Below the pieces are notes generated by a model. The model searched no databases. It was given only the letters and a program-made list of their open reading frames with translations, and had not been told where the DNA came from. From Malacoraja senta (Eukaryota), in assembly GCA_038087875.1 (NCBI GenBank), contig CM075994.1:1-64000 (forward strand): 64,000 nt of DNA, given 5' to 3'. Numbering within the stretch: position 1 is the stretch's first letter; the number at the start of each line of letters is the position of its first letter. The translations under genes were made by a program, and so were the position numbers. Shown piece by piece: positions 1 to 64,000 of the stretch.

Positions 1-29
1 CAAACAGCCCCCTCCCCTCCACCATCCTT

Positions 30-120
30 CCCCTTCCTAAATGAACTTGTGCTCATTTAAACAACTTGTCCTTTAACTCCATTCACTGCCTCCACATGAA
101 CGGTGTCACTATGGGACCAA
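30..120 (+). mobile_element. Penelope RT fragment (degenerate)
   Basis: Translates in pieces to ELVL..NNxSFNS..MNGVTMGT, resembling Penelope RT. Confidence 0.5.
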
Positions 121-154
121 CGTGCTCACAGAGAGGATGTGTGGAACTTTGAAG

Positions 155-398
155 CAAGGAACTGCAGATGCTGGTTAATACACAAAAGGACACAAAGTGC
201 TGGAGCAACTCAGTAGCTCAGGCGGTGTCTCTGGAGAACATGGATAGGGCGTTTTGGGTCGAGACTGAAGTCTGACGAAGGGTCTTGACCCGACATGTCA
301 TCTGAACAGTCTGAATAAGGATCGTAACCCAAAATGTCACCTGTCTATATTCGCCAGAGATGCTGCCTGACCTGCTGAGTTACTCCAGCACTTTGTGT
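155..398. repeat. Penelope-derived fold-back repeat with degenerate hammerhead cores
   Basis: acacaaagtgctggagcaactcag ... ctgagttactccagcactttgtgt inverted arms with two tandem CTGAnnA..-like motifs. Confidence 0.7.
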
Positions 399-459
399 GA
401 AATGTTGCTTCTTTCAAACCCACAAATAAAAGCCCTGATATTTGATGACTATACTGCTT

Positions 460-752
460 AGTTTAGCTTAGAGATAAGCTCTTCGGGCCACCGAGCCCGC
501 TTCAACCAGCAATCACCACACACTAACACTATCCTTCACACACAAGGAGCAATTTTATAATTTTACCAAACCAATTTGCCTATAAATCTACTCATCTTTG
601 GAGTGTAGGAAGAAACCGAAGATCTCGGAGAAAACCCATGCAGGTGACGGGGAGAAAGTACAAACTCCTTACAGACAGCACCTGTAGTCAAGATCGGACC
701 TGCGTGTCTGGTGCTGTGAGGCAGCAACTCTACCGCTGCATCACCATGCCAC
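460..752 (-). mobile_element. tRNA-derived V-SINE (HE1-like)
   Basis: tRNA-like head (GCAGCGGTAGAGTTGCTGCCT), V-domain (GGAGTTTGTAC.TTCTCCCCGT.ACCTGC.TGGGTTTTCTCC), CR1-like tail and (CTAAA)n end. Confidence 0.85.
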
Positions 753-919
753 ATCTGGAGAATTTCACCACGTTTTGGCTGCCAATTGCCACATGGCTCA
801 CACTTTAAATTTATCCATCTCTGGCCCCTTCATTTCTCTATCCGCCCCTGGGACTAAATTAGTGACCAATATCCTCCATAAACCTAGAATAAACTCTATA
901 TGCGCAACATATTAATCCA

Positions 920-1221
920 GTTTAATTAGAGATCCAGCACGGAAACAGGCCCTTCGGCCCACCGTGTCCACATTGATCAGCGATCCCCACGTTCCTACTA
1001 TCCTACACACACTAGGGACAATTTACATTTATACCAAGCCTATTAACCTACAAGCCTGTCCATCTTTGGAGTGTGGGAGGAAACCAAAGATCAAGGAGAA
1101 ACCCCATGCAGGTCATGAGGCAAACGTACAAATTCCGTACAGACAATACCCGCAGTCAGGATCGAACCCAGGTCTCTGGCGCTGTAGGGCAGCAGCTCTA
1201 CTGCTGCACCACCGTGCCGCC
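920..1221 (-). mobile_element. tRNA-derived V-SINE (HE1-like)
   Basis: A-box GGCACGGTGGTGCAGCAG, B-box GGGTTCGATCC, V-domain, tail GGGCCGAAGGGCCTGTTTCC. Confidence 0.9.
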
Positions 1222-1311
1222 CTGCTTCCATCATTTAATGGCTACAAATTGGTAAGACTCTGGATAATGCATAATTAGAAATTCTGTTGCTATCTCATTA
1301 TTTTATGTCAG

Positions 1312-1391
1312 ATTATTATCGAAGGAGTAAGTCGGACGCCACGGAAGGATTTGTTGCGTTTAACAGAGTTTCACGGCAAGACTTGAACAAG
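1312..1391 (+). CDS. Gene A penultimate coding exon (cytoplasmic segment of a receptor-like protein; upstream exons lie outside the window)
   Basis: Non-repeat island with acceptor tcattattttatgtcAG and donor AAG|GTAAGT. 80 nt, phase 1->0, open: (D)YYRRSKSDATEGFVAFNRVSRQDLNK. Phase matches exon 5994-6128. Confidence 0.7.
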
Positions 1392-2209
1392 GTAAGTGGG
1401 CAGTGGGTTAGAGGGAGAAATCATTCGCAAACTAAAATCTGCTGCATCAATTGTGTCAAATAACCCCTCTTCCTTGGCCCAAAATGTTAGCATCTGGAAG
1501 GCAAAGGTAGTGAGTGCGATTCTGGTTGTATACATTTGAGCTGCTGGAGGGTCTGAAGAAGGGTCTCGACCCGCAACATAGTCACCTCTTCCTTTTCTCC
1601 AGAGATGCTGCCTGACCCGCTGAGTTACTCCAGCATTTGGTGCCGAAGCTGCAGGAACTCAGCGTGTCAGGCAGTATCAGGAGAAGGAAATGGACAGCCG
1701 ACATTTCGGGTTGGGACCTTTCCTCTGGACTAAAAGGGTGGGGAGGGGAAAACCAGGAGGGAGTGGGGGGAGGGGGGAGGAAAGAGGTGGCACCTGGTCA
1801 ATGAATCCAGGTTGAGAAGGGCAAGGATTGCTGGATGTAGTTAAACTAAGTTAAAGAGGGATGGTGATAGCAACGGTGGCTGGGATGTGAATGATGGAGG
1901 TGACCAGGGGTTGCAGATGATGGGATCAGATGGGAAGGGATGGTGGTGTCTGGGACCAAAGAAGGGAAATGTGCCGGAAGGCACTGCAGATGCTGGTTTA
2001 AACCGAAGATAGACACAAAACGCTGGAGTAACTAAGAGGGACAGGCAGCATCTCTGGATAGAAGGAATGGGGGTCTGAAGAAGGGTCTCATCCCAAATCA
2101 CCCATTCCTCTCACCAAAGGAGAGAAATTGAGTGGGCAGATGGCAATGAGGAGAGGGGCGGGGTAGAACCTGATGGGAGGAGAGTGTGGGTAATGGGAAG
2201 ATGAGATGG

Positions 2210-2715
2210 TTGAGGAAGAAACTGCTTAATTCATTTAGTCAGGGTGGTGAATCTGTGGATCTCATTGCCACAGACGATGTGGAGGCCAAGTCATTGGGTA
2301 TTTTTAAAGAAGCGATCGACAGATACGTGATTAGTAAGTGTGTCAAGGGTTATGGACGAGGGGGGACCTCATTGAAACTTACCAAAATAGTGAAAGGCCT
2401 GGATAGAGTGGATGTGGAGAGGATGTTTCCACTCATGCGAGAGTCTAGGACCAGAGGTCACACCCTCAGAATAAAAGGACTTTCTTGAGGAAGGAGATGA
2501 GGAGGAAGTTCTTTAGTCAGAGGTGATGAATCTGTGGAATTCATTGCCACAGAAGGCTGTGGAGGTAAGTTAGGCAGAGATAGATAGAGTGGGTGTCATG
2601 GGTTATGGGGAGAAGGCAGGAGAATTGGGTTGAGAGGGTAAAATAGATCAACCATGATTGAACAGCGGAGTAGACGTGATGGGCTGAATGGCCTTATTCT
2701 GCTCCTATGATATAT
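2210..2715 (+). mobile_element. CR1 LINE 3' fragments
   Basis: KGLDRVDVERMFP..ESRTRGH motif and CR1 3'UTR. Confidence 0.85.
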
Positions 2716-3224
2716 TAACATGAGTGGGGGGGGTAAAGTTGTGGGAAAGAAGAGTATGTGTGGATGATAGGGTCGATAGAGGAACAGAGGTGCTTCACAG
2801 GATGGGGAGTGGTCTGTTCTGTTTTAGAGCAGAGGGATCTACGAGTGCAGGTACAAAGTTCCCTGAAAGTGGCCTCACAACTCAATAAGACAATAGACAA
2901 TAGGTGCAGGAGCAGGCCATTTGGCCCTTCGAGCCAGCACCGCCATTCAATGTGATCATGGGTGATAATCCACAATCAGTACCCCATTCCTGCCTTCTCC
3001 CCATATCCCCTGACTCCGCTATTTTTAAGAGCCCCATCTAGCTCTCTCTTGAAAGCATCCAGAGAACCTGCCTCCACCGCCCTCGTGAGGCAGAGAATTC
3101 CACAGACGATCAACAAGGATTTTGGCACATTGGCTTTCATCAGTCAGAGTACTGTGTATAAAAGTTGGAAGAATAGACACAAAAAGCTGGAGTAACTCAG
3201 CGGGACAGGCAGCATCCTGTCGGT

Positions 3225-3790
3225 ATGTCAAGGAGGACTCTCTCGTACTTCTACAGGTGCATAGTAGAAAGCATGCTGACCGGTTGCATCGTGGCTCGGT
3301 TCGGCAACTTGAGCGCCCAGGAGCGTAAATGACTGCAAAAAGTTGTAAACACTGCCCAGTCCATCATCGGCTCTGACCTCCCTTCCATCGAGGGGATCTA
3401 TTGCAGTTGTTGCCTCAAAAAGGCTTCCAGCATCATCAAAGACCCATATCATCCGGGCCACTCACTCATCTCCCCGCTACCTTCAGGTAGTAGGTACAGG
3501 AGCCTGAAATCTGCAACATCCAGGTCCAGGAATAGCTACTTCCCCACAGCCATCAGGCTATTAAACTCAACTCTAACAAAACTCTGATTTTTAAATAGCC
3601 CATTGCACTTGATCTGTTTATTTATGTGTGTGTATATATATATTCATTGGTATATGGTCACAATGATCTGTTCTGTTCTGTATTTATTTATGCCTACTAT
3701 ATTCTGTTGTGTTGAAGCAAAAGCAAGAATTTCATTGGCCTATATGGGACACATGACAATAAACTCTCTTGAATGTTGAATCTTGAATCT
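3225..3790 (+). mobile_element. Rex1/Babar LINE 3' fragment
   Basis: FYRCIVESML...LQKVVNTAQSIIGSDLPSI...LPSGxRYRSL C-terminus with a (TTGAA)-type tail. Confidence 0.8.
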
Positions 3791-4336
3791 CTGGAGACTC
3801 TTCTTCAGACGGTTGACTTATAGCCAATACCCACTGATTCAGGCTGGTTCTGGTAAACCTCTTCTGCGCCCTCTCCAAAGCCTCCACATTCTTTCTGTAA
3901 GGGGGCGACCAGAACTGCACGCAATACTCCAAATGTAGATGAACCAATGTCCAATAAAACTGCATTATGCAAATCTGCACTACCCAACTCTTATATGTAA
4001 TGGCTCGTGCAACGCAGGCAAGCGTACCATACCCTCCTTTACTAATTTGTCTACCTGTGTTGCCATTTTCAGAGACCTGTCGAGCTGTGAGTTACTGAGA
4101 TGCAGCATTTCACAGGAATAAATTTCTACCACCCATTCCTTCCTCTCCAGAGATGCTGCCTGTCCCGCTGAGTTACTCCAGCTTTTTGTGTCTATCTTTA
4201 GTTTAAACCAGCATCTGCAGTTCCTTCCTACACATAGAAGTTGAAAGGTTATGTTACAGCATTACAAGACATTGCTGAGGACACATTTGGAGTGTTGTGT
4301 TCAGTTTTGGTCAACCTGTTATTGGGGTTGATCCCC

Positions 4337-5045
4337 ACCAGGGGGCGCCGCACGATTGCTGCCTCACCAAAGGTCTGTCTCGTCTTTTTCCTTCTTTGTG
4401 GTTTTAGTTTGTTGTAAAATGTTTGTTTTAGTTTATCTTTAGTTTTGTATTATGTGGGGGGGGGGGGGGGAGCTTTAAAAAACCTCTTTCCTTGACCGAG
4501 ATGCGACATTCTCCGTGTCGTGTCTCCGTCCGCGCTGCGGCCAAACACTGTGGAGCTGTCGGCCTCTTGCTGGGACCTCGGAGCTCAAACCGCGAGAGCC
4601 TGCAGACTTAACATCGTCAGCTGGCGATCCCCTTGCCAGGGATCGACCTTGGGAGCTCCAACCGCGGGGGCTTGCGGACTTTAACAACGTGCCTCTCGCG
4701 GTCCCTGGTTAGGGATCGACTTTGGGAGCTTCAAGCCACAGGTGCTTCAACCGCCCCGACGCAGGAGTTTTCATCGCTGGCTGCGGGAGCTTCGATCGTC
4801 CCCACTGCGGATGGTTCAACCCCCCCCCCCCCCCCGACCCCGGGAGAAAAGGAGGAAGGAAGATAAGACTTTATTGCCTTCCATCACAGTGGGGAATGTG
4901 GTGGAGCCGCTGTGGTGGATGTTTATATCACATTTTTATGCCGTTGTGTGTCTTGTTGCTTTTTTTGGTATGACTGTATGGCAAACCAAATCCCTCGTAT
5001 ATTGTAAAACATACTTGGCTAATAAATTACAATTATGATTATGAA
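4337..5045 (+). mobile_element. Non-coding retroelement with Rex1-type tail (copy 1)
   Basis: Starts caccagggggcgc and ends catacttggctaataaa plus microsatellite. Colinear with 20665-21385. Confidence 0.6.
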
Positions 5046-5049
5046 TAAG

Positions 5050-5765
5050 CAGAAAAGGGTGCAGAGAAGATTTACGTTGCCAGGACTCATGGGCCTGAGT
5101 TATGGGGAGAGGTTGAGCAGGCTTGGATTGCAGCAGGATAAGAGGTGATGTTATAGAAGTGTATCAGATCATGAAGAGATTCATGAAGAGATAAATGTAC
5201 AGTCTTTTACCCAGAGTTGCGATATCAAGAGCCAGAGGACACTTAAAGGTGAGGGGGAAAATTTTAATCTGAACCTGAGGGACAACTTTCACACATAGGG
5301 TGGTAGGTATACGGAATGAGCTTCCAAAGGAGGTAGATTTAAAAAGCATTTGGATAGTTTAGTTTAGTGTTTTTTTTAGAGATACAGTGCAGAAACAGGC
5401 CCTTCAATCCAGTCCATACCGAACAGCATCCCTGCATATTAAAACTACCCTACACACACGACTTAAGGCTAAACCTGTATGCCTTTGCAGTGTGGGAGAA
5501 AAATCGAAGATCTTGGAGAAAACACACATACACACTCGTATAGACAGCACCCATAGTCAGGATCGAACTCGGGTCTCTGCCGCTGTAAGGCAGCAACTCT
5601 ACCGCTGCACAACCGTGCTGCCCCAATGTTACCTCGATAGGATAGGTTTAGAAGGATTGGGGCCAAATGAGGCAGATGGGAAAAGTGTAGATGGGGCATG
5701 CTGGTCGGCATGGGCTAGTTGGGCTGAAGGGACCGTTTTCACACTATGACTCTATGACTCCATGT
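5050..5765 (+). mobile_element. CR1 3' fragment interrupted by an antisense HE1-like SINE (~5357-5623)
   Basis: CR1 3' ORF and (CTATGACT)n tail resume after the SINE. Confidence 0.75.
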
Positions 5766-5993
5766 GCAGGCTGTTGAAGCTAATTTAATTTTGGCTTCAT
5801 GTTCAGCGTAGACACTGTGGGCTGAAGAGCCTGTTCCTGTGTTGTACTTTTCCATGTTCTACATTCCAACTTTCCTCTCAAAGTATCTGAAAACTTGGTC
5901 TTCCTCTTTTACCACTTGTTGCCCTGCTGCATACTTTCTTGCATCAACTCAAATATTGCATCCCATAAATTGTCCTCTCTCTGTTCTTCACAG

Positions 5994-6128
5994 GCCCCGG
6001 AATTAAATTCACGGGATGAGATTATATACTGCCTTCTCCAGCTTCCTAAGGCCAACAGCCCAGCAACAACAGATGAACAGGACGCAGGCATTGTCTACGC
6101 TGTTCCACAGAAAGTGCAATGCAGGTGA
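5994..6128 (+). CDS. Gene A terminal coding exon with ITIM-consensus motif
   Basis: Strong acceptor tcctctctctgttcttcacAG. Phase 0: APELNSRDEIIYCLLQLPKANSPATTDEQDAGIVYAVPQKVQCR*. IIYCLL fits [ILVS]xYxx[LV]; IVYAVP is a second Tyr motif. CAG|GTGAAG at the stop could alternatively be a donor. Confidence 0.75.
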   Translation, partial: APELNSRDEIIYCLLQLPKANSPATTDEQDAGIVYAVPQKVQCR

Positions 6129-6861
6129 AGGGCCGGACAGCAGCATTTTGTTGGGAAATTGGATCAGCTAACAGCACCAACAGGGGAAGATGGGCACAAG
6201 GAGAAATATCACAACCCAGGCCTTTCAGAAAAAGATTCAAAGTGCTGGAGTAACTCAGCGGGCCAGGCCGCATCTCTGGAGAACATGGATAAGTGACGTT
6301 TTGGGGTCGGGACCCTTCTTCAGACTGTATGTGGTGGGGGAGGTGGGGGAAGAAAGCTGGAAGAGAATAGAGGTAGGACAAATATTAACGAGTGATAGGT
6401 GGATACAGGTCAGGGAGGCGGGAGGGGTTTGGTAGGCAGATGGTTGGACAAAGTCCAGAGATGAAAAGACAAAAGGTTTGACATGAGAATAGGAGAGTTT
6501 CAAATTGTGAAGCTGGAGGACAAAATGTAAATGGGAAGGGAGAAATGGGTGAGTGCAGATGGGGTACAAGGTAAAGGGGGAGGGAGGGAGAGAACAAAGT
6601 AGAGGGGAGTTGTTGGATACCTGACATTGAAGAATTCCATGTGTAGGAAGGAACTGCAGATGCTGGTTTAGACTGACGATAGACACAAAAAGCTGGAGTA
6701 ACTCAGTGGGTCAGGCAGCATCTCTGGAGAAACGGAATAGGTGATGTTTCGGGTCAGGACGCTACCTGATGAGCATCCAGAGTTGCTGCCTGGCCCGCTG
6801 AGTTACGGCAACTCTTCTAACCTTTTGTGTCTATCTTCAGTAAAGAATTTAATACTTCACT

Positions 6862-7180
6862 TGGCATGGTGGTGCAACGGTAGAATTTCCGCCTCAAAGC
6901 ACCAGAGACCCGGGTTCGATCCTGACCACAGGTGCTCCCTACAATTCTGTAAGCAGTTTGTATGTTCTCCCCGTGATTGTGTGGGTTTTCTCCGGGTGCT
7001 CCGGTTTCCTCCCACACTCCCAAAGACGTGCAGGTTTGTAAGTTAATTGGCTTCAGTAAAATTGTAAATTGTCCCTAGTGTGTGTAGGATAGTGTTCGTG
7101 TGAGGGGATTACTGGTCAGTGCGGTCTCGGTGGGCTGATAGGCCCTGTTTTCCGCGCTGTATCTTTAAACTAGACTAAAG
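6862..7180 (+). mobile_element. tRNA-derived V-SINE (HE1-like)
   Basis: GGCATGGTGGTGCAACGG..GGGTTCGATCC head, V-domain GGGTTTTCTCCGGGTGCTCCGGTTTCCTCCCAC, tail. Confidence 0.9.
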
Positions 7181-7289
7181 TAATTCAATACCTTGAGTAA
7201 AAGATGGTCTCGACCTGAAACGGCACCCATTCCTTCTCTCCAGAGATGCTGACTCTCCCGTTGAGTTACTCCAGAATTTTGTGTCTTTA

Positions 7290-7930
7290 TTTATCCAGAA
7301 AGGAAATTGATCTGCCAACAGACATAAAAATAGAGAAATATGAAACAAAGTGATGTGTGTAAAGGATTGGGGATATGCAAAGATTGGGGGGCGGGGAAGA
7401 GGGGAGTCAGTCTATCCCAGGGACAGAAGGGGGAGGAGTTGTACAGTTTGATAGCCACAGGGAAGAAGGATCTCCTGTGAGGTTGTGTGCTGCATCTTGG
7501 TGGAACCAGTCTGGTGATGAAGGTGCTCCTCAGGTTGACCAGTGTGTCATGGAGGGGGGTGAGCTGCATTCTTCAGGATGCTCCTGCAGTTTGAGGAACA
7601 TCCTCCTCTCCAAGACCAACCTCCCTTGAATACTTTTCAGTACGGAGTCAGCCTTTGCTGATGAGCTTGTTGATCCTATTGGCGTCCGTGGCCTTCGCCC
7701 TGCTGCCCCAGCACACGGCAGCGAAGAAGATGGCACTGGCCACAACCGAATGGTAGAACATCTGCAGCATCTTACTGCAGACACTGAAGGAGCGTAGTTT
7801 TCTCAAAACTACAGCTGGCTCTGCCCCTTCTTGTACAGGGCCTCAGTGCTCCTGGACCAGTCCAGTTTACTGTCCAGGTGAACTCCAAGGTATTTGTACT
7901 CCCTCGGAAACTGCACATCCACACCATTGA
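7290..7930 (-). mobile_element. Rex1/Babar LINE 3' fragment
   Basis: YKYLGVHLD ... RRSFFPVAIKLYNSS. Same subfamily as 32597-33203. Confidence 0.85.
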
Positions 7931-8538
7931 TGGAGGCAGGGGACAGGGGTGCTTGGCTCCTAAAGTCCAGCATTAACATTAACCATTATTACTGTCACTT
8001 TAAATATGCTAGAGTAAAACCCTTTGTTGTGTGGTATCCAGTCAGCAGAAAGACAATACATGATTACAATCGAGCCATTACAGAGTATGGATACAAGATA
8101 ATGGAAATAAGTTTTAGTGCATATAATATGTGATTATAGAACTGCTTCTGTGGCCAGCATGCCAAAGTCGCCTGGGTTGGGCGCCATCTTGGAATGTATC
8201 AAGCTACCCACAGTGCAAGGTAAAAGATAAGGGATGTAACTTTAGTACAAAGATGTTTGTACAAATCTGTACATAGTGGACCCGGCGTGGGGGGGACTGC
8301 CGTGAGGGGGAGGGGGGGGAGAACAAAGGTGAACCTGGCGCGGATGCTTTGTCAGCACTCTTTAAGTGGCGACTATTCGCATACCTTGGGTATGCAAGCA
8401 AAGAATTTCACTGTGACTTGTCACATGTTACAATAAAGCATTCATTCAGACATAACATTGGAATCTGATATAATCTGATTAAAGAAAGTTCAAATAGACA
8501 GCTTATAGAAACAGTGGAATGTCTTAAAATATATAAAC

Positions 8539-8624
8539 TTATTTTGAAGCGTTTCGGATGTGTATTAGTCTGAATATCGGTCCTGTACAGGGGCCATGTT
8601 TTAAAAGTTGTTTAAGTGGAATGC
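8539..8624 (-). CDS. Candidate gene B terminal coding exon
   Basis: Non-repeat island with acceptor ttcttatatcattttattAG. Phase 1: (G)IPLKQLLKHGPCTGPIFRLIHIRNASK*; phase 0: AFHLNNF*. No Tyr motif. Confidence 0.35.
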
Positions 8625-9067
8625 CTAATAAAATGATATAAGAACAAAGCACGATGGTTTGTAAAAAATAGTTAAATTATAAGAATGTGCTGGAATAATT
8701 ATGCATTGCAAATGGCTGCACAACAACAGGCCTTTCCAGCCCAGTATGTTTATGCCACACATCATGTCAAGATAAACTAATCTCTGCTCACACATGATCT
8801 ATATTGCTCCATTTGCTGCATCTTTATTTGCCTACCTAAAAGCTTCATAAAGTACTAGACTAAGGGGGACCCGTTGGGTCCCAGTCACACGGGAGGCGAG
8901 TCCCCAAATGCAAAGCATTCCCCAAGGCAATATTATACCACTAACCCGTTCCCCCAACGCTACCCGTTCCCCCAACGCAATATTCTACCACTCACCAATA
9001 GCCCCTAACTGTGCAGGCGCGGCTCATTTCCCTCATCCCACCAGCACTCCCTCCCCTCTTCTTCATG

Positions 9068-9723
9068 TGTGGGAGGGGAGGGAAGGGGGGTATGTGGCAA
9101 TGGGTGTGTGGGGTGGGAGAGGAGGAGGGGAGGGGTGTGTGTGTGGGTGGGGGAGTGTAGGAGGGGGGAGAGGTGGTGTGGGGAGGGCTTGTGGGGGGCA
9201 GGGGATTGTGGGTGGTGGCGGGAAGGGTGTGTGGGTGGGGGGGCAATGGGCGGTAGTGGAGGAGGGGGTGAGGGGGGGGGTGTATTAGATGGTGGGGGGG
9301 TTGTGGGTGGGGGGTTGTGTGGTCGGGGGGGAGGAGTGTGTGGGTGGGGGAGGGTTGTGGGGGGGAGGGTGAGTCTGGGGGAAAGGGGCAGAGGTGTGTG
9401 TGGGGGAGGGGTGTTGTGGGGGCAAGTGGGAGTGTGGGGGGGAGGGGCGGAGTGTGTGGGCGGAGTGTGTGGGCGGAGGGGGGAGGGGTGTGTGGGCAGG
9501 GGAGTTGTGGGAGGAGGGGTGTGTGTGGGCGGAGGGGGTTGTGGGCGGAGCGGGCAGGGGTGTGTGGGCTGGGGAGTTGTGGGAGGAGGGGTGTGTGGGC
9601 GGGGGAGGGGGAGGGTGTGTAAGCAGGGGAGTGTGTGGGATGAGGGGTGTGTGGGCGGGGGAGGGGGAGGGTATGTGGGCTGGGGAGTTGTGGGAGGAGG
9701 GGTGTGTGGGCGGGGGGAGGGGG
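9068..9723 (+). repeat. G-rich minisatellite / low-complexity tract
   Basis: Recurring ggggagttgtgggaggaggggtgtgtgggcggg units with extreme G/C strand skew. Confidence 0.9.
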
Positions 9724-11915
9724 GTCAAGTTTATTTGTCACATACACATACAAGATGTGCAGTGAAATGAAAGTGGCGATGCCTGCGGGATTGTGCAAAA
9801 CAACGGAACAACAGGACAGAACAAAACCAGTATTTACATTTTAGAAAAAATAAAAAGACACAACACAACAGTAAATTAGTCCCTGGGGAGTTCAGAGTTT
9901 ACAGTCCTAATGGCCTGTGGGAAGAAACTCCGTCTCATCCTCTCTGTTTTCACAGCATGGCAACGGAGGAGTTTGCCTGACCGTAGCAGCTGGAACAGTC
10001 CGTTGCTGGGGTGGTAGGTGTCCCCCATAATGTTGCTGGCTCTGGATCTGCACTTTCTGATGTATAGGGAGGTTTCACGACAGTCGGGTCACGACCCCAT
10101 GACCCGTACTGTTGCTACGCTACACCAACTGGAGTACACGCGATGAACTGCGGGTAAGCACTTACCATTGTTTCCAGTGTAGCGGGCCCGTTAAAACCCG
10201 CCGAAATGGTCAATTTTTGCGCTGTAAATAATTATGGAAATCGGGATAAGCGTGGGAGACATTTAGCCAACTTCAGAATTCAAAAAGTGAGGAGAAATGA
10301 CGGTAGATAGAAGCGAGAGCTGAAGGAACAACAACAGCCAAAGTGCTTGTCGAACAGTGGCCGTTTGCTCACTGCATTTCATCAACTAAGGCATTATTTG
10401 TGTTTTTTCTTGATTCCTTTGGCATCTAAAAAGTTTCAGAAGCAATAAATCTGGCTGTAAAATTTTAAAATCGCCCATGGTTCTCGTGGGTTTTTACATA
10501 CAAAACTAAAACGCCTCTGAAGCAAAATTTACAACCAGATTTACCACTTCTGAGACTTTTTAGATACCAAAGAAATCAAGAAAAAAAACAAATAATGCCT
10601 TACTGTTGATGAAATGCAGTGAGCAAACGCGATAATTCCCAATATTTTCAATTCCGATATCTGCATGGTCAATGTTCACCAAGCACTTTAGCTGTTGTTG
10701 CCCCTTCAGCTCTCGCTTCTCTATACCTTCATTTCGCTTCACTTTTGGAATTCTGAAGTTGGGTACATGTCTCTCACACTTACCCCGACTTCCACAATTT
10801 TTTACAGCGAACAAATTCAACATTTTGGCGGTTTTTAACAGGTAGGAAAGTATGCGTTTCTTGAATTAATAACATGTACCGGAAGTGACGGATGTCTTCC
10901 AGATGGATTAAGCGGCTTTATGCGTCAAGCCCTATGACCCGGTGACCTTACGTGCAACCCCCCTATAGATCCTGCAGGGGGGCGAGTGAAGTTCCCATAG
11001 TACGTTCGGCCGAACACACTATTCTCTGTGGAGCTTTCCTGTCCTGGGCAGAGCTGTTCCCAAACCAGATTGTGATGTTTCCTGACAAGATGCTTTCTAG
11101 AGCCCAGAGTAGAAGCACTGAAGGATCCTCAGAGAGACTCAGAATTTCCTCAGCTGCCTGAGGTGGTAATGGCGCTGCCTTGCCTTACTCACCAGTGCGG
11201 CAGAGTGTGTGGTCCATGTCAGATCCTCTGTGATGTGGACTCCCAGGTATTTAAAGCTGCTCCTATCCACAGTATCCCCATTCATCTCCAGTGGCGTGTA
11301 CGTCCTCAGATGTTGAGCCCTTCTAAAGTCCACAATCAGCTCCTTAGTTTTTGTGACACTCATGAAGAGGCTGTTATCCTGACACCAGAGTGCCAGATCA
11401 GCCACTTCCTCCAGGTAGGCTTACTCATCGTTGTCAGAGATCAGGCCCACCACCACAGTGTCATCAACAAACTTGATGATGAAGTTGGAGCTGAACCTGG
11501 CCACACAGTCATGTGTGTACAGGGAGTACAGTAGGGGGTTGAGGACACAACCCTGGGGGGATCCTGTGTTCAGGGTGAGGGGTTTGGAGGTGTGTCTACC
11601 CATCTTAACCACCTGGGGCCTGGCGGTCAGAAAGTCCAGGACCCAGGCACACAGGGGAGTGTTCAGTCCTAGTTCCAGCAGCTTCACAGCAAGTCTGGTG
11701 GGGACTATGGTGTTTAAAGCTGAACTGAAATCAATGAACAGCAGCCTCACATAGCCCCCCTTCTTGGCTGTCAAGGTGAGAGAGAGCGGTGTGCAGAATC
11801 TGGGAGACTTCATCATCCGTGGATCTATTCGGACGGTATGCGAACTGCAGCAGGGCCATGTTGCGAGGGAGGAAGGCACAGATGTGGTTCTTGACCAGCC
11901 TCTCGAAGCATTTCA
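9723..11915 (-). mobile_element. Rex1/Babar LINE (RT to 3' tail) split by a DNA transposon
   Basis: [47 protein letters not shown] motifs; tail near 9723. Confidence 0.9.
10066..10964. mobile_element. Non-autonomous TIR DNA element (ISL2EU-like by termini)
   Basis: TIRs AGGGAGGTTTCACG / CGTGCAACCCCCCT in tat|...|ata context (AT or TATA duplication). Internal inverted duplication ~10150-10460 vs ~10545-10840. Related right end at ~47550-47704. Confidence 0.7.
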
Positions 11916-12045
11916 GAATATTTTTCACTAAAGCATAGCAGGCTGAGGATTGACTTTAATGGGGTTTACAAACTCATGAGAGGCATAGATAAGTTGAATG
12001 ATGGTGGGAGGTTGACTGAAAGTGGGCCATCAGCTAAATGCTCAC

Positions 12046-12101
12046 ATATCTTCGAGAAATAACTAAATTCTTCAATTCCGTTGACAAAGTAGATCTCTTA
12101 T
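12046..12101 (-). CDS. Candidate gene B cytoplasmic exon
   Basis: ctttgtgtccAG ... TAT|GTGAGC, 56 nt, phase 1->0, open: (D)KRSTLSTELKNLVISRRY. The acceptor tract lies in a Penelope-derived repeat, so it may be fortuitous. Confidence 0.35.
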
Positions 12102-12234
12102 CTGGACACAAAGTGCAGGTGTAACTCAGCAGGTCAGGCAGCATCTATGGAGAACGAGGATAAATTACGTTTCAGGTCGAGACTTTTCCTCCGACTTGAA
12201 ATGTCACCTATCCAGGTTTAGTTTAGTTTTGTCA

Positions 12235-13875
12235 TAGAGAGTCATAGTGTGATACAGTGTGGAGACAGCCCCTTCAGCCAAACTTGCCCACACCGGCCAA
12301 AATGTCCCAGCTACACTGGTCCCACCTGCCAACATTTAGTCCATATCCCTCCAAATCCCTCATATCCATGTACCTGTCTAACTGCTTCTTAAATATTGGG
12401 ATAGTCGCTGCCTCAACCACCTCCTCTGGCAGCTCGTTCCATACATCCACCACCCTTTGTGTGAGAAAGTTACCCCTCAGATTCCTATTAATTCTTTTTC
12501 CCTTCACGGGTCCTTGACTCACCTACTCTGGGCAAGACTCTGTGCATGTGAACAAGTTTGAAACAAGTTTATTCATGGATAACCCCTTGAGATGGACAGT
12601 CATCTCGTTTTCGAGGGGGTCCAACATAGACCATACAGCACAAGACATAACATACATAGAGGCTCTCATTGACCCACCTACCCACACACCAATCCCAAAA
12701 CCCCTCCATCCCCACTTGTTATAGTTTATAACAATTGTTAATTAACTTTACAAATCCAATAATAACAAAAGTTATGTGTTACAGCATAATGTTAGTGCAT
12801 AATACCATATACCACCTATCGTACATCGTACGTTAATACATACTATCAACATTATTACATAAAAGTTTGAGCTGACTGCGTTTCAAAGGAGTTTTCTTAG
12901 TTATGGCTTAATAACGGAAAAAAAATTAATACTGAAATTTTGGAAAAAATGCTCCTACGCCAACAATAAAAATGTGGACTTCTAATATGTCGGAATTGAT
13001 ACATCTAGAAGATATGAGATTCCTCCTAGCAGGTAAACAAGACCAATTCCAAAAGATTTGGTCTCCATATATCAACTTATTACAAACATAGGGTGCAACA
13101 AAATGATGATAATAAATGGTTTTAGGTCCTGGCGAGGGGTGAGTAAAGATATGAAGTAGGTGCATCCCTTTCATACGGTCCTATCTTATTTTCTTTTTTC
13201 TCTTTTTTTTCTTTCTCTTTTCTTCTTTAACTACTTCATGTGGTTTAGGTTCACATGTGTGTTCCTGGGCCACTTTTCATTCACTCACTGACAGTCTTTG
13301 CTAGCTCTTTCTATCCTTTTTTTCTATTAAAGTTGAAAAACAGAAGTGGTACAAGAACTGTATAAATTTATGTTATTGCAGATTACTGTAATGTAAAATA
13401 CTTCTCATAAATAAAAAAAATTAAAAAAAATTAAAAAAACATTACATAATATATTATTTCATGATATTGTGACATAATACAATATAAGACCTTGTTACAC
13501 TATGCAGTACAATAATACATAAGTGTAATGGCCATGCATATACAATAGTTATGCCAAATAATCACACTCAGAGCAAGCTAGATAAAGGAGCTCGAAGACT
13601 CTAATACTAGAAACAGGTACATGGTTTTATAAGGAAAGGTAAAAGTGTATTTTTAAATAGACGAAATGAGCTAATAGTTCTTATGGTACTAGGCAGAGTG
13701 TTCCAGTCAGAAGGAGCTTTGTATTTAAATGCATCTACTCTATCAATGCCTCTCATCATCTTATAAGCCTCTACAAGATCACCCCTCAACCTCCTGTGCT
13801 CCACAGAATAGAGTCACAGCCTACTCAATCTATGCCTATAGCTCAGACCCTCCAGCCCTGGCAACATCCTTGTAA
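12235..13875 (-). mobile_element. Nested CR1 (-) > L2-like 3' end (-, ~12548-13730) > L1 3' end (+, ~12865-13440)
   Basis: CR1 halves rejoin across the insert. L2-like FKYKAPSDWNTLP...FK C-terminus. L1 C-terminus WTSNMSELIHLEDMRF..FQKIWSPY with poly(A). Confidence 0.7.
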
Positions 13876-14649
13876 AATTTAGTTTAGAGATACAGCGCGG
13901 TAACAGGCCCTTCGGCGCACCGTCCTCACCAACTAGTGATCCACATACATTACACTATCCTACACTAGGGACAATTTTTACATTTATACCAAGCCAATTC
14001 ACCTGCAAACCTGTACGTCTTTGGAGTGTGGGAGGAAACCAATGTTCACAGAGAAAACCCATGCAGGGAATGGGAAACGAGAGATATAGACAGTGATGTG
14101 GAGAGATAAAGAACAATGAATGAAAGATATGCAAAAAAGTAATGATAAAGGAAACAGGCCATTGTTAGCTGTTTGTACGGTGAAAACGAGAAGCTGGTGC
14201 GATGGGTGGGGGAGGGATGGAGAGAGAGGGAATGCCAGGGCTACCTGAAGTGAGAGAAATCAATGTTCATACCACTCGGCTCTAAGCTGCCCAAGCGAAA
14301 TATATTTATTCTGAATAAAATTGATTCCATCTGGACATTAGGATTAATTCAACATTCTCATAGAACTGAACCCACAAACAATAGCAATCTTTGAACTCAT
14401 GCCGTTTTTTCCCCCTTTTTTTACATACAAATCAAAATCACTCATTTGCCACACCTCATACAATATGCTGAATTACACAGATATTCACACATTTCAAATA
14501 TGTTTTTACCCCACATATACAAGGGTGCCTAATATAAGGATATTTCTGTGAACACTACGATACGACGCTAATGAATGTATGCTCAGCCTCTGAGAATGTC
14601 AGAAGAAATTTCGCACTGTTCTTGTTTTCATAAGGTCCTAAAGTCATAA

Positions 14650-15105
14650 TTGAGAGGAGTAGACTTAGGCCATTCTGCCCATCAAGTCTACTCTGCCATT
14701 CAATCATGGCTGATCCATCTCTCCCTCCTAACCCCATTCTCCTACCTACTCCCCATTACCTCTGACACCTGTACTAATCGAAAATCTATCTATTTCTGCC
14801 TTAGAAATATCCACTGACTTGGCCACAGCTTTCTGTGGCCAAGAATTCCACAGATTCACCACCCTCTAAAAAAGTGTCTCCTCATCTCCTTCCTAAAAGA
14901 ATGTACTTTAATTCTGAGGTTATGACCTCTGGTCCTAGACTCTCCCACTGGTGGAAATATCCTTTCCACATCCACTCTATCCAAGCCTTTCACTACTCTG
15001 TATGTTTCAATGAGGTCGCCCCTCATACTTCTAAACTCCAGCGAATACAGGGCCATGCCGACAAACATCACAGGTTAACTTGCACATTCCTGGGATCATT
15101 CTTTT
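14650..15105 (-). mobile_element. CR1 3' fragment
   Basis: LYSLEFRSMRGDLIETY...ESRTRGH. Confidence 0.85.
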
Positions 15106-15254
15106 CTATTTATTTGTTCTGCTGAATAAAGTTGATTTTGGTTTTTAAATAATCTATATTTACTAAAGCAAAATGCAGGAAAATTATCAATAAAGTCTTT
15201 ATGTATCTGGATTGGGAGCCTATTATACCTCTCATTTACTTTTCATTATACTTC

Positions 15255-15896
15255 GCAGACACTCAGCATAGGAGAACCGCAAGGCTGTGTACTCTCCCCT
15301 CTCCTCCACTCTCTCGTCTACACCAATGACTGCACCCCCATTGACTCCTCTGTCAGGCTTCTCAAGTTTGCGGACGACATAACCCTGATTGGACTGATCT
15401 AGGATGGGGAGGAATCTGCCTACATACAGGAAGTGACACAGCTGGCGTCCTGGTGCCATCGCAACAACCTGGAGCTCAAGCTTTGTGTCTCTCCCTGGTC
15501 ACCGCCAGAGTCTGAGTCACGGGTTGGTGCGGGGTAAAGTAGTCACAGACAGCGTCAGTGAAAATGTTCAACCCCTCAAGCTTCAGGACAAGGGCACTGA
15601 TCTATTTGCCCGGTATGCAAAATGCAGGGGGTCCAGCAGGGGGTTTGTGATATTTTTGGGCCAGCACGTCTTTCAAGGGTCTTCATGATTACAGAGGTCA
15701 GTGCGACAGGCCTGTAGTCATTAAGACCAGTAATCCTTGGCTTTTTGGGTAGGGGAACAATAGTGGAGACTTTGAAGCAGGCAGGGACAGTGCAGGTTTG
15801 CAGGGACCTATTGAAAATATCTGTGTAGACTGGTGCCAGTTGTTCGGCACAGAGCTTGAGGGTAGAGGGGGAAACATTGTGCGGTCCTGGGCCCAA
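15255..15896. mobile_element. Two Rex1/Babar RT fragments in opposite orientations
   Basis: + strand PQGCVLSPLL..KFADD (15255-15480); - strand [21 protein letters not shown] (15600-15896). Confidence 0.75.
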
Positions 15897-17491
15897 AACT
15901 GCTCACAATGCGCCAAGTGCGATCATACTAGCACCTTTTAAAGCCTGAGCATTACATCCTTGTTTTTATATTCTAGTCCTCTCGAAATAAATGCTAACAT
16001 TGCGCTCACTACCGATTGAACTTGCAAATTAACCTTTTGGGAATTCTTCACCAGCACTCCCAAGTCCCTTTGCACCTCCGATTTCTGAATCCAATCCCCA
16101 TTTAGAAAAAAGTCTACGCCTTTATGTCTACCTTTAAAATGCACAACTGCACAATTTGCTACATTGTTTTCCATGAGCCTTCAAGATGAGAGGCTCCGAT
16201 TTCTGCACTCGTACATTGAACAAGGTGCACATTTGAGCAATGGAGAGACAGATATTAGAGAATTGACAGTGCACCTCTCTGATCTGTAGATGTTTCCCTG
16301 TGAATGAGCTATTATGAATGAATACTTTACTGTCACAGGTATGCAAATAGTCGACTGTCAAGGGCGCTTACAAAGTTACAAAGTACACCTTCGCCAGGTC
16401 CCCTCTTGCTCTCCCCCCTCCCCCATGGCAGTCCCCCCACGCCAGCTCCTCCTTTGTTCCGTTCCTCGGCAATGGTGTCCTCACTTCCACGTGGTCCATC
16501 CTCGTCTGTCGGTCAGCGCCATCATCGCCGGCTGCACGGACCTCTCCACTATTGCTGCTGGGTCCTCTCTGGACGTCTCCGTGGCACCGACCCACAGCCG
16601 TTAGCAGGATCTGACAGTACACTTATCGTTCATAAGTGATATGAGCAGAATTGTGCAGGTAGGAACTTCAGATGCTGGTTTACACTGGAGGTAGACGCAA
16701 AATGCTGGAATAACTCAGCGGGACAGGCAGCATCTCTGGAGAGAAGGAATGGGTGAGGTTTCGGGTCTGAAGAAGTGGCTAGACCTGAAACGTCACCCAT
16801 TCGTTTCATCCAGAGATGCTGCCTGTCCCGCTGAGTTACTCCAGCATTTTGTGTCTACCTACACATAATACACACATAGGTACACACGCACGTGGCACGC
16901 ATGCACACAAAACACACATAAGTATGTGCACGGCATGCATGGACACACATAAATACACACACAAGGCGCACACAGATACACATAAAAATACACACACTCA
17001 TCAGTCTGAAGAAGGGTCTCGACCCAAAAATGTCACCCATTCCTTCTCTCCAGAGATATTGCCTGTCCTGCTGAGTTACTTCAGCATTTTGCTTCTATCT
17101 TAAATACACACAGATACAGGTGGGGAATTCCTTCACGTTTCGGGTCGAGACCCATCTTCAGAAGAACTCAATGGCCTGCAATGACCAGTATACCGCTGAG
17201 TTACTCCAGCATTTTGTGTCTATCGTACGAGCAGATTTAGGCCATTCAGCCCAGCAAGTCTACTCTGACATTCAATCAATCATTCCATCTAAACGCCATT
17301 CTCCTGCCTTCTCCCCATAACCCCTGACACGTGTACTAATGAGGAATCTATCTATCTCTGCTTTAGAAAATATCCATTGACATAACATCCACAGTCATCT
17401 GTGGCAATGAATCCCACAGAATCACCACCCTCTGACTGACTCTACACCACCACATACAAGGACACGGTTTTACCAGAGAATGAATACTCAC

Positions 17492-17585
17492 CATGTACCA
17501 ACAGAGCGCTAAACACGAGAACCGCTGTGATCACTAAGATAGCGGCTGGGTATAATCCAACCCGAGCTCTGGGATTGAGCATGAT
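17492..17585 (-). CDS. Gene B stalk plus transmembrane (or GPI-signal) exon with an apparent +1 frameshift
   Basis: ttttgttgtAG ... G|GTGAGT, 94 nt. Phase 1 as written: DHAQSQSSGWIIPSRYLSDHSGSRV* (TAG at 17509-17511). Removing one C of CCC (+ strand GGG at 17548-17550) gives 93 nt, phase 1-1: DHAQSQSSGWIIPAAILVITAVLVFSALLVH. Confidence 0.75.
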
Positions 17586-17787
17586 CTACAACAAAATAAA
17601 TCACCTTTGGTTACATCTTGTAGATATCAATTTAAATGTCCATGATGCAGAGAAGACTTCCCTTTGTATCTATCATGTTTTTGATTCAATTCAATGATTG
17701 AGTGATATTTTATTGTCACGTATCTAGGTATATTAAAGTTCTTTGATTTTGGTGTACAGTCCATAATCACACAGCAGACTTCTCCTC

Positions 17788-18090
17788 GACAGCGGTAGAG
17801 TTGCTGCCTTACAGCGCTGGAGACCCGGGTTCAATCCTGACTACGGGTGCTGTCTGTATGGAGTTTGCACGTTCTCCCCGTGACCTGCGTGGGATTTCTC
17901 CGAGATCTTCTTTCCTCCCACACTCCAAAGGCGTACAGGTATGTAGGTTAATTGGCTTAGTATAAGTGTAAATTGTCCCTAGTGTGTGGAGGATAGTGTT
18001 AATATGCGGGGATCGCTGATTGGTACGGACTCGGTGGGCAGAAGAGCCTGTTTCCATGATGTATCTCTAAACATAACAAAACTAAACCAA
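17788..18090 (+). mobile_element. tRNA-derived V-SINE (HE1-like)
   Basis: CAGCGGTAGAGTTGCTGCCTTACAGCGC..GGGTTCAATCC head, V-domain, tail. Confidence 0.9.
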
Positions 18091-18344
18091 ACGTGGACAA
18101 CCCGAGTCTCGCAGAAAACCTGGGTCTCTGGCGCTGTAAGCGTTGGAAGGCTGCAACTCTAACGCTGCGCTGCCATGCCGCCTTGTTGGACAATTGTTCC
18201 TATCTTGCTTCCCCACGATGCATTCTCTTGGGTTAAATGGATTAAAAACTACTTATCTTCCTTATAATTTTCAAAATTTCCTACATCACGTCTGGAGAGA
18301 TATTTATCCACACAGGGAAAGCAGAATGAGAAATCATGTGAATT

Positions 18345-18800
18345 ATAGGAAATATGTTGTCAAGCTGGAAAGGACTGAAGATTTACAAGGATGTTAACAG
18401 GGGTAGAGGGTCTGAGGTGCAGGGAGAGGGTGTAGGTTGTGACTCTAATCTTTGGAGCAGCAGGATGAAAAAAATCATGAGAGGAATAGAGACTCTTGCT
18501 CAGAGTAAGTGAATCGTGGACCAAAGGACGTAGTTTTAAGGTGTAGGAGAAAAGATTTAAGAGGAATCTGAGTGGTAACTTTTTCACACAAAGGGTGGTG
18601 GGTGTATGGAACAAGCTGCCAGAGGAGGTAGTTGAGGCAGGGACTATCCCAACATTTAAGAGACAGTTGGACAGGTACATGATAGCACAAGTTTGGAGGG
18701 ATATGGACCAAACGTAGGCAGCTGGGACGAGTGTAGCTGGGACAGGTGGCCAAGATGGGCCGAAGGGCCTGTTTCCACACTGTATCACTCTATGACACTA
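18345..18800 (+). mobile_element. CR1 3' fragment (tail shared with the SINE family)
   Basis: FFTQRVVGVWNKLPEEVV. 3' end GGGCCGAAGGGCCTGTTTCC matches the SINE tail. Confidence 0.85.
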
Positions 18801-18985
18801 AGGATAAGATGGTCATCCAATTCAATTAGAATTCAGGGGGATGTTATATGTCTGGAGAGTACTTGGAGTGTAGAGTGACATACGCTGATAAGGACAGATA
18901 ACAAGTGCGGAGAGGGGCTCTTGTGTCGCACAAACATCAACATGGGACAAATGGCCAGCATCTGTGCAATAGACCTTTACAACTT

Positions 18986-19280
18986 GGGTTGCACGATAGC
19001 GCAGTGGTTGAGTTGCTGCCTTACAGTGCCAGAGACCCTGAGTTCAGTCATGACTACGGGTCCTTGTCTGCACGGAGTTTGTATATTCTCCCAGTGACCT
19101 GCGTGGGTTTTCTCCCACACTCCAAAGAAGTGCCGGTTTGTAGGTTAATTGACTTTGGTATAATTGTAAATTGTCCCTCGTGTGTAGGATAGTGTTAGTG
19201 TGCGGGGATGCCTGGTCGGACTCGATGGACAGAAGCACATGTTTCCGTGTTGAATCTCTGTACCTATAAACTAGACTAGA
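18986..19280 (+). mobile_element. tRNA-derived V-SINE (HE1-like)
   Basis: Head, V-domain and tail recognisable. Confidence 0.85.
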
Positions 19281-19354
19281 AGTTAAACACACCAGGGAGA
19301 ACGGAGTGATATCTTATGCTGATAAGGTCAAATAACAAGAGTGGGGAGGAGTTC

Positions 19355-19797
19355 TTTAGTTTTATTTAGTTTGGTTTGGATATACTATGCAGAAACAGGC
19401 TCTTCGGCCCATCGAGTTCGCACCGACCACCGATCCCTGCACATTAACACAATCGTACAGTAGAGATATTTTTTAAAACTTTGATACCAATCCAATCAAC
19501 CTACAAACATGTACATCTTGAGTGTAGGAGGAAATCCTTGCAGGTCACGGGGAGAACGTATAAACTCCGTACAGATGATTAAGGAACGTCTTTCCCGACT
19601 CTCAGTCTGAGGAAGTGTCTCTACCCGAATCGTCAACTATTCCTTTTCTCCAGAGATGCTGTCAGACCCGCTGAGTTACTCCAGCTTTTTGTGTCTATCA
19701 TGTATTATTTAAAACAGCCCGTAGCCAGGATCGAACCTGGGTCTCTGACGCCGTACGAGCTGTGAGGCAGCAACTCTACCACTGCACCACTGTGCCA
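19355..19797 (-). mobile_element. HE1-like SINE split by a Penelope-derived repeat (~19580-19700)
   Basis: Head at 19715-19797; body and tail at 19355-19575. Confidence 0.75.
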
Positions 19798-19860
19798 CTT
19801 CTTGCGTAACATAAACATTGTGGGTCAAATAGACCTTTGCCAATACCGTGACAGACTTAC

Positions 19861-20130
19861 CCTCGATGACCAGCTGGTAGGTGCTGTTGTTTCGATTGAC
19901 TTGGTTTTCCATGCTGCATGTGTAATAGCCAGAGTCTGATTTCTCTGCGTTCCAAATGGTAAATGTTACATTCCCATCAGACAGGGACTGCCGTGGGCTC
20001 ACTGGGAGGACAACTCCTTCTCTGCTCCACAGAATGGAAGTAGCTCTCCCTCTGTGCACCTTGTAGTTCAGCACAGCCGTGTGGTTCTCAGGGTTGTAAT
20101 CACAGGAGATGGATGGTGTGGAGAGAGGAT
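19861..20130 (-). CDS. Gene B Ig C2/I-type domain exon
   Basis: tgttctccAG ... G|GTAAGT, 270 nt, phase 1-1, open: DPLSTPSISCDYNPENHTAVLNYKVHRGRATSILWSREGVVLPVSPRQSLSDGNVTFTIWNAEKSDSGYYTCSMENQVNRNNSTYQLVIE. DSGYYTCxxxN motif and several N-glycosylation sequons. Confidence 0.9.
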
Positions 20131-20664
20131 CTGGAGAACAACAGAATCAATGAGCCAAGACACAAACTCCCTTTTTTAGACCTCAAGTATACAAAGGTAA
20201 ATCCAGATTTATTAAAGGGATCTACAAGAGTCACTGCCTCAAAAATGCAGCCAGCATCATCAGAGACCCATACCACCGTGGCCACGCTCCTTTGCATTTT
20301 GAGGAGGTAGAGGTGTTGGCCTGCTTTCCTGACCATTGCTGTGATATGGGTGGTCCAGGACGAGACACTGGTGATGTTTACTCCTCTGAACCTAAAACGT
20401 TCAACCATCTCTACTTCGACCCCATATTTGCATACTCGGGTATGTGAACCGCTTCCTTTCTGAACTCGTTCACTACCTCCAAGGTTGTTGTCATGTCTCG
20501 AGGTCCTCACCCCCATCTCTCTCACACCCCATTTAGGACTATGCCCTCTAGGTTAGGTGGACACTTCTCAAACATCTCCCACAATATAATGATTCACATT
20601 TCTCACCCACCATCTGCCATCAGCCTGATTATATACCACCAGGTATATAATCAGCTGATAATAC

Positions 20665-21385
20665 CACCAGGGGCGCTGCATGATTGGCAGCCTCACAAAA
20701 AGTTTGTCTGTCTTTTCGTCAATTTTGTGTTATTTTTAGTGTGTTTTAAAGTTTGTGTAAATGTTCTCCGGTTTGTTTTATGGGTGGGGGAGGGGGTCCG
20801 GGGAAATTGTTTTTCAGTCTCTTACCTTGCCGGAGATGCGACTGTTTTCCGGGTCGTATCTCCGGTTGCTCTGCGGCCTAACATCGTGGAGCTGGAGGCC
20901 TTGCTCGGGACTGACTTTGAGCCCTACCACGGGGCATGGACTCACCATCGGAGCCTACGGACTTTAACATCAAGGACTCGCAGTCTGGGGAGAGACCGAG
21001 TCAGGAGCTCCAATGACGCAGAAAGTTCGTCAGACCCGACCCGGGGTCCGATCGCTTGGCGCGGGGGAGCTGATATCCCCCCCGATACAGGTGCTGGATC
21101 GCCCCGACGAGGAAGGCCTGCCGCCGGCTACGGGAGTAAGATCGTCCCGTCAACAGAAGGCTCGAGGCTCCCAACCACGGGAGAACAAAGAAGGGAAGAG
21201 ATTGAACTTTTTTTTTCGCCTTCCATCGCAGTGAGGAATGTGGAGGAGTCACTGTGGTGGATGTTTATGTTAAAATGTATTTTGTGTGTTCTGTTGCTTT
21301 TTATTTGTACGACTGACTCGGCAAATGAAATTCCTCGTATGCTGTAAAACATACTTGGCTAATAAAGTATTATTGTATTGTATAT
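20665..21385 (+). mobile_element. Non-coding retroelement with Rex1-type tail (copy 2)
   Basis: Starts caccaggggcgctgcatgattggcagcctcac and ends catacttggctaataaagtattattgtattgtat. Confidence 0.6.
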
Positions 21386-22189
21386 TCTTTTCATGTCTAT
21401 TAATTACATTCCATTGAGTCGATCTACACCACGTTGCCTCGGCAAGGCCACCAGCATCTTCAAAGACGAGGCTAATCCTTGACACTCCTTCTCACATCAG
21501 AAATGATACACAGAATTGTGAAACACCTATCTCCAGATTCAGGGACAGTTTCTTCCCAGCTGTTATCAAGCAACTGAACCATCCTATCACCACCGAGAGT
21601 GGTCCTGAGCTACCATATACCTCATTGGAGAGCCACAGAATGTATTTATTCAGACTTTACTAGACATTATCTTGCACTAAACGTTATTTCATTTATCCTG
21701 TAAGTGTACACTGCAGACAGCTTGATTGTAATCATGTATAGTCTTTTGGCTGACTGGATAGCATGCAACAAAAAGCTTTTCACTGTACCTCGGTACATAT
21801 GACAATAAACTAAACAAAAGTAAATTAAACTTCCCAGATCAATGCTTCTAGGTTTGCTCATTTTCTGATTATATGGATTACATCATATAAACTTAAATCC
21901 CAATTATTTAAATGTGTTCAAGAAAATAGTAATCCTAGCAGGTTAGTCATCTAAAATTGGAGAATACATTAGCTTGTAAGATCCTGTCAAGTCCAATAAT
22001 CAACCGTTCACGATGCCACTTGGGTATCTTAGAACCCAATAGTATGAACATTAGATTCTCCAATTTCAAATAATAACCCCCATACCTACCTTCCCCTTCC
22101 CTGTGACACACCCCTCCCCTCACCCTTGTCATGCCCATTTTACTCACTAACTTCCATCCTCCCAGTCACCGTAATCTCCTCGCTGACAC

Positions 22190-22985
22190 CCCATATCCCT
22201 CCAAACCTGTCCCATCCATGTACCTGTCTAATTGTTTCTTAAATGTTGCAATAGTCCCAGCCTAAACTACTTCCTCTGGAATATCGTTCCATACCCCTAC
22301 CAGCCTTTGTGTGAAAAAGTCACCCCTCAGACTTCTATTAAATCTTTCCCCCTTCACTTTAAACCCAGTCCCTATTCCCCCACTTTGGGCAAGAGACTCT
22401 GTGTCCACCCAATCTACTCATCTCATGATTTTATACACCTCCATAAGATCACCCCTCCTCCTGTACTCCAAGGAATAGAGTTCCAGCCTGCTAAACCTCT
22501 CCCTATAGCTCATATCCTCGAGTCTTGGCAACATTCTCATACAACCTCTCTGTACTCTTTCCAACTTGACAACATCTTTCCTGTAACATGGTGCCCAGAA
22601 CTGAACACAATAGTCTAAAATGCAGCCTCACCAATGCAACTGCAGCATGACCTCCCAACTTCTATACTCAATACTCTGACTGATGAAGGACAATGTGCCA
22701 AAAGCCTTTTTGACCACCTTATCTATCTGTGACTCCACCTTCAATGAACCATGTACCTGCTCTCCTTGACCTCTCTGCTCTACAATACTCTCCAGAGCCC
22801 TACCATTCACTGTGTAGGTCCTGCCCATGTTAGACTTTCCAAAATGCTTCAATTCACATTTCTCTGTTAAATTCCATCAACAATTCCTCAGCCCACCTGG
22901 CCAACCGATCAAGATTCTGTTGCCATTTTTGACATCCGTCTTCACTATCTGCAAAACCACCCACCTTTGTATCCTCCACAAACTT
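22190..22985 (-). mobile_element. CR1 RT/3' fragment
   Basis: HFGKSNMGRTYTVNG..QIDKVVKKAFGTL. Confidence 0.85.
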
Positions 22986-23274
22986 GTAAAGTCTATTCAC
23001 TTATTTAGCTTAACAAAATTTATACAAAGACCTGTGGATATGGCTGCCTTCAATATGTGTATAATGCATAAATAGTGGAGACCATCTTAAAGATAAAATC
23101 CTTAGTTCAGAGTAATTTAGTGACCTTTTCAAAAAGAAAATCCTCACCTGCGCTTTCTACCATGGAGTAGAAAAAATCAAATCGATATTGCAGATAGACA
23201 TAAGTGACTCAGCGGGTCAGACAGCATCTCTATCTGGATGCATCACAGCTTGATTTGGGATCAGCTACCTGAGG

Positions 23275-23748
23275 AACGCATGCAAATTGTGGACGCAGCC
23301 CAGACCATCACACAAACCAACCTCCCTTCCATTGACCACATTTATAAATCATGCTGCCTCAGCAAGGCCAGCAGCATAATCAAAGATGAATCGCACCTTG
23401 GCCACTACCTCTTCTCCTCTCGGGGAAAAAGGTACAGAAGTGTGAAAACGCACACCTCCAGATTCAGGGACAGTTTCTACCCAACTGTTATCAGGCAACT
23501 GAATCATCCTACCACAACAAGAGAGCAGTGCTGAACTACTATCTACCTCGTGGTGACCCTCGGACTAGCTCTGATTGGATTTTACGGACTTTACCTTACA
23601 CTAAACATTATTCCCTTATCATGTATCTGTACACTGTGGATGGCTGGATTGTAATTATGTATTGTCTTTCCACTGACTGGTTAGCACGCAACAAAAGCTT
23701 TTCACTGTACCTCAGTACATATGACGATAAACTAAACTGAACTGAACT
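23275..23748 (+). mobile_element. Rex1/Babar 3' fragment
   Basis: AQTITQTNLPSI..KRYRSVKTHTSRFRDSF; (ACTGA)n tail. Related copy at ~21410-21815. Confidence 0.8.
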
Positions 23749-23903
23749 GGATGCTGAGTTGGTGTGAGAAAAGAGGGCAAATTTGAGAGTGGGAATGCGT
23801 GGTGAGGAGAAAGCAAGGCATACCCACAGATATTTGGGATCAAGCACAAATATTTATTACATTTTGTTTTGTTGTCACCTGCAACATTGCTTCAGATCAG
23901 GAA

Positions 23904-24192
23904 GGGCGGTACGGTGGCGCAGCGGTAGAGCTGCTGCCTTACTGCGCCAGAGACCCGGGTTTGATCTTGACTGTGGGTGCTTGTTCTCCCCATGACCTGC
24001 GTGGGTTTTCTCAGAGATCTTTGGTTTCCTCCCACATACCAGAGACGTACAGGATTATATGTGATTTGTTTTGGCGTAAATGTAAAATTGTCCCCAGTGT
24101 GTGCAGGGTAATGTTAATGGGATCACTGGTCAGTGTGGACTCGGTGGGTCAAAGTGCCTGTTTCTATGATGTATCTCTGAACTAAACTCAAC
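23904..24192 (+). mobile_element. tRNA-derived V-SINE (HE1-like)
   Basis: GGTACGGTGGCGCAGCGGTAGAG..GGGTTTGATC head and tail. Confidence 0.85.
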
Positions 24193-24310
24193 TTACAGTA
24201 ATTGAGCTTCAAGGCAATTAATACAGGTTAAGAAATCATGCTTGGAAAATGTCGACTCAGCACACTGTCACCATTTCATTTAAATAATTACAAACCCTCT
24301 GGCTACTTAC

Positions 24311-24610
24311 CAATGACTTCAAGAGTTAGAATTCTGGTCCTCTGTGAGTCTAAGTCCACTGTCATTTTATAGTGGCCACTGTCTGCTTTACCAACATCTT
24401 TTAATTGAAAGGATCCATCTGAACTGTTAACTTTAATTCGATTCTCGTAGTTTACAAATGCGATGATATTTCCTTCATGCACATTGGTAATGATGAGAGT
24501 CCTGCTGGAATCTGAGAAGTCCCAGTGGACATTTTTGAATTCCTTATCAGTTCCGGGGAATGGAATAGAGGAGCCTGTGGCAGCCAGCTTGCTGTCTCTT
24601 GTCCACTGAG
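24311..24610 (-). CDS. Gene B Ig V-set domain exon (no cysteines)
   Basis: tgtcttgtAG ... G|GTAAGT, 300 nt, phase 1-1, open: AQWTRDSKLAATGSSIPFPGTDKEFKNVHWDFSDSSRTLIITNVHEGNIIAFVNYENRIKVNSSDGSFQLKDVGKADSGHYKMTVDLDSQRTRILTLEVI. Has C-strand W, R..., GSFQL, DSGxY and LxV motifs. Missed by the ORF track. Confidence 0.9.
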
Positions 24611-24695
24611 CTACAAGACAAATGAATTAATTCAAACAGTATCACACCTGAGATAAGTAGGAAGGAACTGCAGATGCTGGTTTAAACCGAAGATT

Positions 24696-24893
24696 GACAC
24701 AAAAAGCTGGAGTAACTCAGCGAGTCAGACCGCATCCCTGGAGAAAAGGAATAGGTGACATTTCGGGTTGAGACCCTTCTTCAGACTCCTGAAGACTCCA
24801 GAGTCTGAAGAAGGGTCTTGAACCGAAACGTCACCTGTTCCTTTTCCCCAGAGATGCAGTCTGAGCCGTTGAGTTACTCCAGGTTTTTGTGCC
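24696..24893. repeat. Penelope-derived fold-back element with back-to-back hammerhead motifs
   Basis: ~90-nt inverted arms around ctgaagactcca. + arm contains CTGAAGAAGGGTCTTGAACCGAAACGTC (24805-24832). Confidence 0.8.
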
Positions 24894-25727
24894 ACATCTG
24901 AGATAGATGAACACACACACGTAGATGTTCAGTGTTTACCTTAGCTACCAGACAGTACTAACAGTAAAGAAAGTGTATAGTATGCTTCCACATTGCTTGG
25001 GGCATTGAGTATAAGAGTCATGAAGTCAGGTTGCAGCTTTATAAAACCATTGTTAGGCCACATTTGGAGTATTGCATGCAGTTCAAGTCGCACCTTGTAC
25101 AGGAAGATTATGGAGGTTTTCGAGGGAGTGCAGAAGAGATTTACCACAATGTTGCCTGGATTACAGTGTTTTACCTATCAGACGAGATTGGACAAACTTG
25201 GATTATTTTCTATGGTGCGTCAGAGGCTTATGAGAGACTTGATTGAAGTATTTAAAATAGTGAGAGGCATTGATAGGGTAGACAGTCAGAACCTTTTCCC
25301 ACAGGGTGGAAATGTCAAAGACCAGAGGACATCGCTTTAAGGTGAGGGGGGAACAACGTTTAAAAGAGATTTGGGGGGCATGGGTTTTGAAAAACATCCT
25401 CTCCCTCAGGGTTAACAAGGAAATGGAGCTAGTTATTGACTTCAGGAAGTACCTGCCCAATCAGCTACAAGTCAATGAATTAATTTAAACAGTATCACAC
25501 CTGAGATATGTAGGAAGTAACTGCAGATGCTGGTCAGCGAGTCCGACAGCATCTCTTGAGAAATGGATTAGGTGACATTTCGGGTCGAGACCCTTCTTCA
25601 GACTCCTGAAGACTCGAGTCGGAAGGAGGGTTTCGGCCTGAAACGTCACCTATTCCTGAATACATGCCCAATCAGCATCAATGGTGCTGAAGTGGAAATG
25701 GTTGAAACTTCATCTTCCTGGGTGTAA

Positions 25728-26000
25728 AGGGCAGCAGGATGGCACAGTGGTAGATTTGCTGCCTTACAGTGCCAGAGACCCTGTACGATCCTGACTATGG
25801 ATGCTGTCTGTACGGCGCTTGTACATTCTCCCCATGGGTTTTCTCCAAGAACTTCAGTTTCCCCTCACACTCCAAAGACTTACAGGTTTGTAGGTTAATT
25901 GGCTTGGTATAAATGTAAATTGTCCCTAGTTTGTGTCGGAAAGTGTTAATGCGAGGGGATCGCTGGTCGTGCTGTATCTCTAAACTAAACTAAAACTAAA
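25728..26000 (+). mobile_element. tRNA-derived V-SINE (HE1-like)
   Basis: Head, V-domain and (CTAAA)n tail. Confidence 0.85.
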
Positions 26001-26069
26001 AATCTCCACCAATTTTTCCTGGACTAACCAATCACATTGAAGATTGTAGATGTTGATTAAAATGAAAAT

Positions 26070-27652
26070 TAACCGGGAAGTGGTGTTAGGTAAATTGAAT
26101 GGATTAAAGGCCAATAAATCCCCAGGGCCAGATAGGCTGCATCCCAGAGTACTTAAGGAAGTAGCCCCAGAAATAGTGGATGCATTAGTGATAATTTTTC
26201 AGAACTCCTTAGATTCTGGAGTAGTTCCTGAGGATTGGAGGGTAGCAAACGTAACCCCACTTTTTAAAAAGGGAGGGAGAGAGAAAACGGGGAATTACAG
26301 ACCAGTTAGTTTAACATCGGTAGTGGGGAAACTGCTAGAGTCAGTTATTAAAGATGGGATAGCAGCACATTTGGAAAGTGGTGAAATCATTGGACAAAGT
26401 CAGCATGGATTTATGAAAGGTAAATCATGTCTGACGAATCTTCTAGAATTTTTCGAGGATGTAACTAGTAGAGTGGATAGGGGAGAACCAGTGGATGTGT
26501 TATATCTGGACTTTCAGAAGGCTTTCGACAAGGTCCCACATAAGAGATTAGTATACAAACTCAAAGCACACGTTTTGGGGGTTCAGTATTGATGTGGATA
26601 GAGATCTGGCTGGTAAACAGGAAGCAAAGAGTAGGAGTAAACAGGTCCTTTTCAGAATGGCAGGCAGTGACTAGTGGGGTACCGCAAGGCTCAGTGCTGG
26701 GACCCCATGTATTTGCAATATATATTAATGATTTGGACGAGGGAATTGAATGCAACATCTCCAAGTTTGCGGATGACATGAAGCTGGGGGGCAGTGTTAT
26801 CTGTGAAGAGGATGCTAGGAGGCTGCAAGGTGACTTGGATAGGCTGGGCGAGTGGGCAAATGCATGGGAGATGCAGTATAATGTGGATAAATGTGAGGTT
26901 ATCCACTTTGGGGGCAAAAACAGGAAAGGAGACTATTATCTAAATGGTGGCCGATTAGGAAAAGGAGAGATGCAACGAGACCTGGGTGTCATGGTACACC
27001 AGTCATTGAAAGTAGGCATGCAGGTGCAGCAGGAAGTGAAGTATAGGAGCAGGGAGGTTCTACTGCAGTTGTACAGGGTCTTGGTGAGACCAAACCTGGA
27101 GTATTGCGTACAGTTTTGGTCTCCAAATCTGAGGAAAGACATTCTTGCCATAGAGGGAGTACAGAGAAGGTTCACCAGACTGATTCCTGGGATGTCAGGA
27201 CTTTCATATGAAGAAAGACTGGATAGACTCGGCTTGTACTCACTAGAATTTAGAAGATTGAGGGGGGATCTTATAGAAACTTACAAAATTCTTAAGGGGT
27301 TGGACAGGCTAGATGCAGAAAGATTGTTCCCGATGTTGGGGAAGTCCAGGACAAGGGGTCACAGTTTAAGGATAAAGGGGAAATCCTTTAGGACCGAGAT
27401 GAGAAAAACATTTTTCACACAGAGAGTGGTGAATCTCTGGAACTTTCTGCCACAGAAGGTAGTTGAGGCCAGTTCATTGGCTATATTTAAGAGGGAGTTA
27501 GATGTGGCCCTTGTGGCTAAGGGATCAGGGGGTATGGAGAGAAGGCAGGTACAGGATACTGAGTTGGATGATCAGCCATGATCATATTGAATGGCGGTGC
27601 AGGCTCGAAGGGCCGAATGGCCTACTCCTGCACCTATTTTCTAAGTTTCTAT
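26070..27652 (+). mobile_element. 5'-truncated CR1 LINE (RT domain to tail)
   Basis: [39 protein letters not shown] motifs. Frameshift near 26580 and an internal deletion. Near-identical to 51960-53596. Confidence 0.95.
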
Positions 27653-28104
27653 GAAAATGAAAGTTGAAGATGGAAGAACAAAGTAGCACATCACCTCCAC
27701 TTCTTCAAGAGACAAAGGACAAGTTCAGTATATCTCCAATAACTCTTATCAAGTCTACAGATGCACAGTAGAAAGCATACTATCAGGTAATAAATTAGTC
27801 ATCGGCAGCTGAGGGAATACCTCATAGAAGTTGGTAAAATTGTGAAAGGCATACAGTGCCCTGCATAATGTTTGGGACAAAGTCACATCATTTATTTATT
27901 TGCCTCTATACTTCACAATTTGAGATTGGTAATAGAAAAATCACATGTGGTTAAAGTGCATATTGTCAGATTTTAATAAAGGCCATTTTTATACATTTTG
28001 GTTTCAACATGTAGAAATTACAGCAGTGTTTATACATAGTCCCCCCCATTTCAGGGCACCATAATGTTTGGTACACAGCAATGCAGGGCTCTCACTTAAC
28101 TTTT

Positions 28105-28376
28105 TTTCCTTCTTTCTTTCTCTTTTTTTTTCTAGGGTCTATTTTCTAACTTTACTTCCTTCTCTAACTTCTTTTCTAAGGGGCTTTCTTTTCCCAACAC
28201 TCTTTTGCACTTCACAACCTTTGTGCACTTTCTTCACTTTTCTTACTTCTTTCTTTTTCTTTCTTAAAGTTTAAAAAAGTGAAGCGGTACAAAAAATGTA
28301 TTAATATATACGTGTTGTACATTACTGTAATCTACCGTACTTCTAAAAAAAATTAAAAAAAAAAAAAAAAAAAAAA
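28105..28376 (+). mobile_element. L1 3'UTR with poly(A)
   Basis: T-rich UTR similar to 13190-13440 and 45860-46212. Long A tail. aacttttttt duplicated on both sides. Confidence 0.75.
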
Positions 28377-28724
28377 CTTTTTTTCCCTGTTGCCAGTCGG
28401 GCAACCTCGGCAGGTTGTTAGGTTGTCAAATTACAGTTTAGGTGGTCATTTAAGACGGCTTGCATGATGCGTGCAATAATGTGCTCGGACGAAGTGCGTT
28501 ACCAGTCGGAATTATGGTCAATGAAGCATTCACATATTATTTCTGCTTCAAATAAATTCACAAACTAAACGTATTCACCTATCAAGACATGATCTATACC
28601 ACAATGACATGCAGCAAAATTACAATACAGTATCTCATCTCTTTTTACACGTGCAATGAATGCAATTTCTATTATTTCTTTCCACTTCCAAATAAAAATC
28701 TGTTTGGATTATTCAGCGCATGAT

Positions 28725-29150
28725 CAACCTCGGTGATTGCTTCGCCCAACACCTCCAATCAGTTCGCCATAACTAACCTGATCTCCTGGTGGCTCAGCAC
28801 TTCAACTCCCCCTCCCATTCCGAATCCGACCTTTCTGTCCTGGTCCTCCTCCATTGCCAGAGTGACGCCCACCATAAATTGGAGAAGCAGCGCCTCATAT
28901 TTCGCTTGGGCAGCTTACACCCCAGCGGTATGAACCTCCAATTTCAAGTAGTCCCTGCATTCTCCTCCGCTTCCCAGCTCTCCCTCAGCCCACTGTCTCC
29001 GCCTCTTCCTTTCTTCTTCCCGCTCGCTCCCCCCCCCCTCGCCTCACCTCACATCAGTCTGAAAAAGGGTCTCGACCCTAAACGTCACCTATTTTCTTCG
29101 CTCCATAGATGCTGCCTCACCCGCTGAGTTTCTCCAGCATTTTTGTCTCC
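28725..29150 (+). mobile_element. Penelope 3' fragment (GIY-YIG C-terminus plus terminal repeat)
   Basis: AQHFNSPSHSESDLSVL..KLEKQRLIFRLGSLHPSGMN. Confidence 0.85.
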
Positions 29151-32100
29151 CCATTCACACAAGTTCTGTTATCCCACTTTCCTCACCCACTCCCTACACA
29201 TTAGGGGCAATTTTACAGAGACAAGTTAACCTACAAAGCCAATGCGTCTTTGGGATGTGGGAGGAAACCCACACGCTTGCAGGGAGAATGTACAAATTCA
29301 ACACAGACAGTGCCCGAGGACAGGATCGACCACAGATCTCTGGCGTGTGAGGCAGCAAGTCCACCAGCTGTGCCACTATATTTTATTTTCCAACACACAA
29401 AAAATTATACGTTGATAACTTTGGTTACTAAAAAAAAGAAGCTATACATTTTCAGTTTTAAATATCGAAGTGACGCTATGTCCCCCTTTACAGCTACTAT
29501 ATGTTTTAATTCAGTTCAAGGCTATGCAGCAGTACATTGGCCATAAAGTTGCTGCCTAAAATTGCCAGAGACCCGGAATTGATCCTGAATATGGGTGCTG
29601 TCCATCTGGAGTTTGCTCCTTTTCCCTTTGATCGCATGGGTTTTCTCCGGGTGCTCTTGTTTCCTTCCACATTCCAAAGGTGTGCAGGAACCTTTTTCAG
29701 ACCCAACCCAAAACGTAATATTTTCTGTTTGTCCAGAGATTCTGTCTGACCTGTTGATTTACTCCAGCTTTTTGTGTCAATCTTCAGTTTAAACCAGCAT
29801 CTGCAGTTCCTTCCTACATACACGATACTATTCGATAGAACTTTATTAATCCCAGGAGGGAAATTGTGTGTGTGTGTGTATATATATATATATTATACCC
29901 ACACACACACATGTATATATACTTATATAGTTACATATTCATATATAAGTACTATGTTTACATATTCTGTTGTGCTGCTGATAGTAAGGATTCCGTTGTT
30001 CTAACTGGGACACGAGAGAATAAAACTCTTGACTTATGTTGGTAATGTGTGGGATAGAACTAGTGTACGGGTGGTCGGCGCGGACTCGGTGGGCCGAAGG
30101 GCCTGTTTCCACGCTATATCTTTAAATTAAACTAAAAACACTAACACCAGAGGAAATCTAAAGAAGGGTCTCTACCCGAAACGTCACCCAATTTCTTCTA
30201 TCCAGAGATGCTGGCTGCTCCATGGAGATCCCCCGCACAATTAAAGCATGGAATAGTCTTCACCCTACCATAGTCACCCAACCAGACGCAACTAAATTTA
30301 ATGTCGCTCTTGTTTCCCCCAAGAACCCTTTTTTGCTTTAGTCCAAGTCAAGAGTCAAGAGAGTTTTGTTGTCATGTATCCCAGATAGGACAATGAAATT
30401 CTTGCTTGCTGCAGCACAACAGAATATGTAAACATAATACAGAACAGGAGATAAAAGTTCAGTGTGTCTATATACCATAGACCATATATATACACAATAA
30501 ATAAACAGATAAAGTGCAATAGGCTGTTATTTTTCAGTGTTTGGAGTTTGGTGGTGGTGGGTCCATGACAGTTTAAATTCCATTTGGAATATATTTGGAT
30601 AACGAGGAAACCAAGAAGCAAGAGTTACTCCAGGGAGTTACTCCAGCTCCAGGGAGTGATTCTGCGTTGGTTTTCAGCGGTTGTGGCGAGGCGGCAACCG
30701 GACAGCAATGGTGGCCAGATCTCCCACAATGCAAAGGGAGGGAGAAAGTGCCCGACGCCGACCAGTTGCCGTGGCAGTGCGCATGTGCAGGGCGGCACAT
30801 GCGCACAACCACGGTCGATGATGTGCTGGCCGTGGTTGTGCGCATGTGCAGGGGAGGATGTGCAGGCCGTGGCAGTGTGCATGTGCAAGGCGGCCGGCCG
30901 TGCCGGCGGATGAGAAGCGAGCAGAGAGCGGACACCCGGACAGGGATACGGTTGGCGTGCGGAGACGGAGAGTGACAGACAAGAGAGATAGTGAGGGGGG
31001 CCTGCTCAGAATTAAACAATAGGTGTCCCGCGTGCTTGCCAAGCCGGGCAATATTACACGAGTTTTAGGTTGCCCGGCGGGACGTTTGGTCGCCATTGGC
31101 ACCTGGGCAACTGCTAATTTCGAGCCCTGCAATGCCATGTAAATGAAAGTAGTCATGTTCAGTATTTTGTTGCATACCCTTTGCATGCAATGACTGCTTG
31201 AAGTCTGTGATTCATGGACATCACCAGTTGCTGGGTCTCTTCTCTGCTGATGCTCTGTCAGGCCTGTATTGCAGCCATCTTCAGCTTATGCTTGTTTTGG
31301 GGGCTTGTCCCCTTCAGCATATAACAGACATGCTTAATTGGGTTCAGATCGAATGATTGACTTGGCCACTCAAGAATTGACCATATTTTAGCTTTGAAGT
31401 ACTCCTTTGATGCTTTAACAGCATATTTGGGATCATTGTCTTGCTGCAGAATGAACCGCTGGCCAATGAGGTTTGAGGCATTTGTTTGAACATGAGCAGA
31501 TAGGATGTGTGTATACACTTCAGAATTCATTATGCTACTACCATCAGCAGTTGCATCATCAATGAAGATAAGTGAGCCAGTACCTAAGCAGCCATACATG
31601 CCCTGGCCATAACACCCCCGCCTCTGTGTTTCACAGATGAGGTGGTATGCTTTGGATCTTGGGCAGTTCCTTCTCTCCTCCATACTTTGTTCTTGCCATT
31701 ACTCTGATATAGTCTTCGTCTCAAATGAATCTTCATCTCATTTGTCCACAAGACCTTTTTCCAGAATTGTGGTTGCTCTTTTCAGTACTTCTTAGCAAAC
31801 TGTAACCTGGTCATCCTATTTTTGCGGAAAACCAGTGGTTTGCTTCTTGCAGTGTAGCCTCTGTATTTCTGTTCATGAAGTCTTCTGCGCTGTGGCTATT
31901 AACAAATCCACACCTGACTCCTGAAGAGTGTTTCTGATCTATCGGAGAGGGGTTTGGGGATTTTTCTTTAATAGAGAGAATTCTTCTGTCATCTGCTGTG
32001 GAGGTCTTCCTTGGCCTGCCAGCCCCATGTGATTAGTAAGCTCACCAGTGCTCGCTTTCTTCTTAATGATGTTCCAAACCATGGATTTTGGGAAGCCTAA

Positions 32101-32596
32101 GGTTTGGCTGATGTCTCTGACAGTTTTATTCTTGTTTCTCAGTCTCATAATGGCTTCTTTGACTTTCATTGACACAACTTTGGTCCTCATGTTGATAAAC
32201 AGCAATAAATGTTTCCAAAGGTGATGGAAAGACTGGAGGAAAGACTAGGTGCTGAGAGCTCTCTTGCACCTGCATTAAGGAGGCATTTGAACACACCTGA
32301 GCTATTACAAACACCTGTGAAACCATGTGTCCCAAACATTATGCTGCCCTGTAATGGGGGGACTATGTATAAACACAGCTGTAATTTCTACATGGTGAAA
32401 GCAAAATGTATTAAAAAACCTTTTAATAAAATCTGATAATGTGCACTTTAACCACGTGATTTTTTTCTATTACAAATCTCAAATTGTAGAGTACAGATGC
32501 AAATAAATAAATGATGGGTCTTTGTCCCAAATATTATGGAGGAAACTGTAAGTAGACAGACAGAACCTTTATTCCTAGGGTGCAAATGTCAAAGAC

Positions 32597-33203
32597 GAGT
32601 AAACATGACTGGTCCAGTAACGCTGAGGCCCTGTACAAGAAGGGACAGAGCCGGCTGTACTTTTTGAGAAGTCTCTGCTCCTTCAATGTCTGCACTAACA
32701 TGCTGCAGATGTTATACAAATTGGTGGTGGCCAGTGCCATCTTTTTTGTTGCCATATGCTGGGTCAGCAGGGCAAAGGCCACGGACACCAACAGGTTTAA
32801 CAAGCTCATCAGGAAGGCTGGCTCCATCCTGGGCATGGAGGTGGATTCATGGGATGAGGTCTTGGAGGGAAGGATGGTCCTCAAACTGTGGAGCATCTTG
32901 GACAATACAGCTCATCCTCTCCATGACACACTGGGCAACCTGAGGAGCACCTTCAGCAACAGACAGGTTCCACCAAGATACAGTACAGAATGCCACAGGA
33001 GATCCTTCTTTCCTGTGGCTATCAAACTGTACAACTCTTCCCCCTTCTGTCGTGAGCTAGACTGACTCTCCTCCCACCCCCAATCTTTCCACATCCCCAA
33101 TCCTTTCCACTTCACCTTAATTTCATGTTTCATGTATCTTGTGTTTTATGACTGTTGGCAGATCAATTTCCCTCCTGGGATAAATAAAGATCTATCGTAT
33201 CGC
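32597..33203 (+). mobile_element. Rex1/Babar 3' fragment
   Basis: KKGQSRLYFLRSL...RRSFFPVAIKLYNSS; (ATCGT)n tail. Confidence 0.85.
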
Positions 33204-33438
33204 AGAGGACTGAGTGTGAAGGGCAGATGGGGAAAGTTTCACGAAGAAAGGATTAGTTTAATTTGGGATCATGTTTGACACAGACATCAGGTCCTAACAT
33301 CAAGGACCTGTTCCTATGCTCTATTGTTCAATTTAGAATTATATTTCTGCAAATGCATTTTCTTTTTTTCCCAACTTGAACATTCTTGAGCCAGATTGCA
33401 GTCACCGCCTGCTTACAGAGACTCAGAAGTAATTTTAC

Positions 33439-33499
33439 CTGAAACTCTGTTGCTGAGAAGTTGCAGAAGGCAGAGGATAGAACAGCCGAAGGTCATCAT
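33439..33499 (-). CDS. Gene B signal-peptide exon (coding part; exon with 5'UTR spans 33439-33580)
   Basis: ATG at 33499: MMTFGCSILCLLQLLSNRVS plus G|GTAAAA (phase 1), joining the V exon as Ala. Upstream acceptor ctccttttccttctctcAG at 33581-33582. In-frame TGA upstream of the ATG. Confidence 0.8.
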
Positions 33500-33954
33500 T
33501 ATGTAGAGGAGCTGGTGCTATCAGCTTATTCAAATAACGGAATAGGGTCACGAAGGTAGCCTGGTAACTTCATCTGAGAACTGAGAGAAGGAAAAGGAGC
33601 AATATATCATACATAGCACACATTATAATTTATATTTAGATGAGAGGAACTCAGAGGGTCGGGCATATGTGGAGGGAGTGGGGAGATGATGTTTTGAGTG
33701 GGACTGTTTTATTGATGAGGGCAGTGTTGCTGATATGATTTACACGTGCTTCTGCAAGGCCTTCAACAAGGACCCACACACGGAAGACTGGTTGAAAAGA
33801 TATAGAGCCCTTAAGATACGGCAAGTCGTCATTTTCAATCAAAATACTAGTGCGGTAAAGGAGACAAAGGATAAAGGTGGTGATGCAAGAACTACATCTC
33901 CATCTGCAACAACTGCATCTGAACAAAACCATGCTGACTATCCCTAATCAGCCC

Positions 33955-34495
33955 TTGTCCATGTAAATGCATGTGTATCCTATCCCTCAGAATACTCTCC
34001 AGTAACTTTCCAACTACAGATGTTATTTGTGGCCCATGGCTCTTTACTTTTGACCAGAGCCTCAATTTACCTCATCATCCAAAATTCCTTCTGCTCACCT
34101 GCCTTGCCCTTAACTCCAACAGGAATTATAAAAACATCCCACTTTCCTGACATTCCTTTTCTTTCAAACAACCTACTCCAATCAACTTGAGCGGGTCCCT
34201 CTCCCAGACCTCAAAGTTGGCCTTACCACAATTTAGCATTTAACATGTGGGTCCTCTCTGTCCCTATCCATAACTATCTTGAACTTAATTGAACAGTGGT
34301 CACTGATCCCAAAAATCACATCCATGAACACTTCATCAACTTGCCCCTCCCAATTTCCCAAGACTAGATCAAGCATTGCCCTCTCCTGTGTGGGGCCCTC
34401 TACATATTGCTGGAGAAAACTCTCCTAAACATTTTGACAAATTCCACCCTGTCTAAACGTTTCACACTAGAATATTCCCATTCAATATTGGGAAA
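33955..34495 (-). mobile_element. Old CR1 fragments (endonuclease/linker region)
   Basis: Reverse strand contains pieces like FPNIEW, LDLVLGN and GISDH. Confidence 0.5.
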
Positions 34496-35220
34496 GGTTC
34501 CAGTTCTCCTCTGGGCAATATCAATTTTGATACTTTGAAGTAATTATTTTAATATAATTTGAACTGCAATGACTGAAATAAATAAAAGATAAAGAGACAC
34601 AATAGAAACTGCAGATGCTTGAATGTTCCACAAAAAGGAAAGTGCTGGAGTAACTCAGCAGGTCAATCACCATCTATAGAGGAATAGACTGGTAATGTTC
34701 AGGCCAGGACCCTTCTTCAGATTGAAGAAATTTAAATTAGAGATAATATTTTAATATTGAATACAGATTTAGAAGGCAGTCTACAGGAGACAAATCTTAA
34801 CATTTACATCTGATGAGGGAAATAATTGGCTTAAGGCATGCCATATGAAGAAGGCATCAATGGGGCCAAGTACATTAAAATGAAATTAAAACTAAACTGA
34901 AGATTCTGGAATGTAAAATTAAAAAAAAAATGTGGTGACACTCAGCGGGTCAGGTAGAGAAACAGTTCAAGTTAATGACTTTTCATTCGGACTGGGAAAA
35001 GAGAAAAATGGGAGAGAGGAGATGCAAAGTAAAAACAGAAGATGATGGAAATACTCAGTAGATCAGACTGCATTTGTGTGAAGAGAAACAGAGTTAAAGG
35101 TGTTGGAGGATTGATGGTACAAAGTAATATCAGTTATAGAGAGAGGCAGGGCTGCTTTAGGATGAACTGTGGAGATCCTACAGTGGATTATAGTCGCACA
35201 GCTGGGAAATGTCTGTCTTG

Positions 35221-36905
35221 GATCCGTCTTCACTAAGGAAGACACAAACAATCTCCCTGATGTACTAGTGGCCAGAGGATCTAGTGTGACGGATGAACTG
35301 AAGGAAATCCACAATAGGCAGGAAATGGTGTTGGGTAGACGGATGGGAATTAAGGCTAATAAATCCCCAGGGCCTGATGGTCTGCATCCCAGGGTACTTA
35401 AGGAAGTGGCTCTAGAATTGGTAGACGCATTGGTGATAATTTTCCAATGTTCAATAGATTCATGATCAGTTCCTGTGGATTGGAGGGTAGCTAATGTTTT
35501 CCCACTTTTTAAAGAGAGGTGGGAGAGAAAAAACAGGGAATTATAGACCAGTTAGCCTGACAATGGTGGTGGGGAAGATGCTGGAGTCAATTATTAAAGA
35601 TGAAATAGCGGTACATTTGGATAGCAGCAACAGGATCGGTTCAAGTCAGCATGGATTTACGAAGGGGAAATCATGCTTGACTAATCTTCTGAAATGTTTT
35701 GAGGATGTAACTGGGGAAATGGACAAGGGAGAGCCAGTGGATGTGGTGTACCTGGACTTCCAGAAAGCATTTGAGAATAGTGGGCAAAATTAGAGCACAT
35801 GGTCTTGGGGATAGGGTGCTGACATGGATAGAACATTTTTGAGACAGGAAACAAAGATTAGGGATTAACGGATCCCTTTCAGAATGGCAGGCAGTGACTA
35901 GTGGGGTACTGCAAGGCTCAGTGCTGGGACTGCAGCTATTTACAATATATATTAATGATTTAGATGAAGGGATTAAAAGTAACATTAGCAAATTTGTAGA
36001 TGACACGAAGCTGCGTGGCAGTGTGAACTGTGAGGAGGATGCTCTGAGAATGCAGGGTGACTTGGACAGGTTGGGTGAGTGGGCAGATGCATGGCAGATG
36101 CAGTTAATCTGGATAAATGCGGTTATTCACTTTTGGGGCAAAAAAATATCAGATTTGTGTCAAGTTGGGAAAAGGGGATGTACAACGAGATCTGGGGGTC
36201 CTTGTTCATCAGACACTGAAAGTAAGCATGCAGGTACAGTAGGTATTGAAGAAAGTGAATGTCATGTTGACCTTCATAACAAGAGGAGTTGAGTATAGGA
36301 GCAAAGAGGTCCTTCTGCAGTTGTACAGGGCCCTAGTGAGACCACACCTGGAGTATTGTGTGCAGTTTTGGTTTCCAAATTTGAGGAAGGACATTCTTGC
36401 TATTGAGGGAGTGCAGTGAAGGTTCAGCAGGTTAATCCCCGGGATGGCGGGACTGTCATATGTTGATAGAATGGAGCGGCTGGACTTGTATACTCTGGAA
36501 TTTAGAAGGATGAGAGGATATCTTATTGAAACATTCAAGATTATTTAGGGTTTGGACACCCTAGAGGCAGGAAACGTGTTCACTATGTGGTGATAGTACA
36601 GAACCAGGGGCCTCAGTTTAAGAAAAAGGGGTAAGCCATTTAGAAAGGAGATGAGGAAACACTTTTTCACACAGAGGGTTGTGAATCTGTGGAATTTTCT
36701 GCCTCAGAAGGCAGTGGAGGCCAATTCTCTAGATTCGTTCAAGAGAGATTTAGATAGAGCTCTTACAGATAGCGGAGTCAGGGGATATGGGGAGAAGGCA
36801 GGAACGGGGTACTGATTGTGGATGATCAGCCATGATCATAGTGAATGGCGTGTGCTGGCTTGAAGAGCCGAATAGCCTACTCCTGCACCTATTGTCTATT
36901 GTCTA
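35221..36905 (+). mobile_element. Degenerate CR1 LINE (RT to tail)
   Basis: SPGPDGLHPRVLKE, NYRPVSLT, YLDFQKAF, KFVDDTK motifs; (CTATTGT)n tail; multiple stops and frameshifts. Confidence 0.92.
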
Positions 36906-37103
36906 AATAACTCCAGCCCAACTTGCCCTTTACGGGGATGGTGCCGGAACTTTTAAGAGGATGTTGCCAGAACTAGAGGGTATGCGCTATAGGGAGAGGT
37001 TGAGTAGGCTGGGACTCTATTCCTTGGAGAGCAGGAGGATGAGGGGTGATCTTGTAGAGATGTATAAAATCATGAGAGGAACAGATCGGGTAGATGTGCT
37101 GAG

Positions 37104-39094
37104 CTGGGGCGGATCTACTATGAAACTAATGAAGCTTAAGCTTCAGGGCCCCTAATTCCCAGTAGGGCCCTGGAAGCAACTTCAGTCCAGATATTCTTCC
37201 GATTTAAATCGGAATTCCGATTTTTTTGTTTTCCAAGAAATGAATCTGATTTTTCACCTCGACTAAACTTCTCGCCTCGACTGAACTTCACCTCACACTT
37301 AAACCTCAACTCACTAAACCTCGCCTCAACTAAACCTCCCACCTCACACATAATCCCAACCTCGACTAATCGCCGCCTCTCCCCCGCCCCTGCGGGTCTC
37401 TGGCTCGACATCAATGTACGCGTGCGTGCGCCCCTCCCCCCGGCTCGCTCGGGCAATGCGCCTGCGCCGCTCTCCGCGCTCGGCCCCGCCCCCCTGTTGG
37501 AGCCGTTCCGCTCACGTGAGGCACCGCCAATGGCCGGGGGGGGGGGGGGGGGGGCTATAAATAGCGGGAGCAGAAACTAGGTGGCGATTGGTCGAGGCGC
37601 GGATTGGGTGTGAGGTGAGAGATTTAGTTGTGAGGTGGAAGGTTTAGTTGTGAGGTGGGAGGTTCAGTTACGTTGAGGTGTGGTTAAGAGGTGAGGTGAG
37701 GTGTGAGGTGTGAGGTTTATTTGAGGGATGAGGTTTAGTGAGGTACGGTTTAGTCGAGGCGAGGTTTAGGTGTGAGAACTTTGGCGGTGAGGTATCGGCG
37801 AGGGGTTTAGTGAGGCAAGGGGATTAGTCGAGGTGTTGGTGTGTAGTTGAGGGGAAATGAGCGTAGGTGAGGTGAAGAGAAGTGGGTGGCTGAGCTTTGG
37901 AAGGGAGACCGAGGTGTAGCTGAAGGAGACAAGACTACTGCATTCTGTGGCAGAGAATTCCACAAATTCACAACTCTGGGTGAAAAAGTTTATTCTTATC
38001 TCAGTGCTGGGCAAAGAGACATTTCAGGTAACATTTTTTTGGAAAGATTCTATTAGCTGTATGAGGCCATTTATTGAAACATAAGGTTATTAAGGGTTTG
38101 GACACGCTAGAGCAGGGGTCGGCAACCTTGTTCTGCATAGGGGCCGGGACGCATGTCTGTGAGCGGATGGCGGGCCATATATCACGTCTACAGCATGGAT
38201 CCCGGCCCCCATCCCGCCCCGGATATCAGGCATCAAATCACGTGTTCACAGAAGATAGACAAAAATGCTGGAGAAACTCAGCGGGTGAGGCAGCCTCATG
38301 CAATCCTTGCATGTCTCACCTGCTGAGTTTCTCCAGCACTTTTGTCTACCTTCAATTTTTCCAGCAACTGCAGTTCTTTCTTAAACATGTTCACAGAAGG
38401 AGCGCGACCATGCCAGCGGCTTGCGCAGGATGCAGTACAGCCAGAGCTCGGCCGCTGCTCGGGTTGGCCGGATGATTACGGGGATAAATATCCGCTTGCG
38501 GGCCGGATAATTTCGGTTTATGGGCCGCATTTGGTCCAGGGGCCGTAGATTGTCGACCCCCTGTGCTAGGGGAAATGTAGGAGCTCCTCCATGAAAATGC
38601 AGGAGCTTCAGGGGGCGTTGTCCCGTGATCCGCCACCAGGGCACTGCCCCTGGTCCATGCCGGGGGCCTAGCCAGCCTCCTGGACCCCCGGCCAATACTT
38701 CCTATTCTGGAGGTGAATATCATGCTCAGTCCACATTACTTAAAAGTGTTGGGTCTACTGTATGAGAAAGTTAAAAAAATAATAATAATATTAATAATAT
38801 AGTGTCATTCAATACAAAATAGTTAAAATAAAAATTAAAAGGTTATTAAAGTATCATGTAGGCTAGCCGTAAATGAAAAAAACATTCAAATTAAGAATGT
38901 TTCATTCTAAATGTATTATCAAATAATTATAAATAATTGAAAACACTATTAACACTTATGACAGAAATTAAAATTTGTGGTGATCTGTTGTGGAACATCC
39001 CATTGAAGTGGTTACCCAGACCTCATTGCTGGTTGCGAAGAGGCCCCCATAACAGTTCAAGCTTCAGGGCCCCAAAAATGTAGGTCCGCCACTG
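37104..39094. mobile_element. Non-autonomous hAT element inserted in a CR1 fragment
   Basis: Perfect 8-bp TSD GTGCTGAG (37096-37103, 39095-39102). TIRs CTGGGGCGGATCTAC / GTAGGTCCGCCACTG. AAGCTTCAGGGCCCC subterminal motifs. Confidence 0.9.
38113..38563. mobile_element. Charlie-type hAT MITE nested in the 37104-39094 element
   Basis: CAGGGGTCGGCAACCT / AGATTGTCGACCCCCTG TIRs; degenerate 8-bp TSD CGCTAGAG / TGCTAGGG. Confidence 0.8.
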
Positions 39095-39419
39095 GTGCTG
39101 AGTCTCTTGCCCAAAGTGGGTGAATCGAGGACCAGAGGACATGGGTTTAAGGTGAAGGGAAAAATATTTAATAGGAATCTGAGGGGTAACATTTTCACGC
39201 AAAGGGCGGTGGGTGGGTGGAACAAGCTGCCAGAGGTTATAGTTGAGGAAGGATTTATCCCAACTTTTAAGAAGCAGTTAGACAGGTACAAGTTTGAAGC
39301 GATATGGGCAAACGCCTGCTCCAAAATAGGAATTCAACAGAAACACACGAAAACAGCCAGATTGTTAACGCAACAACATTTGTGAAACCACTGTAAGAAG
39401 GGCGTTAAACTCACTTTTC

Positions 39420-39780
39420 CTTACCCTCGGGGGTGAAATTCTATTACGTTTTGCATTTGTTAAACGCTGAATCATTAAAGATAGATGATGAAAGCCGTTT
39501 ACATAATTCACACTGCGACTTCAGATTCCCAAACAACAAAACTCACCACGATATTTGTTCACCAGATTCGATGCCTCTGGAGTCTTGGTCGCTGCTCACC
39601 TTTACACCGGGTTGTCCAGCTCGCTGGCGAGGAAGTCTAGTCCGTGAGATCGAGTTGGACGGGTGTCCGGCCAGTAAAAGCAGATCGCTACTTGAAATAT
39701 CCAGCCACTCGGCGACAGGAGACGGACGGCTACTCTGATGTGAAGTTTATCCAGATACCAGAACCCAGCGTCTCCGCTCG
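39420..39780 (-). promoter_or_regulatory. Candidate CpG-rich promoter / non-coding first exon of gene B
   Basis: Non-repeat, CpG-rich island upstream of the signal exon, which has its own acceptor. Minus-strand donors include GTG|GTGAGT at 39546 and AGG|GTAAGG near 39424. ETS-type AGGAAGT at 39630-39636. Confidence 0.4.
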
Positions 39781-40134
39781 GCGACACAGCGGTAGAGTTG
39801 CTGCCTTGCAGGGCCAGAGACCCGCGGGTATGGGTGCTCGTCTGCACGGCCGGGTTCAATCCTGACTATGAGTGGTCTTCTGTACGGTGCATTTACACTT
39901 GGTGTGAGTGTAAATTGTCCCGTGTGGGCGCGGAGACGGCTTCAGCAAAGCAATCCTAGTCCCACCACCTTAAAAAACAAACGTCCTTTAATTTCTCCTG
40001 AGAAATGAGCCCCACTCCTCGACAATGTGAACCCTCCGGCCATGTTTTAAGAGGTGGTGGACATTCACCCCCACCCCCCCCCCAAGGTTTTGTCATCCGG
40101 ATTTTAAAATCTCCGCGGAGGTGGTTAAGATGCG

Positions 40135-41418
40135 GTTGTCCACTTTGACTGCTTTGGTGCCACCTCCTGCACCCACACACAACTGACTGACTTCAACCAC
40201 TTCACCACCAACTTCCATCCGGCACTCAAATACACCTGGACCATTTCCGACACTTCCCTACCATTCCTTGACCTCACTATCTCCATCGCAGGTGATAGAC
40301 TTCTGACCGACATTCACCATAAACCTACTGACTCCCATGGCCATCTGGACTACACTTCTTCCCACCCTGCTTCCTGTAAGGACTTCATCCCCTACTCCCA
40401 ATTCCTCCGTCTGCGCCGCATCTGCTCCCAGGATTAGGCGTTCCACACCATGGCATCTGAAATGTCCTCATTCTTCAGGGATCGGGGGTTCCCCTCCTCC
40501 ACCATAGATGAGGCTCGCACCAGGGTCTCTTCCATACCCCGCAACAATGCTCTCTCTCCCCAACCCCCCACTTGCAACAAGGGCAGAGTCCCCCTAGTCC
40601 TCACCTTTCACCCCACCAGCCGTCACATACAACAAGTAATCCTTTGTCAGTTTCGCCACCTCCAACGTGACCCCACCACTCGCCACATCTTCCCATCTCC
40701 CCCCATGTCTGCCTTCCGCAAACACCGCTCCCTTCGTAACTCCCTTGTCAATTCTTCCCTTCCCTCCCGTACTACCCCCTCCCCGGGCACTTTCCCTTGC
40801 AACCGCAAGAGATGCTACACTTGTCCCTTTACCTCCCCACTCGACTCCACTCAAGGACCCAAGCTGTCCTTCCAGATGCGACAGAGGTTCACTTGCATCT
40901 CCTCCAACCTCATCTATTGCATCCGCTGCTCTACATCTCAGCTGATCTACATCAGTGAGACCAAGCAGAGGCTTGGCGATCGTTTCGCCGAACACCTCCG
41001 CTCGGTCCGCAATATCCAACCTGACCTCCCGGTGGCTCAGCACTTCAACTCCACCTCCCATTCCGTATCCGACCTCTCTGTCCTGGGTCTCCTCCATGGC
41101 CAGAGCGAGCAACACCGGAAATTGGAGGAACAGCACCTCATATTCCACTTGGGGAGTCTGCATCCTGGGGGCATGAACATTGAATTCTCCCTATTTTGTT
41201 AGCCCCTGCTGTCTCCTCCCCTTCCTATCTCTCCCTCAGCCCTCAGGCTCCTCCTTTTTCCTTTCTTCTCCCCGCCCCCACCCCCTATCAGTCTGAAGAA
41301 GGGTTTTGGACCGAAACGTTGCCTATTTCCTTCGCTCCACAGATGCTGCTGCACCCACTGAGTTTCTCTAGCATTTTTGTGTACTTTCGATTTTCCAGCA
41401 TCTGCAGTTCCTTCTTAA
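40135..41418 (+). mobile_element. Penelope-like element (RT C-terminus, GIY-YIG endonuclease, 3' repeat with hammerhead)
   Basis: PFLDLTISI..HKPTDSH; ORF 40450-41202 with CxxCxxC and NLIYCIRC..YISETKQRLGDRFAEH; CTGAAGAA..CCGAAACGTT at 41293-41320. Confidence 0.92.
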
Positions 41419-41516
41419 ACATAGACCAGAGCAAGATGCGCCACTGAGCGAAAAAAGCGTAGTATGACGTGTGTGATTGTCGACGCCATTTCACAGGACT
41501 GCCCCCACACTGTCAT

Positions 41517-42583
41517 ACATAGAAACATAGAAACATAGAAAGTAGGTGCAGGAGTAGGCCATTCGGCCCTTCGAGCCAGCACCGCCATTCAATATGATCA
41601 TGGCTGATCATCCAAACCAGTATCCTGTACCTGCCTTCTCTCCATACCCCATGATCCCTTTAGCCACAAGGGCCACATCTAACTCCCTCTTAAATATAGC
41701 CAATGAACTGGCCTCAACTACCTTCTGTGGCAGAGGATTCCACAGATTCACCACTCTCTGTGTGAAAAATGTTTTTGTCATCTCGGTCCTAAAAGATTTC
41801 CCCCTTATCCTTAAACTGTGACCCCTTGTTCTGGACTTCCCCAACATCGGGAACAATCTTCCTGCATCTAGCCTGTCCAACCCCTTAAGAATTTTGTAAG
41901 TTTCTATAAGATCCCCCCTCAATCTTCTAAATTCTAGCGAGTACAAGCCGAGTCTATCCAGTCTTTCTTCATATGAACGTCCTGACATCCCAGGAATCAG
42001 TCTGGTGAACCTTCTCTGTACTCCCTCTATGGCCAGAATGTCTTTCCTCAGATTTGGAGACCAAAACTGTACGCAATACTCCAGGTGTGGTCTCACCAAG
42101 ACCCTGTACAACTGCAGTAGAACCTCCCTGCTCCTATACACAAATCCTTTTGCTATGAATGCTAACATACCATTCGCTTTCTTCACTGCCTGCTGCACCT
42201 GCATGCCTACTTTCAATGACTGGTGTACCATGACATCCAGGTCTCGTTGCATCTCCCCTTTTCCTAATCGTCCACCATTCAGATAATAGTCTACTTTCCT
42301 GTTTTTGCCACCAAAGTGGATAACCTCACATTTATCCACATTATACTGCATCTGCCATGCATTTGCCCACTCACCCGGCCTATGCAAGTCACCTAGCAGC
42401 CTCCTTCCATCCTACTCACAGCTAACACTGCCCCCCAGCTTCGTGTCATCCGCAAACTTGGAGATGTTGTATTCAATTCCCTCGTCCAAATCATTAATAT
42501 ATATTGTAAATAGCTGGGGTCCCAGCACTGAGCCTTGCGGTACCCCACTAGTCACTGCCTGCCATTCTGAAAAGGACCCGTTT
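41517..42583 (-). mobile_element. 5'-truncated CR1 LINE
   Basis: [28 protein letters not shown] motifs; (TTCTATGT)n tail. Same young subfamily as 26070 and 50385. Confidence 0.95.
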
Positions 42584-42599
42584 ACGACTCTTTACGTCA

Positions 42600-43850
42600 C
42601 GACGTCCACATCTACAGCTCGGTGTAAATTTCTCTAATCGCCGATGTTGACAACTCAACCTGTCTTTCTTCAGGTTCCCCAACAACAAAGAAAGGTGAGG
42701 AAATATTATTGTTTTCTGTCGACATTATTCTGTCCTGAAAATATTATTTTTTGTTCCCCTATCAACACTCATTGGGAAACTAGGGTTGTTGGTACATTAG
42801 AAAGTTACTAGATTTTTTTTTAATAGATCTAAACTTACCACAATAATATAGTCAGCAATTTTTGTTCTTCTGTACATTTTAGTTTTTGTTTCTGTACTGC
42901 AGGAGTCTCCAAAATATGGTCCGTAGGGAGAGAGGGAGAGAGAGAGAGAAGGGGCAGAGAGAGATGGGGAGAGAGACACATCAGGCCCATCACGTGATTT
43001 TAACCTCAGATTCGAGTTGCGGAGCGCGGCAGCCCGGGGCTGCCCTCAGTGTTGTTACCGATTAGATCCCTCGAATTGTCAGAGCTGAGACATCACTGGG
43101 CCGTCATGAAGAAGGGTGCAATGGTGCGGTGCGGGGTTCGGCGGCGATCAGAATGGGACGGCTGTGCGTTATTATCTCTCTCCCCATCTCTCTCTGCCCC
43201 TTCTCTCTCTCTCTCTCTCCCTGTCTCCCTGTCTCTCTCTGCCCCTTCTCTCTCTCTCTCCTCTCTCCCTGTCTCTCTCTATCTCGGTCTCTGCCCCATC
43301 TGCCTTTCTCGCTTTTCCTTCCCTCTCTCTCTGTCTGTCTCTGCCCGAGAGTTGGCAGCCCTGCTAGTGTCTTAGGTCCAAAAGAGGATAGAAAGAAAAT
43401 ACTTTAAATGGTCTACGTAAGACGTTTTAAATAAGCTCTTCTACATTGAAGGTAAATTGACATATTAGTGGCAAAATGCATCTTCAATATACAGGTCTCT
43501 CCCCACAACTGAACAATTGCACTTAAATGATATATCATCCATTATGCAGATATGTAGTTATAACTACATTTTTTTCCTTCTTAGTTAATCCTATATGAGA
43601 TTTGCTGTAATTTCAGATGTCGACAGCGGGTCCAGAATACTCGTCGACAAGATCTCCACCACCAAATTCTGGTGTACTTGTCAACCACCTGCCGTCTTTG
43701 TTCTGAACACTGAACTTGACTAGTTTTCCAACAGGCAGACCAATAACAGGCTAAATTGCAATGCAGTTCCAACGCTATTTGACATCCCGAACACGCCGAA
43801 ACGTCTGTTTTCCCAACGCCGGTTACTCAAGAGGAAGAATGAGAACCTCC
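42600..43850 (+). pseudogene. Degenerate two-exon THAP domain (transposon-associated)
   Basis: Exon 1 ..VNFSNRR..LSFFRFPNNKER|GTGAGG (donor at 42695). Exon 2 after tgtaatttcAG (43618): CRQRVQNTRRQDL..CRLCSEH*..RLNCNAVPTLFDIPN. Contains stops and frameshifts. Confidence 0.75.
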
Positions 43851-44346
43851 CGTTATCCACACAAAATTGTGCAAATGACGATTTATTTATTATTGTATAT
43901 AAGTTGGAAATTTTGTTCTTTGGGGTAAGCAAGGGGTGGGGCTATCGTTGTCTGAAATATGTTGAATTTTACATCACTTTCAAAACACTGCATCCCCCTG
44001 TATATGTTGAGCACAAAATGATGTGAATTATGTAAATATTACCATAAATGATGGAATTAAAAAGTGTTTTCCTTGTTTATAAAGTCCAATTTAGAGTTAT
44101 TTGAAATTGTGGGGGTTGGTGCAATATACGGCTGACCCACAAATGTGTCGTTATGAGACATTCACATTTTAAAAATCCATGTCTCAAAAAAAAGCAAGAA
44201 GGTCCCCATATTATTTGACCAACTTATCGACTGAATTTAAACATGGGATGTATGCACTACATTGTGTTACGCTAATCTAGAATGAAAGAATGGAAAATAT
44301 TTCGACATTGTGTTCATGGATATTTTATTCAGAATATTAGGATTTC

Positions 44347-44466
44347 GTATATATTTTATATATATATATATGTGTGTGTATGTGTGTGTGTGTGTATATA
44401 TATGTGTATACATACAAATATGTATGTGTATATATATGTGTATACACATATATTGTAATATATATT

Positions 44467-44503
<37 letters not shown>

Positions 44504-44540
44504 ATATATATATTGTGATATATATATATATATGTATATA
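44347..44540. repeat. (TA)n/(TG)n compound microsatellite
   Basis: Direct reading. Confidence 0.95.
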
Positions 44541-44544
44541 GTGC

Positions 44545-44907
44545 GGGGCTGGTCCCGACATCGCGCGGGACTCCAAAAATCTTGCACTGTCCGAAAATCC
44601 CACGTGCCAACAGCCTGTCGGCCTGCAGGCGCATTGAGGGCATACGCAGCGTCTCGACGGGCGTACGCAGCGTCTCGACGGGCATACGCAGCATCTTGAT
44701 GTCGTGCAGCGCCTTGATGTCGTAAGCAGCATCTTGACGCCGTACGCCTAGCGCGTGGCGTTGTGCGATGACGTCACCGCCCAGCGTGCCAACTCTCTAC
44801 GCCTCCGCGCTTCGAAGTGGGACCGGCCCCGCGCGGCCGTAGGCCTCAAGCGACCACGTTTGGTCGCGCTAGATGCATGCAATCGCATGCTGGTGGGACA
44901 GGCCCTT
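44545..44907. mobile_element. PIF/Harbinger-type MITE with internal 21- and 18-bp tandem repeats
   Basis: GGGGCTGGTCCC ... GGGACAGGCCCT termini; gggcatacgcagcgtctcgac repeats. Confidence 0.65.
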
Positions 44908-45859
44908 AACTTGCCTCTCACACACAGGCACACACAAACACACATTCATATCAATATATATATATAAGTTAAATTTAATTTTGTGCACAGGGTGTGTTAA
45001 AGCAATACAAGGGAAGCTGCACAATACAATGCAAGGGAAACTACGCACAGGTGGGGGCTGGGGAGTAAAGATGGGAGGGAAATGGGGGAACAGGGGGAAA
45101 ACATTTACAATAAAATTAACTAAAATATGTGATGTGATAGATGCGCTGTATCAAACACTGTTCCCTACAACACTGATTACACCAAGGATGATAGAGCGGA
45201 GGGCACAGCGGGAGGCATACCGGAAGTCACGTTTGGCATAAACAAATGGAGGCCGTGACGTTCCGTTACGTACTACACGTCAGTCCATTGGATTTCAGTG
45301 GAGTGGTTTATCTTGCTCCTCTATAATCTCTGCTTCTAATGCCGTGAACGCCGACAACGGGGACGGATTTCAGGTACAGGACAGCTAAAGGAAAGCCGTT
45401 TATTTTACATATAAACGTGCTTTTTAGGATTACCTTAATCCATATTATACGTTGCGAAAAGGTGATTTAGGCCCCATACGAACCGGCAGTGTTTTTCCTG
45501 CCAATATGGGGTTTAAATTCACTGCAACCGCAACGTTCCAAACGATCGCGTTCCACAAAATCCCACTCGCAAGATGATTTAAATGGCCATTAATTTATGG
45601 GAATTAAACACTAAATTCCTTCCATTTGGCCTATAAATTAATGACAATGAGATTTAGAAATCATGTTATATTGTGAATTCTTGTGTGAATGTTATTTGGA
45701 CACTTAGGCTATTTAAAAATATTAATCTTTTCTTAAGAAATGGATAGATGTTTAGATCTAGTAATTGAATTTTGTAATTAGCTACAATTGGGTAACTAAC
45801 TAATTATATGCTTTAATTTCAGGTCATCCAAGTAAGATTGTTTCATATTTGTTTCAGAA

Positions 45860-46212
45860 GGGGGGATGATAGTTGAAGAGTTGGTATGTCCCATTTACGT
45901 AATGCTCATAAAAATATTTGTTTCTCTCTTTTTCCTCTTTCTCTCTCTCTTTCTTTCCTAGGGTCTATTTCTTAACTCTTTTTCTTTTGTTTTTAATTTT
46001 GTTCTTATAGGGTCTTCGTCCTTTTTTGTTGTCACATTTCCTACACTTTCACTTTTTCCTTCACTTTCTTCTTTCTTTCAATCTTTTCCTTTTCTAGTGT
46101 AAAATATAAATGGAGTACATTAATTGTAAGAAGATATAAATGACGAGTACTAATGTATGTGGTTGTAATGTAATGTACTTCTAATAAATAAAAATTAAAA
46201 AAATATATATAT
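45860..46212 (+). mobile_element. L1 3'UTR insertion with 15-bp TSD
   Basis: TSD ATATTTGTTTCAGAA (45845-45859, 46213-46227); AATAAA plus A-rich/(TA)n tail. Confidence 0.85.
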
Positions 46213-47730
46213 ATATTTGTTTCAGAATGCTTCAATCTATAATAATTGAAATTGTCCTTCAGTTCTCTTAATTTTTAAGAAAGTTATGGGCTTTCGTCTG
46301 TCCTCGATCACAGCTTTTGTGTTAAGATTTTGGAAGAGCAATAGGGAACAAGATGCTAATTTCCGAGTATGAAAATGGCCATAACATTTTTAATACTGAA
46401 GATATGAAAGTGAATTAGGTGTCAAATTAAACGTTTTATGCTTTATCTGATGGGATAAATTGCAGACTTCATTTTTTAAATCTCAAAATTTTGTAACATT
46501 GCTAAGACCTGCGCCTCGTCCGCAGCCAGGATCGATCCCGGCCGGCTCTCCGGCGCTGTCCCATCCGGCTCTCCGGTGCTGTCCCGTCCCCACCCGAGTG
46601 CCCCCCCCCCACGGGTGGCCAGAGAGGTCGGGAGTCAGATGGGAGCTGTACCCCCAGGCCCACAGCCAGCACAGAGAAGCAGCGCTAAACCCAGCTCAAC
46701 TCTGCCTGTCCCGCCAGGTTAACCTGCCTGGGCTTGCGGGAAATATGGCCAGCGCGGAGAAGCAGCGCTGGTGTCCTGTCAGTCCAGGCAGGGCTGTAGG
46801 TTAACCCGGCGAGACAGGCAGAGTTGAGCTGCATTTAACGCTGGATTGAGCCTCCGAAGCCTCGCATGTATGTGTGTGTGAGTGTGCGCATGCGCGCGCG
46901 GCCTCCAAAAAATTGTGTCCCCCCTGTCCCCCGGTCCCCTCCATATTTTGTTAGCGATTTCCGGGTGGGGGGAGGATGAGGTCGGCATGTCGGTGCATGT
47001 CGGCATGTCAGTGACTCTGGGTGGGCGGAGGAAGCAGACCGTCCCCAACTTTGCTGCAGCTGACATTGCCAGGTGCCGCGGCCCCGCTTCACCCAGCCCC
47101 GCTCCCGGCCCCGCGCCACTCGGCCCCGTGTGTGGGCGCTACCGACCCACAGCCCCAGACAGTGCGGCCCACAGGGGGAGACAGCGGAGGGCGGCCGTGG
47201 CCGGTCAGCGCTGACCCCGGGGGGAGGGGGGAGAGTGGGGGCTGTCCCGAGGGATGCGCTCCTGCCGCTTACACCTTGGTGCTTGGGTTCAGAGCAAAGA
47301 TACTAGAGCATTTGGTTCAGAGCGCTTAGTCACCCCAAAAAATAACCCCACAATATTGCAATCAAATTGCTCTGACTTTGAGTTTGCTTTATTTAGCAAA
47401 GGCTTCTCATGGTGGTGCTGTCTCTCTGGACATGACAATGAATGCGGCTATTAGTCGCGGATTGTAAAAGACGCTACACCATGAGATAACACCAGTTTAA
47501 ACTTGATACCTTCCTGCTTTCAATGACAGCACCCACAATTATTTACAGTGCAAAAAATGATCGTTTTGGCGGTTTTTAACAGGAAAGAAGGTACGCGTTT
47601 CATGTGTTAACAGTGTGTACCGAGGCCGCCATATCCTCCACATGGATTGAGCTGCTCCGTGCGTCACGCTCTTTGACCCGATGACCTTACGTGCAACCCC
47701 CCTATAGGACATTGGTGAGGCTGCATTTTA

Positions 47731-49028
47731 AGGGCTTGTCCCACTTGGGCCACATTTTCGGGGACAGCCTGAAAAGAGTTTGTCGCGGCGTGGTTGGGGC
47801 GTGTCGCGAGGTGAAGCTTGTAGTGACGCGCAGTGTCTCCCTGCCGCCCCTGGATTTTAGAAAGTTCAAAATCTTCAGGCGACATCTGGGTGTCTCATCA
47901 TGTCGTGCGCCTTGTCACACGCTGACGTATGCTGTCCTGTGGGTGACGCCCGGTTATGTTTAGGGCTCGGGTTAGGGCTAGGTGCTAGGGGCTAGTGTTA
48001 GGGTTAGGGTTAGGGTTTCCTCCTGCACTCCAAAGGCGCACAAGTTTGTGGGTTGATAGGATTGGTATAAGAATATATTGTCCCTAGCGTGTGTGGGATA
48101 ATGTTAGTGTGCGGGGATCGCTGGTCGGTGTGGACTCGGTGGGCCAAAGGGCACAGTATTGCTAAACTAAATGTGACACAGGGGCCCCAGGCATTGGACT
48201 CAAACCCCTAATGTTCTGCCTGCTCCTCATGGGAACTAAACTGTTTGCCATGAGTTGTTCCAGAGGCAGATCTCTCTTCTAATTGTCTCTCCAAACCCCC
48301 AGAGACAGCGGGCTTTTCAACTGGGTACAGGCAATGTTGTCAATGTACCAGTGCCACCCACCTGCTCCGGTCACTAAATACCCACCACCCATTTTGAAGC
48401 AAGGCAAGGGGGCGGGGGGAAGGGGGGGGGTGTTTGGAGAATGGGAGAAGGAAGGGAGAGAGGGAGAAGGGGATGTGAGCAGAGGGGAGGTGTGAAGAAG
48501 GGGGAGAAGAGTGGAGCGGGGAGAAGGGAGGAAGAGGGGGGAAGGGAAGAAGGGGGAGAGGGGAGGGGAGAAGGGTAGGGGGAGTGGAGAAGGAGGGATG
48601 GGGGGAAGAGGGGGGTGGAGGGGAGAGAGGAGTTCAGTCTGCACTCACTGAATCTATTCCTGTGAAAAGTTAGAGACAGTGATTGGATCTGGAAGCAGAC
48701 CAATACATCTGTAAATAAAATTGAACGACTCAGACATCTTTTCATTTTCACAATTGATTTTATTGTATTAATTTCAAAATATTAATGTTTTAAATCCATG
48801 CATTGAAGGAAGAATAAGTTACAGCCCATCTGTGGTCCCTAACCCCAACCCTCGCCCTACCTCTAACCCTAGCCCTGACCCTAACCCTAACCATAACCGG
48901 ACGTCACCCGCAGGACAGCATACATCAGCGTCTATGTTGTACAACCTGACGGTTTTTCGGGCAACTACGGGCGTCAGTCACTGATGCTCACAGTCGCCGG
49001 AAAAAAATCGCAAAGTGGGACAGGCCCT
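47731..49028. mobile_element. PIF/Harbinger-type element with inverted telomere-like arms, inserted in CR1
   Basis: TIRs AGGGCTTGTCCCACTT / AAGTGGGACAGGCCCT; TTA TSD; CR1 frame YRTLVRLH|..EYCAHFWAP rejoins across it. Confidence 0.85.
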
Positions 49029-49550
49029 TTAGAGTATTGTGCTCACTTCTGGGCACCATGTTACAGGAATAATGTTGTCAAGCTGGAAAGGGTACAGAGA
49101 ACATTTATTGCAATGTTGCCAGGACTAGATGGTCTGAGCTATAGGTTTAGTAGGCTGGGACTATATCCCTTGGAGCGCAGGAGGATGAGGGTGATCTTAT
49201 AAAGGTGTATAAAATCATGAGAGGAATAGAGTCTCTTGCCCAGAGTAGATGACTCGAAGACCACAGGATATAGGTTTAAGGTTAAGGGGGAAATATTTAA
49301 TAGTAATCTGAGGGGTAATGTTTTCACACAAAATGTGGTTGGTGGATAGAACAAGCTGCCAGAGGAGGTAGTTGCAGCAGGGACTATCCCAACATTTAAG
49401 ATACAGTTGGACAGGTACATGGATAGGACAGGTTTGGAGGAATATGGACCAAATGCAAACAGGTGGGACTAGTGTTGCTGGGCATATTGGCCTGTAGTTA
49501 AGTTGGGCTGACGGGCATGTTTCCATGCTGTATCACTCTATGACTCTGTG
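49029..49550 (+). mobile_element. CR1 3' fragment
   Basis: EYCAHFWAP..KLERVQR; (CTATGACT)n tail. Confidence 0.85.
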
Positions 49551-50096
49551 ACAAAGAGAGGAGAAGAATGTTCATTTACTCGTGGGAACAACAATCACGA
49601 GGAAATATGTGAGCAGGAGGGGAATTACCTGGGTTGCCATATCTGTGGAATTCTCTGCCACAGAAGGCAGTGGAGGCCAATTCACTGGATGTATTCAAGA
49701 GAGAGTTGGATATAGCTCTAAGGGCTAACGGAATCAAGGGATATGGGGAGAAAGCAGGAACAGGTTACTGATTCTGGATGATCAGCCATGATCATATTGA
49801 ATGGCGGTGCTGGATGGAAGTTATTCCTGCAACTATTTTCTATGTTTCTATATCCAGAAATGAAAAACAGTCCCATAATTTAGTTTCTCCAAACGGTACA
49901 CAAACAGCGCCTAAGGCAGAGCAGGAGTGGTACACAGGTCTGGGGTAATATACAATTAATGTACATTGTGGACTTACTTGGGCACTGACCTCATATGTAA
50001 TGGTTTGAAGATTACCATGAAGATGATAGAAAATAGCATAAGAAATCGGACACAAAATGCTGGAGTAACTCAGGCAGCATCTCTGGAGAGAAAGAA

Positions 50097-50133
50097 TGGG
50101 TGACGTTTCGGGTCGAGACCCTTCTTCAGACTA
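50097..50133 (-). ncRNA. Minimal hammerhead ribozyme motif in a Penelope-derived repeat (best-preserved copy)
   Basis: Minus strand reads AGU CUGAAGA A GGGUC-UC-GACCC GAAAC GUC ACCC: CUGANGA and GAAA core, palindromic stem II, minimal stem III and GUC triplet. Confidence 0.6.
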
Positions 50134-50384
50134 GTTAACGAAAAGAGAGGTATAAATGAGGGTGTTGAGAGATAGAGAACAATGAATGAAAGATATGCAA
50201 AAAAGTAATGATCATAAAGGGGAACAGGCCATTGCTAGCTGTTGGTTAGGTGAAAACGAGAAGCTAGTGCGACTTGGGTGGGGGAAACATAGAAACATAG
50301 AAAATAGGTGCAGGAGGAGGCCATTCAGCCCTTCGAGCCAGCACCGCCATTCATTGTGTTCATGGCTGATCGTCCCCAATCAAA

Positions 50385-53300
50385 TTTCTAGGGCATTGGA
50401 ACCAGTTCTGTGGGAGGTGGGACCAGTACAAACAGGATGGTCTGCACCTGGGCTGGAATGGAACCAATATCCTTGGGGTGGTGTTTGCTAGTGCTGTCGG
50501 GGAGGATTTAAACTAATGTGGCAGGGGGAATGGGAGCATGAGCAGAGAGACAGAGGGGTGTAAAATGAGGGTAGAAGCAATAGGTAGCAAGGTGAAAAGT
50601 AAAAGTGGCAGGCAGAAAAATCCAGGGCAAAAATCAACAAGGGCCACTTTTCAACATAATTGTATAAGAGGTAAGAGTGTTGTAAAAACAAGCCAGAAGG
50701 CTTTGTGTCTCAATGCAAGGAGCATTCGTAATAAGGTGGATGAGTTGAATGTGCAGATAGTTATTAATGAATATGATATAGTTGGGATCACGGAGACATG
50801 GCTCCAGGGTGACCAAGGCTGGGAGCTGAACATCCAGGGATATTCAATATTCATGAGGGATAGACAGAAAGGAAAAGGAGGTGGGGTAGCAATGCTGGTT
50901 AGAGAGGAGATTAACGCAGTGGAAAGGAAGGACATTAGCTTGGAGGATGTAGAATCGGTATGGGTAGAGCTGCGAAACACTAAGGGGCAGAAAACGCTGG
51001 TGGGTGTTGTGTACAGGCCACCTAGAAGTAGTAGCGAAGTTGGGGATGGCATCAAACAGGAAATTAGAAATGCGTGCAACAAAGGCAAAACAGTTATAAT
51101 GGGTGACTTCAATCTACATATAGATTGGCTGAATCAAATTGGCAGGGGTGCTGAGGAAGAGGATTTCTTGGAATGTATGCGGGATAGTTATCTAAACCAA
51201 CATGTGGAGGAACCAACGAGAGAGCAGGCTATTCTAGACTGGGTATTAATGAGGAAGGGTTAGTTAGCAGTCTTGTTGTGCGTGCCCCCTTGGGCAAGAG
51301 TGACCATAATATGGTTGAGTTCTTCATTAGGATGGAGAGTGACATTGTTAATTCAGAAACAATGGTTCTGAACTTAAAGAAAGGTAACTTTGAGGGTATG
51401 AGACGTGAATTCGCCAAGATTGACTGGCAATTAGTTCTAAAAGGGTTGACGGTGGATATGCAATGGAAGGCATTTAAAGATTGCATGGATGAGCTACAAA
51501 AATTGTTCATCCCAGTTTGGCAAAAGAATAAATCAGGGAAGGTAGTGCATCCGTGGATAACAAGGGAAATCAGGGATAGTATCAAAGCAAAACATGATGC
51601 GTACAAATTAGCCAGAAAAAGCAGCATACCAGAGGACTGGGAGAAATTTGGAGATCGGCAGAGGAGGACAAAGGGCTTAATTAGGAAAGGGAAAATAGAT
51701 TATGAAAGAAAACTGTCAGGGAACATAAAAACTGACTGCAAAAGTTTTTATAGATATGTGAAGAGAAAGAGATTAGTTAAAACAAATGTAGGTCCCTTGC
51801 AGTCAGAAACAGGTGAATTGATCATGGGGAACAAGGATATGGCGGACCAATTGAATAACTACTTTGGTTCCGTCTTCACTAAGGAAGACATAAATAATCT
51901 GCCGGAAATAGCAGGGGACCGTGGGTCAATGGAGATGGAGGAACTGAGTGAAATCCAGGTTAGTCGGGAAGTGGTGTTGGGTAAATTGAATGGATTAAAG
52001 GCCGATAAATCACCAGGGCCAGATAGGCTGCATCCCAGAGTACGTAAGGAAGTAGCTCCAGAAATAGTGGATGCATTAGTGATAATTTTTCAAAACTCTT
52101 TAGATTCTGGAGTAGTTCCTGAGGATTGGAGGGTAGCAAACGTAACCCCACTTTTTAAGAAGGGAGGGAGAGAGAAAACGGGGAATTACAGACCAGTTAG
52201 TCTAACATCGGTAGTGGGGAAACTGCTAGAGTCAGTTATTAAAGATGGGATAGCAGCACATTTGGAAAGTGGTGAAATCATTGGACAAAGTCAGCATGGA
52301 TTTACGAAAGGTAAATCATGTCTGACGAATCTTATAGAATTTTTCGAGGATGTAACTAGTAGAATGGATAGGGGAGAACCAGTGGATGTGTTGTATCTGG
52401 ACTTTCAGAAGGATTTCGACAAGGTCCCACATAAGAGATTAATATACAAACTTAAAGCACACGGTATTGGGGGTGCAGTATTGATGTGGATAGAGAACTG
52501 GCTGGCAAACAGGAAGCAAAGAGTAGGAGTAAACGGGTCCTTTTCACAATGGCAGGCAGTGACTAGTGGGGTACCGCAAGGCTCAGTGCTGGGACCCCAG
52601 CTATTTACAATTTATATTAATGAACTGGATGAGGGAATTGAAGGCAACATCTCCAAGTTTGCGGATGACACTAAGCTGAGGGGCAGTGTTAGCTGTGAGG
52701 AGGATGCTAGGAGACTGCAAGGTGACTTGGATAGGCTGGGTGAGTGGGCAAATGTTTGGCAGATGCAGTATAATGTGGATAAATGTGAGGTTATCCACTT
52801 TGGTGGCAAAAACAGGAAAGCAGACTATTATCTAAATGGTGGCCGATTAGGAAAAGGGGAGATGCAGCGAGACCTGGGTGTCATGGTACACCAGTCATTG
52901 AAAGTAGGCATGCAGATGCAGCAGGCAGTGAAGAAAGCAAATGGTATGTTAGCTTTCATAGCAAAAGGATGAGTATAGGAGCAGGGAGGTTCTACTGCAG
53001 TTGTACAGGGTCTTGGTGAGACCACACCTGGAGTATTGCATACAGTTTTGGTCTCCAAATCTGAGGAAGGACATTATAGCCATAGAGGGAGTGCAGAGAA
53101 GGTTCACCAGACTGATTCCTGGGATGTCAGGACTTTCATATGAAGAAAGACTGGATAGACTTGGCTTATACTCGCTAGAATTTAGGAGATTGAGAGGGGA
53201 TCTTATAGAAACGTATAAAATTCTTATGGGGTTGGACAGGCTAGATGCAGGAAGATTGTTCCCGATGTTGGGGAAGTCCAGGACAAGGGGTCACAGCTTA

Positions 53301-53596
53301 AGGATAAGGGGGAAATCCTTTAAGACCGAGATGAGGAAAAACTTTTTCACACAAAGAGTGGTGAATCTCTGGAACTCTCTGCCACAGAGGGTAGTTGAGG
53401 CCAGTTCATTGGCTATTTTTAAGAGGGAGTTAGATGTGGCCCTTGTGGCTAAAGGGATCAAGGGGTATGGAGAGAAGGCAGGTACGGGATACTGAGTTAG
53501 ATGATCAGCCATGATCATATTTAATGGCGGTGCAGGCTCGAAGGGCTGAATGGCCTACTCCTGCACCTATTTTCTATGTTTCTATGTTTCTATGTT
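50385..53596 (+). mobile_element. CR1 LINE: ORF1 C-terminus (esterase-like) plus near-complete ORF2 (APE endonuclease and RT) with two frameshifts
   Basis: ORF1 FLGHWNQF..DGLHL. ORF2 [45 protein letters not shown] across ORFs 50538-51263, 51278-52972 and 53001-53495. (TTCTATGT)n tail. Confidence 0.97.
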
Positions 53597-53609
53597 AATG
53601 ACTTCCACC

Positions 53610-54946
53610 CAGTTGCACCAAGTGCTTCGAGAGGCTGGTGCTGGCACACCTCAAAGGCTGCTACCTCCCACACTGGACCCCTATCAGTTTGCCTACCGCA
53701 AGAACAGGAGTACGGAGGATGCCATCTCAACGGCACTCCACTCCGCCCTCTCCCACCTCAACAACACAAACACCTACGTGAGAATGCTGTTCATCGACTA
53801 TAGCTCAGCATTCAACACCATTATCCCCTCAAAACTGATCACCAAACTCAGCGACCTGGGCATCAACCCCTCCCTCTGCAACTAGTTACTGGACTTCCAA
53901 ACTAACAGACCCCAGTCTGTTAGGTTGGACAACCACACCTCTTCAACCCTCACCCTGAACATCGGCGTTCCACAGGGCTGTGTACTGAGCCCCCTCCTCA
54001 ACTCCCTCTTCACCTACGACTGCACACCTGTACATGGTTCTAACACCATCATCAAGTATGCCGATGATACAACGGTGATTGACCTCATCAGCGACAACGA
54101 TGAGTCAGCCTATAGGGAGGAGGTCCAGCGCCTAGCAGCATGGTGCGCTGACAACAACCTGGCCCTTAACTCCAAGAAGACCAAGGAGCTCATTGTGGAC
54201 TACAGGATGTCTAGGGGCTGCACGCACACCCCCATCCATATTAACGGGACGGAGGTGGAACGTGTTTCCAGCTTCAGGTTTCTGGGGGTCAACATCTCTG
54301 ATGACCTCTCTTCGACCCACAATACATCAACACTGGTCAAGAAGGCTCACCAGCGTCTCTTCTTCCTGAGGAGACTAAAGAAGGTCCATCTGTCTCCTCA
54401 GATTCTGGTGAACTTCTACCGCTGCACCATCGAGAGCATCCTTACCAACTGTATCACAGTATGGTATGGCAACTGCTCTATCTCTGACCGGAAAGCACTG
54501 CAGAGGGTGGTGAAAACCACCCAACGCATCACCGGTTCCTCACTCCCGTCCATTGAGTCTGTCCAAAACAAGCGATGTCTGCGAAGGGCGCGCAGCATCG
54601 TCATGGACTGCTCTCACCCCAGCCACAGACTGTTTACCCTCCTCCCATCCGGGAGGCGCTACAGGTCCCTCCGTTGCCGAACCAGCAGGTTCAGGAACAG
54701 CTTCTTCCCTGCGGCTGTTACACTACTGAACTCTGCACCTCGGTGATTGCCAATCACCCCCACCCCCCCGGACACTCCTTCCCCCAGAATAATTGCACTA
54801 CTGATACTGCTGTACAAATATATATTTTACTGCTCATTATTCCTAAGTTCGCTCTTCTGGGTGAGATGCTAACTGCATTTCGTTGTCTCTGTACTGTACA
54901 CTGCACAATGACAATTAAAGATTGAATTGAATTGAATTGAATTGAA
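53610..54946 (+). mobile_element. Rex1/Babar LINE (5'-truncated)
   Basis: [44 protein letters not shown] motifs; in-frame TAG at 53883; (TTGAA)n tail. Confidence 0.93.
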
Positions 54947-54979
54947 CCATGTTACTGATGCACAGAAAGTTAAATACAA

Positions 54980-57900
54980 ATGGCTAACGGCAAGGTAAAA
55001 TTCATCTCTTTTAATGTGAATGGACTAACTAAACGCAGCAAAATTCCAGCTAAAATGAGGAAAGAACAAGCCCATATATTATACTTACAGGAAACCCATC
55101 TAAATGACAAAGAACACGAAAAACTTAAAAGAATGGGTTTCACTAACCTCTTTTTCTCCTCATATATATCGGGACGTAGGAGAGGAGTCACTACTCTCAT
55201 TTCAAGCAAGTTACATTTTGAGAAAGTATTTGAAATGAGTGATAAGGAGGGTAGATTTATTTTAGTAAGGGGGAATATAGATAGGAATCAAGTTACATTG
55301 CTGAATGTATATGCACCTCCTGGAAGCAGGGCCGGATTTACATATAAGCTAGACAAGCTTAAGCTTAGGGCCTCGAGATCTAGGGGGGCCTCGGCCCGCT
55401 CCACCAAGGTGTATAAAACTTTTGACATATTCGTATTTTCTGAGCCTTGTCATTTCAACAGTCAGGAGTGCTCGAGTCGGTGCGTGGCTGCAAGTTTAAC
55501 AATGTCAGAACCAGCTCCGACTGTGCCCAACCTGCCTGCTTCAGGGGAGAAGAGATAAGGCTCCGGGCAGTGTAAAGGGCGGGTGGGAACGAGCAGCCAC
55601 CCGCTACGATAGGCGGAACGGTCCTTTCTATAGTTAACCCTGCTCACAGTCTCTGATGGGGCCGGTTTCCTGCCCACCGGGACCTCCCGCTGACCCTGGC
55701 CACTCCACCGCCCTCCAGCCGCCCGCAGCCGTCGCATTACTTGCAGCCTGGACTCAACACTGGGCCTGAAGTTTCCACGCTGCAGACTCCGACTCCCTGA
55801 GTTTGACTGCGCTGGGTCCTAGTGCTAGTCATCCCCAACCCTGGTAACCTCAGTGGCTGTTCCACTGGGTCTTCCCCATTCTCAAACCACGTGACCCCAG
55901 CTCTTCCCCACCCACACTACAGTCCTCAGAACCCTCCACCCCCTGACCACCCACCACCCCCCACCAGACATCTCCTTGGCCTCAGCCCACTCACCTGCCT
56001 TCCTCCGGCCCCAACCCCCATCCCTGCCATGTGTTCACCATCTCCCCTGACCTCCCCCTCTCAGATACCGAATGGTCTGTCCGCAGCAGAGGCCTCACCT
56101 TTGTCCCCCTCCTTCCCCACCTCAATGAGTTCCGCGCCCTCTGCGATTTGGAGTTCTTCTTCCGAGGGCAGTCTTATGACAATGCTGCCAAGATGGCTGG
56201 TAGGTACAAGGGTATGCAGCAAAAAATCCTCGAAAAAAACAAATTTTCAAGATTTATTCCATGCGCTGCTCACTCATTAAATTTGGTGGGCCGTTCGGCT
56301 GTTGATTGCTGCCTTGATGCAGTGAACTGTTTTGGAATGATCAATGACATTTATACCTTCTTTTCATCCTCCACAAAGAGATGGGCAGTTCTAAAATCAT
56401 TTTTGCAACCTCAGTGAAAAGTGCCTAAATATTTGTTAGACACTAGCTGGGAGGCACATGCAAAAGCCACAGAAGCTATTTTGGAAAGTTACAGCGCTAT
56501 CACTGATGCCCTCAGTCATTTGTACTCTGATGTTAATGTGAAGGGTGATACCAGGCTTCAAGCTACCAATCTTTTGCAGAAAATGGAAGAACTGGAATTT
56601 GTGTTTATGTTGCATTTTTGGACCCGTCTGCTAGGTCATTTCCACAAAGTAAAGAAAGCCATTCAGAAATCCAAACTGTTATTGAGTACTTGTGCAAGTT
56701 TGTACAGTTCACGTCAGGATTTTGTAAGCAAAATTAGAGAAGATTTTGATGAGCTTGTGCAACAAGCAAAGGCCACCTTGCCAGATGTTAACTACAGAAC
56801 TATCACAGGGAGACAAAGAGACAAAAATCCTTTGCACAACAGTTTCCCTTTCTTGCTAATCTGACCGCATCTAAGCAAGAAATGCAGCAACGTGTTGAAC
56901 TGTTGATGGAAGCATACCCAGAAGATGTTGACCTGAAACTTACTGATGAATTTTTGCACTTTCACTCATACGTGAGACAAAGCCATAGGCATACAGAAGA
57001 GCACTCTCTGTCTCTTACAGACCGTTATCAAATACTATACAAGGAAACAATTCAGATGGCCTTCCCTAATGTGGAAGCAATCTTGCGGCTGTGTCTTAGC
57101 TTAATGGTCACCAACTGCTCGGGAGAGAGGTCTTTTTCAAGACTCAAAAGAATTAAAAATGAATTAAGGTCCACAATGTCTCAAGAGAGGCTGTCTGCAC
57201 TGAGCATTCTGTGCATTGAGAGTGACAAGCTTAGACAAACAGATCTTGGTGAACTTCTGGATGATTTTGCTATGAAGGCGAGAAAAAAACATTTTTGATC
57301 TTAGTGTATTTGTAGTATCTTTATTTCTTAATATTCCACATTCAATTCAAGAGACACTTATTGTCACATGCACCAATTGGTACAATGAAATTTGGGGTCA
57401 CCATCCGACGTCGGAACGGGAGAACATTCTCATCGGCTTGGACTTCCGAATCGGCCACTTCCTACCGGAGACCACGGCTCCCGAAGTCCACAGGCTGAGC
57501 TGGGTGGAGATTCACGCTGGCGGCCCTCGGCAAAGGGATCCCAGGGCTCCACGAGTTGAAATCAGCGCGGCCCGAGGCTGGGAGCTCCGCAAACCACAGC
57601 TCCATGATGTTGAAGCAGCAGGCCCAACACTCCAGAGCTTCAAAAGGCGATCCAGGTAAGGCATCGCCCGCTCCGCGGTGAATCCAATATGTATTTTAAA
57701 ACCAACTGTTTAATGACAACATACAGTAGGATCTAAAAGTGTCACACTGTCACTGTCGGGTAGTCATGGTCCTCTAGTCGTGGGGGTGGGGGATTGGGAG
57801 GGGGGGCCCTCACAAGTGAAATAGCTTAGGGCCTCTCTTCATCTAAATCCGGCCCTGCTTGGAAGTGATTTTAATTTCTTCCAGAGAATTATTAATATCA

Positions 57901-58810
57901 TGATGATGGAAATGGAAGGCCTTCTTATTTGTGGGGGGAGACCTAAATATACATTTACAACCAGAGCTAGACTCGTCCAGTAGAAAAACTCATGATACAA
58001 AGTCTTCACATAAGAAAGTCAAAACTCTTTTTAAAGAGGTCGGTTTAATTGATATATGGCGAGACCTTTTCCCCTATAGAAGGGATCACACCCATTACTC
58101 TGCCCCACACTCTCTATACACAAGAATATTTTATAACATTTGGAAAGGATAAAGATAAAATACACACCTGTGGAATTGGAACAATAGATTTAAGTGACCA
58201 TGCAGCTCTTTACCTATCTGTTGATTTAGACCTAAGTCCAAACAATGCTACATGGAAACTGAACTTGAGCCTAATCAATGATCTTAACTTTAAGGAACAA
58301 ATTAAAAAGGAGATGTCCCTATTTAGAACTCAATGATAACGGAGAGGTCTCTCCTATTTTGTGGGATGCTTTGAAGGCTGTTCTAAGAGGAAAAATTATA
58401 GCAATATCTTCATATAAGGAAAAAAAAGGAATAAAACACTTGAGGATTTGCAAAATAAGCTGAAGGAACTAGAAAGGAAACACAAATTGACGCTGGCATG
58501 GAATACATTGGAGGAAATTAGAAATACTAGAAATTAAATCAACAATCTGGCTGCACAAGAAATCACGAAAAAGTTAATGCTCCTTAAACAGAGGCATTAT
58601 GAAAGTGGTTCTAAATCTACGAAAGTATTGGCGTGGAAACTGTAAAAATAGATGGCTGAAAATACAGTTCACAGAATCAGAGACCCAAGAACAAAAATAT
58701 TGAAAAGTAAATTAAGTGAAATTCAGGAAGCCTTTGAAATATTCCACAGAACACTGTATTCTGAAATTCCAGGAGGTAGTCAAACTCAAGTAGACACATT
58801 TCTGAATTCC
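54980..58810 (+). mobile_element. L1-clade ORF2 5' part (endonuclease plus linker), split by a hAT
   Basis: KFISFNVNGL, YLQETHL, NVYAPPGS|...ICGGDLN, SDH, WDALKAVLRG motifs. Confidence 0.9.
55327..57857 (+). mobile_element. hAT transposon with degenerate transposase
   Basis: TIRs CAGGGCCGGATTTA / TAAATCCGGCCCTG; TSD CCTGGAAG / CTTGGAAG. RGQSYDNA, CAAHSLNL and CSGERSFSRLKRIKNELRSTMSQERL motifs at 56163-57298. Penelope 5' fragment at ~55790-56162 inside. Confidence 0.93.
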
Positions 58811-59919
58811 GTCAGATTTTCAGTTTCTCTTTTAGACACATTCACGTTGTGTAACTTGCAGCAGTTTTGAGAGGCACTAGAGACTGCAGATTCTGGAATC
58901 CCGAGCAAAGTGCACAGTGCTGGAGGAACTCAGCGGGTCAGGCAGCGTCTGTGGAGGGAATGGACAGACGGGACCGTTTATCAGGCTGATTGAAGTGGGG
59001 GAGGGGGGGAGAAAATTGGAAAGGAGGAGTGGGGTCAGGACAAAGTCTGGCAAGTAATAGGTGGAGGAAGGAACTGCAGATGCTGGTTTAAACCGAAGAT
59101 GGACACAAAAAGCCGGAGTAACTCAGCGGGTCACACAGACCGAGGGGTCTCAACCCCAAACGTCACCTGCTCCTTTTCTCCAGAGATGCTGTCTGACCTG
59201 CTGAGTTACTCCAGCTTCTTGTGTCTATCTTAAGTAATTGGTGGATACAGGTGAAGGGAGATGGGGAGGTGAATTGGCAAATGGGTGGAAAAGGCAACAA
59301 AGACTGGGGTGAAAGACAATGGATATTTTTAACAGAGATTGACAAATTCTCGATTTAGGGGTGTCAGAGGTTATGGGGCGAAGGCAGGAGAATGGGGTTG
59401 AGAGGGAAAGATAGATCAGCCATGATTGAATGGCGTAGTAGACTTGAGGGGCCGAATGGCATTATTCTGCTCTGAGAACTTATGAAGTTATGACATGATC
59501 AACTAGCACAGTGCAACATCATCATCATTTGCATTTTAACAGGCGTGTACTGAACTTCAAGCACTTACACAATTGCATGAAGGGGTGAAATGTAAAGCTG
59601 GAGGAAGGGGTATAGGTGGAAGGGGACAGGGGGGGAAATGGGATATAAGAAGGAAATGGGGGACTCAGGAGTTGGGAGATAAGGGACAGAAAGGGAATGA
59701 GGAGGAATGTCATCAGCCAGAGGGTGGTGAATCTGTGGAATTAATTGCCACAAACATCTGTGGAGGACGTTATTGGGTAACTTTAAGGTGGAGATTGATA
59801 GAGTCTTGATGAGTACAATTGTCAGCGGTTATGGGGAGAAGGCAGGAGAATGGGTTCAAGAGGGAAAGAATGACGGAGTAGACTCCTTGGGCCGAATGGT
59901 CTAATTCTCGCATGACTTA

Positions 59920-60874
59920 GCAATTCTCGCATAACCAATCAAATCTGTTTAACCTTACCCACTGCCTCGAGGATATAAAGTGTTGGATGGCCCAGAACTT
60001 CCTCCAACTAAACGAGAGTAAGTCTGAGGTCATCCTTCTCGGCCCCTCGGACTCAATCAAAATGATAGCAGGCAGCCTTGGAAGCCTTACCCCACTACTC
60101 AAACCTCACGTCAAAAACCTTGGCGTGATATTTGACTCAGCACTGAAATTTGACAAACAAGTCAATGCCGTGGTAAAAGCTAGCTTCTTTCAGCTTCTGA
60201 CGATAGCTAAAATAAAACAATTCCTCCAGTTTGATGACCTGGAAAAGATTATCCACACATTCATCTCCTCCTGCCTAGATTACTGCAACTCCCATTACAC
60301 TGGCATCAGCCAATCTTCCCTGTCCCACCTGCAACTGGTCCAAAACGCCAATCGCAGCGAGACTCCTGACGGGCACCCGAAAAAGGGACCGCATCACCCC
60401 GATCCTGGCCTCTCTCCACTGGCACCCTGTGCGGTTCCGTATAAACTTCAAGATCCTCCTCAATGTCTACAAAGCCCTCAATGGGCTTGCCCCCACCTAC
60501 ATAAAAAGTCTTCTCACCCACCACTCCACCTCCAGGTCCCTCAGATCCACCGACTTGGGGTTGCTGAATATCCCACGGTCTCGGCATAAGCTCAGGGGTG
60601 ACCGCGCCTTTGCGGTTGCAGCTCCTAGACTGTGGAACAGCATCCCCTTTCCCATCAGAACTGCCCCCTCCATCGACTCTTTTAAGTCAAGGCTAAATAC
60701 TTATCTATACTCCCAAGCCTTTCCTGACGTCCTCTGAGTGAGGGCTACATGTATATATGTATGTAGTTTGTTTTGTTTGTGCTATTCTTATAACAAATGT
60801 AAAGCACTTTGGCCAACGAGAGTTGTTTTTTAAATGTGTTATATAAATAAATGTGACTTGACTTGACTTGACTT
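59920..60874 (+). mobile_element. L2 LINE 3' part
   Basis: NFLQLNESKSEV, KNLGVIFD, LDYCNS, GDRAFAVAAPRLWNS, FKSRL motifs; (TGACT)n tail. Confidence 0.92.
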
Positions 60875-61265
60875 ATGAACATGAAATGCAGGAAGGAGGG
60901 GGTAGGAGCAGAGTGACCAAGGGGGAGGGATAAGGTGGGAGGTATGCATGGGAGTGGGGACGGGGAAATATGGGATGATTGGAGGAGGTGCTATTTGAAT
61001 TTTGAAAATTCAATGTTCGTACCATTGTCTTGCAAGCCAAGGAGTTTTGTGCATGCATGTGTGAAATTGCAAAACCATTGGTGATTTACAGTGGGGGTAC
61101 AAGTAATTTTCTTTGAAGTTAGACACAAAATGCTGGAGTAAGTCAGCGGGGACGGGCTGCATATCTGGAGAGAAGGAATGGGTGACATTTCGGGTCGACA
61201 CCCTCCTTCAGACTGAGTCAGCAGAGAGGGAGACACAGAGATAATGAAGTATAAGGTGTGAAAAC

Positions 61266-62961
61266 CTTAAAAACTCTAAAAAGAACACAGCTCCAGGGCC
61301 AGATAACATCTGTGGGGGGACCCTATGGCACTGTGCTGAGCAACTGGGAGGTGTTTTCCAGCATCTGTTCCAGGGCTCTTTGACCAGCAACACAGTCCCC
61401 GCGATGTGGAAAAACTCAACAGTGATTCCCATCCCCAAGAAGGGCACCACCAAGGTCCTGAATGACCTTAGACCGGTGGCTCTCACCTCCCTGGTCATGA
61501 AGGCCATGGAGAGGATCATCAAGGAGCACATCACCAAGGCAACTGGCTCCATGATGGATCCATTGCAGTTTGCTTACCAGGCTGGCAGGGGTGTCGATGA
61601 CGCAAAAATATTCATCTTAAACACCATCCATAAGCATCTGGAAATCCCCAAGACCACAGCCGGACTTCTGTTTGCAGACTTCTCATCAGCATTCAACACC
61701 ATGCAGCCACATATTTTGGCTGAGAAGCTCATCACCCGCTTCCACCTCAACCACCAACTCATTCTGTGAATTATAGACTTCCTCACTAACAGGTCACAGA
61801 GGGTGTTGGTGAACCATACCTTGTCCGACACCCTCTTCACCTTCACTGGCTCTCCACAAGGCTGTGTCCTCTCCCCACTTCTCTTCATTCTCTACACTGA
61901 TGACTGCAGATCCACCCAGCCAAACTGCCACTTTGTAAAATTTGCTGATGACACAGTCCTCCTGTCTCTGCTTCCCAGCCATACACAACATCATAGCTCA
62001 GCCCTGCAGGACTTTATTGTATGGTGTGAAAAGTCTTGTCTTGAGCTAAATATAAGCAAAACCAAGGACATGATTGTGACCTTTTCCCCCCAACAGAGAC
62101 AGATGGCTGAGGCAGCCACCACTATCATCCAGCAGGAGCCAGTGGAGATAGTGGAGGTATACAAATACCTGGGAACAGCCTTTGACAACCTGCTAAGGTT
62201 TTCCTATAACACAGAGGAAATCCTTAAAAAGTGCCATCAGAGACAGTACCTACTCAGGAAGCTGAAGTCATTTGGGATTAACAAAGACATTCTCACCACA
62301 TTCTACTACGCATTCATTGAAAATGTAATAACCTTCTCTTTCACTAGCTGGTTCCACTACATCACCCTGCAAAACAGAAACCGCCTGTTGAATGTGGTCA
62401 AGGTCTGCTCAAAAATCATTGAGCAGCCCGTCCGAACTCTCACTGCCCTATGCGACCAACAGTCTGGGAGGTTGACACGCAGGATTCTTCAGGACCCCTC
62501 TCACATCCTGTTTCCTGAGTTTGAGTGGCTCCCCTCAGGACGCAGACTTCGCTGTCCGGGTTGCCGGACACAGAGGAGGAAGGCAACCTTCATCCCCAGG
62601 GCTGTCCAGCTTCTTAATGCTGATCACTGACTCATGAACACATGAAATGAAATGACCTTCTATATGCACTTTTTAATTGAAGCAGTAAGGAAGTACTTTA
62701 AAAACTATTACTATGTGTTGAAACTATAACTATGTGTTGAATGTTGATGTGCTGTGTGTCTTATGTGATTGTGCAGTGTGTCTGAAATGCTTGTGTTGGT
62801 TGATTGTGCAGTATGCGTGCTGCTTATGTTTGTTGATTGTGTCCCTTTAAAAAAAAAAAAAAGCTACTGTACTGCGCCCTTTTAAATTGCCCCTCGGGGA
62901 CGAATAAAGTGCTTTGAAATTGAAATTGAAATTGAATTAAATTGAAATTGAAAATTGAAAT
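61266..62961 (+). mobile_element. Rex1/Babar LINE (5'-truncated) inserted in a Penelope-derived repeat
   Basis: APGPDNI, DLRPVALTS, FADFSSAFNT, PQGCVLSP, KFADDT motifs; in-frame TGA at 61767; (TTGAAA)n tail; TGAAAAC on both flanks. Confidence 0.93.
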
Positions 62962-63126
62962 TGAAAACGAGAGATCAAATGGGACAAAGCTCAAGGAAAA
63001 TGTGGAATGGATCATTGTTAGCAGAGAGGAAGGTGACAACGAGGCATACAATGTCAAATTTATCCAGGGGACAGTGAAGAATTGGGGGAGGAATGGAGAG
63101 AGAGGGAAAGCAAGGGTTACTTGAAG

Positions 63127-63400
63127 ATAGACATAAAATGCTGGCGTAACTCAGCGGGACAGGCAGCATCTCTAGATAGAAGGAAAGGTGATGTTTGGGT
63201 CGAGACCCTTCTTCAGTCTAAAGAAGGATCTCGACCCAAAATGTCACCCATTCCTTCTATCCAGTAATGCCTCTTCAGACCAAAGGGTCTCGACCCGAAA
63301 TGTTGCCTTCCTTCTATCCTTAGATGCTGCCTGCCCCGCTGAGTTACTGCAGCATTTTGTGTCCATCATCGGTGTGAACCAGCATCTGCAGTTCCTTCCT
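63127..63400. repeat. Penelope-derived fold-back element with three hammerhead-like motifs
   Basis: Inverted arms gacataaaatgctgg.. / ..gcagcattttgtgtc with repeated GGGTCTCGACCC.AAA hairpins. Confidence 0.75.
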
Positions 63401-63404
63401 ACAC

Positions 63405-63732
63405 AAGGGTTACTTGAAGTTAGAGAAGTCAATGTTCATACCGCTGGGGTGTAAGCTGCCCAAGCGAAATATGAGATGCTGTACCTCCAATTAGCGCTGG
63501 GCCTCACTCTGACAGTGGAGGAGGCCCAGGACAGAAAGGTCAATGTGAGAATGGGAAGGGGGAGTTAAAGTGTTTCGCAACTGAGAGATCAGGTAGATTT
63601 GAGCGAAGGTGTTCAGCAAAACGATCGCCGAGCCTGCGCTTGGTCTCACCGATATACAGAATTCCACACCTGGAACGGCGAATACAGTAGATGAGATTGG
63701 AGGAGGTGCAAGTGAACCTCTGCCTCACCTGT
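63405..63732 (-). mobile_element. Penelope GIY-YIG fragment
   Basis: QRFTCTSSNLIYCIR..YIGETKRRLGDRFAEH. Confidence 0.9.
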
Positions 63733-63829
63733 AAGGCAGGGAGTTCTGAGTGTGTATGCATGAAATTGCAAAGCCATTGCTGGTGTTTTGCCAAGGGGTT
63801 GCAAGTTCTTTTCTGTTCCTGGGCCTCTT

Positions 63830-64000
63830 AACATAGAAAATGGTGGCTGTTCGAGCCAGCACCACCATTCAATATGACCATGGCTGATCATCCAAAATCA
63901 ATTCTCCCCATATCCTGCTTTCTCCCCATATCCCTTGATTCCGTTAGCCCTAAGAGCTAAATCTAACTCTTGAATACACCCAGTGAATTGGTCTCCACTG
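63830..64000 (-). mobile_element. CR1 3' end (continues beyond the window)
   Basis: Reverse complement of the CR1 3'UTR and tail. Confidence 0.85.

Follow-up and report, generated by a model that had tools for sequence, protein, structure and literature searches.

Gene structure of the locus

The window, a 64,000-nt stretch of contig CM075994.1 from the skate Malacoraja senta, carries on its minus strand an immunoglobulin (Ig)-domain gene in four exons, all with canonical AG/GT ends, as an earlier note on this DNA had claimed. Exon 1 (33439..33580, minus strand) has its acceptor at 33580 and a phase-1 donor; it contains a short upstream ORF starting at ATG 33573 and encodes the signal peptide MMTFGCSILCLLQLLSNRVS (33499-33439, 61 nt from ATG 33499), with 68-78% identity to relatives P0001, P0002, P0003, and P0017. 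Exon 2 (24311..24610, minus strand, 300 nt) encodes a V-type Ig domain that is free of Cys throughout residues 22-120, confirming the Cys-less V domain described earlier, and it retains an Arg78/Asp97 pair. Exon 3 (19861..20130, minus strand, 270 nt) encodes a second, C2/I-like Ig domain with a CEACAM A-domain-like motif, and exon 4 (17492..17585, minus strand, 94 nt) corresponds to the stalk and transmembrane (TM) region, with its TM sequence lying in another frame. Joined in phase 1, exons 1-3 (630 nt) form an open frame of 210 aa comprising signal, V, and C2.

The Ig-domain profile check proposed in the earlier note was borne out for exon 3, where Pfam Ig_3 and I-set both match above their cut-offs (E 2.5e-8), while the V-set match of exon 2 (E 0.007) falls below. 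Pfam C2-set does not match exon 3, and Tyr143 occupies the B-strand Cys position. A family profile compared with 2626 six-frame segments of the window recovered all four exons, the next segment scoring E 0.05. No further exon or paralog was found in the window by tblastn, blastn, or two family profiles, and no additional exon by the profile of a related multi-TM group. The fifth exon of relatives, which encodes an AWTAFLN tail, was sought below 17490 and not detected, either by scoring peptides at each AG or with a DNA pattern allowing 3 mismatches; it may lie beyond the window edge. A Tyr-containing ORF at +5826-6128 was considered as a tail and rejected, being on the opposite strand and without a Pfam family. 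Sequence repeated within the window makes up at least 44% of it, and the other ORFs scanned (12) contain transposon domains or no domain.

Lesions of the window copy

The copy is 2 nt shorter than its relatives at 17579..17580 (minus strand); this shifts the reading frame in the third codon of exon 4, where rajid relatives read D/G-H-E-L/P-N-P-R; the site is not part of a homopolymer. Read from its canonical acceptor, exon 4 is out of the TM frame, the TM helix remains unread, and the shifted frame reaches a premature TAG at 17509..17511 (minus strand), 17 nt short of the exon 4 donor. The TM sequence itself is well kept, with 59-75% identity to relatives, and two in-frame AG sites (17566 and 17545) lie downstream within the exon. 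In domain 2, a TAC codon at 20063..20065 (minus strand) places Tyr143 at the B-strand Cys position, which holds Cys in 16 of 18 family members; because of this replacement, the canonical B-F disulfide cannot form in the window copy. Twelve residues are private to this copy, 8 of them within residues 58-83 at the binding edge. The matching phase-1 junctions reported previously therefore apply to exons 1-3 and fail at exon 4, which is out of the TM frame and runs into the TAG at 17511-17509, and the idea of an intact receptor is contradicted by the frameshift before the TM segment and the lost B-strand Cys.

Comparable departures occur in other skate models. The frame is also left near the anchor in P0001, P0008, and P0009, and the B Cys is also absent from P0001 (Tyr) and P0004 (Trp), with a Tyr-Lys pair common to the window copy and P0001. 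A skate clade lacking the B Cys (the window copy, P0001, and P0004; 95/81) was rejected, having collapsed once columns 142-144 were dropped.

Evidence from sequencing reads

Reads of 4 of 23 runs were aligned to 17400-20300, a repeat-rich stretch that includes exons 3 and 4 only. Contigs that carry two additional letters behind 17579 account for 4.4 of 19.2 depth in X1 (2 contigs) and 28.9 of 138.1 in X2 (1 contig). The short form in both runs is deduced from leftover depth, as contigs spanning 17579 without the extra letters were not itemised. In X2, the remaining depth at 17579 (109) is close to that of its main exon-3 contig (108.7), so that the short exon 4 form is probably genuine and more abundant than the longer one in this run. 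It probably exists outside this assembly, in several copies. In exon 3, the sequences of X1 and X2 depart from the window and represent another copy; the Cys codon is present at full aligned depth at 20063-20065 in X1, X2, and X17, so these runs lack this exact copy. In X17, which is guessed to be RNA, a 972-nt contig covers 19859-20131 only and agrees with the limits of exon 3 to within 2 nt. Across 17400-20300, no exon 3-4 joint was present among the matches listed (15 joints; 2893 others).

Fate of the copy

The locus is a damaged paralog in a small, expanding skate gene family. On balance, it is probably a duplicate that was recently disabled in the course of birth-and-death evolution: the normal splicing of the family would not reach the anchored protein, and if a product were made, it would be a soluble V+C2 protein whose second domain is unstable. 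Exons 1-3 are nevertheless open and all splice sites canonical, so that decay is at most very recent. Furthermore, three skate species have annotated isoforms (P0015, P0016, and P0030) that lack the TM segment through skipping of exon 4, which implies that a soluble product may be normal, and the AG at 17566 or 17545 could restore the TM segment. These observations make room for a functional product, either a V+C2 protein of ~235 aa that ends in 24 hydrophilic residues and is secreted as a decoy or soluble ligand, or a protein re-anchored through a downstream acceptor, an outcome considered rather unlikely. A stop close to the end of an exon usually escapes nonsense-mediated decay if only one exon follows, and the TAG, 17 nt from the exon end, lies in this zone; the concentration of private residues at the binding edge (8 of 12 at 58-83) and the seemingly greater depth of the short form in X1 and X2 are also consistent with such a product. 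However, the B-F disulfide is lost, the alternative acceptors delete the stalk and have pyrimidine tracts (0.59 and 0.53) no better than the canonical one (0.59), and no RNA of the window copy was seen in the reads of the 4 runs over 17400-20300.

It is quite improbable that the 2-nt gap is an assembly error concealing an anchored protein whose second domain is non-canonical, like those of P0001 and P0004. Such an error would account for there being a single frame lesion next to a well-kept TM sequence, and an intact form does occur in X1 and X2; against it, the position lies outside any homopolymer, and about four-fifths of the depth at 17579 in these two other runs likely comes without the extra letters.

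An elasmobranch Ig family

The earlier proposal of a chondrichthyan Ig gene with a Cys-less V and a C2 domain is confirmed by the identification of a rajid skate family. A search with exon 3 returned 13 proteins (69-91% identity), 12 of which are RefSeq models from six skate and ray species, and a profile search added models from sawfish, electric ray, and sharks, giving 25 in all. The family has thus already been modelled by the RefSeq pipeline, yet it is unnamed, and the pipeline labels are inconsistent (CD48-, CEACAM-, PSG-, HEPACAM-, A33-, and JAM-A-like). Its description as poorly characterised is apt with regard to the literature, in which a search covering mostly sources other than subscription journals turned up no work on the family, on LOC422295, or on CD2/SLAM in chondrichthyans; it is less so with regard to gene models, given RefSeq entries in 6 batoid species and more genera recovered by profile.

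Intact shark and ray members consist of a signal peptide, a Cys-less V domain, a C2/I domain, and one hydrophobic segment followed by a short tail, with V or V+C2 units repeated in some members. All 28 family proteins possess a single hydrophobic segment, and their cytoplasmic tails range from 0 to 70 aa (<20 aa in 18 of them). The ITSM is a TxYxxV/I motif found in the tails of signalling SLAM receptors and lacking in CD48 and CD58. Neither an ITSM nor an ITAM occurs in any of the 28 proteins, and one shows a loose ITIM-like match. The sequences are suggestive of a tail-less ligand or adhesion design and not of a signalling co-receptor; the lymphocyte co-receptor role suggested before is at odds with the missing ITSM (0/28). 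In a 32-member cluster to which RefSeq proteins of Leucoraja erinacea belong, at least 10 members (of 15 listed) are 249-250 aa long and are encoded on contigs of 929-1445 nt; such contigs carry full-length proteins whose exons span 16 kb here, which indicates that the family is spliced in relatives.

Sequence variation among 8 rajiform sequences is concentrated at residues 43-76, with 1.24 extra states per column compared with 0.49 in the rest of the V domain and 0.38 in C2, a peak matched by none of 10000 shuffles in their best window. In the structural model of P0017, these residues are predicted to form the C, C', and C'' strands. Edge strands vary more in many V domains; the variation at 43-76 is a sequence-level hint of selection. 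CD2 and CD58 bind through the C-C'-C'' face, according to the available parts of two sources (PMC5990624, PMC11969063).

Relationship to CD2/SLAM, CEACAM, and a multi-TM group

The V domain of the family resembles those of CD48 and its relatives. Available portions of the literature describe the N-terminal V domain of CD2/SLAM proteins as lacking a disulfide (PMC5990624). A V-only profile built from 13 sequences retrieved CD48 as the best single domain in the PDB (E 1.3e-7), followed by a CD48/CD2 chimera (2.8e-7), CD58 (1.2e-3), CD2 (0.04), and mouse CEACAM1 (0.065); JAML stands above CD48 in this list solely by summing two domains. The intact relative P0017 was modelled with a pLDDT of 85, and Foldseek ranked the predicted structure closest to CD48/CD2, CEACAM1, CD58, and CD2 (ranks 1-4). 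By fold score, CEACAM1 (Z 14.6) and CD48/CD58 (Z 14.3-14.6) lie within 1 Z of one another, and nectin-1 and JAML score as high or higher against the model. Atlas clusters were Ly9- and SLAMF5-like at 0.95-0.96 and HEPACAM-like at 0.95.

Domain 2 points elsewhere. Its leading PDB matches are CEACAM5, 1, and 6, and it shares an LPVSPR..LS.GN.T.T motif with CEACAM A domains. No C2-set or SLAM profile matches any of the 18 members at E 0.01, and Receptor_2B4 matches weakly in 8 of 18 (best E 5e-4). R78 and D97 are invariant in all 18 members and are also present in the window copy; a stabilising Arg-Asp pair in the CEACAM N domain and two invariant Cys in the IgC domain are described in the available part of PMC4079198. 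Both the two-Cys IgC feature and the C2 B-F disulfide are present in 16 of 18 members and missing from the window copy (Tyr143).

The closest kin found belong to an unnamed group of proteins with V and C2 domains on 4-5 TM segments, including Callorhinchus XP_007908103, Hemitrygon XP_072889177, Rhea XP_062440625, chicken LOC422295, and turtle LOC101942090. This group has members in birds and turtles as well as in chimaera, sharks, and rays; the 76 matches (8000 candidates scored) include none named as coming from a mammal, teleost, or amphibian. For the best single V+C2 unit, scores are 356-445 bits within the family, 118-165 in the multi-TM group, and 53-88 for seven CEACAMs. Among 145 library representatives, defined by a whole-protein score of at least 113 bits and so leaving out short, lower-scoring SLAM and HEPACAM proteins, none exceeds 88 bits outside the family, the multi-TM group, the CEACAMs, and close chondrichthyan fragments. 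Profile-profile alignment (hhalign) of the family with the multi-TM group gave a probability of 100 (E 1.8e-50). Members of the group have an invariant Cys before the last helix and are predicted to form five long helices. No Pfam CD47 match was present in 6 of 6 multi-TM proteins, and CD47 was absent among the fold matches listed for a modelled multi-TM protein, a comparison that barely included the TM part.

Single- and multi-TM genes occur on a same-size, often chromosome-scale contig in 7 of 9 species in which both were found, the 2 misses being short scaffolds; this shows location on the same chromosome and does not imply adjacency. In an unrooted tree of 48 rows with long branches, built without CD2/SLAM or HEPACAM rows, a 96/96 branch separates the 7 CEACAM rows from the rest, and a 91/89 branch has the single-TM family as one of its sides. 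Nesting of the single-TM family within the multi-TM group is suggested by the bootstraps, in 4% of which the group forms one side, but the AU test does not reject monophyly of the group (p 0.23); the family may be either nested in the group or its sister.

There is about an even chance that the family constitutes, together with the multi-TM group, a lineage of its own, apart from the shark CEACAM locus and at most a putative ortholog of CD2/SLAM. The CD2/SLAM-like assignment of the earlier note is supported to the extent that the V domain is nearest CD48 (E 1.3e-7); on the other hand, domain 2 is nearest CEACAM, and the closest kin are the multi-TM proteins. Membership of both groups in the CD2/SLAM branch, with a CD48/CD58-like ligand role, is possible, if doubtful. 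The ordering of the V profile, in which CD48, CD48/CD2, CD58, and CD2 precede mouse CEACAM1, argues for it, as do the predicted-fold ranks (CD48/CD2 first, CD58 and CD2 third and fourth), the Ly9- and SLAMF5-like Atlas clusters (0.95-0.96), the tail-less design, and the model of the multi-TM kin, which scores higher with CD58 (Z 15.1) and CD48 (Z 14.9) than with CEACAM1 (Z 13.7). However, CEACAM A domains are by far the better match for domain 2, which is recognised by I-set/Ig_3 profiles and in none of 18 members by C2-set or SLAM; for the family itself, the modelled fold places CEACAM1, CD48, and CD58 within 1 Z, and the Atlas also returns HEPACAM-like at 0.95.

That the family represents a divergent CEACAM branch is unlikely, even though CEACAM5, 1, and 6 give its best sequence matches in the PDB, the A-domain motif is held in common, and the Cys-less V domain carries the invariant Arg/Asp pair. 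The available parts of PMC3628338 and PMC4079198 report a CEACAM EST from the little skate, which may or may not stem from this family. The V domain, however, is nearer CD48, and sharks possess separate, multi-domain CEACAM5-like genes that reach 75-88 bits only and reside on other contigs than the family or its multi-TM kin in two species: in Stegostoma, family member P0088 is on a 31,945,831-nt contig and the CEACAM5-like gene on one of 19,005,769 nt, and in Rhincodon, the multi-TM kin is on a 25,067,188-nt contig and the CEACAM5-like gene on one of 9,681,543 nt.

Returning to the separate-lineage reading, a more far-reaching scenario may be put forward as speculation with a low probability. 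An ancient jawed-vertebrate Ig lineage apart from CD2/SLAM and CEACAM would have carried V+C2 on a five-helix bundle linked to the ectodomain by a long-range disulfide (a CD47-like plan) and been kept in chondrichthyans, turtles, and birds. It would have given rise to elasmobranch single-anchor ligands whose binding face diversified under pathogen or self-recognition pressure, with skate copies, including this locus, repeatedly becoming soluble decoys.

Implications

The window copy alone offers little information on lymphocyte co-receptors. Of more interest is the family, which combines a CD48-like V domain with a CEACAM-like domain 2 and has kin in a multi-pass Ig group reaching birds. If the separate lineage is real, it would be a third one to weigh in the origin of CD2/SLAM and CEACAM, and chicken LOC422295 would provide a workable model. 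In shark genomes, a single family goes under the automatic CD48-, CEACAM-, and HEPACAM-like names, which should not be taken to imply orthology.

Comparison with known systems

The nearest known sequences are RefSeq models of Amblyraja radiata (XP_032903599-609), Leucoraja erinacea (XP_055486335-339 and XP_055521130-132), and Rhinoraja longicauda (XP_078272491-497). They have the same exon plan, and their V domains are 74-81% and their second domains 82-92% identical to those of the window copy; the window copy differs from them in the frameshift before the TM segment, Tyr143, and its 12 private residues. HEPACAM has a cytoplasmic tail of more than 100 residues, unlike the family, in which such a long tail is absent and tails measure 0-70 aa (28 proteins).

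CD48 and CD58 resemble the family in their Cys-less V domain, two-domain fold, and little or no tail, whereas the family has a longer, I-set/CEACAM-like domain 2 and shares 15-24% identity with them. CD58 is described in both TM and GPI forms in the available part of PMC5990624. CEACAM1/5/6 are similar in the A-domain motif, the best domain-2 scores, and the Arg-Asp pair, but the family lacks A-B repeats and ITIM/ITAM. GPI-anchored and secreted members and lineage-specific expansion of CEACAMs are noted in available parts of the literature (PMC4079198, PMC3628338).

The multi-TM group has the nearest ectodomain, likewise composed of a Cys-less-type V and a C2 domain. It differs from the family in having 4-5 hydrophobic segments instead of one and an extra Cys in domain 2, where the motif reads DCG in 19 of 19 multi-TM proteins and DSG in the single-TM proteins that contain it (extra Cys in 0 of 27).

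First and anchor exons

In the part of the first exon that precedes the signal-peptide start (33573-33500, minus strand), the window copy carries an upstream ATG directly behind the acceptor (CAG ATG AAG), and the 15-codon ORF that begins there is not in frame with the signal peptide. Because the family proteins of rajids begin with M-M/I-T-F, whereas those of other batoids begin with M-K-T-F, comparison of the N-termini suggests that the old start may have been split by an insertion in rajids.

The anchor exon encodes the stalk and transmembrane (TM) segment (17585-17492, minus strand). One contig of sequencing run X2 is missing 1 nt at position 17498, and the skate family model P0001 departs from the family frame near the same site; therefore, a second anchor-exon lesion is present in other copies.

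Surrounding sequence

The stretch at 5759-6225, which is not repeated elsewhere in the window, contains a candidate minus-strand acceptor near 6158 and could be a 3' UTR exon; searches of this stretch against Pfam and the family gave no match to either. Mobile elements in the window include young LINE copies at 51188-53495 (plus strand, with a 594-aa open frame containing a reverse transcriptase domain), 26050-27581 (plus) and 41608-42411 (minus), as well as fragments of a hAT transposase (56418-57298, plus), an endonuclease (54974-55558, plus) and a Tc1/Sleeping Beauty-like transposase (31258-32244, minus), the last of which lies inside the first intron of the Ig gene.

Unusual and related proteins

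Several family models from stingray, little skate and sawshark (P0011, P0013, P0029 and P0038-P0041) have their V domain in two to four tandem copies or the V+C2 unit repeated, which may reflect either real exon duplication or neighbouring genes that were merged. P0121 from Heptranchias is a divergent V+C2 protein with a single TM segment (180 bits), which shares a contig with both family and multi-TM genes and sits on a long branch in the tree, where its placement is uncertain.

The multi-TM group comprises unnamed proteins (P0144, P0180, P0195, P0229, P0239 and their kin) that combine V+C2 with four to five TM segments and occur in chondrichthyans (chimaera, sharks and rays) as well as in turtles and birds, the chicken member being LOC422295. 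A literature search found no paper on this group. Since these proteins conserve an extra Cys in domain 2 and another ahead of the last helix, the pair suggests a predicted long-range disulfide and, likewise predicted, a CD47-like plan.
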